Source: Thiobacillus sp. (lineage in GTDB: Bacteria; Pseudomonadota; Gammaproteobacteria; Burkholderiales; Thiobacillaceae). From it: DNA of 64,000 nt. Of the stretch, positions 1 through 64,000 are shown in pieces (position 1 is the first letter of the stretch; the number at the start of each line of letters is the position of its first letter). The position numbers were made by a program, and so were the translations under genes. The DNA lies in the NCBI GenBank assembly GCA_046292745.1, contig JBKBQH010000009.1, positions 10,360 through 74,359 of the forward strand, given 5' to 3'. Below the pieces are notes generated by a model, which saw nothing but the letters and a program-made list of their open reading frames with translations, ran no database searches and was not told the DNA's origin.

Positions 1-2162
1 TGCATGCGCGCGACCGGGAGCGCGGCATCGCGCGTCATCTGCAGGGCCGATGCGCGACGCACCACGGCGTCGGTCTGATAGATCGGCACCTCGGCCACGC
101 GCTCGAGGCCGTCGACTACCGGTGGCGCCATCACCGTCACGCCGCTCACCTCGTTGCTGAGGAAGCCCTGCACGTTGCCGGTGGGCGTATCGCCCAGCGC
201 TTCGCGCAGCACCTCTTGCGAATCATTGTGCTCGAATCCGGCCAGCCCCAGCAGGTTGCCGAGCACGCGCAGCACCTTCCACGCCGGACGCGTCTCGCCG
301 AGCGGCCTCACCACGGCGGCGAAGCTCTGCACCCGGCCTTCGGTGTTGATGAAAGTGCCGGAAGTCTCGGTCCACGGCGCAATCGGCAGCAGCACGTCGG
401 CATAGTCGAGCGACTTGCCCTTGTAGGGCGACATCACGACGACGAAATCTGCGGCATTGATGCTCGCCATCGCGGTCACGGGGTCGTGGGTGTCGAGTTC
501 GGCCTCGACCCCGAGCAGGAGATAGGCGGAAAGCGGCCGCTCCAGCATCTGCCTGGCGTTGAGGCCTTTGATCGCCGCCTGCCCGAGCGCACCTCGGTGC
601 GGCACGGCACCGACCGCTACCGCGCCGACACTGTTGGCGGCTTCACCCAGGACACCGAAGCTGGCGCCGGCGAGCTTTGCCACTTCCTGCGCCAGCGCGT
701 GGATCTGCGCGTAGCTTGGGTGATGTTGCGCCATGTTGCCGAGGAAGACCGCGCGCGTCTCGCCGCCGGCAATGCTCACGGCCATCTTCCTGGCAATGTC
801 GTCGGCGACACCGTGCAGGGCGATCGCCGGTACCGGCTGTTTTTTAAGTTCAGCCAGGGCGATGCATACGCCTGCCAGTGATGCAGCCAGCTGCGACGGC
901 GCGACGATGCGCTTGGCATGGACCTTGCCGAGGAACTCGTCGTCCGCCGCATTGATGAGGTTGAGCTCGCCATACCACCGCACCGATTCGCGGATGCGGT
1001 GCGCCATCAGCGGATGGTCCTTCCTGAGATTCGATCCGACGACGAGCATGCGGTTGAGCCGCGACATGTAGGTGACCGGCATGCCGAGCCAGAAACCGCC
1101 CTGTGCCTTGTCGTCGAGCGAGAAGTCGGACTGGCGCAGGCGATGGTCGACGTTGCCGCTGCCCATCCCCCGCATCAGCTTCTGCAGCAGATAGAGTTCT
1201 TCCGCCGGCCGGTACGGGGTCGACAGTGCGCCGATCCGGTCGGCCGGCAGCGATTTCAATTTGGTCGCAACGAATTCAAGCGCCTCCTGCCAGCCAGTCT
1301 CGACCCACTGGCCATCGTGCTTGATCATCGGCTGCGTCAGCCGCTCCGGCGTGTTGAGTCCCTGGTAGGAAAAACGGTCGCGGTCCGCCAGCCAGCACTC
1401 GTTGACGTCTTCGTTCTCGCGCGGCACCACGCGCATCACCTTGTTGTCCTTGACATGGACTTCGAGGTTGGAACCCAGACTGTCATGCGGACTGATGGAA
1501 GGCCGGCGCGACAGCTCCCAGCTGCGCGCGCTGTAGCGGAAGGGCTTGCTGGTGAGAGCGCCGACCGGGCACAGGTCGATGACATTGCCCGACAGTTCCG
1601 ACGCGACCTGGCTTTCGAGGAAGGGCATGACCTCGGTATGCTCGCCACGGCCGACCATGCCGAGCTCCATGATGCCGGCGATTTCCTGGCCGAATCGCAC
1701 GCAACGGCTGCAATGGATGCAGCGCGTCATGTCGGTGGCGATCAGCGGGCCGAGGTTTTTGTCGCGCACGACGCGCTTGACTTCCTGATAGCGCGACGAC
1801 GACGCGCCGTAGCCCACGGCGAGATCCTGCAGGGTGCATTCACCGCCCTGATCGCAGATCGGGCAATCGAGCGGATGGTTGATGAGGAGGAATTCCATCA
1901 CCGCCTTCTGCGCATTGATCGCGTACTCGGAGCGGGTATAGACCTTCATGCCGTCGGTGACGGGGGTGGCGCAGGCCGGCAGCGGCTTCGGTGCCTTTTC
2001 CACCTGTACCAGGCACATGCGGCAGTTGGCCGCGATCGAGAGCTTCTTGTGATAGCAGAAATGCGGGATGGTGATGCCGGCCGCGTTGGCCGCATCCATG
2101 ATGGTCTTGCCGCTCTCGACCTGGAGCGCCTTGCCGTCAATTTCGATATTCAACGTGGCCAT
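1..2162 (-). CDS. nuoG: NADH-quinone oxidoreductase subunit G, partial (C-terminus lies beyond the window start)
   Basis: Reading the minus strand from ATG 2162..2160 gives MATLNIEIDGKALQVESGKTIMDAANAAGITIPHFCYHKKLSIAANCRMCLVQVEKAPKPLPAC...INHPLDCPICDQGGEC, the Fe-S N-terminus typical of NuoG. The frame stays open to position 1, so it is absent from the ORF track. It starts 3 nt after nuoF. Confidence 0.9.
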   Translation of the reverse strand, partial: MATLNIEIDGKALQVESGKTIMDAANAAGITIPHFCYHKKLSIAANCRMCLVQVEKAPKPLPACATPVTDGMKVYTRSEYAINAQKAVMEFLLINHPLDCPICDQGGECTLQDLAVGYGASSSRYQEVKRVVRDKNLGPLIATDMTRCIHCSRCVRFGQEIAGIMELGMVGRGEHTEVMPFLESQVASELSGNVIDLCPVGALTSKPFRYSARSWELSRRPSISPHDSLGSNLEVHVKDNKVMRVVPRENEDVNECWLADRDRFSYQGLNTPERLTQPMIKHDGQWVETGWQEALEFVATKLKSLPADRIGALSTPYRPAEELYLLQKLMRGMGSGNVDHRLRQSDFSLDDKAQGGFWLGMPVTYMSRLNRMLVVGSNLRKDHPLMAHRIRESVRWYGELNLINAADDEFLGKVHAKRIVAPSQLAASLAGVCIALAELKKQPVPAIALHGVADDIARKMAVSIAGGETRAVFLGNMAQHHPSYAQIHALAQEVAKLAGASFGVLGEAANSVGAVAVGAVPHRGALGQAAIKGLNARQMLERPLSAYLLLGVEAELDTHDPVTAMASINAADFVVVMSPYKGKSLDYADVLLPIAPWTETSGTFINTEGRVQSFAAVVRPLGETRPAWKVLRVLGNLLGLAGFEHNDSQEVLREALGDTPTGNVQGFLSNEVSGVTVMAPPVVDGLERVAEVPIYQTDAVVRRASALQMTRDAALPVARM

Positions 2163-2165
2163 CGT

Positions 2166-3442
<1,277 letters not shown>

Positions 3443-3446
<4 letters not shown>

Positions 3447-3916
3447 TTCAACTTGTCCAGCAACTCGTCCACCTTCTCGGGCGTGAGATGCGTGTGCATG
3501 GCGTGGTTGTTGTGCAGGCACAGCGGGGCGTCACCGCAGGCCCCCATGCACTCGCCCTCCTTCAACGTGTAGCGGCCGTCCTCGGTGGTCTCGCCGAAAC
3601 CGATGCCGAGCCGGTGCTTCAGGTGGTCGGCGATCTCGCCCGCCCCCATCAGGGCGCACGGCAGATTGGTGCACAGGGTGATCTTGTGGCGGCCGACCGG
3701 CTGGGTGTCGTACATGTTGTAGAAGGTCGCCACTTCGTAGGCGGCGATCGCCGGCATCTCCAGGTATTCGGCGACGTACTCGATCAGTTCTGGCTTGAGC
3801 CAGCCCTTCTCCCTCTGCGCGATGCGCAGCGCGCCCATGATCGCCGACTGCTTCTGCCCGGCAGGATACTTGGCGACTTCGGCGTCGATCGCCGCGAGCG
3901 ATTCTGGCGACAGCAT
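3443..3916 (-). CDS. nuoE: NADH-quinone oxidoreductase subunit E
   Basis: ORF 3443..4417 trimmed to ATG 3916 ([27 protein letters not shown]...). 2Fe-2S cysteines are present in CTNLPC and CMGACGDAP. It overlaps the nuoD stop. Confidence 0.9.
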
Positions 3917-5169
3917 CAGCGGTCGATCTCCCCGAAAACGATGTCCTGCGTGCCGATGATGGCGACAACATCGGCGATCATGTGGCCGCGCGCCATTTCG
4001 TCGAGCGCAGCGAGGTGCGCGAAACCCGGTGCGCGGATCTTCAGCCGGTACGGCTTGTTGGCCCCGTCCGACACCAGGTAGATGCCGAACTCGCCCTTGG
4101 GATGCTCGACCGCGGCATAGGCTTCGCCCGCCGGCACGTGCATCCCCTCGGTGAAGAGCTTGAAGTGATGGATCAGCTCTTCCATGTTCGTCTTCATCGA
4201 CAGCCGGTCGGGGGGCGCCACCTTGTGGTTGTCGATGATCACCGGTCCCGGGTGCGTCCTCAGCCAGTCGACGCACTGCCTGATGATGCGATTCGACTGG
4301 CGCATTTCCTCGATGCGCACGAGATAGCGGTCGTAGCAATCGCCGTTGGTGCCGACCGGAATGTCGAAGTCCATGCGGTCGTAGACCTCGTAGGGCTGCT
4401 TCTTGCGCAGGTCCCATTCGACGCCGGAGCCGCGCAGCATGGGGCCGGTGAATCCCAGCGCCTTGGCGCGCTCGGGCGACACGACACCGATGCCGACGGT
4501 GCGCTGCTTCCAGATGCGGTTGTCGGTGAGCAGCGTTTCGTATTCGTCGACGTAGGTCGGGAAGCGATTGGTGAAATCCTCGATGAAGTCGAGTAGCGAG
4601 CCCTGCCGGTTGGCGTTCATCGCCTTGAGCGCCGCCGCGTTGCGGGTGTGCTGCGCCTGGTACTGCGGCATCGTGTCGGGCAGGTCGCGATAGACGCCGC
4701 CGGGACGGTAATAGGCTGCGTGCATGCGCGCGCCGGACACCGCCTCATAGCAGTCCATCAGGTCCTCGCGCTCGCGGAAGGCATACAGGAAGACCGTCAT
4801 CGCGCCGACGTCGAGCGCGTGCGCGCCCAGCCACAGCAGGTGGTTGAGGATGCGGGTGATCTCGTCGAACATCACGCGGATGTATTGCGCGCGCTCCGGC
4901 ACCTCGATGCCCAGCAGCTTCTCGATCGCCATCACGTAGGCGTGCTCGTTGACCATCATCGAGACGTAATCGAGGCGGTCCATGTAGGGCACCGACTGGA
5001 TGAAGGTCTTGTGCTCGGCGAGCTTTTCGGTCGCACGGTGCAACAGGCCGATGTGCGGGTCGGCGCGCTGGATGACCTCGCCGTCGAGCTCCAGCACCAG
5101 GCGCAGCACGCCATGGGCGGCCGGGTGCTGCGGGCCGAAATTCATGGTGTAGTTTCTGATCTCGGCCAT
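3916..5169 (-). CDS. nuoD: NADH-quinone oxidoreductase subunit D
   Basis: 417 aa starting [31 protein letters not shown], a canonical NuoD N-terminus. Operon position also fits. Confidence 0.95.
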
Positions 5170-5170
5170 G

Positions 5171-5770
5171 TCAGCGCCCTGCCCCGTAGCTCTCGTCGCG
5201 CACGATGCGCGGCACGATCTCGCGCGGCTCGATCGACACCGGCTGGTAGATCACGCGCTGCTGCGTCGGGTCATAGCGCATCTCGACGTTGCCCGACAGC
5301 GGGAAGTCCTTGCGGAAAGGGTGCCCGATGAAGCCATAGTCGGTGAGGATGCGGCGCAGGTCGGGATGCCCTTCGAACACGATGCCGTACAGATCGAAAG
5401 CCTCGCGCTCGAACCAGTTCGCCGATGGCCACAGGTCGACCACCGAGGATACGACGGGCAGGTCGTCATCGGGGCAGAACACGCGCACCCGCACGCGCTG
5501 GTTGTAGGTGAGCGACAGCAGATGCACCACGACCGCGAAGCGCGGGCCTTCCCACGCACCATCGCCGTAGCCCGAGTAGTCCACGCCGCAGAGATCGATC
5601 AGCTGCTCGAATCTGCAGTCGGGATGATCGCGCAGCGTGCGCATCGCCGTCAGGTAGTGCTGCGCCTTGATCACCAGCGTCTGCTCGCCCAGGCGCACGA
5701 AGGACTGCACCAGCGCATCGCCGAGTGCGGTTTCGAGCGGCAAAACGGGGGCTTCAGGAGTCAGGGCCAT
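5171..5770 (-). CDS. nuoC: NADH-quinone oxidoreductase subunit C
   Basis: 199 aa lying between nuoB and nuoD, with NuoC-like sequence (...[31 protein letters not shown]...). Confidence 0.93.
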
Positions 5771-5776
5771 AGGGGG

Positions 5777-6253
5777 TCAGCGGGCGATGGTGTTGGTGCG
5801 ACGGATCTTGTTCTGCAACTGGATGATACCGAACAGCAGGGCTTCCGCCGTGGGCGGACAGCCGGGCACGTAGATGTCGACCGGCACGATGCGGTCGCAG
5901 CCGCGCACCACCGAATACGAATAGTGATAGTAGCCGCCGCCGTTGGCGCACGAACCCATCGAGATCACCCAGCGCGGCTCGGCCATCTGGTCGTAGACCT
6001 TGCGCAACGCTGGCGCCATCTTGTTGCACAGCGTGCCGGCGACGATCATCACGTCGGACTGCCGCGGACTCGGCCGGAACACGATGCCGAAGCGGTCGAG
6101 GTCGTAGCGCGACGCGCCCGCCTGCATCATTTCCACCGCACAACACGCAAGACCGAAGGTCATCGGCCACATCGAACCGGTCCGCATGTAGTTGATGAGC
6201 TGGTCGGCCTTGGTGGTGACAAAACCCTGTTCGAGGATGCCTTCGATGCTCAT
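5777..6253 (-). CDS. nuoB: NADH-quinone oxidoreductase subunit B
   Basis: 158 aa containing [11 protein letters not shown] and VPGCPP, the N2-cluster motifs. Confidence 0.95.
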
Positions 6254-6281
6254 CGCTCAAGCCCCGCAGTCGCCAGCATGC

Positions 6282-6638
6282 TCATTCCCACTCGAGTGCA
6301 CCGCGCATCCATTCATAAATGAAGCCCACAACGAGAATGCCGAGAAACACCATCATCGCCAGGAAACCGGCCATGCCGATTTCCTCCAGCACGACGGCCC
6401 AGGGGAAAAGGAAGGCGATTTCCAGATCAAACAGGATGAAAAGGATGGCGACGAGGTAATAGCGCACGTCGAACTTCATGCGCGCGTCTTCAAAGGCCTC
6501 GAAACCGCATTCGTAGGGGGAGAGCTTTTCGCTGTCGGGACGGTTGGGCGCCAGGAGCGCCCCGGCCACGATCGGGCCCACGCCGAAGGCCAGTCCGACC
6601 AGAATGAACAGCAGTATGGGGAGATAGTTCTCCAGCAC
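6282..6638 (-). CDS. nuoA: NADH-quinone oxidoreductase subunit A
   Basis: 118 aa, three predicted TM helices, first gene of the nuo operon. GTG start preceded by GGAGGAAG. Confidence 0.9.
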
Positions 6639-6673
6639 CGGCTTCCTCCGACGACGCCCGTCCAGGCTTGTTG

Positions 6674-6716
6674 ATTATATGACCGGAGTCTACGGGCCAG
6701 ACACCTCAGGTGTCAA
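6674..6716 (-). promoter_or_regulatory. Candidate nuo operon promoter region
   Basis: The minus strand shows a perfect TTGACA (plus-strand tgtcaa 6711..6716), an 18-nt spacer and TAGACT (6687..6692). A perfect TATAAT follows further downstream (6674..6679). A 6-3-6 palindrome, gacacctcaggtgtc (6700..6714), overlaps the -35. Confidence 0.35.
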
Positions 6717-6744
6717 GCCGAACATTTGGTACTTTTATTTTAAA

Positions 6745-6789
6745 AATCAGGTATTTATACGATAGTCCTGATTAATGCATGAATCAGGA
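6745..6789 (-). terminator. Three AATCAGG/CCTGATT half-sites forming two mutually exclusive hairpins downstream of tRNA-Leu; the distal one is followed by a T-run
   Basis: Minus strand reads ACCA-tcaatcaattt-TCCTGATT-catgcatt-AATCAGGA-ctatcgtataaata-CCTGATT-TTTAAAATAAAAG. Confidence 0.3.
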
Positions 6790-6800
6790 AAATTGATTGA

Positions 6801-6885
6801 TGGTGCCGACGGCGAGACTCGAACTCGCACGACTTGCGTCACTACCCCCTCAAGATAGCGTGTCTACCAATTCCACCACGTCGGC
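6801..6885 (-). tRNA. tRNA-Leu (anticodon GAG)
   Basis: Reverse complement is GCCGACGTGGTGGAATTGGTAGACACGCTATCTTGAGGGGGTAGTGACGCAAGTCGTGCGAGTTCGAGTCTCGCCGTCGGCACCA. It has a 7-bp acceptor stem, a long variable arm, a TTCGAGT T-loop and an encoded CCA. The secG-tRNA-Leu-nuoA position is conserved. Confidence 0.9.
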
Positions 6886-6917
6886 CAATGGGCATGCGCC
6901 CGTTGGATTGCTGCTGT

Positions 6918-7253
6918 TTACTGCGGGATGTCCGCCGCCTTGGAACCGGGGGCCGGTTCCGGGGCGGCAGGTTGCGCCGTCGCCGGCACCGCCGTGCGCT
7001 CGATCACGCTGGTCGGCTTGTGCTGCTGTAGCGCAAAATAGGCCAGCCCGAGGCTGGTCAGGAAAAACAGGGTCGCCAGGATCGCCGTGGCACGGCTCAG
7101 GAAATTGGCCGAGCCGCTCGCCCCGAACAGGCTGCCGGACGAACCGCTGCCGAAGGCCGCACCCATGTCGGCGCCCTTGCCGTGCTGCAGGAGCACCAGG
7201 GCAATGACCGCGATGGCGACAAGTACGTGTACGACCCAGACCAGTGTTTCCAT
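6918..7253 (-). CDS. secG: Preprotein translocase subunit SecG
   Basis: 111 aa starting [47 protein letters not shown], the typical SecG pattern. It follows tpiA. Confidence 0.85.
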
Positions 7254-7276
7254 GAATGCTTTGTGCTCGGTGAAGC

Positions 7277-8023
7277 CTATTTGGCGGCGGCGCGGCAGAT
7301 CGCGATGAACTCGTCGGCCACCAGCGAGGCGCCACCGATGAGGCCGCCGTCGATATCCGGCTGAGCCATCAATTCTGCCGCATTCGAAGCTTTCACGCTA
7401 CCCCCGTACTGGATCACCAGCCCGTCGGCCACTGCCGGATCGAGGGCGGCGACCTTGCCGCGAATGAAGGCATGCACGGCCTGCGCCTGTTCGGGGCTGG
7501 CGGTCTTGCCGGTGCCGATCGCCCACACCGGCTCGTAAGCGACGACGGCGTTGGCTAGCGACGCCACGCTCGCGGCGGCGATCACCGCGTCGAGCTGGCG
7601 GGCGACGACCTGCTCGGTCACGCCCGTCTCGCGCTCGGCCAGCGACTCGCCGACGCAGAGGATGGGTACGAGACCGGCGGCCTGCGCCGCCATGTATTTC
7701 TTCGCGACCAGTTCGTCCGATTCGCCGTACAGGCTGCGCCGCTCGGAATGCCCGACGATCACGTAGGTGCAGTCGAAATCGCGCAGCATCGAGGCCGACA
7801 CTTCTCCCGTGTACGCACCCTTGGCCTGCTCGGAAAGGTTCTGTGCGCCCCAGGCGATCGAGGAGCCGGCCAGCGCGGCCTGCGCCTGCGCGAGGTAGGG
7901 AAACGGCACGCACACGGCGGCTTCGATGCCAGCGAGTGCAGGCTTGATCGCGGCCAGCAGCGCGGCGTTTTCCGCCAGGCTGCCGTTCATTTTCCAGTTA
8001 CCGGCTACGAGCTTCTTGCGCAT
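7277..8023 (-). CDS. tpiA: Triose-phosphate isomerase
   Basis: ORF 7277..8098 trimmed to ATG 8023 ([15 protein letters not shown]...). Contains [18 protein letters not shown] and YGGSV motifs. Confidence 0.93.
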
Positions 8024-8177
8024 CGTTCTATCTATCCAGGGCGGAAACCCGCCCAACACAAAGTGCGCGATGTTAAGCGCTATGCGTTCGCCGGTCAACC
8101 TCCGCCGGACGCGTCGACATGTTGTGAAATCAGCCGAAACGGCCGGCGATGGGGGGGCTATGGCCTAACGTTCGCCG

Positions 8178-8218
8178 CTACATTACCGGCCGGTTAACCG
8201 AACCGGCCGGTAATGTAG
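8178..8218 (-). terminator. Perfect 16-bp inverted repeat enclosing the pstB stop codon
   Basis: ctacattaccggccgg (8178..8193), then the 9-nt loop ttaaccgaa containing the stop TAA, then ccggccggtaatgtag (8203..8218). No U-tract follows on the minus strand. Confidence 0.4.
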
Positions 8219-8976
8219 TCTTCGGTCTGCTTCTTGTCTGGTTTCATGAAGATGGTGCTGGTCTCGTTGAACTCGACGAGCTCACCGAGGTACATGAAGG
8301 CCGTGTAGTCGGAAATCCGGGCCGCCTGCTGCATGTTGTGGGTGACGATGGCGATGGTGTAGTCGCTCTTGAGTTCGTTGATGAGCTCCTCGATCTTGGC
8401 GGTCGAGATCGGGTCGAGCGCGGAGGTCGGCTCGTCCAGCAGGACGATCTCGGGCTTGACCGCCACCGCGCGCGCGATACACAGCCGCTGCTGCTGTCCG
8501 CCGGAAAGCGACAGTCCGCTCTGGTGCAGCTTGTCCTTCACCTCGCCCCACAGCGCGGCCTTCTTGAGCGCCCATTCGACGCGATCGTCCATGGCGCTAC
8601 GCGACATGCGCTCATAGAGCCGCACGCCGAAGGCGATGTTCTCGTAGATCGTCATCGGGAACGGCGTCGGCTTCTGGAACACCATGCCGATCTTGGCGCG
8701 CACCAGGTTCACGTCCTGCTTCCTGTCGAGCAGGTTCTTGCCGTGGAACAGGATCTCGCCTTCCGCCCGCTGCCCCGGATACAGGTCGTACATGCGATTG
8801 AAGGTGCGCAACAGCGTCGATTTGCCGCAGCCCGACGGACCGATGAAGGCGGTCACCTTGTTGCTGGCGATGTCCAGGCTGACGTTGCTGAGCCCCTTGA
8901 AATCGCCGTAGTAGAAATCCAGGTCGCGTACCTGGAGCGCGGCATTCTCGATCGTGGGCTTGGTTTGTTCGGACAT
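8194..8976 (-). CDS. pstB: Phosphate ABC transporter ATP-binding protein
   Basis: ORF trimmed to ATG 8976 ([24 protein letters not shown]...). Walker [10 protein letters not shown], signature LSGGQQQR, Walker [12 protein letters not shown]. Confidence 0.93.
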
Positions 8977-8995
8977 CGGAAGAAACTCCGGGGAA

Positions 8996-9838
8996 TTAAC
9001 GTTTGTCTTTGTTGCGGAACGCGATGCGCACGCCAATGTTGACGGCCAGAACCAGGAACGCGATCAGCAGCGCGCCCCCCCACGCCAGATTGACCCAATT
9101 CTCGTAGGGGCTCAGCGCGAACTGAAAGATCACCACCGGCAGATTGCCCATGGGCTCGCTCATGTCGGTGCTGAAAAACTGGTTGTTGAGCGCGGTGAAC
9201 AGCAAGGGCGCGGTCTCGCCGGTGATGCGCGCCATTGCCAGCAGCACGCCGGTCACCACGCCCGACTTCACCGCGCGCAGCGTCACCTTGAGCGACACCT
9301 GCCAGCGCGGCGCGCCGACCGCGAAAGCCGCTTCGCGCAGGCTGGTCGGCACCAGCTTCAGCATGTTCTCGGTGGTGCGCACCACGACCGGTATGGCGAT
9401 CAGGGCCAGCGCCAGCGAGCCCGCCCAGCCGGAGAACCCGCCAGTGGTCGCCACGAACAGCGCGTAGACGAACAGGCCGATGACGATGGACGGCGCCGAC
9501 AGCATGATGTCGGTCATGAAGCGGGTGAACGTGGCGAATCTCGAGACGCGTCCGTATTCGGCGAGGTAGATGCCGGCGAGGATGCCGACCGGGGTCGCGA
9601 TCAGCATCGAGAACAACAGGATGAGGCCGCTGCCGACGATGGCGTTGCGCAGACCGCCGCCCTCGGAGCCGGGTGCCGGCGTGTCCTGGGTGAAGAGATC
9701 AAGACTGAGCGCGGCAAAGCCTTTCGAAAACAGCGTCCACAGGATCCACAGCAGGGCGATCAGCCCCAGGCTCATCGCGAGCATCGAGAGCGTGATGCCG
9801 AGGCGGTTGATCCAGATGCGGCGGGCGTAGAGATTCAT
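8996..9838 (-). CDS. pstA: Phosphate ABC transporter permease PstA
   Basis: 280 aa multi-TM protein lying between pstC and pstB. PstA-like EAA region ([14 protein letters not shown]). Confidence 0.9.
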
Positions 9839-9848
9839 CGCGCGTTCC

Positions 9849-10910
9849 TCACAGACCCTCGGAGCCCACGCTGCGGCTGATCAGCCAGCGTGAAATCGCC
9901 AGCACGATGAAGGTCAGCACGAACAGCACCAGCCCCAGCGTGAACAGGGAGGCGATATGCAGGCCCGGATCGGCCTCGCCGAATTCGTTGGCGAGCGTCG
10001 AGGCAATCGAGGTGCCCGGCTCGAACAGGCTGGGGTTGATACGATTGGCGTTGCCGATGACGAAAGTCACCGCCATGGTTTCGCCGAGCGCGCGACCGAG
10101 CCCGAGCATGATGCCGCCGATGACGCCGACACGGGTGTACGGCAGCACGATGTTGCGCACCACCTCCCAGGTGGTGCAGCCCATGCCGTAGGCCGATTCC
10201 TTGAGGACATGCGGCACGGTCTCGAACACGTCGCGCATGACCGAGGCGATGAAGGGAATCACCATCAGCGAGAGGACGATGCTGGCGGTGAGGATGCCCA
10301 CGCCGATAGGCGGGCCGGCGAACCAGCCGCCGATCACCGGCACCTCGCCCAGCCAGTCCTGCAGCGGTGGCTGGATGTATTCCGCAAACAGGGGGGCGAA
10401 GACGAACAGGCCCCAGATGCCATAGACGATGGAGGGAATGCCGGCGAGCAGTTCGACCGCGGTTCCCAGCGGTCGGCGCAGCCACGGCGGGCAGGTTTCG
10501 GTGAGGAAGAAGGCGATGCCGAAGCTGATCGGCACCGCGATCAGGAGCGCCAGCACCGAGGTCACGACGGTGCCGTAGATCGCTGCCAGGGCGCCGTACT
10601 GGTCGTCCGGCACGCTCCACACATTGGTCCAGAAGAATGACGGGCCGAAGGCCTGCAGGCTCGGCCAGGCCTCGATCGTCAGCGATACGAGGATGCCGAC
10701 CAGCGTCGCCAGCACCACGAAGGCGAAGAGCTGGGTGGAATGGTGAAAAAAACTGTCCTGAAGCCGGAACCGCCTGACCTGCCGGAGATGCAGGTCGGCC
10801 GCGCCGGACGCGTCGCGCTCGCTCACGTGGGATAGCCTGTTGTTATCTGCGCAAACGCCCGCCGGGAAGGCGCTTGCGCAGATAGCCGGGGCGTCCCCGG
10901 CATCCGCCAT
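9849..10910 (-). CDS. pstC: Phosphate ABC transporter permease PstC (start uncertain; possibly an internal GTG)
   Basis: Multi-TM protein with [15 protein letters not shown], an EAA-like motif. Operon position fits. The N-terminal ~30 aa of the ORF may not be translated. Confidence 0.85.
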
Positions 10911-10923
10911 GCATTGGCCCGAC

Positions 10924-11943
10924 CTACTTGACCTTCTTCAATTCGGCCTCGACCATCTTGACCACGTTGGGCGGCAGGGGGACGAATCCCAGCTGGGACG
11001 CCAGCTTCTGGCCGTTGTTGAGCGACCAGGTCAGGAAATCGACCACGACCTTCTGCTTCGCGGGGTCGCTGCCGTTCTCATAGACCAGCACGTAGGTCGC
11101 GGTCGTGATCGGCCAGGCGTTCGGGTGCGGCTGGTCGAGCAGGTCGGGCGCCATGCCCTTGACGTTGAAGTCCGCACCCGCCGCCGCGTCGGCAATCGCC
11201 TGCTGGCTCGGCACGATGTATTTGCCGGCCTTGTTCTTGAGCGCGACAAAATGCATCCTGTTGCTGAGCGCGTCGGCAATGTCGACGTAGCCGATGGCGC
11301 CGCGGATCTTCTGCACATTGGCGGCAACACCGGCGTTGCCCTTGCCGCCCACGGCATTGCGCGGCCAGTTGCCGGTATTGCCGGCGCCGACCTCGCGCTG
11401 GAAAGCAGGCGACTGTTTCGCCAGGTAATGGGTGAAGGCGTAGGTCGTGCCCGAGCCGTCGGAGCGATGCGAGAGCGTAATCGCCAGGTCGGGCAGCTTG
11501 GCGCCCGGATTCAGGCGCGCGATCGCCGGGTCGTTCCAGCGGGTGACGGCACCACGGAAGATGTCGGCCGCAGTGGGGCCGTCGAGCCGGATCCCGCCCG
11601 ACTTGAAGCCGGGCACGTTCATGACGATCGTTACGCCGCCCATCACGGTCGGCACCTGGACCAGCCCGGACTGGGCCAGATCTTCGGCTTTGAGCGGCGC
11701 ATCGGTGCCGCCGAAATCGACGGTCTTGGCCTTGATCTGCTTGACGCCGCCGGAAGAGCCGATCGCCTGATAGTTGACCTTGTTGCCGGTGGCTGCGCGA
11801 TAGGCTTCCGCCCATTTGGTATAGACGGCATAGGGGAAGGTCGCGCCTGCGCCGGTGATGTCGGCGGCCAGGGCGCCGGCCGACATCGCCAGGCCCAGGG
11901 TTGCGGCCAGGCCTGCCCTGGCCAGCTTGTCAAAAATGAACAT
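10924..11943 (-). CDS. pstS: Phosphate ABC transporter substrate-binding protein PstS
   Basis: ORF trimmed to ATG 11943 ([38 protein letters not shown]...). Signal peptide plus PstS-like GSSGG and SDGSGTT motifs. Confidence 0.9.
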
Positions 11944-12005
11944 GTAATCTCTCCGAAGTCGTGGACGTTGCCGCACAAGCGGTGCCCACATGCTAAGGCG
12001 AGAAT

Positions 12006-12023
12006 ATTACATTTATATGTCAG
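12006..12023 (-). promoter_or_regulatory. Putative Pho box upstream of pstS
   Basis: Minus strand reads CTGACAT-ATAA-ATGTAAT, versus the E. coli consensus CTGTCAT-A(A/T)A(T/A)-CTGTCA(C/T). It lies ~63-80 nt upstream of the pstS ATG and is followed by TAGCAT, a possible -10. Confidence 0.5.
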
Positions 12024-12032
12024 AGCTGGAAA

Positions 12033-13394
12033 TCATGCGGTTGCCGCTGTTTTGACGGCCGCGGCGATCGTTTCTGCCGTTTGACGCACCAATGACGCAT
12101 CACGCCCCTCCACCATGACGCGGATCAGCGGCTCGGTGCCGGAGGCGCGCAGCACGATGCGGCCACTGCCATTGAGCGCGCGCTCAGCCGCCTCGACCGA
12201 CGCACCGACACCGGGCGCGGCTTCGAGCCTGAACGCCTTGTCCACGCGGACGTTGATCATCACCTGCGGGTAGGTTTCCAGGTCCGCGGTAAAGGCATCC
12301 AGCGTCTCCCCCGTTTCGCGCAGCGCGCGCAACACTTGCAGCGCCGACACGATGCCATCGCCGGTCGTGTGCTTGTCGAGGCAGAGGATGTGGCCGGAGG
12401 TTTCGCCGCCGAGCGTCCAGCCATTGGCGTGCAGACGCTCGAGCACGTAGCGGTCGCCGACCTTGGCGCGCTCGAACGGAATATTGAGGCGCGCCAGAGC
12501 ATGCTCGGTACCGAGATTGGTCATCAGCGTGCCGACCACCCCGCCCTTCATGTAACCACTCTTGATGCGGTGGCGCGCGATGACGTAGAGCAGCTGGTCG
12601 CCGTCGTAGATGCGCCCGCTGGCATCGGCCATCATCAGGCGGTCGCCGTCGCCGTCGAGCGCAATCCCGAGATCGGCCCGATGCGTGCGCACCGCCTCCG
12701 ACAAGGCCTTGGTATGCGTCGCGCCGCAATGGTCATTGATGTTGTAACCGTTCGGTTCGTTGCCGATGGCGATCACCTCGGCGCCCAGTTCATGCAGCAC
12801 GTGCGGCGCGACGTGATAGGTCGCGCCGTGCGCGCAGTCGACGACGATGCGCATGCCGCGCAAATCGAGGTGATTGGGGAAGGTGCTCTTGCAGAATTCG
12901 ATATAGCGCGCGGCCGCGTCCTCGATGCGACGGGCGCGACCGAGCTGGCGTGCCTCGACGGTGACGATCGGGTGGTCGAGCCGCGCCTCGATCGCCTCCT
13001 CCACGGCGTCCGGCAGCTTCTGGCCGCTTTCCGAGAAGAACTTGATGCCGTTGTCCTCGAAGGGATTGTGCGAGGCGGAAATCACCACACCCGCCTGCAG
13101 GCGCAGCGCCCGGGTGAGATAGGCCACCGCCGGCGTCGGCATGGGCCCGGTCATCAGCACATTCACCCCGGCAGCGGTGAACCCCGCTTCCAGCGCGGCT
13201 TCGAGCATGTAGCCGGAGATGCGGGTGTCCTTGCCGATCAGCACCGTCGGATGCTGGTTGGGCGGCAGGCTGCCACGGTCAGCCACCAGCACCTGGCCGG
13301 CGGCGTAGCCCAGGTGCAACACGAACTCCGGGGTGATCGGCGATTCCCCCACCTTGCCACGCACGCCGTCGGTGCCGAAATACTTACGTCCCAT
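12033..13394 (-). CDS. glmM: Phosphoglucosamine mutase
   Basis: ORF trimmed to ATG 13394 ([16 protein letters not shown]...). Active-site SASHNP is present. It follows folP as in many proteobacteria. Confidence 0.93.
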
Positions 13395-14223
13395 CGTGTC
13401 CTTCCTCCACTGCATTCCAGATGGCCAGCGCATCGCGCATGGCCGCCACATCGTGCACCCGCACCAGGCGCGCACCGCGCGCGATGGCGATCAGGTGCGC
13501 CGCCACGCCGGCGAATTCGCGTTCGCCGACCGCACGCCCGGTGAGCGCGCCGAGCATGGCCTTGCGCGACATCCCCGCCAGCACCGGCACGCCGAGGGCG
13601 ACGAGCCGGTCCAGCTGCTTCAGCAAGGCCAGATTGTGCTCGAGCGTCTTGCCGAAGCCGAAGCCCGGGTCGATCACCAGGCGCTCGCGGGCAATGCCCG
13701 CCGCTTCGCAGGCCGCGACACGCCCGCCCAGGAAAGCCGCGACCTCGTCCACCACGTCGCCATACGCCGGCGCCTGCTGCATGGTGCGCGGCTCGCCCCG
13801 CATGTGCATCAGGCAGGCCGCCGCGCCGGACGCCGCCACGGCGGCCAGCGCGCCGGGATTTTGCAGGGCCATGACGTCGTTCACCATCGCCGCGCCGGCA
13901 GCGAGCGCCGCCTGCATCACCTCGGGCTTCATGGTGTCGACCGACACCACGCAGCCCTGCGCCGCGAGCACCTCGATCACCGGCAGCACGCGTTCGATTT
14001 CCGTCTCGAGCGGCACCGGCGCCGCGCCGGGACGCGTCGATTCCCCGCCGACGTCAAGGATATCGGCGCCCGCTTCGCGCAGCTTGAGCGCGTGCGCGAC
14101 CGCCGCCTGGGCGCTGGCCAGCCGCCCGCCGTCGGAAAACGAATCCGGGGTGACGTTGACGATACCCATGACGAGGGGCCGGGCGAGAGAGAGCCGGTAG
14201 GGTCCGGCATGCAGGACGGGCAT
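13384..14223 (-). CDS. folP: Dihydropteroate synthase
   Basis: 279 aa. [15 protein letters not shown] and [13 protein letters not shown] motifs. Confidence 0.9.
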
Positions 14224-14276
14224 AAAAAATGGAGAGACCGAAGCCTCTCCATTGTACCGGGCGACGATCCTGCCGC

Positions 14277-16175
<1,899 letters not shown>

Positions 16176-16234
16176 TCCTCGGTGCCGATGTCGGCACGAT
16201 CACATAACTTGCTTCAGGCACACCATATTTAGAC

Positions 16235-16912
16235 TCATTCTAAACCTGGTTCCGGCGGATTGTCACGGCCGATTTCGGCCCCGGACCGGGGCCGCCGCCC
16301 CAACAGGTAGACCTCGCTGCTGCGGTCTCGTGACGCCTCGGGCTTGCGGATCACCATCTGCTCGAATGCATCGCGCATCTGCTTCACGAAATCCTCGAAG
16401 CCGACACCCTGGAACACTTTGACGAGAAAAGCCCCGTCGGGTTTCAGCCAGCGCACGGCAAAATCGAGCGCCAGCTCGCATAGCTCGTACTGGCGGGCCT
16501 GATCACGCAGGCCTACACCACTGATATTGGGCGCCATGTCGCTCAATACAAGGTCGACCCGCGCGCCCTGCAGCTTGTCTTCCAGCCAGTCGAGGCCGGC
16601 CGGTTCGGTGAAATCACCTTCCAGGCTGTCCACGCCCGGCAGCGGCGCCACCGGCAACAGGTCGATCGCCAGCACCCTGCCCTGCCGCTTCATTTTCTGC
16701 ACCGCGACCTGGCACCAGCTGCCCGGCGCGGCGCCGAGATCGACCACGGTCATCCCCGGTTTCAGCAGATGATCGCGCTGGTCTATCTCCAGCAGCTTGT
16801 ACGCCGCGCGCGAGCGATAACCGTCCTGCTGCGCCTTCTTGACGTAGGGGTCGGTCACGTGCTCGTGCATCCAGGCACGGCCCGATTTGGTTCGCTTGGG
16901 TTTCTGCCCCAT
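16235..16912 (-). CDS. rlmE: 23S rRNA (uridine2552-2'-O)-methyltransferase RlmE/FtsJ
   Basis: ORF trimmed to ATG 16912 (MGQKPKRTKSGRAWMHEHVTDPYVKKAQQDGYRSRAAYKLLEID...VVDLGAAPGSW). It aligns by eye with the E. coli RlmE N-terminus. Confidence 0.92.
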   Translation of the reverse strand: MGQKPKRTKSGRAWMHEHVTDPYVKKAQQDGYRSRAAYKLLEIDQRDHLLKPGMTVVDLGAAPGSWCQVAVQKMKRQGRVLAIDLLPVAPLPGVDSLEGDFTEPAGLDWLEDKLQGARVDLVLSDMAPNISGVGLRDQARQYELCELALDFAVRWLKPDGAFLVKVFQGVGFEDFVKQMRDAFEQMVIRKPEASRDRSSEVYLLGRRPRSGAEIGRDNPPEPGLE

Positions 16913-16922
16913 GGGATTTTGC

Positions 16923-18293
16923 CTATTGCAGCATGAAGGTGCGGTATTCGAGCTTGTCGAGTTGCCGGTCGAGCAGGAAAAACCCCAGCAGGACGACGAC
17001 GAGCAGGCTGGCGGCGAAGCCATAGCCATACCACGCAGGCCCCAGTTTAATGGACAACAGGGTGAGCCCGATATTCAGGAGGGCGAACAGGGCGACCAGC
17101 AGCAGCACGGTGCGGCGCCGGTCGAGGTAGAAGAAGACGTTGAGCAGGCCGAGAAACACCACCTGCAGGCCGGCACCGATCAGCATGATCATGAGCAGCA
17201 CTTCGTAGAGCTCGGAAATGCCGAAGAACTTGAGCACGCCCGGGCCGATGACGAAATAGAACAGCACGGCGAGCGACTGGATCTTGATGATCTCGAACAG
17301 CCCCTGGCGCGCCGACCAGACCATTTCATTGCGCATTTCCTCGATGTATTCGAGCGAGCCGCCATTTCTCACGGCGTCGTAGAACTTGTCGTAGTACTCG
17401 ACAAAATCGGTTTCCATGCGCAACAGGAACACGGCCATGCCGGGAATGACCGACAGGTAAGCCAGGAAGATGGGGAAATCATAGATTTCTGACGCCCGGA
17501 GCGGGCCGATGATGGCGCTGCTGGTGTCGGCGTTGAACCAGAAGATGAACTTGTCGGCCCACAGCGCCAGGTTGAACAGCAAACCCACCGCCATCAGGTC
17601 GGGGTATTGCCTGAGCCCGTGCCGGAACTCGAAGCCGATGAAACGGCTGGCGGGGTAATGGTGGGCGACGATGAGGATCATGCCGGTAAGCAGCACGAGC
17701 TGGCCGATGACGAAGCCGAGCAGCAGGCCCTCCGTTCCCAGGGGGCGCAACACCAGTGACGACGCGATGGCCAGGCCGTAGCCCAGCGCATACAGCGCTA
17801 GCACCTGTTTGTATTCCTTGAGCCCGGTGAGCATGACCGAGGCCACCCAGACATTGGACAGCAGCACGAAGCCGCTCATCAACAGCAGGCGGAACATGAA
17901 GCTGGTGTCGGGAAACAGGAAGAGCGCCGCCGGCAGCGCGAGCACGCCGCTGACAACGGTGGTCAGCAGTAGCAGGCCCATGAAGGTGGGCAGCACCAGG
18001 TCATGGCGTTTTTCGAACAGCCGGTCGGCGATGTAGCGGGTGTAGGCGAGCTGCACCAGGCCGGTGAGGATGAGGCTCAGGGCAATCAGGTAGGTGATCG
18101 AAACCTGGAACTGGGTGACGAGCAGGTCGGGCTTGACCACCCCGACGCTCATGAAGCCGACGAAAACCAGGCCGACGATGGATATGATCCAGGGGCCGGA
18201 GCCGATGATGCCGGCATAGGCGTAGGCCTGGATCCAGCTGGAGAGATTGTCGCGCCGCAGCAGCTTGCGCAGCTCGAAGCCGATGCCCGCCAT
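16923..18293 (-). CDS. pelG: Pel polysaccharide biosynthesis membrane protein PelG (PST/MATE-like exporter family)
   Basis: 456 aa, about 12 TM helices, N-terminus MAGIGFELRKLLRRDNLS typical of PelG. Last gene of the pel operon, with an ATGA overlap with the pelF stop. Confidence 0.85.
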   Translation of the reverse strand: MAGIGFELRKLLRRDNLSSWIQAYAYAGIIGSGPWIISIVGLVFVGFMSVGVVKPDLLVTQFQVSITYLIALSLILTGLVQLAYTRYIADRLFEKRHDLVLPTFMGLLLLTTVVSGVLALPAALFLFPDTSFMFRLLLMSGFVLLSNVWVASVMLTGLKEYKQVLALYALGYGLAIASSLVLRPLGTEGLLLGFVIGQLVLLTGMILIVAHHYPASRFIGFEFRHGLRQYPDLMAVGLLFNLALWADKFIFWFNADTSSAIIGPLRASEIYDFPIFLAYLSVIPGMAVFLLRMETDFVEYYDKFYDAVRNGGSLEYIEEMRNEMVWSARQGLFEIIKIQSLAVLFYFVIGPGVLKFFGISELYEVLLMIMLIGAGLQVVFLGLLNVFFYLDRRRTVLLLVALFALLNIGLTLLSIKLGPAWYGYGFAASLLVVVLLGFFLLDRQLDKLEYRTFMLQ

Positions 18294-19825
18294 CAGTCCC
18301 GCGCCCCCACGGCCTTGACGTAGAGTTCCCGGTAGGCGTCGATCATCATTTCCAGGGAATAGAATCGTTCGACCCGGGCAATGCCTGCCGCCTGGGCCGC
18401 CTGCCAGTTCTGCGGCAGCATGAGGTCGAGCGCTGCGGAAGCCAGCGCCGCGGGATCGGCAATTCCCACGACGCGTCCGGACGGGCCCAGCGCGCGATCT
18501 TCCGGCGTCAGGCCCTCGATGAGCTGGCGACAGGCGCCGACGTCGGTGGCGATACTGGGCACGCCCGCGGCGTAGCCTTCCAGGATCACCAGCGGCAGGG
18601 CCTCGCTGATGGACGACAGCACCAGGACCCCGACCCGGGGCAGCAGTTCATCGATTTTCTGGAAACCGAGGAATTTCACCCGCGCCGACAGCCCCAGGCT
18701 TTCCACCAGGTTCAGGCACTCCTGGTAATAGGCGGGGTCTTCGTCGGTGGGGCCGGCGATCCAGCCTTCCGCCTCGGGATCATGGTCGGCGATGGTGCGC
18801 ATGGCGCGGATGAAGGTCTTGACGTCCTTGATCGGCACCACGCGACCGAGCAGGCAGAAGGTCTTGGGAGGAAGCGGCGAGCGCTTGTCGCGCAGCGGCG
18901 CCAGGCGGGCGATGTTGACGCCGTTGGGGATGTTGCGCGTGCGCGCCGGGTCGGCGCCGTCCGCCACCTGCCGCAGCCGGTTGGTTTCGTAGAGGGCGAC
19001 GATGTCGTCGGCGGCGTCGTAGCAGATCTTCCCCAGGGCTTCGAAGAAGCGCACCCACATGTCCTTGAAATACGCCACCTCGGAAGGATCCTTGTCGAAC
19101 ACGTTGCGGTTGTCGCGGATCCACTCGGCCTGGAACAAATCGATCTTGCGCTCCTTGGTGTAGATGCCGTGCTCGGAAAGCAGCATCGGCCGCCGCTGGT
19201 AGCCCTTGAGCATGGCCGCCATGAGGCCGGCGTAGCCGGTGGAAATGGTGTGGATGGCGCCCACCGGAATGAACTCGCTGGCGATGCGCGACAACCGCCA
19301 CAACGGCGCGTGCATGATGCGCCAGGTCCAGAAGTAATCGACGAAGGACGGGTCGCGGCAATATTTCCGGTAGGCGTCGGTGACGAAATTCCACGACTGC
19401 TCGCTGTACAGGAATCCCTCGTACGGCAGCCCGCCGCCGGGTTGGATGGCGGCCAGCAACTGCCCCATCGCGCCGCGGCCGCCCGCCTCGCCCGGCGTCG
19501 CCCGCAGCGTCTCGTGCGCCTCGCGCACGCGTTGCATCACGTCCGCTGCCAGGGTTTGCTTCATCACCGGCGGCGCGGCCGTCTGCTCGTGCAGAAAGTG
19601 CACTTCGAGGTGCACGAGGTTGTCCGGCAACGGATACTTGGGGTCGCCATAGTCCTGCGGCCGGCTGCCGAGAAAAATCCCGGCGAAACTGTATTGCGGG
19701 AACGAACGGATAATCTGGTTGACCCAGCTCGACACCCCGCCCGCCACGTAGGGAAAAGTGCCTTCCAGCACCAGGCCGATGTCGGCGCGTTGCGCCTGAC
19801 GCAGGTAGCGCGGCGGCTGGCTCAT
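18293..19825 (-). CDS. pelF: Pel glycosyltransferase PelF (GT4)
   Basis: The 820-aa ORF is trimmed to ATG 19825 (MSQPPRYLRQAQRADIGLVLEGTFPYVAGGVSSWV...), giving 510 aa. EX7E motif SEALPLVILE. ATGA overlap with the pelE stop. Confidence 0.88.
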   Translation of the reverse strand: MSQPPRYLRQAQRADIGLVLEGTFPYVAGGVSSWVNQIIRSFPQYSFAGIFLGSRPQDYGDPKYPLPDNLVHLEVHFLHEQTAAPPVMKQTLAADVMQRVREAHETLRATPGEAGGRGAMGQLLAAIQPGGGLPYEGFLYSEQSWNFVTDAYRKYCRDPSFVDYFWTWRIMHAPLWRLSRIASEFIPVGAIHTISTGYAGLMAAMLKGYQRRPMLLSEHGIYTKERKIDLFQAEWIRDNRNVFDKDPSEVAYFKDMWVRFFEALGKICYDAADDIVALYETNRLRQVADGADPARTRNIPNGVNIARLAPLRDKRSPLPPKTFCLLGRVVPIKDVKTFIRAMRTIADHDPEAEGWIAGPTDEDPAYYQECLNLVESLGLSARVKFLGFQKIDELLPRVGVLVLSSISEALPLVILEGYAAGVPSIATDVGACRQLIEGLTPEDRALGPSGRVVGIADPAALASAALDLMLPQNWQAAQAAGIARVERFYSLEMMIDAYRELYVKAVGARD

Positions 19826-20856
19826 GACCAGTACCCCACCACGGGCGCCAGCGATTGCGGGACGTGGCGCTCGCCGAGTTGGGCGATCAGCTGCCGGACC
19901 TGGGCATAGTCGCGGCGCTGGAACGCGATTTCCGCCAGATAAGGCAACACCTTGGATTCGCCCAGTCCCAGCACCACCGCCTGGTCGAAGGCCGACCAGG
20001 CCTCGTCGTGACGCCCCAGGGCGTGCAGCACGCGACCGCGCAGGAAATGCACCCCGGCGTCGTCGCCGTGATGGGCGAGTGCCGCGTCGGCGTAGCGCAG
20101 CGATTCGCGGGCAGCGAAGCGGCGCAAGTCCCCGGTTGCCAGCCCCTGATAAATCAACTCCCAGTACAGCTCGGCCAGGTGGCGCGCGGCCAGGGCGTGG
20201 GCGTCGCCCGGCGGAAGCTGCTTGAAGAGGCGGAGTTCCTCGTGGATGCGGTCGTTGATGGCCTTTTCCTGCCGATCCAGCATGCCGTAGGCCAGCAGAC
20301 GGATATCGTCGGACGCGTCCGCCAGCTGCTCCCGCAACAGGATGCTGACGATGCGGCCGGGCATGGCCTGCAGCGCCAGCAAGGTCCGCATGCGCTCTTC
20401 CAGGGCGGCGTGCGGACTCGCCAGGCGGCCACGCAGCCCGCCTTCGCCGTAGCCGCGCGGGGGCGCCTCGGCGGAGGCCTGGCCACGATCCCGCATGGTT
20501 TCGAAAACGATCTCCTCCATCGTGGCGAAATCGACCTGCGTGCGATAGCGTGCGGGCACGAGCCGGCCTGTCACCAGGGCGGCGAGCGTGGCGACCAGGG
20601 CAAGAAACGGGACGAAAAACAGAAACCCGGCAAACAGCGCGATGACAGGAAGGCGCGGCACCCGGTAGGCCGGGGGGAGAAAGAAACGCAGCACGAGCGC
20701 GCCAAGGAAGCTGGCGCCACCATGCAGGACGATGAAGGAGAGCATGACCGGCCACGTCGGCGCCTGGGTCAGAACCAGCGCCAGTGCGCTGGATTCGAGG
20801 GAGAAGGCAAGCAGCCCTTCCTTGATCACGTCAGGGTTTCCCCGGCGCAGCCGCAC
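19822..20856 (-). CDS. pelE: Pel biosynthesis protein PelE (inner-membrane TPR protein). The alternative GTG at 20829 gives 335 aa and a GTGA overlap with the pelD stop.
   Basis: N-terminal TM helices followed by a TPR-like region (...LHALGRHDEAWSAFDQAVVLG...). Lies between pelD and pelF. Confidence 0.7.
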   Translation of the reverse strand: MRLRRGNPDVIKEGLLAFSLESSALALVLTQAPTWPVMLSFIVLHGGASFLGALVLRFFLPPAYRVPRLPVIALFAGFLFFVPFLALVATLAALVTGRLVPARYRTQVDFATMEEIVFETMRDRGQASAEAPPRGYGEGGLRGRLASPHAALEERMRTLLALQAMPGRIVSILLREQLADASDDIRLLAYGMLDRQEKAINDRIHEELRLFKQLPPGDAHALAARHLAELYWELIYQGLATGDLRRFAARESLRYADAALAHHGDDAGVHFLRGRVLHALGRHDEAWSAFDQAVVLGLGESKVLPYLAEIAFQRRDYAQVRQLIAQLGERHVPQSLAPVVGYWS

Positions 20857-22172
20857 TCGTGCAGCAGCGTCATGAGCGTCTGCCGGGCGGGCTCCTCGCC
20901 CAGCAGCCGGCTATGGGCGCTGATGTCGAGACCTGTAATGCCCTGCCCATAATGCTGGCCGAGCCAGGCGTCGATGCGATTGAGATAGCCTTCCACCGCC
21001 GCCTCGGCAGAAAACGGCATGAGCGTGATCAACACCTGGCGATCTTCGCCCGGAATCTCCCACTGATTGTCCAGGGTGCGCCGCTGCCGGACGATCTGGC
21101 GGAAGATTTCCGCGCGCCGCGGATGCGGGCCGAAACGCAGCGCCACCAGGACGGAGGTCATGCCCACCTCACGGTTGAGGCGGTGGAGACGCAACAGCTC
21201 GGCAGCGAAATCGCTCGGGCAGCCCGGCACCAATGGCCCTTCCTTCTCGAGGCTTTTCACGTCGTGCACCAGGTCGCCGTAGTAGCCGCACAGCACCGCC
21301 AGGATCTGCACCGTTTCGTTGTGCAGCGCGACGAAGGGCAGCCGCTCCACCAGCAGCATGCCCAGGAGCGGCTGGTTGGCCGGACGGATAGGCGCGGCGA
21401 TGAGGTAACGGCTGTTGCCTTCGCGCATATGGTTCATTTGCAAGTGGCACAGCTGGCCGCTGGCGAGCACCTGCCGAATCAGCGGATCGTTGGGGTCGAG
21501 CGCGGATTGCTCGCCCAGCCAGGCAGCGGGGGCTTTCTCCAGTGCGCCGCCGTGCACCCGGTACACCGCGCCCTGCTCGATCTGGCAGTACTGGGCGGCG
21601 AGTTCCAGGAAAGCGTCCACGCCGGGCAAGGCTTCTGCGTCCTGCCGGTCCGCCAGCGCGCGCAGCTTGATGAGACCGTCGCGCAAGCTGACCGGACGCG
21701 ACAGCAGGGATTGCTCCAGCCGTTCATGCGACAGGCGCAGCAGGTAGAAACGCCGGGTGATCTGCTCCAGCCGCTCGTCGATGAAATAGCTGAGTTCATC
21801 GCGCCGCCGCAGGCGCGTACGCCAGGCGCCGCTGAATTCGGCGCACAGCAGCGTCAGCAGCAGGAAGCCAAGAAAAAAAACCTTGCTGTCCTCGATCGGC
21901 GGAAAAAAACGCCCCGCGCCGCCGGCATAGACCGCCACCATGAGCGTGGCCGACAAAAGGCCCGCCCCGATGCCATAGCGCAAGGCCAGCAAGACGGTGG
22001 CCAGCGTCGGCCACGGGAAAGCCGTGTTGGCGTAATAGGGATTGGCCGGGTTGAGCCACCAGGCCAGGCCCAGCGCGCCCAGGGTAAACAGGGCGGTTTC
22101 CAGCCATTCCACCCAGGGGCGCTTGAAATCGGCAAAAAACCAGCGGACGAAGTGGGTGCGGAGCGGGCTCAC
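20826..22172 (-). CDS. pelD: Pel c-di-GMP receptor PelD
   Basis: 448 aa. Four N-terminal TM helices, then a GAF-like and a degenerate GGDEF-like region with RxxD (RTLD) at residues 365-368. GTGA overlap with the pelC stop. Confidence 0.8.
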   Translation of the reverse strand: MSPLRTHFVRWFFADFKRPWVEWLETALFTLGALGLAWWLNPANPYYANTAFPWPTLATVLLALRYGIGAGLLSATLMVAVYAGGAGRFFPPIEDSKVFFLGFLLLTLLCAEFSGAWRTRLRRRDELSYFIDERLEQITRRFYLLRLSHERLEQSLLSRPVSLRDGLIKLRALADRQDAEALPGVDAFLELAAQYCQIEQGAVYRVHGGALEKAPAAWLGEQSALDPNDPLIRQVLASGQLCHLQMNHMREGNSRYLIAAPIRPANQPLLGMLLVERLPFVALHNETVQILAVLCGYYGDLVHDVKSLEKEGPLVPGCPSDFAAELLRLHRLNREVGMTSVLVALRFGPHPRRAEIFRQIVRQRRTLDNQWEIPGEDRQVLITLMPFSAEAAVEGYLNRIDAWLGQHYGQGITGLDISAHSRLLGEEPARQTLMTLLHECGCAGETLT

Positions 22173-22696
22173 TTTGTCAGCGGAATGCCGGCCACCATAT
22201 CCTTCATGAGTTGCTGCGCCACCGCGGACAAGGCCTCGCGGCTCCAGCCGGACTTGCCGCCCACCGCGCTGTAGACGACGCGCCCGTCATTCAGGTCCAG
22301 CACCTGTAGCGTGAAGCCGACGGCGGGCTCGCCGTCGATCCCGACCTTGTAACGCCATTCGTTGACTTCGCCGCTCACGGCGTAGCGCACGCCCTGCTCC
22401 CGGGCCCAGGCCATGGCCTTGTCCGCAAGCTTGCGGTCCGCGGGTTCCAGGAGGGTTTCGGCGACCAGCCCGGCCGGATAGGTCTGCAGCCTGGCCACGC
22501 CCTGCCCGCGCAGCAGGTTCGCGGCGATCGCCTCGGCCCGCAGGCCCGCCTGCGGTGTCTCGGTGTGATTGGCGAAGGGCAGCAGCGCCCAGCTCGCCGT
22601 TGCCGCGAGTTTTTCGCCGCCCACGGTCTGGACGGTGGCGCAGCCCGCCAGCCAGGCGGCCAAAAGCACGATTGCGAAACGTCTGATTGTTCTCAT
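22169..22696 (-). CDS. pelC: Pel outer-membrane lipoprotein PelC
   Basis: 175 aa. Lipobox LLAAWLAGC. Size and position match PelC. 4-nt overlap with the pelB stop. Confidence 0.75.
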   Translation of the reverse strand: MRTIRRFAIVLLAAWLAGCATVQTVGGEKLAATASWALLPFANHTETPQAGLRAEAIAANLLRGQGVARLQTYPAGLVAETLLEPADRKLADKAMAWAREQGVRYAVSGEVNEWRYKVGIDGEPAVGFTLQVLDLNDGRVVYSAVGGKSGWSREALSAVAQQLMKDMVAGIPLTK

Positions 22697-25600
22697 CGAT
22701 CGAAGAAATAAGTGTATTGAATCCCGGCCTCCAACGCCTGGCCCGCGCTTGCCTGCCCGCCGCCGGTGCCTCCCAGGTAGGCGCTCAGATGATCGCCCCC
22801 GAGCACGCTGCCGGCAGCGCCCGCCAGCCAGTTCCAGGTCAGGCCGGTGACGGAATTGCTGCCCACGCCCAGGTCCAGGTAGGGCCGCCAGGCGCGGCTG
22901 TATTCGCGGCGGACGTTTTCACCAATACCGAAGTTTATCCCGTAAGCGGCAAAACTTTGCGGCAAAAAGGCGCTGGCGGGCACATTCACGGCGGACAGGG
23001 CGGCCCCGGCCTGGGGGATCCCCAGGCCGGGGTCGAGGCGGGCGAGCGCATTCCATCTCGCGGCGGACAGTGGCAGCGCCGACACGGGCAGGCGCCCCCC
23101 CGTGTCGGAAAAGCGCCATTGGCTGGCATTGAAGCGCAGCATGAAGTTCGGGTATTCGGTGCGGATGCGCCAGCCCGCCTCGGCCATCACGCCCGTGCCG
23201 TCGCCCACCGCCGCCCCGCCTTCCAGCCCGTAGCGGTCGTATTGCAGCGTGGCCGCGAGATATTCGCGACGCGAAACATTCCATTGCAGACGCGCCTGCA
23301 CGCTGTCCTTCTCGCCCAGCAGCCGGAGCTGGGCGGACTCGGTGGCGGGCTGGTTCAAACCCAGTCTCAGCTGGGCGTCCAGCCGCTGGAAACGCACGGC
23401 ATGCATGAAACCCGCCACCGGCTGGCAGTCGAAACGGCAGCGCGCGCCGAGCCTGAGCGCGGTTTCGCCGCGATCGTGGCGGTATGCCAGTTCCAGCTGC
23501 GTGTCGGTATAGGCCTGCGACAAGCCGGCGAGCTGGAGTTGATCGTAGGTGGCGTTCAGGCCGTAGGCTGCGTTGAGGCCATCGACCAGGGGGTTCCGCA
23601 GGAGCACGGCGTTGGCGTCGACGACGCGGTCACGGCCGCGATCCAGCGTCAGGCCGAGTCGCCAGCGCGCCTCCCCCTGCCAGGCGAAACCGAGCCGCAA
23701 GGCGCCGGTTTCGATATTGCCGTCGTCGCGGATCGTGCCGCCCGCCGTGTAGGCCTGCGCCAGGGGCAGCGCAGTCTCGCCCAGGTGCAGGTGCAGCGTG
23801 TCGTCCCAGTCATAGCGCTCGAGACCGTCGAAGGCCAGGGTTTGCGCCAGCCGCACCCGGCCGCTGCCGCGCGCGGCATGAATGTGGTCATACAGCGGGA
23901 TCGCGCGATCTTCGTCCAGCAAACGTGCCTGCGCGTCGGTGTCGCCGGTTTGCAGGGCAAGCAGGCTGGCCGCCCAGTCCGGCGCGGCGACCCGCTGCGC
24001 ATGGCGGGCCAGCAGCCAGGCGGCGGCGCGGTCGCTTGCCTCCTGCGACAGGAAATAGCCCAGCGCGAGTTCGTCGGCATTGCGGCTGTCGCGCGCCGCC
24101 ACCGCGCGCAGTTCGGGCGCCAGCCCCTCGTTGCCGGCCTGGCGCAAGGCATGGCGCAGCACGCTTTCCGCGCGGTCACCCGGCTGGTAAAGCAGGGCCA
24201 GGCGCACGACGGCGGTGCGCACCGCCCTGTCCGCCAGCGCGGGGGCCGCCTGCTGGCGCTGCCGCCACAGCGCCCAGCGCAGGCGCTGCGCCAGCACCTG
24301 GCGGTGCGCCAGATCCAACAGGTCGGCATAATTCATCAGCCAGAGGAAATCCTCGCGGTGCGCGGGCAGCTGGCTCTGCGCCCACGCCAGCGCCGTTTCG
24401 GGCTGCCCCAGCTGCGCATACGCGGCGCTGAACGCGTCGGCCAGCCGGCCGTCACGCCGGGCGTCCGCCTGCCAGCGCGCGAGGCGTCGTGTCAGCGCGG
24501 GACGGTCTTGCTGCTGGATGAGCAGCCACAGCAGCGCGACCTTGAGGTCGTCGTCATCGGGGACGAGCGCGAGCGCGTTCTCCCAGGCTTCGCGAGCCTG
24601 GCGCACCTCACCCGCGTGCTCCGCCCAGGCCGCCTTGAGGCGCCAGAACGCGTCTTGCCCGCGCAGGGTGTCGAACAGCGGCCCGCGCGCCTCCTCCAGC
24701 AGGCGCCCGGCCTGGCGCCAGTCCTGCGCCTGCGCGTATAGGCTCAGGGCCTGCAGGTAGAGCGCCGCGTCCTCGCTTTGGCGCCAGCCCGCTTCCGCCA
24801 GCTGTGCGGCTTCCAGGGGATGGCGCGCCGCCAGCAGCGCGACCAGATTCTGCGTGTCCTCCAGGCGCGGCCCGCCGCCGGCATGCAGCACGCGATAGGC
24901 TGCCACGGCCTCGTCGTTGCGCGCCAGGAGACGCGCCAGCTCGGCGCGCAGCCGCCAGTATTCCAGCGCTGCCGGGCTCGCTTCGGGGAACCCGGTCAAG
25001 GCCGCGTAAGCGGCTTCGAGCCGGCCGGCGGCAACATGCAGCACCGCTTCCCTGACCGCCAGGTCCGCGCTGTCACGCCCCTGGCGGCGCAGCGCCTGCA
25101 GTGCGCTCAACGCCCGCTCGGTATCGCCCAGGCGCTGCGCCAGCCAGGCGATGATGCGCAGCAGTTCCGGGTCGCGCCGCTGCGCCAGCAGCTGCTCCAG
25201 ATACGCCAGCCCGGCGCGGGCGTCGCCAAGATACTCGTAGCTCTCGGCGATGCGCTGCCACAGGGCGGGGTTGCCGCGCCCGCTCGCGGCTTCGTGCCGA
25301 TAGGCCTGGAGCAGCGCGTCATAATCGAACAGGCCGGGCGCGAGGCGCAGCACGCCCTGCCAGGCTTGCTCGGCGTTCGTCTTGCGCGCCAGCCACAGCC
25401 AGGCATCGAGCGCCTCCCGGGGACGCTGCGTCCATTCCGAGATTTGCGCCAGACGCTCGCGCCACAGCAGGCTGTCGGGCCGCTGCTTCACGGCGGACGC
25501 CGCCACCCGCCAGGCGTCCTTGAGGTTGCGGTTGGCCAGAAAGGCTTGCCAGGCGAGCGCGTAGGCTTCCTCGTCGAAGGTGCGCGGCAGCAGGGCCGGG

Positions 25601-26538
25601 GCCACCTGCAGGCGCTCGGCGCCGCCACTTTGCGCCACGGGCCGGAGCTGCGGCACGGCCGCCTGCCTGAGTTTCTCCAGCCAGCTGAACTGGAGCAGGC
25701 GGCGGGAAAAGCGGTCGGCAGCGGCCGGGTCGTTGGCCGCCAGCGCCAGGCGGATCATGAACACCAGATAATCGCGCTCCTGCATGAATTCGCCGCCGCG
25801 CCGTTCACCCGCAGCCACGGCCTCCTTCAGCAAGCCGCCCGCCTGCAGGATGCGCAGCCCCTGCAGCAGGAAACGAAGCCGCTCGTCCGCGCGCCGGGCG
25901 TTGTCCTGGGCAAGAAAATACAGTTCGGCGGCCAGCCGGTACTGGCCGCGTCCCAACAGGGTTTCGCCCTTGCTGGCGAGCACGCGGCTGTCCATGCCCG
26001 CGTCGGTGCGGGCAAGCCGCCGGTAGAAGCGCAGGGCGAGGTCCGCGTCGTGCAGCGCCACGGCCATATCCCCCAGTTCGTCGAGCTGTTGCGGTGCGAG
26101 ACTGGCCGTGGCGAGCTGGTCCAGGGCATCGAGGATCGCCTGCCGGGCGGCCGGGTCGTCGCGGGGCAGCTGACGGACCCGGCCCAGCTGCAATTCCAGA
26201 CGGACGATCTCGTAGTCCGCCCCGCGGTCGCCGTCGCGCACCGTCCGTAGCCAGACTTCCGCCTCGTCCAGCTTGCCGTTGCGGATGAGCTGCCGGATCA
26301 GGGTCAGACGCAGCTCGGCGTTGCCCGGGTCGGTCTTGAGCAGGACGATGATGTAGCGCTCCGCCAGGGCCTGATTGATGTCGGCGTGGAGCAACTGTTC
26401 CGACAGGCGCTTGAAGGGAAAGGCCGCCACCAGTGCCAGCAGGACCGCAGCGCCGAACCCCAGCACCCAGGCCGGATGGAACAGCCGCTGGCGACCGCCG
26501 TCAAGGCGTGCAGACGACGTCAAACGCTGGTAGATCAT
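22693..26538 (-). CDS. pelB: Pel export scaffold/porin PelB (TPR repeats plus C-terminal beta-barrel)
   Basis: 1281 aa. An N-terminal TM helix, about 900 aa of TPR-like Ala/Leu/Arg-rich repeats, then a C-terminal region with alternating beta-strand pattern ending ...GIQYTYFFDR. Confidence 0.8.
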   Translation of the reverse strand: MIYQRLTSSARLDGGRQRLFHPAWVLGFGAAVLLALVAAFPFKRLSEQLLHADINQALAERYIIVLLKTDPGNAELRLTLIRQLIRNGKLDEAEVWLRTVRDGDRGADYEIVRLELQLGRVRQLPRDDPAARQAILDALDQLATASLAPQQLDELGDMAVALHDADLALRFYRRLARTDAGMDSRVLASKGETLLGRGQYRLAAELYFLAQDNARRADERLRFLLQGLRILQAGGLLKEAVAAGERRGGEFMQERDYLVFMIRLALAANDPAAADRFSRRLLQFSWLEKLRQAAVPQLRPVAQSGGAERLQVAPALLPRTFDEEAYALAWQAFLANRNLKDAWRVAASAVKQRPDSLLWRERLAQISEWTQRPREALDAWLWLARKTNAEQAWQGVLRLAPGLFDYDALLQAYRHEAASGRGNPALWQRIAESYEYLGDARAGLAYLEQLLAQRRDPELLRIIAWLAQRLGDTERALSALQALRRQGRDSADLAVREAVLHVAAGRLEAAYAALTGFPEASPAALEYWRLRAELARLLARNDEAVAAYRVLHAGGGPRLEDTQNLVALLAARHPLEAAQLAEAGWRQSEDAALYLQALSLYAQAQDWRQAGRLLEEARGPLFDTLRGQDAFWRLKAAWAEHAGEVRQAREAWENALALVPDDDDLKVALLWLLIQQQDRPALTRRLARWQADARRDGRLADAFSAAYAQLGQPETALAWAQSQLPAHREDFLWLMNYADLLDLAHRQVLAQRLRWALWRQRQQAAPALADRAVRTAVVRLALLYQPGDRAESVLRHALRQAGNEGLAPELRAVAARDSRNADELALGYFLSQEASDRAAAWLLARHAQRVAAPDWAASLLALQTGDTDAQARLLDEDRAIPLYDHIHAARGSGRVRLAQTLAFDGLERYDWDDTLHLHLGETALPLAQAYTAGGTIRDDGNIETGALRLGFAWQGEARWRLGLTLDRGRDRVVDANAVLLRNPLVDGLNAAYGLNATYDQLQLAGLSQAYTDTQLELAYRHDRGETALRLGARCRFDCQPVAGFMHAVRFQRLDAQLRLGLNQPATESAQLRLLGEKDSVQARLQWNVSRREYLAATLQYDRYGLEGGAAVGDGTGVMAEAGWRIRTEYPNFMLRFNASQWRFSDTGGRLPVSALPLSAARWNALARLDPGLGIPQAGAALSAVNVPASAFLPQSFAAYGINFGIGENVRREYSRAWRPYLDLGVGSNSVTGLTWNWLAGAAGSVLGGDHLSAYLGGTGGGQASAGQALEAGIQYTYFFDR

Positions 26539-29329
26539 GCGCGCGGATTTTGAAATGGCTGACGCCGGCCTGCTGGCGCACGGGTTTCAGCGTCTCCCCG
26601 TTGGCCTTGAATTGACACGGCTGCGCGTGACGAATCGCCCATTCCAGCGGCACGTGGCCGCGCAGGCCCAGCCGCAGCGTGCCGCCTTCCCGTTGCACCT
26701 GGGTGACGCGGCCGTTGGCCTCCCATAGCGTGGGGCTGTCGTCCGCCTGGCGGGCAAACACGATTTCCGCGCTGTCGCCCGCCAGGTGCAGATAGCGTCC
26801 GTCCGCGCCGGTTTTTTCGCCGGCGAGGTTTTTCGATGCGCGCCAGTCGATCGCGGGCGCATCGGCCGGCAGGCGCAGGGTGCGCAGCTGGGTGGCGCCA
26901 CGTACGAGGTAGCCGCGCCCGGTACGGGCGATCCCCAAGGTCACGAAATCCAGCACCGAGCGGATGTATTCCGAGCCGAAGACCGGATGCAGGGGCTGCG
27001 CCAGCGCCCAGTCGTACACCTTGCGCAAGGCCTTGAGCGAGGCGGGCTTGCTGGCGGAATAGGTGTGGTAGTAGATGTTGACAGGTTTCAGGCGGCGCGG
27101 CGAACCGGTCAGCTCGAAGGTCTCGATCACCCGTTCGTACCCGTAGAACGGCCCCTGCCAGAGGTTGGTATACACATTCTCGTTCTGCATCGGGGCGTAG
27201 ACCTGGATCGCCCCGCCCTTGTCGAGATACAGTCCCTCCACCGCGGCCAGGCTGGGATTGCTGCGGTCGATGACGGTATAGCCATGGTTCATGTTGAGCA
27301 GTCCCAGACGTTCCGTGTATCGCACCGTTTCCGCGCCCGGCGTGGTGTCGCCGCTCCACAGCAGGATTTCGGCGCGTTTGCCGGGCGGCAGCAGGTTTTC
27401 ATTGATGTAGCGGATGGAGCCCGCCACCTCCTTTTCCAGGTCGAAGCGATAGCCGGGAATGTCCAGATGGTAGCTTCCAGAGATTTCGCCGCGCTCGGCC
27501 TGGCGCCACTTGAAGGGATGCGAATAGGTGTGGCTGGCGGCCTCGATGTGCGGCAGCGCGTAGATGCGGCGGGCGATCGCCTCCAGCGCCGCGGATTGCC
27601 CGGGGTAGAGGCCGTCCGGCGCGATCTCCCCCTGGATCACCGACAGGGTGGTGGGAAGCGGGTAACGCTGGAAAATCTCCCGCAGCAGCACTTCGCTGGC
27701 GTACGGGCCGCCGGGAAATTCGGCGCGGCTGGGAAAGCCGTCGCCATCGATGTGCACCATCAACACCCGGCGGCCGGTCGCCGTCGTGACATCGGGTACC
27801 GGTGCCCCGTCCTGGCGCAGCGCGGCGGCGAAAAACCTGATGGGATCGATCACCCAGCGAAAACTCTGCTCGCGCCCGCCCGCCGCCGGCAGGGTGATCA
27901 ACACGCGCGGCAGCTCCGCATAGGCACCCCAGGGCGTGAGCGCGGCGACATCGTGAACCTGGTTGGCGTCGTTGCGGTAGCGCAGCCAGGTTTGGGCACC
28001 CTCGGCCTCGACCAGGCTGTCGCCGGGCAGCGTTCTCAGGGGAGGCATTTCAAACCCCGCGTTGGCGCCGTTCTCGGCCAGGCGCAGGGCGCCCGCGCCC
28101 TTGTCCGGCGCGCGTGTCCGCATCCCCCAGCCGGGCCGCCCGTTCAGCAGTTGCATGTCGGGCCCCAGAAACACCACGGGAACGCCGCACGCGCGCTGCC
28201 GGTCCAGCCAAGCCAGCCATTCTTTTCCGGGCTGGCCGTTGCCGGTCAGCCAGACCACCACACCGGCGTAGGCGGCGATCTGCTCGGCCGACGGGGTATC
28301 GCGGATGTCCTGGTATTCCGTGGCGTAGCCCAGGTAATGCAGGGGCATGGCGCCAAAGCGCACCGCACTGCTCAAGGCCACATCCGCCCGCAGTCCCTCG
28401 TCGTGCAGGAGCAACACGCGGCGGCGCACCGGCTCGATGCGGCCCAGGCCCACCTGCGTCAGGTCGCCACGGGTCACATAGGGCTCGATGCCCAGCGCCA
28501 GGATCTTGCGTGCAATCTCCCGCGCCTGCGCGGGTTTCTCCGGCGGCGCGTAGTCGATGGCATACACCGCGAGGCCCAGTTCGTCGCGCACCCTGACCAT
28601 CTGTGCCAGCAGCCAGGCACGATCGGCTTCCGCCACCTCGACATAGCGTTGCCGGGCCTGGTCCCAGCCACCAAACAGGGACTCCGCCGCCACCGCGAAC
28701 ACCTCGTTTCTCACCTGCGGCAGGATTTCGAATCCGCGGTTGAGAATCAGCCTGGCTTCGGGATACCGCGCGCTGACGGCCTTGATGAGACTGACCAGCG
28801 CGGCTTCCTGGCGCGCGCGCGCCTCTGGCGTGCCGGCCGCCAATTGATAGGAATCCATGGTGTCGAAGAAGAAACCGCGATACCCCCGCTGCCACAGCGG
28901 CGCGATCACCTCGTCGAGAAAGAATTGCCGCCAGGCCGGCTGGGTCTGATCCAGCACCTTCGACCCCCAGACCTTGTTTTCCGCGATCAGCCAGGCGGGC
29001 GGAATGCGTGCACTGTAATCCCGGCCCGGGTGCACCTCCCCCACGCTGACATAGGCAAACACCTGGGCGGGTTCGAGTTTCGCCGGTTCCAGCGAACTGG
29101 CGGGGTCGAGCACCACGATGTCGAACGACTTCAATTCGGCGACGGGCGGCCGCGCGCCGTAATACAGGGCGAGCGTGGGTGCGGCCCAGGCGGGCGCGAT
29201 GAAAAGCCCGATCGCCAGCATGAGGAATGCGGCTGCCGACGCCGGCTTCAAAAAAACCCGCCCGCCCAAGCCGGGTTGGCTCCTGGAAACCGGCAAGGGG
29301 GAAGGGATGGGCTGCGCTTTCGGGGACAT
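26501..29329 (-). CDS. pelA: Pel hydrolase/deacetylase PelA (start uncertain; TTG at 29251 is an alternative)
   Basis: 942 aa. Signal peptide ...LMLAIGLFIAPAWA-AP, an N-terminal glycoside-hydrolase-like TIM region and a central CE4-like region (VLMVHIDGDGFPS, ASHTYSHPF). First gene of the operon, with size close to P. aeruginosa PelA. Confidence 0.85.
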   Translation of the reverse strand: MSPKAQPIPSPLPVSRSQPGLGGRVFLKPASAAAFLMLAIGLFIAPAWAAPTLALYYGARPPVAELKSFDIVVLDPASSLEPAKLEPAQVFAYVSVGEVHPGRDYSARIPPAWLIAENKVWGSKVLDQTQPAWRQFFLDEVIAPLWQRGYRGFFFDTMDSYQLAAGTPEARARQEAALVSLIKAVSARYPEARLILNRGFEILPQVRNEVFAVAAESLFGGWDQARQRYVEVAEADRAWLLAQMVRVRDELGLAVYAIDYAPPEKPAQAREIARKILALGIEPYVTRGDLTQVGLGRIEPVRRRVLLLHDEGLRADVALSSAVRFGAMPLHYLGYATEYQDIRDTPSAEQIAAYAGVVVWLTGNGQPGKEWLAWLDRQRACGVPVVFLGPDMQLLNGRPGWGMRTRAPDKGAGALRLAENGANAGFEMPPLRTLPGDSLVEAEGAQTWLRYRNDANQVHDVAALTPWGAYAELPRVLITLPAAGGREQSFRWVIDPIRFFAAALRQDGAPVPDVTTATGRRVLMVHIDGDGFPSRAEFPGGPYASEVLLREIFQRYPLPTTLSVIQGEIAPDGLYPGQSAALEAIARRIYALPHIEAASHTYSHPFKWRQAERGEISGSYHLDIPGYRFDLEKEVAGSIRYINENLLPPGKRAEILLWSGDTTPGAETVRYTERLGLLNMNHGYTVIDRSNPSLAAVEGLYLDKGGAIQVYAPMQNENVYTNLWQGPFYGYERVIETFELTGSPRRLKPVNIYYHTYSASKPASLKALRKVYDWALAQPLHPVFGSEYIRSVLDFVTLGIARTGRGYLVRGATQLRTLRLPADAPAIDWRASKNLAGEKTGADGRYLHLAGDSAEIVFARQADDSPTLWEANGRVTQVQREGGTLRLGLRGHVPLEWAIRHAQPCQFKANGETLKPVRQQAGVSHFKIRAHDLPAFDVVCTP

Positions 29330-29370
29330 GACTATCGGCTACAATCCGCGCTCTGTTTCAAGGAAACCGT

Positions 29371-29667
29371 ATGAAACCACTCACGTCCGCCCAACGGCAA
29401 CACCTCAAGGGGCTGGCTCACAATCGCCAACCGGTCGTCATGATCGGCAGCCAGGGGCTGACCCCCGCGGTGCTGAAGGAAATCGAACACGCGCTGGCGG
29501 CGCATGAACTCATCAAGATCAAGGCGGGCAGCGATGAACCCGAGGTTCGCCAGCGCTGGATGGAGGACATCTGCGCCGCCACCGAGGCGGCGCCGGTGCA
29601 ACGGATAGGCAAGGTCCTGGTGATCTATCGCACGGCGGCCAAGCCCGCCATCGCCCTGCCGGCCTGA
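29371..29667 (+). CDS. yhbY: RNA-binding protein YhbY (CRS1/YhbY domain)
   Basis: 98 aa: MKPLTSAQRQHLKGLAHNRQPVVMIGSQGLTPAVLKEIEHALAAHELIKIK..., the typical YhbY pattern. Confidence 0.85.
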   Translation: MKPLTSAQRQHLKGLAHNRQPVVMIGSQGLTPAVLKEIEHALAAHELIKIKAGSDEPEVRQRWMEDICAATEAAPVQRIGKVLVIYRTAAKPAIALPA

Positions 29668-29683
29668 CCCAGACGGACGCGGA

Positions 29684-30142
29684 TCAGCGCGCAAGCCCCG
29701 CGCGCCAGACCAGCACCAGGCCAAGCAGGCTCTGGATCAGGTAGACGATGCTCGAGATGCCGTGCCAGTGACGGAAACGGTCGGCGAACACGCTTTGCAT
29801 CACCGCCTGCGGCATCGCCTGATCCTTGAGGCCCTGCAGGATGGACTGGATGCCGAAGTGGCCCGCCAGCGTCAGCACCAGCATCACAGCCACGAGCCAG
29901 AAGAACAGCGTTTTCAGCGCCGCGCCGCCGTCGCGGGCGAGACGGTAGATCAGGAGATAGGCCGCGGCGGCGATGCCTATCCACGCCATCCAGTCGAACA
30001 GCTCGCCAGCGAGCGCGCCGGCGAGCTGCTTGTCACCGAGGCTGGCGAACAGCACCGGCGCCGCCACGTAGCCGATTGCCCACAGGCCGCCGATCCAGAG
30101 CACCAGCAGGGTGCCCGCGAGGCCGTCCCAGAAGCGCCGCAT
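29684..30142 (-). CDS. DUF4149-like small membrane protein
   Basis: The 354-aa ORF is trimmed to ATG 30142 ([32 protein letters not shown]...), giving 152 aa with four TM helices. ATGA overlap with the greA stop. Position between greA and yhbY is conserved. Confidence 0.55.
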   Translation of the reverse strand: MRRFWDGLAGTLLVLWIGGLWAIGYVAAPVLFASLGDKQLAGALAGELFDWMAWIGIAAAAYLLIYRLARDGGAALKTLFFWLVAVMLVLTLAGHFGIQSILQGLKDQAMPQAVMQSVFADRFRHWHGISSIVYLIQSLLGLVLVWRAGLAR

Positions 30143-30618
30143 CAGATGTAGCGCACGTCGAGGATTTCGTACTGGCGCACGCCGCCCGGTGCCTGCACGT
30201 CGACGGTGTCGCCGGCGTGCTTGCCGATCAGCGCACGCGCGATCGGCGAGGAAACCGATATCTTGCCGGACTTGATGTCGGCCTCGTCGTCGCCGACGAT
30301 CTGGTAGGTGACGGTGTCGCCGGAATCGGCGTCTTCCAGGTCCACCGTCGCGCCGAACACCACGCGTCCGTCGGCGTCGAGCGTCTTGGGATCGATGATC
30401 TGGGCATGCGACAGTTTCGCTTCGAGATCCGCGATGCGTCCCTCGATGAAGCCCTGTTTCTCCTTGGCGGCGTCGTACTCCGCATTTTCCGACAGGTCGC
30501 CCTGCGCGCGCGCCTCGGCGATCGCCTGGATGACGGCGGGACGCTCGATCGTTTTCAGACGTTGCAGCTCGGCGCGCATCTTCTCGGCGCCGATCACGGT
30601 GATCGGGAACTTGTTCAC
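30142..30618 (-). CDS. greA: Transcription elongation factor GreA
   Basis: GTG 30618 gives (V)[52 protein letters not shown]..., 158 aa, a canonical GreA. Confidence 0.92.
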
Positions 30619-30635
30619 GGCACTTACCTTTTCTG

Positions 30636-33842
<3,207 letters not shown>

Positions 33843-33844
33843 GG

Positions 33845-34984
33845 TCAGGGCGCCTTGGCGTGGTCGGCCATGAGCTGGATGAAGCGGTCGAACAGGTAGG
33901 CGACGTCGTGCGGGCCGGGGCTCGCCTCGGGGTGGCCCTGGAAGCTGAACGCGGGCGCGTCGGTGCGGGCGATGCCCTGCAGCGAACCGTCGAACAGCGA
34001 GACGTGGGTCGCCCGAAGACTGGCGGGCAGCGACGCCGCATCGACGGCGAAGCCATGGTTCTGGCTGGTGATCGCCACGCGGCCGCTGTCGAGATCCTTC
34101 ACCGGGTGGTTGGCGCCGTGGTGGCCGAACTTCATCTTCACCGTCCGGGCGCCGGAGGCGAGCGCGAGCAGCTGGTGGCCGAGGCAGATGCCGAAAGTCG
34201 GGATCTTTTTTTCCACCAGCTCGCCGATCGCGCGGATCGCGTAATCGCACGGCTCGGGGTCGCCAGGGCCGTTGGAAAGCAGGATGCCGTCCGGTTTCAG
34301 CGCCAGCGCCTGCTCGGCGGTCGCGGTCGCGGGCAGCACGGTCAGGCGGCAGCCGCGCTCGGCGAGCATGCGCAGGATGTTGCGCTTGACGCCGTAGTCG
34401 AAGGCGACGACATGGAAGCGCGGCGCGGCCTGCCGGCCGTAGCCCTGCCCCAGCTTCCATTCGGTCTCGGTCCATTCGTAGGCGGCGGGCGTGGTGACCA
34501 CCCGTGCGAGATCCATGCCGGCCAGACCGGGGAAAGTGCGCGCGGCCTCGAGCGCCGCGGCTTCATTGATCGCTCCGGCCATGAGGCAGCCACCCTGCGC
34601 GCCCTGCTCGCGCAGCAGGCGCGTGAGGCGGCGGGTATCGATATCGGCGATGGCGACGATGTTTTCGCGCTTCAGGTAATCGGACAGCGACTGGCTGGCA
34701 CGGAAATTCGAGTGCAGGCGCGGCAGGTCGCGCACGACGAGGCCGGCGGCATGGACACGATCCGCCTCGACATCCTCGGCGTTGACGCCGGTGTTGCCGA
34801 TGTGGGGATAGGTCAGGGTGACGATCTGCCGCGAGTACGAGGGGTCGGTGAGGATTTCCTGGTAGCCGGTGAGCGCGGTATTGAACACCACCTCGCCGGT
34901 CGTGACGCCGTCGGCGCCGATCGAGCGGCCGCGAAAGACCGAGCCGTCAGCGAGAACCAGGATGGCGGGTTGGGCAGAGGACAA
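33845..34984 (-). CDS. carA: Carbamoyl-phosphate synthase small subunit
   Basis: 379 aa. GICLGHQLL glutaminase motif. Lies immediately upstream of carB. Confidence 0.95.
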
Positions 34985-35009
34985 GGAACACTCCGAAAGG
35001 CAGGTGACA

Positions 35010-35048
35010 AAATTCAGGCGAGCCGCTCGCGCGAACCCGCCTGAATTT
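35010..35048 (-). terminator. Hairpin between the glutaredoxin gene and carA (possible terminator or attenuator)
   Basis: 11-bp perfect inverted repeat: aaattcaggcg (35010..35020) and cgcctgaattt (35038..35048), with a 17-nt GC-rich loop. On the minus strand the stem runs into TTTT. Confidence 0.45.
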
Positions 35049-35114
35049 GAATGCCCGCATTGTAGCCGATCCGGGAAGCGGCTTCAATGCTTGCGACCGC
35101 CGCCGCGCGCCCGT

Positions 35115-35369
35115 TCAGGGCTGGAGATGGTCCAGTCCGCCGTCCATGTCTAGCTCGGTGAGCTCGGTGAAGCCGCCGATGCATTTGCCGTCGACGACGA
35201 TCTGCGGCACGGTGCGCGCGCCGCGGGTGACGACGGCGAATTCCTTCATCGCCTCGCGGTCGAGGTCGATGCGCACCTCGTCGTAGGCGATGCCGCGCTT
35301 GTCGAGAAAGGCCTTGGCCTTGACGCAGATGGGGCAGGTGCCGGTACTGTAGACCTTGACGGCATTCAT
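35115..35369 (-). CDS. Glutaredoxin-family protein (CPIC active site)
   Basis: ORF trimmed to ATG 35369 (MNAVKVYSTGTCPICVKAKAFLDKRGIAYDEVRID...TVPQIVVDGKCIGGF), giving 84 aa. Confidence 0.8.
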   Translation of the reverse strand: MNAVKVYSTGTCPICVKAKAFLDKRGIAYDEVRIDLDREAMKEFAVVTRGARTVPQIVVDGKCIGGFTELTELDMDGGLDHLQP

Positions 35370-35389
35370 GTTCGTTCCCTGTTCGAAAC

Positions 35390-36193
35390 CTATTTCAGAT
35401 CGAGCACGTCGCGCATGTCGTACAGGCCGGGGGCGCGGCCCTGCAGCCACTTGGCCGCGCGCAGCGCGCCCTGCGCGAAGGTGGCGCGGCTGCTGGCCTT
35501 GTGGGTGAGCTCGACGCGCTCACCGATGCCGGCGAACAGCAGCGTGTGGTCGCCGACGATGTCGCCGCCGCGCACCGTGGCGAAGCCGATGGTCTTCGGG
35601 TCGCGCTCGCCCGTCACGCCCTCGCGGCCGTAGACGGCGCAACTGGCGAGGTCGCGGCCGATCGCGCGCGCCACCGCCTGGCCGAGGCCCAGCGCCGTGC
35701 CGGACGGGGCGTCGACCTTGTGGCGATGATGCGCCTCGATGATCTCGATGTCGTAGCCGTCTTCCAGCACCCGGGCGGCGAGTTCGGCGAGCTTCATCAA
35801 GAGGTTCACGCCGACGCTCATGTTCGGCGCGAACACCACAGGAATCTGCCGCGCGGCGGCGGCGATGCGTGCGCGGCCGGCGTCGTCGAAACCCGTGGTG
35901 CCGATGACCAGGGGCACCTTCGCCGCGACGCAGGCCTCGAGATAGCCGAAGGTCGCCTCCGGCCGGGTGAAGTCGATCAATGCGTGCGCGCCGGCGAGCA
36001 CCTTTGCCGGCTGGTCGCTGACGGCAATGCCGCTGGCCGCACCCCAGGCAGCGCCTGCGTCCTGACCCAGGAGCGGACTGCCGGGCCGGTCGAGTGCGGC
36101 GTGCAACGCGCAGGCCGGGTCGGCCGCCACCGCTTCCAGCAGCGCGCGGCCCATGCGGCCGGACACGCCTGCAATGCCGACGTTCACGCTCAT
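35390..36193 (-). CDS. dapB: 4-hydroxy-tetrahydrodipicolinate reductase
   Basis: The 640-aa ORF is trimmed to ATG 36193 ([22 protein letters not shown]...), giving 267 aa. [15 protein letters not shown] motif. ATGA overlap with the upstream gene. Confidence 0.93.
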
Positions 36194-37266
36194 GGCCGCG
36201 CCCCGCGCAGGATCGTCAGCACGCGCTCCTCGGCGATCAGCCAGCGGCCGTCGCGCTCGACCAGGCGCAGCTGCTTGACCACGCTGTCGCGATAGCTGTC
36301 GGAACGGTAGTGCTGGTTGAAGCTCACCAGCGCCTCCCTGTCGGTGACACGCTCGACGGTGGGCGACTCGATCCTCAGATCGACGTTGCGCGCCAAGCCG
36401 AGCAGCAGGCGGCGCCGTTTCTCCCAGTCGTCGCGGCTGCCGCCCCCCTGCGGGAGGAAGCTTGCGTCGTAGGCGGCAAAATAACCCGCCTCGTCGCGGC
36501 GCGCCCAGGCGTCGGACCACGCCTTCACCGCGGCCAGCACCGCCGCGTCGAATGCCGGCTGCGTTGCCGGCTCGGGGAAAGGCGGAATCACGTCGGGCTG
36601 GATCTGCGCGACGTCGGTTTCGGCCTGCAGGGCAAGCTCGGCCGGCGGGCGCTTGTTGGGATACGGCGGCACGTCCCTGGGACTCGGCAGCGGCGGCACG
36701 ATGCTGGTGGACGGCGCGGACGCGGCGGCAGCGGCAGCCGGAACGGCGGCTGCCGGCGCCTGGCTTACCGGCTCCGGTGCGGCCTGGGGCGGGGATGGCG
36801 GCGCCGGTTCGCCAGCCGGCTGCCCGGCGGGCCGCGGGGATGCCGCCGGCACCCCAGGCGCGCTTCGCTCCGGCACCGCTGGCGCCGGCCGCACCTGCGG
36901 TGCCGGGAGCGGTTGCGAGGCGGGTTTCTGTTCCGTGGCTGGCGCGGCGGGCGGCAAGTCGCCCTCGATGCGCGCCAGGATATCGCCTTCGAAGAACAGC
37001 GTGAGGCGTTTCTGCTCGGCGAGCCTGCCCGCCTTGTGGTAGACGTAGACGTAGTCCCAGCGGTCGTTGCGGAAGGGATCGACGACGAGGGGCGTGCCGA
37101 GCAGGAAGCGGACCTGGGAGCGGTTGAGGCCGGGTTTGAGGCGCGCAACGTTTTCCTGGTCGAGCGCATTGCCCTGCTGCACGTCGATGCGGTGGGGGCT
37201 GATCGGGGTGCTGGCGCAGCCCGCCAGCAAACTCAGCAGCAGGGCGGAAATCAGGAGTTGACGCAT
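36190..37266 (-). CDS. bamE: BamE (SmpA/OmlA) lipoprotein fused to a Pro/Ala-rich linker and a C-terminal NTF2-like (Cds6-type) domain
   Basis: 358 aa. Lipobox LSLLAGC, a BamE-like N-terminus ([43 protein letters not shown]), a low-complexity P/A stretch of ~120 aa, and a C-terminus ...[25 protein letters not shown]...WLIAEERV. Confidence 0.75.
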
Positions 37267-37344
37267 GGCCGGGACACCGGAAGGGTTGAGACGACGAAAA
37301 AAAACGTATCATAACGTATTCGCGTTTCCGTTCCGGAGCCTCCG

Positions 37345-37794
37345 TTGAGCAACCCGTCCGATCTCAAGAGCATCGGTCTCAAGGCCACCCTGCCGCGCCT
37401 GAAAATCCTCGATCTGTTCGAGCAGAGCGACAAGCGCCACATGACCGCCGAGGAGATCTATCGCCTGCTGTCGGACGAAGGCCAGGACATCGGGCTGGCG
37501 ACGGTCTACCGCGTGCTCACCCAGTTCGAGCAGGCGGGGCTCCTGATCCGCCACCATTTCGACAGCGACAAGGCGGTGTTCGAGCTCAACCAGGGCGACC
37601 ACCACGACCATCTGGTATGCCTGCAATGCGGCAAGGTCGAGGAATTCGTCGACGCCGAGATCGAGAAGCGCCAGCAGCGCATCGCCAGGGAGCGCGGCTT
37701 TACCATCCACGACCACTCGCTGCAGATCTACGCCGACTGCATCCGGGAAAACTGCCCCCACCGCAAGTCCGGCAACGGCCGTCAGCGCACGTAA
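37345..37794 (+). CDS. fur: Ferric uptake regulator
   Basis: 149 aa with TTG start. [20 protein letters not shown]..., [16 protein letters not shown], and a C-terminal ...[11 protein letters not shown]. Confidence 0.93.
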
Positions 37795-38642
37795 GGCGCC
37801 AATCCCCCGCACAATTCGGCGATGCCTTCGATGAGCCGCGGCGTCGGCCGGTGCAGGCGATCGGCATTCACCCGCACGAAGGCGTCGCGCCGCACCGCCG
37901 GCAGGCGCGCATAGGCCTGCCAGGTCGCGCGCGGATCGGGAGCGTCATTGCCGCTCACGATCAGTTCCGGCGCCCGGCGCAGAACCGCCTCGCGCGACAC
38001 CACCGGCGCGGCGGCGTCGAGATCGCCGAACACGTTGCGTGCGCCGCAGATCGCCAGGGCGTCGCTGATCCAGTGGCGCCCGCCCACGGTCATCAACGGG
38101 CGGTCCCACACCTGGTAGAACGCCCGCGCCGGCGGCCGGCGCCTCGCCGGCACGCGCAGCGCCGCCAGCCGCGCGTCGAAATCCTGCGCCGCCGCCTCCC
38201 CTGCTTCCGCATGGCCGCTCGCCTTGCCGACGAGGCGCAGCAGGCGCGGCACGTCGGACAACAAGCGCGCCTCGGTATGCAGCAGCGGCAGGCCCAGCTG
38301 GCGCAGGCGATGCAGGTCCGCCGCCCGGTTGCCGCCGCGCCACACCACGACGAGGTCGGGCTTCAGCGCGAGGATGCGCTCAAGGTTGAGGCGCTGGATG
38401 TCGCCCACCCGCGGCAGCGTCCTCGCCGCTTCGGGATAGTCGCTGGCGCTGTCGACGCCAACCAGCTGCGGACCGGCACCGACGGCGAACAGCAGTTCGG
38501 TGAGATGCGGCGTGAGCGACACGACGCGCTGCGGCGGGCGTGCCAGTTCGAGGGTGTGACCGGCATCGTCGACGAGACGCAGCGCCGCTGCCGCGGCCGG
38601 CAGGGCCAGCCCGAGCAGGCCGGCCAGGAGCAGCCGGATCAC
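37782..38642 (-). CDS. btuF: Periplasmic cobalamin-binding protein (BtuF-like, ABC type-III SBP)
   Basis: 286 aa. Signal peptide, ...[23 protein letters not shown]...DLVVVW..., the BtuF/FecB-like pattern. Co-directional with cobC. Confidence 0.7.
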
Positions 38643-39235
38643 GGTTCGATGCGCGTGCGGCCGTGGAATATCAGGCTCGCACGCCCGGATTCGAAACGCA
38701 GACGGGTGAACGACGCGGTCGCCACCTCGATGCGGTAGGCGTGTTCCAGCGGGATGTGCAGCGCCCTCGCGAGCGCCATGCGCATCACCCCGGCATGCCC
38801 CACCAGCAGCACGTGCTGGCCGGCGTGCTGCGCCAGCAGTTCGTCGAGTGCCGCCGCCACGCGCGCATGGAAATCGGCCAGCGGCTCGGCGCCTGCGGGA
38901 CGCGCGTTCAGCGGGTCGGCCTTGAAACGTGTCAGCGCGCCGGGCGACCCGGCCTCGATCTCGGCGGCCGACCTGCCTTCCCAGACACCGAAGCCGATTT
39001 CCTTCAGGCGGTCGTCATAACGTACCGGCAGGCCGTGGCGCCCGGCGAGCGTCGCGGCAAATTCACGGCAGCGCAATAGCGGCGAGGACACGACGTGATG
39101 CCACGGCGCGGCATCGCCGACGGCGGCGCGCATCTGCGCCCAGCCTTTTTCCGACAGCGGATCGTCGACCTGGCCGCGATAGCGACGTCCGCCGACGGGC
39201 TCGCCGTGGCGCATCAGATCGATGAGCGTAGTCAC
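38639..39235 (-). CDS. cobC: Histidine-phosphatase family protein, probably alpha-ribazole phosphatase
   Basis: 198 aa. LMRHGE catalytic motif, ...[11 protein letters not shown]..., HAGVMR. Adjacent to the btuF-like gene. Confidence 0.65.
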
Positions 39236-40356
39236 GCCAGCAGCACCAGGTTGTCGCGGTGGATGAGCTCGGGTTCGTCGAGATAGCCGAGTTCGGCCTC
39301 GATCGCGGACGACGGCTTGCCGGCGATGCGGCGCGCCTCGCTGGCGCTGTAGTTGATCAGCCCACGCGCGATCTCATGGCCTTCGGCATCGACCACGGCG
39401 ACGACCTCGCCGCGCGCGAATTCGCCAGTCACGGCCTTCACGCCGACCGGCAGGAGGCTCTTGCCTTCCTCGCGCAGGGCGCGCACCGCGCCGTCGTCGA
39501 GCACCACGCCGCCGCGCAGTTGCAGATGGTCGGCGAGCCACTGCCGGCGCGCCGCGAGCGGCGCCTGGCGCGCGACCAGCTGGCTGCCGATGGCTTCGCC
39601 CTCGGCCAGGCGCAACAGCACCCGCTCCTCGCGGCCGCTGCAGATCACCGTGTGCGCGCCGCTCCTGGCCGCGCGCTTGGCGGCGAGGACCTTGGTCAGC
39701 ATGCCGCCGGTGCCGACGCTGCTGCCCGCCCCGCCCGCCATGCGCTCGAGTTCGGGATCGCCCGCGTGGGCATCCATGACCAGCGTCGCCGCGGGATCCT
39801 TGCGCGGGTCCGCCGTGTAGAGTCCGGGCTGGTCGGTGAGGATGACGAGACAGTCGGCTTCGATGAGGTTGGTCACCAGCGCGCCGAGCGTGTCGTTGTC
39901 GCCCAGGCGGATCTCGTCGGTGGCGACGGTGTCGTTTTCGTTGATGATGGGCACCACGCGCAGCGCGAGCAGCGTTCGCAGGGTCGAGCGCGCATTGAGG
40001 TAGCGCGTGCGGTCGGCGAGATCCTCGTGGGTGAGCAGCACCTGCGCGGCGGCGAGGCCGTGGGTGCGGAAAATCGTCTCGTACGCCTGCACCAGCCCCA
40101 TCTGGCCGACCGCCGCGGCCGCCTGCAGTTCGTTCACCGCCTTCGGGCGCTTCTTCCAGCCGAGCCGCGCGATGCCCTCGGCGATCGCGCCGGAGGACAC
40201 CAGCACCACTTCCTTGCCCTGCGCGGTCAGCGCCGCGATCTGCCCGGCCCAGCGCGACAGCGCGGCATGGTCGAGCCCGCGCCCTTCCGCCGTGACGAGG
40301 CTAGAACCCACCTTGACGACGATGCGTCGCGCCTGTTTGACAACCGAATGCATCAA
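39232..40356 (-). CDS. proB: Glutamate 5-kinase
   Basis: 374 aa. [40 protein letters not shown], plus a C-terminal PUA domain. Confidence 0.93.
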
Positions 40357-40856
40357 TACCTCGCCTGCTTGAGATTACGCACCGCCTCGGCGGCGCTGTG
40401 GACGCTGATCCCGCCGGGGCAGAAGAATTCCTCGAACAGCGGCTTGTGATAGGACAGCAGCGAGCGCAGCTTGAGCGGCTCCCAGCCGGCGTTGCGCGCC
40501 TTCGACCAGGTGCCGTCGGCCTGGCCGTAGGCGTACAGGCGCCGCTCGCGCGTCTCGCAGCGCATACCCTCGAAGGAAACATTGCGCGCGCCGCCGGCAG
40601 CATCGATCACCACGGTGTAGCGAACGACCTTGTCCTCGCCCACGCTGATCGAGGCCGTGTCGACATAGTGGCGGTTGCGCGTGGCCGACGACACCGCGAA
40701 TTCGACCAGATTCTCGGCCTTGGGGTAGGCGGGCAGTTGGGCGGCCACTTCCACCCAGGGCTTGTCGGCCTCGAATTCATGGTCGAAATTGCCCCAGGTG
40801 CCCTGGGCGTGGGCCGCCAGCGGCATCAGCATCAGCGTCAGCAAGAATCTTTTCAT
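40353..40856 (-). CDS. CNP1-like secreted/lipoprotein family protein
   Basis: 167 aa with a signal peptide ([17 protein letters not shown]). Family assignment is from memory of CNP1-like proteins of this size and pattern. Confidence 0.5.
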
Positions 40857-40908
40857 GCCGGCATTCTAGGGTTTTGCCGGGGGACTGTCTGCACTCATGG
40901 CCGTTTGC

Positions 40909-41523
40909 CTACTGGCGCTCGGAATAGGTCGGCAGGGTGAGGCGGAAGGCCATCGCGGCGAGGCGAACCCCGAGCACGATCGCCATGCCCGCCCAGGCCG
41001 CGACGACCGGCGACACGCCGAGCGCCTGCAGGGCGACCAGCGCCAGCGCACCGGCCCACGCCGCCGAGGCATACAGTTCGCCGCGCACGAAAATCAGCGG
41101 CACCTCGTTGCACAGCACGTCGCGCAGCACGCCGCCGACGACGCCGGTGATCACGCCGAGCAGGGTCGCCACCAGCCAGGGCGCCTGCCAGGCCAGCGCG
41201 ATCTGCGTGCCGACCACGGTGAACAGCGCAAGCCCGAGCGCGTCGGGTATCAGGAACAGCCGCGGCGGCAGGCGCAGGCCGCGCACCGCGAAGAAGACCA
41301 CCAATGTCGTCGCCAGCGCGACTATCAGGTAGACCTGATCGGATATCCAGAATACCGGCCGCCCCAGCAGCACGTCGCGCACCGTGCCGCCGCCGAGCGC
41401 GGTCGCGGTGCCAACCATCATCACGCCGATGAGATCCATCTGCTTGCGGCCGGCGTCGAGCACGCCGGTCAATGCGTTGACCGCCACGGCAGACAGGCCG
41501 GCCCAGTACAGCAGGTTATCCAT
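40909..41523 (-). CDS. Trimeric intracellular cation channel (UPF0126/YadS-like) family membrane protein
   Basis: 204 aa. Two internal repeats, each with G.GGG..RD.L ([11 protein letters not shown] and [13 protein letters not shown]). Confidence 0.7.
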
Positions 41524-41637
41524 GAAGGCTTACGCAGGCCGCGGCCCGTTCGCATGAAGGGCGGCCAGTATCGCAAGAATTCCGCCGCGCCGCACCGCGC
41601 TAGAATGCGAGCGTTGCCTTTCCGCCCATCCCACCGC

Positions 41638-42546
41638 ATGTTTTCCACCTCACTCAAGCGCTACGCCTGGCTTTCCATCGGCGCCGCCGTGGCGACCATC
41701 CTGCTCAAGGGCTGGGCGTGGTGGCTTACCGGTTCGGTCGGCCTGCTCTCCGACGCGCTCGAATCCTTCGTCAACCTCGCGGGCGCGCTGATGGCGCTGG
41801 CCATGCTCACGCTGGCGGCGATGCCGGCCGACGACAACCACGCACATGGCCATGGCAAGGCGGAGTATTTTTCCAGCGCTTTCGAGGGGGGGCTCATCCT
41901 CGTCGCCGCGCTCGGCATTGCCTATGCGGCAATCGATCGCCTGCTCCATCCGCAGCCGCTCGAAGCCGTCGGCATCGGGCTTGCGGTCTCGGTCGTCGCC
42001 TCGATCATCAACTTCGCCACCGCGCGCATACTCCTGCGGGTCGGCCGGCAATCCCGTTCGATCACGCTGGAGGCCGACGCCCACCACCTCATGACCGACG
42101 TCTGGACCTCGGCCGGCGTCATCGTCGGTGTCGCGCTGGTATGGGCGACCGGCTGGCTGTGGCTCGATCCGGTGATCGCGCTCGCGGTGGCGGCGAATAT
42201 CGTTTGGACCGGCTGGACCCTGTTGCGGCGCTCGGCGGGCGGGCTGATGGATGTGTCGCTGGAAGCGGAAGAACTGCAGGCGATCGAGCGCGTGCTCGAT
42301 GGCTACCGCCGGCAGGGCCTGGACTTTCACGCGCTGCGCACCCGCCAGGCGGGCGCCCGCGCCTTTGTCACCCTGCACGTGCTGGTGCCGGGCGCGTGGA
42401 GCGTCCAGCACGGCCACGACTGGTCGGAGCGCATCGAGGCCGACATCCGACGCGCAGTGCCGGCCGCCCACGTGACCACGCACCTGGAGCCGCTCGAGGA
42501 TCTGCTCTCGCTGGCCGATCAGGATCTCGACCGCCACCCGGACTGA
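41638..42546 (+). CDS. Cation diffusion facilitator family transporter
   Basis: The 549-aa ORF is trimmed to ATG 41638 ([46 protein letters not shown]...), giving 302 aa. HHLMTD metal site and a C-terminal cytoplasmic domain. Confidence 0.88.
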
Positions 42547-42917
42547 TCGCGCCGCCGTGCCCGGTAAACCCAGACGTAGATCGCGAGGTTGACGACGACG
42601 ACCGCCCCGCCCAGCCACAGTTGCACCGCCGGGGTGAGTTGTGCCGGATACAGGACCGGCAGCAGATAGTGCTCGACGAAACCGCCGCGGTAAGCGGCCT
42701 CCCCCGCCTGCGCCCGCAGCGTGTTCTCCAGCGGCGTCAGTGGGCAGATTCCCCCGGCAAACTCGATCGCCGCCCCCCATGTCGCGGCAGGCAGATGGAT
42801 CCAGGCCAGGCGCGGCCAGCGCAGCAGCAACAGGCCGCCGGCCAGGACGAAGGCGACGAACAGCAGGTGGGCAAGGACCAGGGTATCCGCCAGGACAGCG
42901 GCCGCCTGCGGGCTCAC
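42519..42917 (-). CDS. DUF2784-like small membrane protein
   Basis: GTG 42917 gives (V)[64 protein letters not shown]..., 132 aa. Start and family assignment are tentative. Confidence 0.4.
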
Positions 42918-42924
42918 GCGTCCG

Positions 42925-44136
42925 TCAGCCGTCGGCGTAGATGTGGTCGCGCCGGAAGGGATAGCCCGGCTGCTGTCCGTCGACGCCCTTGCCGGCGAGT
43001 ATCTGCCACAACTCCAGCCAGCCGCGGTCGAACGCGTGCGCCGAGCCCGCCATGTAGATGCGCCAGATGCGGTATTTCTGCTCGCCGATGAGGCGGCGCG
43101 CGGCCTCCGCGTGCTGCTCCAGGCGGGTGACCCAGTGCCACAGGGTCTTCGCGTAGTGCGGGCGCAGGTTCTCGGCGTCGAGGCATTCGAGGCCGCTGCC
43201 GGCCGCGGCACGCAAGACCTCGTGCGCATGCACGAGTTCGCCCCCGGGGAAGACGTAGTCGTCGATGAACTCGGCGATGCCGCCGCCGAGCCCGGCGGCG
43301 TCCGGAGTCGCCGTCGTGATGCCGTGGTTCAGCACGAGTCCGCCCGGTTTCAGGAGGGCGTGGATCTTCCTGAAATAGGCGGCGAGATTGGCGCGGCCGA
43401 CGTGCTCGAACATGCCGACGCTGGCGATCTTGTCGAAGCCGCCCGCCTCCGGCACGTCGCGATAATCCATGCGGCGCACCTCGACCCGCCCCGTGAGGCC
43501 GCGGGCGGCGATCTGTTCGCTCACCCAGGCGTGCTGGTCGTCCGACAGCGTGATGCCGACCGCCTCAGCCCCGTAGCGTTCGGCCGCGTGCAGGATCAGC
43601 CCGCCCCAGCCGCAGCCGATGTCGAGGAAGCGCTCGCCGGGCCTGAGGTCGAGCTTGCGGCAGATGTGGTCGAGCTTGGCCTCCTGCGCGGCGTCCAGGC
43701 TCATGTCCGGATCCCTGAAGTAGGCGCACGAATAGACACGGCGCGCATCCAGCCAGAGGCCGTAGAAGTCGTTGGAAACGTCGTAGTGATACTGGATGTT
43801 CCTGCGATCGCGGGCGCGTGTGTGACGCCACCATTTCCAGCTGTCGGAGCCGGTCTTGGGCTTGCATTCGCCTGCATTGCACAGGCGATCGCCGAGCGCC
43901 AGGATGTCGCGCACGTCGCCTTCCAGGTCGAGGTGTCCCTCGACGTAGGCCCGTGCGAGCGCGCCGAGGCTGGGGTCGGCCATCGCCTTGAGGCTCGCCG
44001 GCTGGTGCAGCCGCACCGTGACCGCGGCCGCGTCCTGCATGCCGACGCGCTCGCCGTTCCACAATTCGACCGTCACCGGCAGCCCGGCCGCTTCGACCCG
44101 GCGCCGCACCTGGTTGACCAGCAACTGATCCAGCAT
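42925..44136 (-). CDS. cfa: Cyclopropane-fatty-acyl-phospholipid synthase family methyltransferase
   Basis: 403 aa. HYDVSNDFY, LDIGCGWGG (SAM motif I), and SVGMFEHVG. Confidence 0.85.
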   Translation of the reverse strand: MLDQLLVNQVRRRVEAAGLPVTVELWNGERVGMQDAAAVTVRLHQPASLKAMADPSLGALARAYVEGHLDLEGDVRDILALGDRLCNAGECKPKTGSDSWKWWRHTRARDRRNIQYHYDVSNDFYGLWLDARRVYSCAYFRDPDMSLDAAQEAKLDHICRKLDLRPGERFLDIGCGWGGLILHAAERYGAEAVGITLSDDQHAWVSEQIAARGLTGRVEVRRMDYRDVPEAGGFDKIASVGMFEHVGRANLAAYFRKIHALLKPGGLVLNHGITTATPDAAGLGGGIAEFIDDYVFPGGELVHAHEVLRAAAGSGLECLDAENLRPHYAKTLWHWVTRLEQHAEAARRLIGEQKYRIWRIYMAGSAHAFDRGWLELWQILAGKGVDGQQPGYPFRRDHIYADG

Positions 44137-44196
44137 ACGCCCTCCTCGAGGAATGGCGGCGCGATATCGTCGTCGTTATGCCGCCTTGGCTACACC

Positions 44197-44781
44197 TTAG
44201 GCCAAATCCATCACCAGCGCTGCACGCGTGTTCTCCGGCAGCGTGACCGGCGCCACCGTGTAGGCCGGCAGGTCGATGCCCATGCGGATCGCCGCGCCCG
44301 CCTTGGCGGCGGCGATCGAGGTGGGATCGAGCTCGAAGCGCAGGAAGTGCACCGACGAGGTCTTTTCCTCGTTTTCGCGTTCGAGATCCTCGTCGGCGAT
44401 CGCGTAGACCCTGGGCTGGTCGGCGACCTGCACCCAGACCCTGTCTTCGATGCCTTTCAGTTTCGCCAGCGCGGCCTTGCGTTCGTCCGGGTCGGAATAC
44501 TGGATCATCATCGTCGCCTTCCAGTTGGTGCCGTCAGGGATCAGCGGGTTGTAGGCGTCGAGTTCGTCCTGGATGCCCGCTTCCTCGAAGGTGCGCTCGG
44601 CGCGCAGCATCTCCTGGATCTGGTAGCGCATGGTCTTCTCGTCTTCGAAAATCAGCGTGACGTGGTCGCCAAGGTCGACCATGCGGTTCTTCTTGTGCGC
44701 CATGACCTCGGCGCGCATCTGCGGGCGCGCCTTGGCGTAGCCCTCCAGCGTCAACAGGCTGTCACGGGTGATCTGCGGCAT
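44197..44781 (-). CDS. DUF3501 family protein
   Basis: ORF trimmed to ATG 44781 (MPQITRDSLLTLEGYAKARPQMRAEVMAHKKNR...), giving 194 aa. It lies in the conserved neighbourhood with the CCG-domain Fe-S protein and rubrerythrin. Confidence 0.6.
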   Translation of the reverse strand: MPQITRDSLLTLEGYAKARPQMRAEVMAHKKNRMVDLGDHVTLIFEDEKTMRYQIQEMLRAERTFEEAGIQDELDAYNPLIPDGTNWKATMMIQYSDPDERKAALAKLKGIEDRVWVQVADQPRVYAIADEDLERENEEKTSSVHFLRFELDPTSIAAAKAGAAIRMGIDLPAYTVAPVTLPENTRAALVMDLA

Positions 44782-44823
44782 GTCGTTCTCCTTGCACAAT
44801 GTCGGTTGATTTAAGACCTTCAA

Positions 44824-44908
44824 CACAGGAACACAGAGAAATCCCAAAGACATCACGCTGCCAATCGCGACATTGACATTTTTTCCTCTGTGTCTCTGTG
44901 CCTCTGTG
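44824..44908. repeat. REP-like imperfect palindromic element A
   Basis: The right arm is three tandem octamers, cctctgtg tctctgtg cctctgtg (44885..44908), followed by gttaaa. The left arm is the inverted imperfect copies cacaggaa cacagaga (44824..44839). The loop is ~45 nt. Confidence 0.6.
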
Positions 44909-44919
44909 GTTAAACAGGT

Positions 44920-46251
44920 TTACTCCAGGCCATACGCGATGCGCAGCAGCGTGATCGGGTGCTGCTTCTGCGCGGTGGCGGCGTCGCCCATGCCCTGCAG
45001 GATGTGGCGCGCGGCGATCGCGCAGTCGGAACTCACGTAGTCGGGTTGCGGCTCGGCCATCTGGCGGAACACCGGCTTGCCGATTTTCATCGACTTGTCG
45101 AAGAACTCGCTCTTGACGCCCCAGGTGCCATCGTGACCGGAACAGCGCTCGACCATCGTGACCGTGGCGCCGGCGAGCTGCAGCGCGTCGCGCGTCTTGT
45201 TGCCGATGTTCTGCACGCGCTGGTGGCAGGGCACGTGGTAGGCGACCTTGCCCAGCGGCGACTTGAAATCGGTCTTCAAGAGACCGTCGGCGCGACGCGC
45301 CATCAGGTACTCGAACGGGTCCCACATCGCCTCCTTCACCGCCTGCACGTCGGCGTCGTCGGGGAACATCAGCGGCAGTTCCTGCTTGTACATCAGCGTG
45401 CACGACGGCACGGCGGTGAGGATCGCGTAGCCTTCGCGCGCGAGCTTCGCCAGGTGCGGGATGTTGGTGTCCTTCAGGCGCGCCACGGCGTCGAGGTCGC
45501 CGAGCTCGAGCTTGGGCATGCCGCAGCAGGCCTCCTTCTCGACCAGCACGTGCGGGATCTCGTTGTGCGCGAGCAGTTTCAAGAGATCGTGGCCGATGCC
45601 GGGCTCGTTGTAGTTGACGTAACAGGTGGCGTAGATCGCGACCTTGCCCGGCGTCTTCTCGCCATTCTTCACCGCGAAGTCGTTGCGCGGCTTGGCGGTG
45701 GCGCGGAATTTCGCGCTGTCGTACTCGGGCAGCTGGCGGTCGGGGTGGATGTGCAGCACGCTGTCGATCATCTTGCGGACCGGTTGGCTCTTCAGGCTGG
45801 CGTTGACCGCCTGCACCACCACCGGGATCGAGGCAAGCCTGCCCATCGCGTCGGTGCTGGACAGGAGCTTGTCGCGGAAGGTCGTCTCGCCCTTCTTGAA
45901 TTTGATGGCCTTGGCGCGCAGCATCGTGTGCGGGAAATCCAGGTTCCACGGGTGCGGCGGCACGTAGGGGCACTTGGTCATGTAGCACAGGTCGCACAGG
46001 TAGCACTCGTCGACCACCTTCCAGTAGTCGGCCTTGGCGACGCCGTCCACTTCCATCGTCGACGATTCGTCGACCAGGTCGAACAGGGTTGGGAATGCGG
46101 TGCACAGCGACACGCAACGGCGGCAGCCGTGGCAGATGTCGAAAATGCGCTCGAGCTCGTGGTTGAGCTTGTCCTCGTTGTAGAAATCCGGGTTTTTCCA
46201 GTCGAGCGGGTGGCGGGTCGGGGCTTCGAGGCTGCCTTCACGGGTGCTCAT
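44920..46251 (-). CDS. (Fe-S)-binding oxidoreductase, heterodisulfide-reductase-related (two 4Fe-4S ferredoxin motifs plus CCG domains)
   Basis: ORF trimmed to ATG 46251 (MSTREGSLEAPTRHPLDW...), giving 443 aa. CHGCRRCVSLC and CYLCDLCYMTKCP motifs, and a CCG motif (EKEACCGMP). Confidence 0.8.
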   Translation of the reverse strand: MSTREGSLEAPTRHPLDWKNPDFYNEDKLNHELERIFDICHGCRRCVSLCTAFPTLFDLVDESSTMEVDGVAKADYWKVVDECYLCDLCYMTKCPYVPPHPWNLDFPHTMLRAKAIKFKKGETTFRDKLLSSTDAMGRLASIPVVVQAVNASLKSQPVRKMIDSVLHIHPDRQLPEYDSAKFRATAKPRNDFAVKNGEKTPGKVAIYATCYVNYNEPGIGHDLLKLLAHNEIPHVLVEKEACCGMPKLELGDLDAVARLKDTNIPHLAKLAREGYAILTAVPSCTLMYKQELPLMFPDDADVQAVKEAMWDPFEYLMARRADGLLKTDFKSPLGKVAYHVPCHQRVQNIGNKTRDALQLAGATVTMVERCSGHDGTWGVKSEFFDKSMKIGKPVFRQMAEPQPDYVSSDCAIAARHILQGMGDAATAQKQHPITLLRIAYGLE

Positions 46252-46288
46252 GACGATCCTTGTTATGAACTTATGAAAACCAAAAAAA

Positions 46289-46403
46289 TATCCGCGAAGG
46301 GCGCGAAGGGCCACGAAGAAAGTCAGAAGCAGGAGTGGCGAAGCTTGATCGCTCGCCATTTGTTCCTGTTTTGCTTCGTGTTCCTTCGCGTCCTTCGCGG
46401 ATA
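46289..46403. repeat. REP-like imperfect palindromic element B
   Basis: The arms are tatccgcgaagggcgcgaagggccacgaag (46289..46318) and cttcgtgttccttcgcgtccttcgcggata (46374..46403). They are 27/30 complementary, each arm is internally tandem (tccttcgcg x2), and the loop is 55 nt. Confidence 0.65.
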
Positions 46404-46410
46404 AAGCTTT

Positions 46411-46442
46411 GAAAAGGGCAGGCACGGGCCCGCCCCTGCTGC
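46411..46442 (-). terminator. Possible intrinsic terminator after the rubrerythrin gene
   Basis: Minus strand reads GCAGGGGCGGGCCCGTGCCTGC followed by CCTTTTC, beginning 10 nt after the rubrerythrin stop. Confidence 0.4.
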
Positions 46443-46451
46443 GAGAGCGAA

Positions 46452-46871
46452 TCAGGCGCCCAGGCTGTCCAGGGTTTTCTGGAACTTGTTGGCGTGGCTG
46501 CGCTCGGCCTTGGCCAGCGTCTCGAACCAGTCGGCGATCTCGTCGAAGCCTTCGGCACGCGCATCCTTGGCCATGCCCGGGTACATGTCGGTGTATTCGT
46601 GGGTTTCACCGGCGATCGCGGTCTTCAGGTTCTCGGCGGTGGGGCCGAAGGGCATGCCGGTGGCGGGGTCGCCGCACTTTTCCAGATACTCGAGGTGGCC
46701 ATGGGCGTGGCCGGTTTCGCCTTCGGCGGTGGAGCGGAAGACGGCGGCAACGTCGTTGTAGCCTTCCACGTCAGCCTTGGCTGCGAAGTAGAGGTAGCGG
46801 CGGTTGGCCTGCGATTCGCCGGCGAAGGCGTCTTTCAGATGCTGTTCGGTTTTGGAACCTTTGAGTTGCAT
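46452..46871 (-). CDS. Rubrerythrin-family diiron protein (no rubredoxin domain)
   Basis: 139 aa. [30 protein letters not shown]..., with [10 protein letters not shown] and ExxH diiron ligands repeated ([18 protein letters not shown]). Confidence 0.88.
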
Positions 46872-46978
46872 AACCTGATCTCCTTGATGACAAAAATGTG
46901 CTGGGCAGCACTGACAATAATCCCCCTACTTGCCAACAGGTTTTTTATAGCACCTGGCGGCCGAAGGGAATCCGGTTT

Positions 46979-46993
46979 TTAGACTTAGTCTAA
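46979..46993. promoter_or_regulatory. Perfect 7-1-7 palindrome TTAGACT-T-AGTCTAA in the divergent rubrerythrin/msrB promoter region
   Basis: Read directly from the sequence. It lies 108 nt from the rubrerythrin start and 77 nt from the msrB start, in an AT-rich spacer. Confidence 0.4.
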
Positions 46994-47069
46994 TACCTGA
47001 ACGAAGATTAAACCCGCTACGATGACGCTGTCAACCTCGTTTACACTCTTTGTTACTGCGGAGCGCATC

Positions 47070-47471
47070 ATGACCTTTGACAAGACCCGAACCGACGCCG
47101 AATGGCGCACAATCCTCACCCCCGAGCAATACCGCATCCTGCGTGAACACGGCACCGAACGCGCCTTCAGCGGACAATACTGGGACCATCACGAGGCCGG
47201 TGAGTACCACTGCGCCGCCTGTGGCGAGCCGCTGTTTGCGTCTGACAGCAAGTTCGATTCCGGCACCGGCTGGCCGAGCTTCACCCAGGCGCTGAACCCC
47301 GACGCGGTGGCCGAAAAGACAGACGTGAGCCACGGCATGGTGCGCATCGAGGCGCTGTGCCGGCGCTGCGGCTCGCACCTCGGCCACGTTTTCCCGGACG
47401 GCCCCGCCCCCACCGGGATGCGCTACTGCATCAACTCGGCGTCGCTCGCCTTCCATAAAAAGCAGGACTGA
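47070..47471 (+). CDS. msrB: Peptide-methionine (R)-S-oxide reductase
   Basis: ORF trimmed to ATG 47070 ([35 protein letters not shown]...). Zinc CxxC pairs ([20 protein letters not shown]) and catalytic RYCINS. Confidence 0.93.
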
Positions 47472-47474
47472 GCC

Positions 47475-48179
47475 TTGCACAGCTTCGACGCACGAATCGC
47501 GGCGATCACGCCCGCCACGCCCAGCATACGCGCGCTGCGGCTCGCCATCGCCGACCCCGGCTTCCGCTTCCTGCCCGGCCAGTGGGTCGATCTCAGCGTC
47601 GACCTCGACGGCGCCTCCCACACAGCCGGTTATTCGATCACCACCTCGCCGCGGCACCACGGCGAAATCGAACTCGCGATCAAGGCCAGCGCCCGCCACC
47701 CCGTCGCCCGCTGGGCGCACGAGCAGGCACGGGTCGGCGACCGCGTGCGCGTGAGCCAGGGCCAGGGGCCTTTCGTGTATCTCCCGGAAATGAGCGACAA
47801 CGTCGTGCTGATCGGCGGCGGCGTCGGCATCACCCCGCTGCTGTCCATCTTCCGCCATGTGCGCGACGCCGGGCTGCCGACACAGGCGCACCTGGTCTAC
47901 AGCGTGTCCGACAGCCGCGAGATCCTGTTCAAGGACGAGCTCGAGGCTGCCGCGCGCGCGCATGACAACCTGCATGTCACGCTGACCGTCACCCAGCCCG
48001 ATCCGTCCTGGCACGGCCTTACCGGCCGCGTCGACCCGGTCAAGCTGCATGCGCTCGACGTGCCCGACGACACGCTCTACTACCTGTGCGGGCCCAAGGG
48101 CATGGTCGAGGACATGAGCACGCTGCTGCATACGCTCGGCGTACCGATGAGCCGCATCATTTTCGAGAAGTGGTGGTAG
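47475..48179 (+). CDS. FNR-type FAD/NAD(P)-binding oxidoreductase
   Basis: 234 aa with TTG start. GYSITTSP (FAD-binding RxYS-like motif), VLIGGGVGITPLLS (NAD-binding), and a C-terminal YLCGPKGMV. Starts 3 nt after msrB. Confidence 0.75.
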   Translation: MHSFDARIAAITPATPSIRALRLAIADPGFRFLPGQWVDLSVDLDGASHTAGYSITTSPRHHGEIELAIKASARHPVARWAHEQARVGDRVRVSQGQGPFVYLPEMSDNVVLIGGGVGITPLLSIFRHVRDAGLPTQAHLVYSVSDSREILFKDELEAAARAHDNLHVTLTVTQPDPSWHGLTGRVDPVKLHALDVPDDTLYYLCGPKGMVEDMSTLLHTLGVPMSRIIFEKWW

Positions 48180-48205
48180 GCTCGGCCTGTTCCCGTTGAT
48201 CCTCC

Positions 48206-49156
48206 ATGGAGACACCTATGCGCTTCGCCTTCCTGTTCGCCGCCCTCGCCTGCTGCAGCGCCGCCCTCGCCGGCCCCAATGACGTCGTGCCTCCCTATCC
48301 GCCGCAAAAGGTCGACGCCGACACCTACGTGATCCATGGCCCGCAGGGCGTACCCTCGGTAAAGAACCGGGGCTTCATGAACAATCCCGCATGGGTCGTC
48401 ACCGCCGACGGCGTCGTCGTGATCGATCCGGGCTCGAGCGTGCAGGCCGGCCGCATGGTCGTCGCGCAATTGAAGAAGACGACGAACAAGCCCGTCACCC
48501 ACGTCTTCAACACCCACGTGCACGGCGACCACTGGCTCGGCAACCAGGCCGTGCTCGAAGCCTGGCCTGGTGCCGTCATCATCGCCCACCCCGAGATGAT
48601 CCGTCGGGCCAGGGATGGGGCAGACCGGTTCTGGCTCAACCTCATGTCGAACCTGACAAAAGGCTATACGGACGGCACCCGCGCGGTGATCCCCACGGTC
48701 AGCGCCACCGACGGCCAGACATTCAGGATCGGCGGCAAGACCTTCCGCATCCACGCCTCCGACGACGCGCACAGCAAGACCGATCTCATGATAGAAATCG
48801 TCGAGGACCGCATCCTCTTCACCGGCGACAACGTGCTCCATCGCCAGGTGATGAATCTGCGCGACGGCACCTTCAAGGGCGTGATGAAAGCCACCCAGCG
48901 CGCCTACGACCTCGATGCCAGGCGCTATATCCCCGGCCACGGCAAGACCGGCGACCGCAAGCTCGTCGAAGAACAGAAAGCCTGGTTCGACATCCTGATG
49001 GCGGAAGTGCGCCGCATGTACGACGAAGGCAAGAGCGACTTCGAGATGAAGCCCGTCATCGCCGACAAGCTCAAGGCCTACCGCAAATGGGCAGAGTTCG
49101 ACGCCAATCTCGGCCCGCAGATCAGCCTGGCGATTCTGGAGATCGAGCAGGAATAG
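48206..49156 (+). CDS. Secreted MBL-fold metallo-hydrolase
   Basis: 316 aa. Signal peptide (MRFAFLFAALACCSAALAG) and HVHGDH motif. Confidence 0.75.
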   Translation: METPMRFAFLFAALACCSAALAGPNDVVPPYPPQKVDADTYVIHGPQGVPSVKNRGFMNNPAWVVTADGVVVIDPGSSVQAGRMVVAQLKKTTNKPVTHVFNTHVHGDHWLGNQAVLEAWPGAVIIAHPEMIRRARDGADRFWLNLMSNLTKGYTDGTRAVIPTVSATDGQTFRIGGKTFRIHASDDAHSKTDLMIEIVEDRILFTGDNVLHRQVMNLRDGTFKGVMKATQRAYDLDARRYIPGHGKTGDRKLVEEQKAWFDILMAEVRRMYDEGKSDFEMKPVIADKLKAYRKWAEFDANLGPQISLAILEIEQE

Positions 49157-49177
49157 GCCGCAGCCGCAGCGACCGGA

Positions 49178-49518
49178 TCAATCGTGCAGCCGGGTGACGC
49201 TCGCGATCCGTCCCGGCTGCCACTCCCCGTCCAGGTTCACCCATTCGACGCGCTCGCCTAGCATGCGCACGACGCCGGGCCGGCGGTTGTCGCCGGTGTC
49301 GGAAAACTCGAAGCGGAAATCGCGCTGGAAGCGCAGCTGGCCGCTGCCGTCGCGCGCGAGGCGCAGGCGCGCGAGCGCGACGCTGTCGTCGAGCAGTTGC
49401 AGCCCCGCGTCCTGGCAGGCGCGGCGGCTGGCGGCGACGGCCTGTTCCCGCGCGTGCAGGCCGGCGTACCCGTACCAGGCGACTGCGGCAAACAGCCCGA
49501 GCAGCAGGATTTCCCAGC

Positions 49519-49522
<4 letters not shown>
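49178..49522 (-). CDS. DUF3301-like small membrane-anchored protein
   Basis: 114 aa. N-terminal TM helix, then ...RRACQDAGLQLLDDSVALARLRLARDGSGQLRFQRDFRFEFSDTG.... Family assignment is from memory. Confidence 0.5.
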
Positions 49523-50900
<1,378 letters not shown>

Positions 50901-50904
<4 letters not shown>

Positions 50905-51659
50905 AGTTTTATCCAGTCAAATCCAGTGGTCTGGCATGCCACGCGCACCTCGCCATCGGCGCAATCGAGCGCCTGGGCCAGTGCGCGCCGGGCGAGCACG
51001 TCGGTATTGTTCTTCTTCGACACATGGGCAGCGATCACGCATTGCAGCTTGCCGTGTCTGAGCTTCGCCAGCAGCGCCGCCGACTGGCCGTTTTCCAGAT
51101 GGCCGAAGCGCCCGCCGACGCGCCGCTTGAGGCTCGCCGGATACGGCCCATTTTCCAGCATTTCGGCATCGTGGTTGCACTCCAGCACCAGCGCGTCGAC
51201 GCCGGCGAGCACCGCCTCGATGTGCGGCGTGCTGCAGCCGGCGTCGGTGAGCACGCCGAGCCGGCGGTTGCCGTCGCCGAACACATATTGCACCGGCTCG
51301 CGCGCGTCGTGCGGGACCGGGTAGGGCTGGATCTCCAGCCCGTCGACCGCGAACGCGGCGTGGCTGTCGATCACCTGCACCGTCACGCCGTCGAGATCCT
51401 GCGCCATCGCCCGGGTGCCGGCGGTGAGCCACACCGGCAGCCCGTGCCTGCGCGCGAGCCGCCCCACCCCGCCGATATGGTCGCTGTGCTCGTGGGTCAC
51501 CACGATACCGGCGAGATCCCGGGGTTGCAGTCCCAGCCGCGCCAGACGCGCCACGCTGTCGGCGAGCCCGAAGCCGCAGTCCATCAGCACCCGGGTGCCG
51601 CCGGCCTCGACCACCAGGCCGTTGCCTTCGCTACCGCTGCCGAGACTGGCGAACCGCAC
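50901..51659 (-). CDS. MBL-fold metallo-hydrolase
   Basis: 252 aa. MRFASLGSGSEGNG... and THEHSDH motif. Confidence 0.75.
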
Positions 51660-51672
51660 GGTCCGGCCCCGC

Positions 51673-52773
51673 TTATTTCAGTTCCTTGTGCAGGAGATTG
51701 AGAATGCGCGTCTGCGTGTTGGCATCCGCGTCCTTGCCGTCTGCACCGCTCACGCTGACCCGGCTCTTGTCACCGGCCTCGCGCACGACGATCTGCAGTT
51801 GCGGGGAGGTCTGCGGTTTCTTGCTGCGCCAGAAGGCCAGCCTGGCGAAGATCCCTTCGTCGCGCTTGCTCTCGTTGTCGATCTGCGGGTCGATGTAGCG
51901 CACGTAGTACACGCCCTTGGAGCGGTCGCGATCCTCCACCGCGAAGCCGACGCGGTCGAGCGCGAGGCCAACGCGGCGCCAGGCGCGGTCGAAGCTCTCG
52001 TCCATTTCGAGCTGCGGCGTCGCGCCGTCGCGCACGATGCGCGCCATCTCGGGGGCGCGTTGCTGTGCCAGCAGGGTCTGCGCGCGGCTCTCCTCGACGC
52101 CGAAGCGCAGCATCAGGCGGCGCAGCATTTCGGCTTCGAGTTCGGGGTCGGCCGGACGCGGCTGCCACACGGTTCTGTCCTTGTTGGCGGAATCGTAGAC
52201 TTCCTGCATGCCACGGTGGCTGACGTAGATCTCGACGCCGCCGGGGCCCTGCTCGATGCGGGTGCGGAACTTGTCGCGCTCCGCCGTCGAATACAGGCCG
52301 TCGAGCACGCGGCCGATGGTGCGACGGATCACGTCCTGCGGAATCTTGGCCCGGTTCTCCGCCCAGTCGGTTTCCATCACGCCGGTCTCAGGGGATTCGA
52401 GATTGATGAGAAAACCGGTTTCCTGCCAGAAATCCTTGATCACCGGCCACACCTGTTGCGGCGTCGCCTGCACCACCAGCCAGCGCTGGCTGCCGGCACG
52501 CTCGATGCGCGCCTTTTCCTGTTGCGGCAGCAGGGTCTGCGCGCTGGCGGGCGCGGCACGGCGTTCCTGGCTGTAGGCCGACAGCGTGGCGGTGCCGCTG
52601 CCCTGGGTGTCGGGAATCGCGTAGCGGTTGTCGCCGGTCGGCGCGGTGAGATCGGGCGGCACTTCCAGCGTCGGCGCCTTGCCGGCGGACTTGTAGTCGA
52701 TCTTCTTGGTTTCGATGAAGCCACAGCTCGACAGGCTCAGGGCGGCGATCAGGAACAGGGGCAATACACGCAT
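51673..52773 (-). CDS. bamC: Outer membrane protein assembly factor BamC (NlpB)
   Basis: 366 aa. Lipobox LSLSSCG. Lies immediately downstream of dapA, the conserved dapA-bamC pair. Confidence 0.7.
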   Translation of the reverse strand: MRVLPLFLIAALSLSSCGFIETKKIDYKSAGKAPTLEVPPDLTAPTGDNRYAIPDTQGSGTATLSAYSQERRAAPASAQTLLPQQEKARIERAGSQRWLVVQATPQQVWPVIKDFWQETGFLINLESPETGVMETDWAENRAKIPQDVIRRTIGRVLDGLYSTAERDKFRTRIEQGPGGVEIYVSHRGMQEVYDSANKDRTVWQPRPADPELEAEMLRRLMLRFGVEESRAQTLLAQQRAPEMARIVRDGATPQLEMDESFDRAWRRVGLALDRVGFAVEDRDRSKGVYYVRYIDPQIDNESKRDEGIFARLAFWRSKKPQTSPQLQIVVREAGDKSRVSVSGADGKDADANTQTRILNLLHKELK

Positions 52774-52795
52774 GGAGGCAGTCCTAGGCGAAGGC

Positions 52796-53686
52796 TTAGA
52801 TCAAACCGGCATGACGCAGGGCGTCGCGCAGGGTGTCGTGGTGGCCGGCCGACAGCGGCGTCAGCGGCAGGCGCAGGCCGGACGGAATCAGGCCAAGCTC
52901 GGCGCAGGCCCATTTCACGGGAATCGGGTTGGCCTCGACGAAGAGCCTGCCGTGCAGCGGCAGCAGCCTGTTGTTGAGTTCGCGCGCATGCGCGAGGTTC
53001 CCCGCGAACGCCGCCACGCATAGCTCGTGCATCAGCTTCGGGGCGACGTTGGCGGTGACCGAGATCACGCCGTGGCCGCCCAGCAGCATGAAGGGCAGCG
53101 CCGAGGCGTCGTCGCCGCTGTACAGCGCGAAGTGCGGCGGCGCGCGGCGCAGCAGGTCGGCCGCGCGCTCCATGTTGCCGGTCGCGTCCTTGAGGCCGAC
53201 GACGCCAGGCACCTGGGCGAGGCGCAGCGCGGTGTCGTTGGCGAGGTCCGCGACGGTGCGGCCAGGCACGTTGTACAGGATCAGCGGCAGGTCGACCGCC
53301 TCGGCGATCTTCCTGTAATGCTGGTAGAGGCCTTCCTGCGTCGGCTTGTTGTAGTACGGTACGACCGACAGGCCGGCCGCAGCGCCGGACGCCTTCGCGC
53401 ATGCGGTGAGTTCGATCGCCTCGCTGGTGGAATTGGCGCCGGTGCCGGCGATCACCGGCACGCGTCCCGCCGCCTGCTCGACCGCGGTACGGATGAGCAG
53501 GCAATGCTCGTCGAAATCGACCGTGGGCGATTCTCCCGTGGTGCCGACGACGACGATGCCGTCCGTGCCTTCTGCGATGTGCCAGTCGACGAGACGGCGC
53601 AGCGCGTCGAGATCGAGCGCGCCGTCCTCGCTCATGGGGGTCACGATCGCAACCAGGCTGCCTGTGGGCGTTGTAATGTCTGCCAT
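52796..53686 (-). CDS. dapA: 4-hydroxy-tetrahydrodipicolinate synthase
   Basis: The 396-aa ORF is trimmed to ATG 53686 ([53 protein letters not shown]...), giving 296 aa. Confidence 0.93.
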
Positions 53687-53804
53687 GCGGTAAGGGCCGC
53701 GTGCGGCCCGATATGCGGGCGGCACGTCAAGTCTAGGATAAATGCGGCATTCTAATCCATCTGACCCCGCGTCGCGCTGTCGGCGTGCCGGACCGGGCCG
53801 GAGC

Positions 53805-55199
53805 CTAGGCCTGCGGGGGACGCGGGTTGTGCCAGCGCCCGCCTGCGAGCAACAGGTCGGCCTCGGCCGGCCCCCAGGTGCCGGGCTCGTAGGCGCAGAC
53901 CGGGTCGCTGTGCACCAGCACCGGTTCGACCACGCGCCACGCCGCCTCGACCGCGTCCTGGCGGGCGAACAGCATGGCCTCGCCATCCATCGCGTCGCCC
54001 AGCAGGCGCTCGTAGGCGCTCATCTCGTCCGGGTGGTCGTTGCACACGTAGAGTTCGACCGGCCGTCCGACCATGCGGTCGCCGGCGTTCTTGGTGCGCG
54101 CGCCGAGCGCGATCGACACCGTCGGCGACAGCCGCATGCGCAGGTAGTTGGGCGCCAGCGGCCCCGATTCTGACAGCGCGAACACGCGCTGCGGCGGCAG
54201 CTGGAATTCGGCGCGGATCTCGGTGGTGGTGATCGGCAGGCGCTTGCCGGTGCGCACGATGAAGGGCACGCCGGCCCAGCGCCAGGTGTCGATGTAGAAA
54301 CGCACCGCGGCGAAGGTTTCGGTGTCCGAGCCGCGCGCCACGCCTGCCTCCTGCCGGTAGCCCTCGTACTGCCCGCGCACCACGTCGCCCGGCGCCAGCG
54401 GCCGGATCGCCTTCAGGAGCTTGGCCTGCTCGTCGCGCACCGCCTCGGCGCTGGTGCCGAGCGGCGGCTCCATCGCCAGCAGCGCGAGAATTTGCAGCAG
54501 ATGATTCTGCAGCACGTCGCGGACCGCGCCGACCGAATCGTAGAAGCGCCCGCGACCGGCGACACCGAAACTTTCCGACATGGTGATCTGCACCTGGCGG
54601 ATGTGATTGCGGTTCCAGATCGGCTCGAGGAAGGAGTTGGCGAAGCGGAAGTACAGGATGTTCTGCACCGCCTCCTTGCCGAGATAATGGTCGATGCGGA
54701 AGATGCCCGATTCCGGCAGCGCCTCGTGCAGCGTGGCGTTGAGCGACTTCGCCGATTCGAGGTCGCGGCCGAAGGGTTTTTCGACCACCACCCGCGCCCC
54801 TTCGGTGCAGCCGGCCGCGGCGAGCCCGCGCACCACCACCGGGAACATCGACGGCGGGATGGCGAGGTAGTGCAGCGGATGCTTGCGGTGCTCGAGCGCG
54901 CGGCGCAACGCAACGAAGGTTTCCGGATCAGCGTAGTCGCCGTTGATGTAGGTGAGCAGGCTGGCGAGGTTGCGGAACACGCCGTCGTCGGCGCCGCCGC
55001 CGAATTCGTCGATGCCGGCACGGGCGTGCGCGCGCAGGCGGTCCAGGTCCCAGCCATCCGTGTGCGCCACGCAGACGATGGGCGGCAGCGTGCGGCCGTG
55101 ACGCAGCATGTCGTGCAGCGCGGGGAAGATCTTGCGCCGCGCCAGGTCGCCGGTGGCGCCGAACAGCACCAGCGCATCCGACTGGAAATTTCCGCTCAT
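53805..55199 (-). CDS. zwf: Glucose-6-phosphate dehydrogenase
   Basis: 464 aa. [12 protein letters not shown] dinucleotide motif and RIDHYLGKE active-site motif. Confidence 0.92.
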
Positions 55200-55231
55200 C
55201 TCCCGTTTACCTCCCGTGCCTCATCCCTGCC

Positions 55232-55975
55232 CTATCGCAAGCCGTCCAGCCAACCGCCGAGCTGGCCGATGCCGAGCGCCATGGCCTGGGCGACGCGCGG
55301 CACCGCCCAGATCCAGGCCATCATCAGTCCCAGGGCGGCTAGGCCGAGGCCGACCGAAAACATGTCAAGCCCCGGCGTGGTGCGCGCAACGATACCGAAG
55401 GCGAGTTGCACCAGCAACGCCAGCGCAAGCAAGGGCAGCGCCAGTTGCAGCCCGGTGGCGAACAGCCAGCCGCCGGCTTCGGCCAACTGGCGCAGGTCCG
55501 GCGCAGCGGGCAGCAACGCCACCGGTATCGCCGCGAAGCTGTCGCGCAGCGCGTCGACCACCAGCAGATGCCCGCTCGCGCCGAGGAAGGCGAGCGCCGC
55601 CAGCCAGCCGGCCAGCGCGCGCCAGGCGGCGTCGGCGGGCGCTGCCTGCTCGGGCGTCAGGTTCAGGAGGCCGCCGGTCGCGGTGTGGCCGGTCCACACG
55701 AAGGCCAGCGTCACCGCCGCGAACACCAGCCACACGGCGAGCGCCAGCGCCGCACCCCACACCGCCTCGAGCGCCAGTGCCAGCACGCCCTGCAGGCTGA
55801 ACGCCGACAGCGTGACGGCCGCCAGTCCCGGCGCCAGCGCCGCGGCCAGCACCGCGGCCAGCATCAGGCGCAATGACCACGGCAGGCGGCCCGTCAGCGG
55901 GTCGAGCAGCGTCCAGCCGGCGAGCCGGGCGAACGCGAACAGCCAGGCGGAGAATGCGGCTTCACTCAGCGGCAC
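55232..55975 (-). CDS. fliR: Flagellar-type export apparatus protein FliR (SctT family)
   Basis: 247 aa multi-TM protein. Follows fliQ, and the FliR-like pattern ...LALPLLALALLVQLAFGIVARTTPGLDMFSVG... is present. Confidence 0.8.
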   Translation of the reverse strand: MPLSEAAFSAWLFAFARLAGWTLLDPLTGRLPWSLRLMLAAVLAAALAPGLAAVTLSAFSLQGVLALALEAVWGAALALAVWLVFAAVTLAFVWTGHTATGGLLNLTPEQAAPADAAWRALAGWLAALAFLGASGHLLVVDALRDSFAAIPVALLPAAPDLRQLAEAGGWLFATGLQLALPLLALALLVQLAFGIVARTTPGLDMFSVGLGLAALGLMMAWIWAVPRVAQAMALGIGQLGGWLDGLR

Positions 55976-55982
55976 GGGCAGT

Positions 55983-56237
55983 TCACTCCAGCAGCGCCGG
56001 GAAATCGGTCAGCAGGGTGCGCGCGAACCCGGTCAGCTGGCCGCCCATCCAGCCGCCCAGCGCGGCCAGCACGAGCAGCATCACGATGAGCTTGGGCACG
56101 AAGGACAGCGTCGGCTCGAGGATCTGCGTCGTCGCCTGGAACAGGCTGACCGCGATGGCGACCGCGAGCCCCGCCAGCAGTACCGGGCCCGCCACCACCA
56201 CCAGCAGCCAGAACGCGTCGCGGGCGAGGGCTTCCAT
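55983..56237 (-). CDS. fliQ: Flagellar-type export apparatus protein FliQ (SctS family)
   Basis: ORF trimmed to ATG 56237 (MEALARDAFWLLVVVAGPVLLAGLAVAIAVSLFQATTQILEPTLSFVPKL...), giving 84 aa. ATGA overlap with the fliP stop. Confidence 0.8.
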   Translation of the reverse strand: MEALARDAFWLLVVVAGPVLLAGLAVAIAVSLFQATTQILEPTLSFVPKLIVMLLVLAALGGWMGGQLTGFARTLLTDFPALLE

Positions 56238-56965
56238 CAGAAGGATCCGATCAGCGAGCCGACCAGCAGGTGCCAGCCGTCGACGGTGACGAACAGCAGC
56301 AGCTTCAGCGGCAGCGATACCAGCTGCGGCGGCAGCATGATGACGCCGAGCGCGGTCAGCACCGCCGCGACCACCAGGTCGATCAGCAGGAAGGGCAGGA
56401 TGACCATGAAGCCGATCTGGAACGCGGTCTTGAGTTCGCTGGTGAGGAAGGCCGGCGCCAGCACGGCGAGCGGCACGCTGTCGACCCGGGCCGGATCGAT
56501 GGTCTTGTCGTCGCCGATGAACAGATCGAGATCTTCGGCACGCGTCTGCCGCAGCATGAAGGCCTTGAGCGGCTCCGCCGCCCGCTCGGCGGCGGTGTTG
56601 AAGTCGAGCGTGCCTGCAAGAAACGGCTGGTAGGCCTCGGCGTTGAGGGTCTTGATCGCCGGCGACATGACGAAGACCGTCAACAGCACCGCCAGCCCCG
56701 TCAGCACCAGGTTGGGCGGCGCGGTCGAGCTGCCCAGCCCCTGCCGCAGCAGGAACAGCACGACCGCGATGCGGGTAAAGGCGGTGAACGCCAGCAGCAG
56801 CGCCGGCAGGAAGGGAAACAGCAGCAGCCACGGCAGGCTCGCGCCCGGCACGCCGATCACCTGTCCGCCCGCGCCCGGCGTCACCGCCAGCAGCGGCACC
56901 GTCGCCTCGGCGCCAAGTGCCGGCAGGCTTGCCGCCAGCGCCGCCATCCCCAGCGCCACCCTCAT
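56237..56965 (-). CDS. fliP: Flagellar-type export apparatus protein FliP (SctR family)
   Basis: ORF trimmed to ATG 56965, giving 242 aa. Conserved FTRIAVVLFLLRQGLG, APAFLTSELKTAFQIGF and PFLLIDLVVA regions. ATGA overlap with the fliO stop. Confidence 0.88.
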   Translation of the reverse strand: MRVALGMAALAASLPALGAEATVPLLAVTPGAGGQVIGVPGASLPWLLLFPFLPALLLAFTAFTRIAVVLFLLRQGLGSSTAPPNLVLTGLAVLLTVFVMSPAIKTLNAEAYQPFLAGTLDFNTAAERAAEPLKAFMLRQTRAEDLDLFIGDDKTIDPARVDSVPLAVLAPAFLTSELKTAFQIGFMVILPFLLIDLVVAAVLTALGVIMLPPQLVSLPLKLLLFVTVDGWHLLVGSLIGSF

Positions 56966-57303
56966 CGCGCGGACTCCGTCGCGCCTGGGGCACGCGCCGG
57001 TTTCGGCAGCGTGTGCAGCAGGCGCACGTTGCCGCCGCCCACGCCGAGCAGCAGCCAAGTGTCGTCGACCTCGACGATCACGACGCGCTCGCGCGCGCCG
57101 ACCGCAGCCGAACCGACCACTTTCACGTTCCCCTGTCCCCCCAGGCCGGGCAGGTAGCGGCGCACGAACCAGGCCACGGCGACAAAGCCGCCGAGTATGA
57201 GGGCCAGGCTCGACAGCACGGTGAACACGCTGCCCGTCGCGTCAGTTGCCGCGTGCGCGGGCAGTGCCGCCAGCAGCAGCGTTGTCGCCATCCCTCTACG
57301 CAT
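56962..57303 (-). CDS. fliO: FliO-like small single-pass protein
   Basis: 113 aa. One TM helix (VFTVLSSLALILGGFVAVAWFVRRY), then ...VVGSAAVGARERVVIVEVDDTWLLLGV.., which is FliO-like. It lies directly upstream of fliP. Confidence 0.6.
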   Translation of the reverse strand: MRRGMATTLLLAALPAHAATDATGSVFTVLSSLALILGGFVAVAWFVRRYLPGLGGQGNVKVVGSAAVGARERVVIVEVDDTWLLLGVGGGNVRLLHTLPKPARAPGATESAR

Positions 57304-57748
57304 GCCGTATCACGCCTCGCGCCCAGCGTGTCATGTCGCTCGTGACGGGTGGCAACTGCACCGACAGCGCCACGCCGCCGAGGCCGCTCGCGATCCGCCA
57401 CGCAAGCGCGGCCGGCAAACCGGCGGGCGCATCCAACCAGCACTCCGCCAGGACGCCGTCAAGCGTGCGGATCAGGCTCGGCGGCACGAAAGGCGCCACA
57501 CCGGCGGGACGCTGGCCGCCCAGCCGGCGCGTGAGCCACAAGCTTGCGAGCGCCGCGTCGGGCTGCCACAGCGGCACGGCAGGCCGCGCCGTGGGCGATC
57601 CCGTGGAAAGTGCATGCAGCGTCACCGGCATCCGCAGGCGTGCGCTCAGCACCGCGGCAAGCCGTCGCGTCAGCCTGTCCTGCAGACAGACGGCAGGCGG
57701 CGTGGACAGGAAGGTGTCTTCTTCGGGCGTGAGATCGAGCAATTGCAT
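57296..57748 (-). CDS. Hypothetical 150-aa protein occupying the fliK-fliN slot; weak FliM-middle-domain-like motifs, no SpoA domain
   Basis: Intact ORF packed tightly between fliJ (4-nt gap) and fliO (8-nt overlap). QDRLTRRLAAVLSARLRMPVTLHAL and LWLTRRLGGQ resemble by eye the E. coli FliM ERFARHFRMGLFNLLRRSPDITV and AVDNLFGGDG segments. Confidence 0.5.
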   Translation of the reverse strand: MQLLDLTPEEDTFLSTPPAVCLQDRLTRRLAAVLSARLRMPVTLHALSTGSPTARPAVPLWQPDAALASLWLTRRLGGQRPAGVAPFVPPSLIRTLDGVLAECWLDAPAGLPAALAWRIASGLGGVALSVQLPPVTSDMTRWARGVIRHA

Positions 57749-57752
57749 CGTG

Positions 57753-58205
57753 TCAGTACCCCAGCCGGTTCACTTCGGTGCGGTGCATCAGCTCGACCAG
57801 TTCGTCGTGTTCGCGCTGCTCGATGCGACGCTGCTGGATCGCGGCTTGCGCCTGGTAGCGCTGGTGCAGCAGGCGCAGCGCCTTCACCCGTTGTTCGACC
57901 TGCATCCATTCGGTGAGCCGCGCCTGCCAGGCTGCATGCGCGGCGTCGATGTCGGCCTGCGCCGCGCGCATCTCTTCGGCCTGTGCCCGCTGCAGGCGGT
58001 TCATTTCCTGCAGCTGCGCCGCCGTCACGCCAGCGCGTCGTTGTGCCGCCCACTGCGCGATGCGTGCATCGCGCAGCGTCGTCAACTGCACCATGCGGCC
58101 CCGTGCGCGCAGCCACACCCCGTGCGCGAATTTGACCGAGCGCGACAGCGTCTCGCTGCGCCGTTCCGCCAGCTGCAGCACCCGCGCCAGGGCAAAAGGC
58201 TTCAC
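57753..58205 (-). CDS. fliJ: FliJ-like export chaperone/stalk protein
   Basis: GTG 58205 forms a GTGA overlap with the fliI stop and gives 150 aa of coiled-coil-type sequence ((V)[22 protein letters not shown]...[14 protein letters not shown]). Position after fliI fits. Confidence 0.6.
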
Positions 58206-59599
58206 GCCAACACCTCGGCGAGCGCGGCGCGCGCCGCTTCGAGGGAGACGCGTTCGCGCATGCCCTGCATCAGATACCCCTGCATGCGCGGATACAGGCG
58301 CACGCCCTCGTCGAGCACGACGTCGGCGCCGGGTACGTAGGCACCGACGGCCAAGAGATCGCGGCTGCGCATGTAGCGCGAATACAGATACTTGAAGCGG
58401 CGCGTGCGGTCGAGCTCGTCCTCGGGCAGCAAATCCGGCTGCACCCGGCTGATCGACGCCTCGATGTCGATCGCGGGGTAGTGGCCGGCGTCGGCGAGGT
58501 CGCGCGAGAGCACGATATGGCCGTCGAGAATCGCGCGCGCGGCGTCGGCAATCGGATCCTGCACGTCGTCGCCTTCCATCAGCACGGTGAAAAAAGCGGT
58601 GATCGAGCCGCTGCCGCTGCGGCCGTTGCCGGCGCGCTCGGCCAGCTGCGGCAGCTTGGCAAACACCGACGGCGGATAGCCCTTGGTCGCCGGCGGTTCG
58701 CCGATCGCCAGCGCCACCTCGCGCTGCGCCATGGCGTAGCGGGTGAGCGAATCCATGATGAGCAGCACGTGCTTGCCCTGGTCGCGAAAATGCTCGGCGA
58801 TCGACATCGCGTAGGCCGCGCCGTTCAGCCGCATCAGCGGCGGATGGTCGGCCGGCGCGGCCACCACGACGGCGCGCGCCATGCCCTCGGCGCCGAGGAT
58901 GCGGTCGATGAACTCCTTCACCTCGCGGCCGCGCTCGCCGATCAGGCCGACCACCACCACGTCGGCGGTGGTGAAGCGCGCCATCATGCCGAGCAGCACG
59001 CTTTTTCCGACGCCGCTGCCGGCAAACAGGCCCAGCCGCTGGCCGCGCCCCACGGTCAACAGGCCATTGATCGCGCGCACGCCGACGTCGAGCGTTTCGC
59101 GGATCGGGGCGCGCTCGAGCGGATTCATCGGCCGGCTGTAGAGCGGCACCCGGCGCTCCAGCGCCAGCGGGCCCATGCCGTCGAGCGGCCGGCCGGCGCC
59201 GTCGAGCACGCGGCCGAGCAGGCGGTCGCCGACCGGCACCTGGCGCACGCGGTCCTGCGCGCGGCGGCGCGGGATATAGCGCATGCCCAGGCGCGGCGGC
59301 TGGGCGGCGAGCGGGTTCTCCGGGATCACGCGCGCCCCCGGCATGACGCCGTGCACGTCGGTCGCCGGCATGATGAAGAGCGTGTCGGCAGCGAATCCGG
59401 CGACCTCGGCCTCGATGCTCTGCCCGCCCGGCACGTGTACGGTGCACTGGCTGCCCACCGGCAGGCGCAGGCCGACGGTTTCCATCACCAGGCCGGACAC
59501 CCGGGTGAGACGCCCGCTCGCCGCGACCGGCGTCGCCCAGCTCACCGCGCGCCGGCAGTTGGCAAGGTATTCGCGCAGGCGGACGATGCGATCGCTCAT
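58202..59599 (-). CDS. fliI: Flagellum-specific / type III secretion ATPase FliI (SctN family)
   Basis: 465 aa. Walker [21 protein letters not shown], and Walker [13 protein letters not shown]. Confidence 0.92.
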
Positions 59600-60189
59600 T
59601 CCAGCCAGCCCTGGTTGCTGCCGAGCACCTGCACCACCTGGCGCCAGCGTGCCGGCAGGGTGGCGTCGAGGTCGCCCTGCGGCGTCTCGATCAGGCAGCC
59701 GCCGCGCACGATGCGCACATCCTCGACGATGCGCAGGCGGTTCTTGTCGAGCACCTGGTCGAGATGCGGCCGCACCAGGGCGGCGTCGTCGGGATGGAGC
59801 AGCAGACGCGCCTCGCGCGTGCTCTCGGCCATTTGCTTCAGGGCCAGGTTGACCACGTCGAGGATGCGCTCGGGCCGCGCCGACAGCTCGCCGGCGACGA
59901 CCTGACGCGCCACGTCGAGTGCAAGCGCGAGCAGCATGTCGGAGAGCCGGAAATCCAGGTTGTCGAGGGTGTTGCCAAAGCTTTCCGCGAGCTGCTTCAT
60001 GCGCCCGCAGGCCTGCTCGGCCTCCTGGCGGCCGGCGGCGAGTCCCGCCGCGTAGCCCTCGGCGCGCGCCTGTTCACGCAACAGCGCGCGCTCGGCCGCC
60101 GCTGCCTCTTCGGGAGCCGGTTCGCTCGACGCGGCGAGTTCGACCACTTCCCACTGCTCGAACGCGGTCGGCTCATCGGGCGTGCTCAT
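59596..60189 (-). CDS. fliH: FliH-like ATPase regulator/stator (SctL family)
   Basis: 197 aa. Central Ala/Glu-rich coiled region, then a C-terminal ...[11 protein letters not shown]....[26 protein letters not shown], a typical FliH/SctL ending. 4-nt overlaps on both sides. Confidence 0.65.
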
Positions 60190-61154
60190 GCCGCCACCTC
60201 CTCTTCCGGAAATCCGATCGCGCCTTCCGCGGCCAGCCGCCGCAGCGTGCCGGCCGCCTCGTCCTGCGCCGCCTGGATCTCGGTCACCGGCAGCGCGCCC
60301 AGCGTGTCGAGATCATCGCGCATGCGCCGGGCGGCAGTCGGACTCATCACCGCGGTAAGCGCGTCGAGCACCGCGGCATCGCTGCCCTTGAGCGCGTGCA
60401 GCAGCGTGCGCGCGCCGACATGGCGCAGGAAGGTGCGGCGGTCCGCCTCGGGCAGCCGCGCCAGGTCCTCGAAGGCGAGCGCGCGGGCGCGCAGCCGCGC
60501 CGCGAGGTCGGCGTCGTTCTGGTCGAGCTGGTGCAGCGTCGCGGCGACGCTGCCCTCGCTCATCTGGCCCAGCAGATGGGCGGCCACGGCCTCGCCCTGC
60601 GCCGACGCGGCGGAATCGAGGCTCGCCACCCAGTCGTCGAGATCGCGCAGCATGTCGGCGCTCGGCACCTCGCTATGCGCCAGGTCGCGCAGGGTATCGG
60701 CACGGGTGCGCGCGGGCAGCACCTCGAGCACGCCGGCGGCAACGTCGCGCGGCAATTGCGAGATCACCACGGCAATGAGTTGGGGCGGCTGCGACTCCAG
60801 CAGACCGGCGATCTCCGCCGGCGGCCGCCAGGCGAGCTTGTCCAGCATGCGCGGCCCCGTCGCGCCGAGCCGCGCCAGCAGCGCCTGCGCACGTTCCGGG
60901 CTCAACGCGCGCTTGATCGCCTCGTCGAGGAAGCGCCCGGTATCGGCGGCAAAGCCCGTCTGCTCGGCGGCCTCGGCCACGTAGTCGCGCAGGATCGCAC
61001 GCACGCGCTCGCGCGGCAGCACTTCGATTTCGCGCATCGCACTGCCGAGGCGGGCGACGTCAAGCGGGCTCAGATAACGAAACACCGCCGCCGTCGCCTC
61101 CTCGCCCAGGGCGAGCAGCAGCGCGGCGGATTTCTCGACCCCGGCCTGGCTCAT
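60186..61154 (-). CDS. fliG: Flagellar motor switch/rotor protein FliG
   Basis: ORF trimmed to ATG 61154 (MSQAGVEKSAALLLALGEEATAAVFRYL...), giving 322 aa. The C-terminus aligns by eye with E. coli FliG (ALAFEDL.. versus MFVFENL; LLHALKGSD versus LLIALKGAE; RRMRDDL versus DILRDDL). Confidence 0.85.
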   Translation of the reverse strand: MSQAGVEKSAALLLALGEEATAAVFRYLSPLDVARLGSAMREIEVLPRERVRAILRDYVAEAAEQTGFAADTGRFLDEAIKRALSPERAQALLARLGATGPRMLDKLAWRPPAEIAGLLESQPPQLIAVVISQLPRDVAAGVLEVLPARTRADTLRDLAHSEVPSADMLRDLDDWVASLDSAASAQGEAVAAHLLGQMSEGSVAATLHQLDQNDADLAARLRARALAFEDLARLPEADRRTFLRHVGARTLLHALKGSDAAVLDALTAVMSPTAARRMRDDLDTLGALPVTEIQAAQDEAAGTLRRLAAEGAIGFPEEEVAA

Positions 61155-62539
61155 GCGCGCATCCACAATTTGACGACGTCGGCGGCGACGCGCGGATCGG
61201 CGAGCACCTGATTGCGCACGCCGTCGAGCACGACGTCGAAATCGTCGACCGGAACCCCGCTCGCCGGCACGCGCCGCGCGCGCCGCAGCGCAAGGAAAAA
61301 CAACGCCACCAGAACGGCCACGGCCAGCACAGCCAGCACAACCGGCGACGGCTGCCACGCCGATTCGGCCACGGCGGGTACGTCGGGCCGCACCTCGGGA
61401 ATGCGCGTCGGCGGCACGGCCACGGGCGCATCGGCCGGCGGCGCGGCCGTGGCGGCCGGCGCGGGCAAGGCGTAGACGCTGACGCGATCGCCGCGCGCCG
61501 GCACCAGGCCCAGCGCCTGGCTCGCCATCTGCCCGGCCCGACGGATCTCGGCGGCGCTGGCGTCGAAGCCGAGCACCACGACCGCCTGGATGCGCTGCAC
61601 GCTGCCTTGCGGCACGCGCGTCGTGCGCACCGTCCTTTCGAGCGGGGGCGTCCCACCGCCGACGGTGGCGCCGCGCATTCGCTCGACGGTCTGCCGGGTT
61701 TCGCTGTCCTGCAGCGTCGCGGTCACCTGCACGTGGACGCGCCCTTCGCCCGCCCAGGGCGTGAGAACGGCCAGCGCGCGCCGCGCCAGATCGTGTTCCA
61801 GCGCCAGCCGCTGCGACTGCGCCGGCGCGGGCGCGGCATCGCCGAGCAGCACGCCGCGCGGGTCGAGCACCTGCACCTCGCTGCGCTGCATGCGCGGCAC
61901 GCTGGCAGCGACCAGGGTCTGGATCGTCGCCACCTGTCCGGCGCTCAGCGTCGCGCCAGGACGCAGGCGCACCAGCACGGCGGCGGTGGCCGGCGGCGCG
62001 TCACGCAGGAAGGGCGAGACCTTGGGCAGGGCGAGATGCACGCGGGCGAGCTCGACCGGCTCCAGTTGCTGGATCGAGCGCGCGAGTTCCTTCTCGAGCG
62101 CGCGCTGGAAACGCTGCTGTTCCTGCAGCGAGGAGGCGCCGAAGCTCGGCGCGCGGTCGCGTTCGTCCTGCATGTCGGCGTCGGTGCGCGGCAGGCCGCG
62201 CGCGGCGAGCCGGTAGCGCGCGATGTGCAATTGCGCGGCCGGCACCTCGATGCTGCCGTCGGCGGCGGACAGCCGGTAGGGAATGTCGAGCTGCTCGAGC
62301 GCGGCGATGACTTCGCCGCTGGCACGGTCGGACAGCTGCGCGTAGAGCACGCGATATTGCGGGGGATTGAGCCAGACGTAGGCGGCGCCCAGCGCCAACA
62401 GCGGCAGCACGACCAGCAGGGTAAGCATGAGGCGGCGCAAGGGGCTCGCCTCGACGAATGCATCGCGCAGACTGCTCAGCCAGCCCGGCACGGCACGCAC
62501 CTCGTCGGCTGGAGGGGGGACGCCACGATCGTCCCGCAC
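61151..62539 (-). CDS. fliF: Flagellar MS-ring protein FliF (SctJ superfamily), short form
   Basis: 462 aa with GTG start. N-terminal TM helix, LYAQLSDRASGEVIAALEQLDIPYRL, ring-building motifs, a second TM helix, and a C-terminal FliG-binding-like ...ADPRVAADVVKLWMRA. Confidence 0.8.
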   Translation of the reverse strand: MRDDRGVPPPADEVRAVPGWLSSLRDAFVEASPLRRLMLTLLVVLPLLALGAAYVWLNPPQYRVLYAQLSDRASGEVIAALEQLDIPYRLSAADGSIEVPAAQLHIARYRLAARGLPRTDADMQDERDRAPSFGASSLQEQQRFQRALEKELARSIQQLEPVELARVHLALPKVSPFLRDAPPATAAVLVRLRPGATLSAGQVATIQTLVAASVPRMQRSEVQVLDPRGVLLGDAAPAPAQSQRLALEHDLARRALAVLTPWAGEGRVHVQVTATLQDSETRQTVERMRGATVGGGTPPLERTVRTTRVPQGSVQRIQAVVVLGFDASAAEIRRAGQMASQALGLVPARGDRVSVYALPAPAATAAPPADAPVAVPPTRIPEVRPDVPAVAESAWQPSPVVLAVLAVAVLVALFFLALRRARRVPASGVPVDDFDVVLDGVRNQVLADPRVAADVVKLWMRA

Positions 62540-62566
62540 GGAAAGGCGGATTTAGTCACGCATCGA

Positions 62567-63019
62567 TTATAACCAGTCAGGCCCCACCACAGCGCGCAAT
62601 ACGACCTGCAGTTCGCCGTCCCGTTCGCGGCACTGGAACCACCAGATTGCGCCTTTCTTGATCGACAGGTCGCCCGCCTGACCCGAGAGCAGCCGGGCCG
62701 CCACCTGGCCCAGCGTCGGCTGGTGGCCGACGACGAGCACCGGATGCGCCGCATGGGGCCAGCCGGCGGCCTCGAGCACCGCGTCGGCGCTGGCCCCCGG
62801 CGCGAGTGCCGGCACCTCGGTGTAACCGCGCCCGAGCGCGCGGGCGGTCTGCAAGGCGCGTCGCGCCGGGCTGACCAGCACCTGCGTGTCCTGCGCCAGG
62901 CGCGGGTTCAGCCAGTCGGCCATGCGGCCGGCCTGCTTGCGCCCCTTGTCGGTCAGTTCGCGCTCGAGATCCGGCTGGCCGTCCTCGGCCTCGGCGTGTC
63001 GCCATAAAATCAGGTCCAT
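62567..63019 (-). CDS. sixA: Phosphohistidine phosphatase SixA
   Basis: ORF trimmed to ATG 63019 (MDLILWRHAEAEDGQPDLERELTDKGRKQA...VLVVGHQPTLG), giving 150 aa. Confidence 0.8.
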   Translation of the reverse strand: MDLILWRHAEAEDGQPDLERELTDKGRKQAGRMADWLNPRLAQDTQVLVSPARRALQTARALGRGYTEVPALAPGASADAVLEAAGWPHAAHPVLVVGHQPTLGQVAARLLSGQAGDLSIKKGAIWWFQCRERDGELQVVLRAVVGPDWL

Positions 63020-63053
63020 CTTCAGTCTCCTTCCGGGTGATAGTACGGATGCG

Positions 63054-64000
63054 CTACCAGAAGGTCGGCGTATCCAGGAATGTCTGCATGTGCACCGCGC
63101 ACGCATTGTCGTCGCCGGCCGCCAGCCGAGCCGCCAGCCAGCCGCGCACGAAATCGCCCATGGGCCCGGCCGCCGCGCCTATCGACGACATCAGCGTCCA
63201 GGCGACGCGGGCGTCGTTGGCGCGCCCGAGGCTGTCCTGCGCGTCGCGCAGTATCGCAAGGTAGCGCACCAGCCGCTTGCCGGCGAACAGCGGCTGGAAA
63301 AACTCGGCCGCATAGCGCTGCCGCTTGATCGCAATGCGCAGCGCGTGGCGCGCGGCCGGCGACAGCGTGCCGAATGCCCGCGCATCGCGTGCGATGCGGC
63401 GATGGCCGCGTTTGAGCACCCGGCGCGCCCAGTCGTCGAGTAGCGCCAGTTGCGCGAGCCGCTGCGCTGGCGTGGCATCGGCTCGCCAGCCATGCTGGAG
63501 CAGCCAGCGCTGCATACCAAGCAGCCAGGCACCCGGCTGCGCCGCCCCCAGTGCCGCGCGCATCGTCGCGCGCACTTCCTGCCGGCGCGCTTCGATCACC
63601 GCCAGGCCACGCCGCCAGGCATCGGCGTCCGGATGATGCGGCGCGATGGCCGGCAACGTCTCCTCGACCAGCACGTCCCAGTCGCGCGCCGGCCCCAGCG
63701 ACGCAACGAGCGCGCGCAACCCGGCCATCAGCGTGTCCGGCAGCACGCAGACGCCGCGGAACAGGCGCAATGCCGCGCGCAGCCGCCGCAGCGCCACCCG
63801 CGCCTGGTGCACGTACTCGATGTCGTCGCTGGCGAGCACCCCCGGCAGGTTCGCCTGGAAGTGCGTCAGGCAGCTCTGCACGATGGCGGCGAAGCCGTCT
63901 TCCACGCTCAGGCCGTGACCGAGCGTCACCGTGGCGGACCGCATCGGCGCCGCCGCCTCGCCGCGTGCCAGGCGCACGCCGCGTTCGGCCTTGCTGAGGT
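63054..64000 (-). CDS. CHAD-domain protein, partial (the frame stays open to the window end, so an N-terminal CYTH domain probably lies beyond it)
   Basis: CHAD hallmarks are VHQARVALRRLRAALRLF and ALRIAIKRQRYAAEFF. The frame upstream of the first listed start (GTG 63977) has no stop before position 64000 (..LSKAERG..). Confidence 0.75.
   Translation of the reverse strand, partial: LSKAERGVRLARGEAAAPMRSATVTLGHGLSVEDGFAAIVQSCLTHFQANLPGVLASDDIEYVHQARVALRRLRAALRLFRGVCVLPDTLMAGLRALVASLGPARDWDVLVEETLPAIAPHHPDADAWRRGLAVIEARRQEVRATMRAALGAAQPGAWLLGMQRWLLQHGWRADATPAQRLAQLALLDDWARRVLKRGHRRIARDARAFGTLSPAARHALRIAIKRQRYAAEFFQPLFAGKRLVRYLAILRDAQDSLGRANDARVAWTLMSSIGAAAGPMGDFVRGWLAARLAAGDDNACAVHMQTFLDTPTFW

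Follow-up and report, generated by a model that had tools for sequence, protein, structure and literature searches.

Which machine is encoded by a compact set of flagellar-type core genes that lies among housekeeping genes of Thiobacillus, and is its job that of the flagellar motor? In the window, i.e., the whole 64-kb stretch of DNA analysed, ten intact ORFs, co-directional and in the order given in the preliminary description (fliF-G-H-I-J-orf150-fliO-P-Q-R), occupy positions 55232-62491 of the minus strand, with sixA on one side and zwf/dapA on the other (Table 1). Pfam and NCBIfam assign nine of the products to FliF, FliG, FliH, FliI, FliJ, FliO, FliP, FliQ and FliR. The genes had been described as mostly joined by 4-nt overlaps, which holds for five of the nine junctions (ATGA/GTGA at F/G, G/H, H/I, I/J and O/P); the others are an 8-nt (orf150/fliO) and a 1-nt (P/Q) overlap and short gaps (J/orf150 and Q/R). 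The distance of 32 nt from fliR to the zwf start was confirmed. The FliF length of 462 aa is that of the maximal ORF; a GTG start at 62491, preceded by GAGG and conserved in 80 relatives, gives 446 aa and widens the sixA-fliF gap from the 27 nt reported earlier to 75 nt. Upstream of fliF, scanning for promoters gave no complete -35/-10 match. The ATAAT core of a TATAAT-like element is at least 90% conserved among 80 aligned upstream regions and is kept in L002, L012, L024 and L030, where the 5′ sequence differs and the sixA stop codon is not overlapped; this element is a possible sigma-70-type -10 box, mentioned here as a lead only.

Table 1. Coordinates of the ten cluster genes and adjoining features in the window.
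Feature	Position	Strand	Assignment and remarks
sixA (phosphohistidine phosphatase)	62567..63022	-	Pfam His_Phos_1; upstream neighbour, outside the machine
TATAAT-like element	62566..62571	-	~75 nt 5′ of the fliF start; shares bases with the sixA stop codon
fliF (mini-FliF, 446 aa)	61151..62491	-	Pfam YscJ_FliF and partial YscJ_FliF_C
fliG (divergent, 322 aa; N, M and C domains)	60186..61154	-	Pfam FliG_N/M/C
fliH (197 aa)	59596..60189	-	Pfam FliH
fliI (ATPase, 465 aa)	58202..59599	-	TIGR03496 FliI_clade1, 641 bits (above cut-off 619)
fliJ (150 aa)	57753..58205	-	Pfam FliJ; TIGR02473, 48.2 (just below cut-off 50.45)
orf150 = FliM′ (150 aa)	57296..57748	-	FliM-middle-domain-like (CheC-like) predicted fold alone
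fliO (113 aa)	56962..57303	-	Pfam FliO; TIGR03500, 73 bits (above cut-off 55)
fliP (242 aa)	56237..56965	-	TIGR01103, 232 bits (above cut-off 217)
fliQ (84 aa)	55983..56237	-	Pfam Bac_export_3; TIGR01402, 84 (below cut-off 88.9)
fliR (247 aa)	55232..55975	-	Pfam Bac_export_1; TIGR01400, 92 (below cut-off 168.6)
zwf	53805..55199	-	Pfam G6PD; flank, variable insert between fliR and dapA

Outside the cluster no flagellar, chemotaxis or stator gene was found in the window, in agreement with the preliminary description: Pfam scans covering some 40 additional ORFs gave housekeeping genes and a pel operon but nothing else, and when 44 E. coli flagellar, che and mot proteins were searched by tblastn against the full window, the matches were to FliF/G/H/I/O/P/Q/R only. 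The cluster itself includes no gene for rod, hook, filament, stator, FlhA or FlhB, and no substrate, secretin or outer-membrane component lies near it. From gene content, conservation, selection and the losses of motifs and domains observed, we propose, with a probability of about 0.55, that the cluster is a functional, vertically inherited and pared-down flagellar-core paralogue (a 'mini-flagellar' module), fixed in Thiobacillus and in neighbouring lineages of Thiobacillaceae and acting as a non-rotary export or assembly platform. It is probably a flagellum-derived machine with a job other than that of the flagellar motor. Among the options considered earlier, the evidence fits best with a module derived from the flagellum by reduction and serving something other than motility, the role being the conjectural part.

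Mini-FliF consists of TM1, RBM1, RBM2, an RBM3 in which only a short hairpin is left of the beta-collar, TM2 and a FliG-binding helix at the C-terminus. TIGR00206 matches it over profile positions 13-286 of 555 only, and both the alignment and the AF2 model indicate that Salmonella FliF residues ~282-366 are absent. In lineage L192, RBM3 is lost entirely while the other nine genes are intact. FliG scores 136 bits with TIGR00207, below the cut-off of 226.7, and shares 27% identity with E. coli FliG and 26-32% with any canonical FliG, as compared with 51-75% among canonical FliGs themselves. Its changes are R281T, R297P and EHPQR to QPPQ..D. At position 281, where 20/20 canonical FliGs sampled have R, each of the 72 Thiobacillus copies and those of L085, L191 and L192 carry T, A or S; R297 is replaced by P in 68 of the 72 copies, and the E, H and R of EHPQR are lost in Thiobacillus. 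K264, D289 and usually D288 are retained, and in L085 FliG both EHPQR and R297 are kept as well. Judging from these residues, part of the contacts with stator or FliM may be preserved.

The product of orf150, formerly the single unknown in the fliK-N slot, has no sequence-level match in Pfam or NCBIfam. Its AF2 model (pLDDT 83), searched against the PDB with Foldseek, gave FliM middle domains as all of the top 15 matches (probability 1.0, E 7.5e-5, TM 0.5-0.58), followed by CheC/CheX. Within the FliM middle domain/CheC-CheX-FliY fold family, the predicted alpha/beta/alpha fold fits the FliM middle-domain crystal structures best, the gene occupies the fliM slot, and a conserved R-L/F-G-G motif recalls the GGXG loop of FliM; L085 holds a homologue in the same slot (hhalign E 6e-5). 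With 150 aa against ~330 aa in FliM, orf150 is without the CheY-binding N-terminus and the C-terminal SpoA domain, and similarity in sequence is not detectable. Structurally, on the basis of one predicted fold (TM ~0.55) and gene position, orf150 would correspond to the FliM middle domain, here FliM′. The earlier statement that no SpoA-domain protein is present stands, but by this predicted fold the C-ring is not wholly absent.

The export parts are, by sequence, conservative. FliI and FliP share 62% and 53% identity with their E. coli counterparts, Walker A and Walker B of FliI are intact, FliH retains the N-terminal motif (S/T)AF(E/D)QWE (canonical counterpart LTAYQRWEL), and FliJ is kept. 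Every cluster protein scores higher with flagellar than with Sct models, which bears out the flagellar rather than injectisome ancestry first read from FliG and FliO.

In the proposed mini-flagellar module, FliO would aid FliP, FliQ and FliR in forming the export-gate core, housed in a ring of shortened FliF (RBM1/RBM2, a variable RBM3 and hardly any collar). The C-terminal helix of FliF would recruit the divergent FliG, FliG would bind FliM′ (middle domain only), and FliH, FliI and FliJ would form the usual ATPase complex below the ring. The genome would have to supply FlhA and FlhB from other loci, and perhaps also a SpoA protein on which FliH docks; these could be dedicated copies or be shared with the normal polar flagellum. 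To our knowledge, a type III gate without dedicated FlhA/FlhB has no precedent. As the cluster has no rod, hook, filament or stator genes and its FliG is without the main torque residue, we infer that the module drives no filament. Its role would be that of a non-rotary complex of the envelope; a platform for export or assembly in the type III style is most plausible. Assembly order, FlhA/FlhB dependence, non-rotation and the export role are all on this inferred side of the model.

A rather unlikely alternative is that the genes serve the ordinary polar flagellum as a substitute or accessory core. Under certain conditions, the mini proteins would then be mixed with canonical parts or take their place, perhaps forming another nucleus for basal bodies or a non-torque rotor that works like a brake or clutch, while FlhA/B, FliN, rod and stators would be shared. 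The host is flagellated: T. thioparus DSM 505, a carrier of the mini cluster with 101 COG-N genes in its genome, is motile via one polar flagellum. The cluster has no FlhA/B of its own, although FlhA is the normal partner of FliJ and FliH/I, and the conserved FliH N-terminal motif is the one that docks on FliN in canonical systems; yet the FliF collar, which holds the rod, is almost gone, and L192 does without RBM3. In FliG, the kept K264, D288 and D289 favour such an arrangement, whereas the losses of R281, R297 and EHPQR speak against it. Mixed rings seem unlikely because FliG and FliF are just 26-40% identical to the canonical ones, and, as weak evidence, no obvious flagellar sigma-54 or sigma-28 promoter lies upstream.

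Less likely still is a dispersed primary regulon, also considered earlier, in which these would be the sole fliF-fliR genes of Thiobacillus, building a normal flagellum with flhAB, fliE, fliK, fliL, full-length fliM, fliN, flg and mot elsewhere in the genome. It agrees with the NCBI annotation, which calls the genes FliF, FliI and so on, and with the finding that neither the window nor the surroundings of 85 loci, up to 10 kb away, contain a second copy. FliI, FliP, FliO and FliF score above the equivalog cut-offs, but FliG, FliH, FliJ, FliQ and FliR fall below them. By comparison, the canonical flrBC-fliE-fliF-fliG-fliH-fliI set (FliF 562-566 aa) of PFJX01, which is another genus of Thiobacillaceae than the one with the mini cluster analysed here, lies well above, its FliF and FliG passing easily. 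The FliI tree places the mini clade as sister to the PFJX01 canonical clade (93.5% NJ bootstrap), a topology equally compatible with paralogy and with orthology plus divergence; yet mini and canonical FliI share 66% identity, almost an order-level distance (62-67% between different orders), with at least 80% inside each clade. An ordinary motor would also have to work with a FliG devoid of the arginine at 281 that is invariant in the 20 canonical FliGs sampled, and of R297 and EHPQR, with a truncated FliF collar (and no RBM3 in one lineage), and with a middle-domain-only protein in the FliM slot.

All 81 related loci examined have the cluster at one and the same chromosomal site, and the order CHAD-sixA-F-G-H-I-J-M′-O-P-Q-R-(zwf)-dapA-bamC is constant in all that are long enough to show it. 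Among these loci are those of T. thioparus DSM 505, of T. denitrificans DSM 12475 and RG, and of two complete genomes; the same ten genes occur in four more distant lineages (L085/L086, L191 and L192). Of the arrangement at the two ends, sixA next to fliF proved conserved in 82/82 loci, whereas zwf after fliR was present in 23 of about 55 loci reaching that far, fliR being followed directly by dapA in the remaining ones. ORFs are intact in nearly all of ~60-80 species, and dN/dS (NG86) of all ten genes ranges from 0.08 (FliI) to 0.40 (FliM′), similar to the flanking housekeeping genes zwf, dapA, bamC and sixA (0.07-0.34). The cluster is therefore not decaying, and with order and locus also fixed over lineages down to 38-80% identity, the earlier option of a decaying remnant of a second flagellar system is refuted and keeps hardly any probability, despite the reduced gene set, truncated domains and several sub-threshold HMM scores.

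Compared with the canonical beta/gamma-proteobacterial core (fliEFGHIJ and fliKLMNOPQR; PFJX01, E. coli, Salmonella), the cluster has homologous F, G, H, I, J, O, P, Q and R in the same relative order, a clade 1 FliI, and the Walker motifs, FliH N-terminal motif and FliG-binding helix of FliF. It differs in having no fliE, fliK, fliL or fliN, only the middle domain of FliM, a truncated FliF collar, a FliG without R281, R297 and EHPQR, and a location among housekeeping genes with no flhAB, flg or mot nearby. Flag-2 or lateral flagella and Rhodobacter fla2 likewise represent a second flagellar core set per genome, which for Thiobacillus is our supposition; these sets are complete (flhAB, flg, fliMN, stators, flagellin) and give a working flagellum, in contrast to ten genes with motor-inactivating changes. 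Flagellar cores kept without a filament are the basal bodies of Buchnera, the FT3SS of Lysobacter enzymogenes and the orphan FliF/FliI/FlhA of Chlamydia, remains of the sole flagellar system in non-flagellated hosts that keep FlhA and usually FlhB. There too, a subset of the flagellar core is under selection for a presumed non-motility role, but Thiobacillus is a flagellated genus, its set looks like an additional one, and what it lacks is precisely FlhA/FlhB. The injectisome (non-flagellar T3SS) reportedly arose from the flagellum via loss of motility parts. The cluster retains FliG and FliO and has no SctC secretin, SctD, SctQ (SpoA), SctV or SctU and no needle, translocon or effector genes. 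Both nevertheless share the logic of an export gate, ATPase complex and inner-membrane RBM ring without rod, hook, filament or stator, and the L192 FliF, shrinking towards RBM1-RBM2, resembles SctJ.

All ten genes of the mini cluster (fliF-G-H-I-J-orf150-fliO-P-Q-R) are intact and, as the preliminary description had stated, lie on the same strand; all except orf150 were matched by family models (Table). The reported distance of 32 nt from fliR to zwf was also borne out. ATGA/GTGA overlaps, said to join most of the genes, were found at five of the nine junctions, and two further overlaps measure 8 nt and 1 nt. The 462 aa originally given for FliF correspond to the maximal ORF only. A GTG start at 62491, with GAGG in front of it, is conserved in 80 aligned loci and gives a product of 446 aa; counted from this start, the gap to sixA is 75 nt and not 27 nt.

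Features of the mini cluster and of its surroundings in the window; dN/dS values are medians of pairwise Nei-Gojobori values
Feature	Position	Strand	Family match or content	dN/dS
fliF	61151-62491	minus	Pfam, NCBIfam	0.31
fliG	60186-61154	minus	Pfam, NCBIfam	0.16
fliH	59596-60189	minus	Pfam, NCBIfam	0.18
fliI	58202-59599	minus	Pfam, NCBIfam	0.08
fliJ	57753-58205	minus	Pfam, NCBIfam	0.22
orf150	57296-57748	minus	no Pfam or NCBIfam match	0.40
fliO	56962-57303	minus	Pfam, NCBIfam	0.24
fliP	56237-56965	minus	Pfam, NCBIfam	0.15
fliQ	55983-56237	minus	Pfam, NCBIfam	0.21
fliR	55232-55975	minus	Pfam, NCBIfam	0.23
zwf (flank)				0.07
dapA (flank)				0.12
bamC (flank)				0.21
sixA (flank)				0.21
CHAD (flank)			CYTH/CHAD protein	0.34
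Element upstream of fliF	62492-62580		ATAAT-N6-GTGA	
pel operon	16900-29340	minus	PelG, TPR protein (PelE-like), PelD (GGDEF-like domain), PelB (C-terminal beta-barrel), GH114 PelA-like	

Upstream of the cluster stand sixA and the CYTH/CHAD gene. The rest of the window holds, according to Pfam, nuoA-G, tpiA, an ABC transporter, glmM, ftsH, rlmE, the pelA-G operon, carB, fur, bamE, proB, cfa, msrB, a DEAD-box helicase, bamC, dapA and zwf. When the window was searched by tblastn with 44 E. coli proteins of the flagellum, the stator and chemotaxis, only FliF, FliG, FliH, FliI, FliO, FliP, FliQ and FliR of the cluster were matched; with ORF scans added, no rod, hook, filament or stator genes were found in the window, confirming that the other flagellar genes are missing from the 64 kb. 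About 26 kb separate the cluster from the pel exopolysaccharide operon, which looks complete; no connection between the two was seen. Upstream of fliF we found no flagellar-type promoter: the promoter scan gave no sigma-70 match and no sigma-54 spacing was seen, leaving the conserved ATAAT alone. The ATAAT-N6-GTGA element is conserved across the upstream regions of 80 loci and persists in L002, L012, L024 and L030, in which another stretch of about 50 nt, conserved among these loci, replaces the sequence 5′ of it.

There are hundreds of homologues of FliF, orf150 and FliI, and the named ones belong almost entirely to Thiobacillus or 'Hydrogenophilales' MAGs. A contig scan with one genome per GTDB species gave 160 relatives; the best 80 of these 160 are essentially all Thiobacillus or Thiobacillaceae, with T. 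denitrificans DSM 12475 and RG and T. thioparus DSM 505 and strain SCN1 among the carriers. The cluster is also found in two complete genomes (T. sedimenti CP141769.1; OW818664.1). The order CHAD-sixA-fliF-G-H-I-J-orf150-O-P-Q-R-(zwf)-dapA-bamC was constant in every locus long enough, so that of the proposed sixA-fliF...fliR-zwf arrangement the sixA side and the ten-gene order are kept, but zwf is not: read at window 53805-55199 and loci L002-L081, it is polymorphic, lying between fliR and dapA in only 23 loci, with fliR followed directly by dapA in about 32. The same ten genes recur in distant lineages. In L085/L086 they lie again between sixA and dapA-bamC, with a stand-alone receiver gene upstream, and show 80% (FliI), 40% (FliG) and 38% (FliF) identity to the window proteins; L191 shows 86% for FliI and 48% for FliF, L192 shows 84% for FliI, and in L087 and L127 sixA is followed by mini-fliF. 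In this part of the Thiobacillaceae the cluster is thus an old feature and vertically inherited. Within 10 kb of the 81 loci there was no FlhA, FlhB, FliM, FliN, Flg, Mot, FliC or FliA; the window has no FliM or FliN either, and FlhA and FlhB are missing from the window and from the 10-kb flanks of 85 loci.

Some loci carry further genes in their vicinity. In many lineages a sensory module made up of three genes (OmpR-type response regulator, FecR/LysM protein, CHASE2 histidine kinase) lies between CHAD and sixA, just upstream of the cluster (L165:2166-6446, L191:3486-8740, L085:4451-9041 and about 24 Thiobacillus loci). It is accompanied by a GGDEF gene in L191 and by the receiver gene, divergent from fliF, in L085, and could be a regulator of the cluster. 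CheY-like matches near 24 loci proved to be generic OmpR-type regulators (22-27% identity). Downstream of the L192 cluster, Wadjet (JetC/JetD) genes take the place of dapA. In public MAGs the Thiobacillus-type cluster also appears under odd labels, namely Hyphomicrobiaceae, Rhizobium sp., Steroidobacteraceae and a Thermoplasmatota archaeon (loci L048 and L049; proteins P0088, P0202 and P0478), probably as a result of binning contamination.

Pfam recognised every component of two parts of the canonical export apparatus: FliO and the FliPQR core of the gate, and the ATPase complex of FliH, FliI and FliJ. FliI, FliP and FliO exceed their NCBIfam equivalog cut-offs, FliI and FliP are 62% and 53% identical to the E. 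coli proteins, Walker A and B of FliI are intact, and the N-terminal FliH motif (S/T)AF(E/D)QWE corresponds to the canonical LTAYQRWEL. The export side is conservative. The methionine 'gasket' of FliP reads GVIMLPP in the window, GMIM(L/V)PP in relatives and GMMMVPP in E. coli, a difference which may possibly mean altered gate sealing.

The rotor-side proteins depart from this. Canonical FliF has about 540-580 aa with RBM1-RBM2-RBM3 ring domains and a full beta-collar. Window FliF aligns with Salmonella FliF in two blocks, 33-271 with 38-281 (RBM1, RBM2 and the start of RBM3) and 283-345 with 367-438 (the end of RBM3), and Salmonella residues ~282-366, comprising most of the beta-collar, have no counterpart in the alignment. 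The AlphaFold2 model predicts TM1, RBM1, RBM2, RBM3, TM2 and C-terminal helices, with an 11-residue loop joining the two long RBM3 strands. Model TIGR00206 matched window FliF over profile positions 13-286 of 555 only (154 bits), vs. 15-495 (394 bits) for the canonical FliF of PFJX01, a Thiobacillaceae genus; L085 FliF scored 215 bits. In an exhaustive search of 1.8 billion representatives, full-length short FliFs made up only about six clusters, all other matches being proteins of 520-620 aa aligned over the N-terminal half only. The FliF of L192 (L192:429-1436) has 335 aa and no RBM3 at all, with the remaining nine genes intact. Variants of 335-395 aa (L192; P0249, P0250, P0252, P0253) keep TM1, RBM1, RBM2, TM2 and the FliG-binding tail and have lost RBM3.

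For orf150, earlier described as a single unknown in the fliK-N slot, no family was found at the sequence level by Pfam, NCBIfam or hhalign against E. coli FliM, nor when 33 homologues were scanned with Pfam at E values as high as 10. The AlphaFold2 model built from these homologues (pLDDT 83) gave a clearer picture. In a Foldseek search of the PDB, ranks 1-15 were all FliM middle domain, followed by CheC/CheX (best matches with probability 0.99-1.0 and TM 0.5-0.58; best E 7.5e-5), and the gene occupies the fliK-L-M-N slot of canonical operons. The L085 homologue in the same slot was matched by hhalign (E 6e-5) and shares an R-(L/F)-G-G motif. The predicted fold and the gene position thus point to a FliM consisting of the middle domain only (FliM'), with a CheC-like alpha/beta/alpha fold, a CheY-binding N-terminus and a SpoA C-terminus both being absent. 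Its invariant R-L-G-G (R-F-G-G-G in L085) is a candidate equivalent of the FliG-binding GGXG of FliM. In place of a canonical C-ring with full FliM and SpoA FliN, only this 150-aa middle-domain-like protein is present.

Mini-FliG differs from canonical FliG in its EHPQR motif and in the charged residues of the torque helix. EHPQR, K264, R281, D/E288, D289 and R/K297 were invariant in all 20 canonical FliGs sampled. In Thiobacillus mini-FliGs, R281 is replaced by T, A or S in 72 of 72 and R297 by P in 68 of 72; E125 is changed to Q and H126 to P or A, R160 is lost, and K264 and D289 are retained. Lloyd and Blair reportedly identified R281, D288 and D289 in 1997 as the principal stator-contact residues of FliG. 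The FliG of L085 carries R281T and keeps EHPQR and R297, and in those of L191 and L192 neither R281 nor R297 is present. On TIGR00207 (cut-off 226.7) window FliG reached 136 bits, L085 FliG 214 and PFJX01 FliG 347.

Canonical clusters were also present among the metagenome scan matches. The FliFs of one group (L098, L123, L146, L116, L158, L154, L099, L093) share 61-100% identity among themselves and at most 50% with the other canonical FliFs in the scan. In an exact-sequence look-up, proteins of the L098 type fell into 90% clusters named 'Thiobacillaceae bacterium' or 'Hydrogenophilales bacterium', and one contig is labelled Thiobacillaceae_g_PFJX01. The layout is che genes, flrBC-like regulators, fliE, fliF (562-566 aa), fliG, fliH and fliI, then cco/fix genes. 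In neighbor-joining trees of mini and canonical flagellar sequences, built without injectisome outgroups, the mini sequences of each of the seven proteins grouped as one clade (98.5-100% support). In the tree of FliI, the slowest protein, the mini clade and the canonical clade of the Thiobacillaceae are sisters (93.5%); in those of the fast-evolving FliG, FliF, FliH and FliP the mini clade has a long branch and falls outside every canonical sequence. FliI identity between the mini and canonical clades is 66%, either is 62-67% identical to those of other orders, and identity within each clade is at least 80%. Such distances fit an old duplication, which they do not prove, better than a recent orthologous divergence. 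In PFJX01 and relatives a sixA-like gene, 53-58% identical to window sixA, lies about 9 kb upstream of canonical fliE-fliI (L098:347-841, L123:352-846, L158:152-766), followed by an EAL/HDOD gene and the che cluster. Birth of the mini cluster in situ from a canonical operon beside sixA was considered and rejected; positional homology is unsupported because the sixA-like gene has an AIM24-like gene, not CHAD, in front.

T. thioparus DSM 505 carries the mini cluster (L053), has one polar flagellum, swims and encodes 101 COG-N genes. As it is flagellated, rod, hook, filament and stator genes must exist somewhere in its genome. A motor with a FliG lacking R281 and R297, a near-collarless FliF and a SpoA-less FliM is to our knowledge unprecedented. 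From this and the swimming of T. thioparus we infer that Thiobacillus has a separate canonical flagellar set elsewhere, which would mean two copies of the core genes, with flhA and flhB besides, and that the mini cluster is a paralogous reduced module. Our overall reading, to which we give a probability of about 0.55, is a paralogous, reduced, non-rotary flagellum-derived module. In such a module the FliF ring would house FliPQR, with FliO as assembly factor, a FliG/FliM' layer would cover its cytoplasmic face, and FliH/I/J would form the ATPase complex. No rod would be held, since the collar is lost, as is RBM3 in L192, and no torque would be generated, since R281 is lost. Because FliJ, FliH/I and the FliH docking motif are kept, the module would still work with a gate of the FlhA type and possibly with a SpoA protein, whose genes would lie elsewhere and be either shared or dedicated. 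The most economical guess from these sequence features is that it may serve as a type III-style export or assembly platform. More tentatively, and at somewhat less than even odds, this would be an independent and ongoing exaptation that turns a flagellar core into an envelope machine without a motility role, a second natural experiment beside the one that gave rise to injectisomes. In it FliF would be shrinking towards an SctJ-like RBM1-RBM2 ring, FliM would be reduced to a FliG-binding adaptor, FliG would be freed from torque, and the gate and ATPase would be retained to serve secretion or some other function at the membrane.

The main rival is an auxiliary or alternative core plugging into the ordinary flagellum; with the collar almost gone and R281 lost, we regard it as unlikely. 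It is less probable still that the cluster is the only copy, i.e. the sole fliF-fliR set of Thiobacillus. No genome with both the mini cluster and canonical genes came to light in the searches made: the contig scan gave mini-FliF loci only, because its patterns did not match canonical FliF; the matches listed in the FliI homologue search were taken up by orthologues at 90-99% identity; assemblies holding the canonical Thiobacillaceae proteins (JBFLXA, JAGPBN, DAIANU, DAHVTQ, JAJZTS, CAZOZD) were not among the mini-locus assemblies; and canonical metagenome contigs could not be assigned to Thiobacillus by tetranucleotide similarity. The suggestion of a decaying second flagellar set is refuted, and its likelihood negligible, by copies that are nearly all full-length, apart from contig ends and a few long-read MAGs, and by dN/dS of 0.08-0.40 vs. 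0.07-0.34 for the flanking genes. In three MAG loci (L065, L011, L056) FliI or FliM' is split or the FliJ ORF is too long (310, 256 aa), which suggests assembly indels or true fusions of fliJ with the downstream gene.

Should the reduced module prove to be a machine in its own right, living intermediates would be at hand for the stripping down and re-use of a flagellar core: a short FliF that is full-length, a lineage that lacks RBM3, and lineages with and without FliG EHPQR and R297. Until now, such re-use has been studied chiefly through comparisons between flagella and injectisomes. A separate machine would also raise the question whether a FliPQR gate, MS ring and ATPase can run with borrowed FlhA/FlhB or without them. 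The module's role is open to testing, since aquifers, sediments and wastewater are rich in Thiobacillus and genetic work is feasible in T. denitrificans. Annotation pipelines give the mini genes the plain names FliF and FliG, which inflates the 'flagellar assembly' completeness of such genomes.

In the literature, as far as it was covered, we found no account of such a partial cluster and nothing specific on Thiobacillus flagellar genes. Complete secondary flagellar systems (Flag-2 or lateral type) have a full clustered set including flhAB, flg, fliMN, stator and flagellin genes, whereas here only ten genes are present, with sixA and dapA/zwf flanks in all loci. Flagellar export remnants in non-flagellated Buchnera, Lysobacter and Chlamydia retain FlhA; the mini cluster has no FlhA of its own in the window or 10-kb flanks. 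Injectisomes possess a secretin, SctD, SctQ, SctV and SctU and lack FliG and FliO; Pfam scans of the window found no SctC secretin, SctD, lipoprotein SctJ, SctQ (SpoA), SctV or SctU, and the cluster has both FliG and FliO. Every component also scores higher with flagellar than with Sct models (NCBIfam: FliP 232 vs. SctR 163; FliI_clade1 641 vs. SctN 483), which upholds the flagellar rather than injectisome ancestry proposed from the sequence. The cluster therefore differs in specific ways from injectisomes, from FlhA-retaining remnants and from complete secondary flagella.
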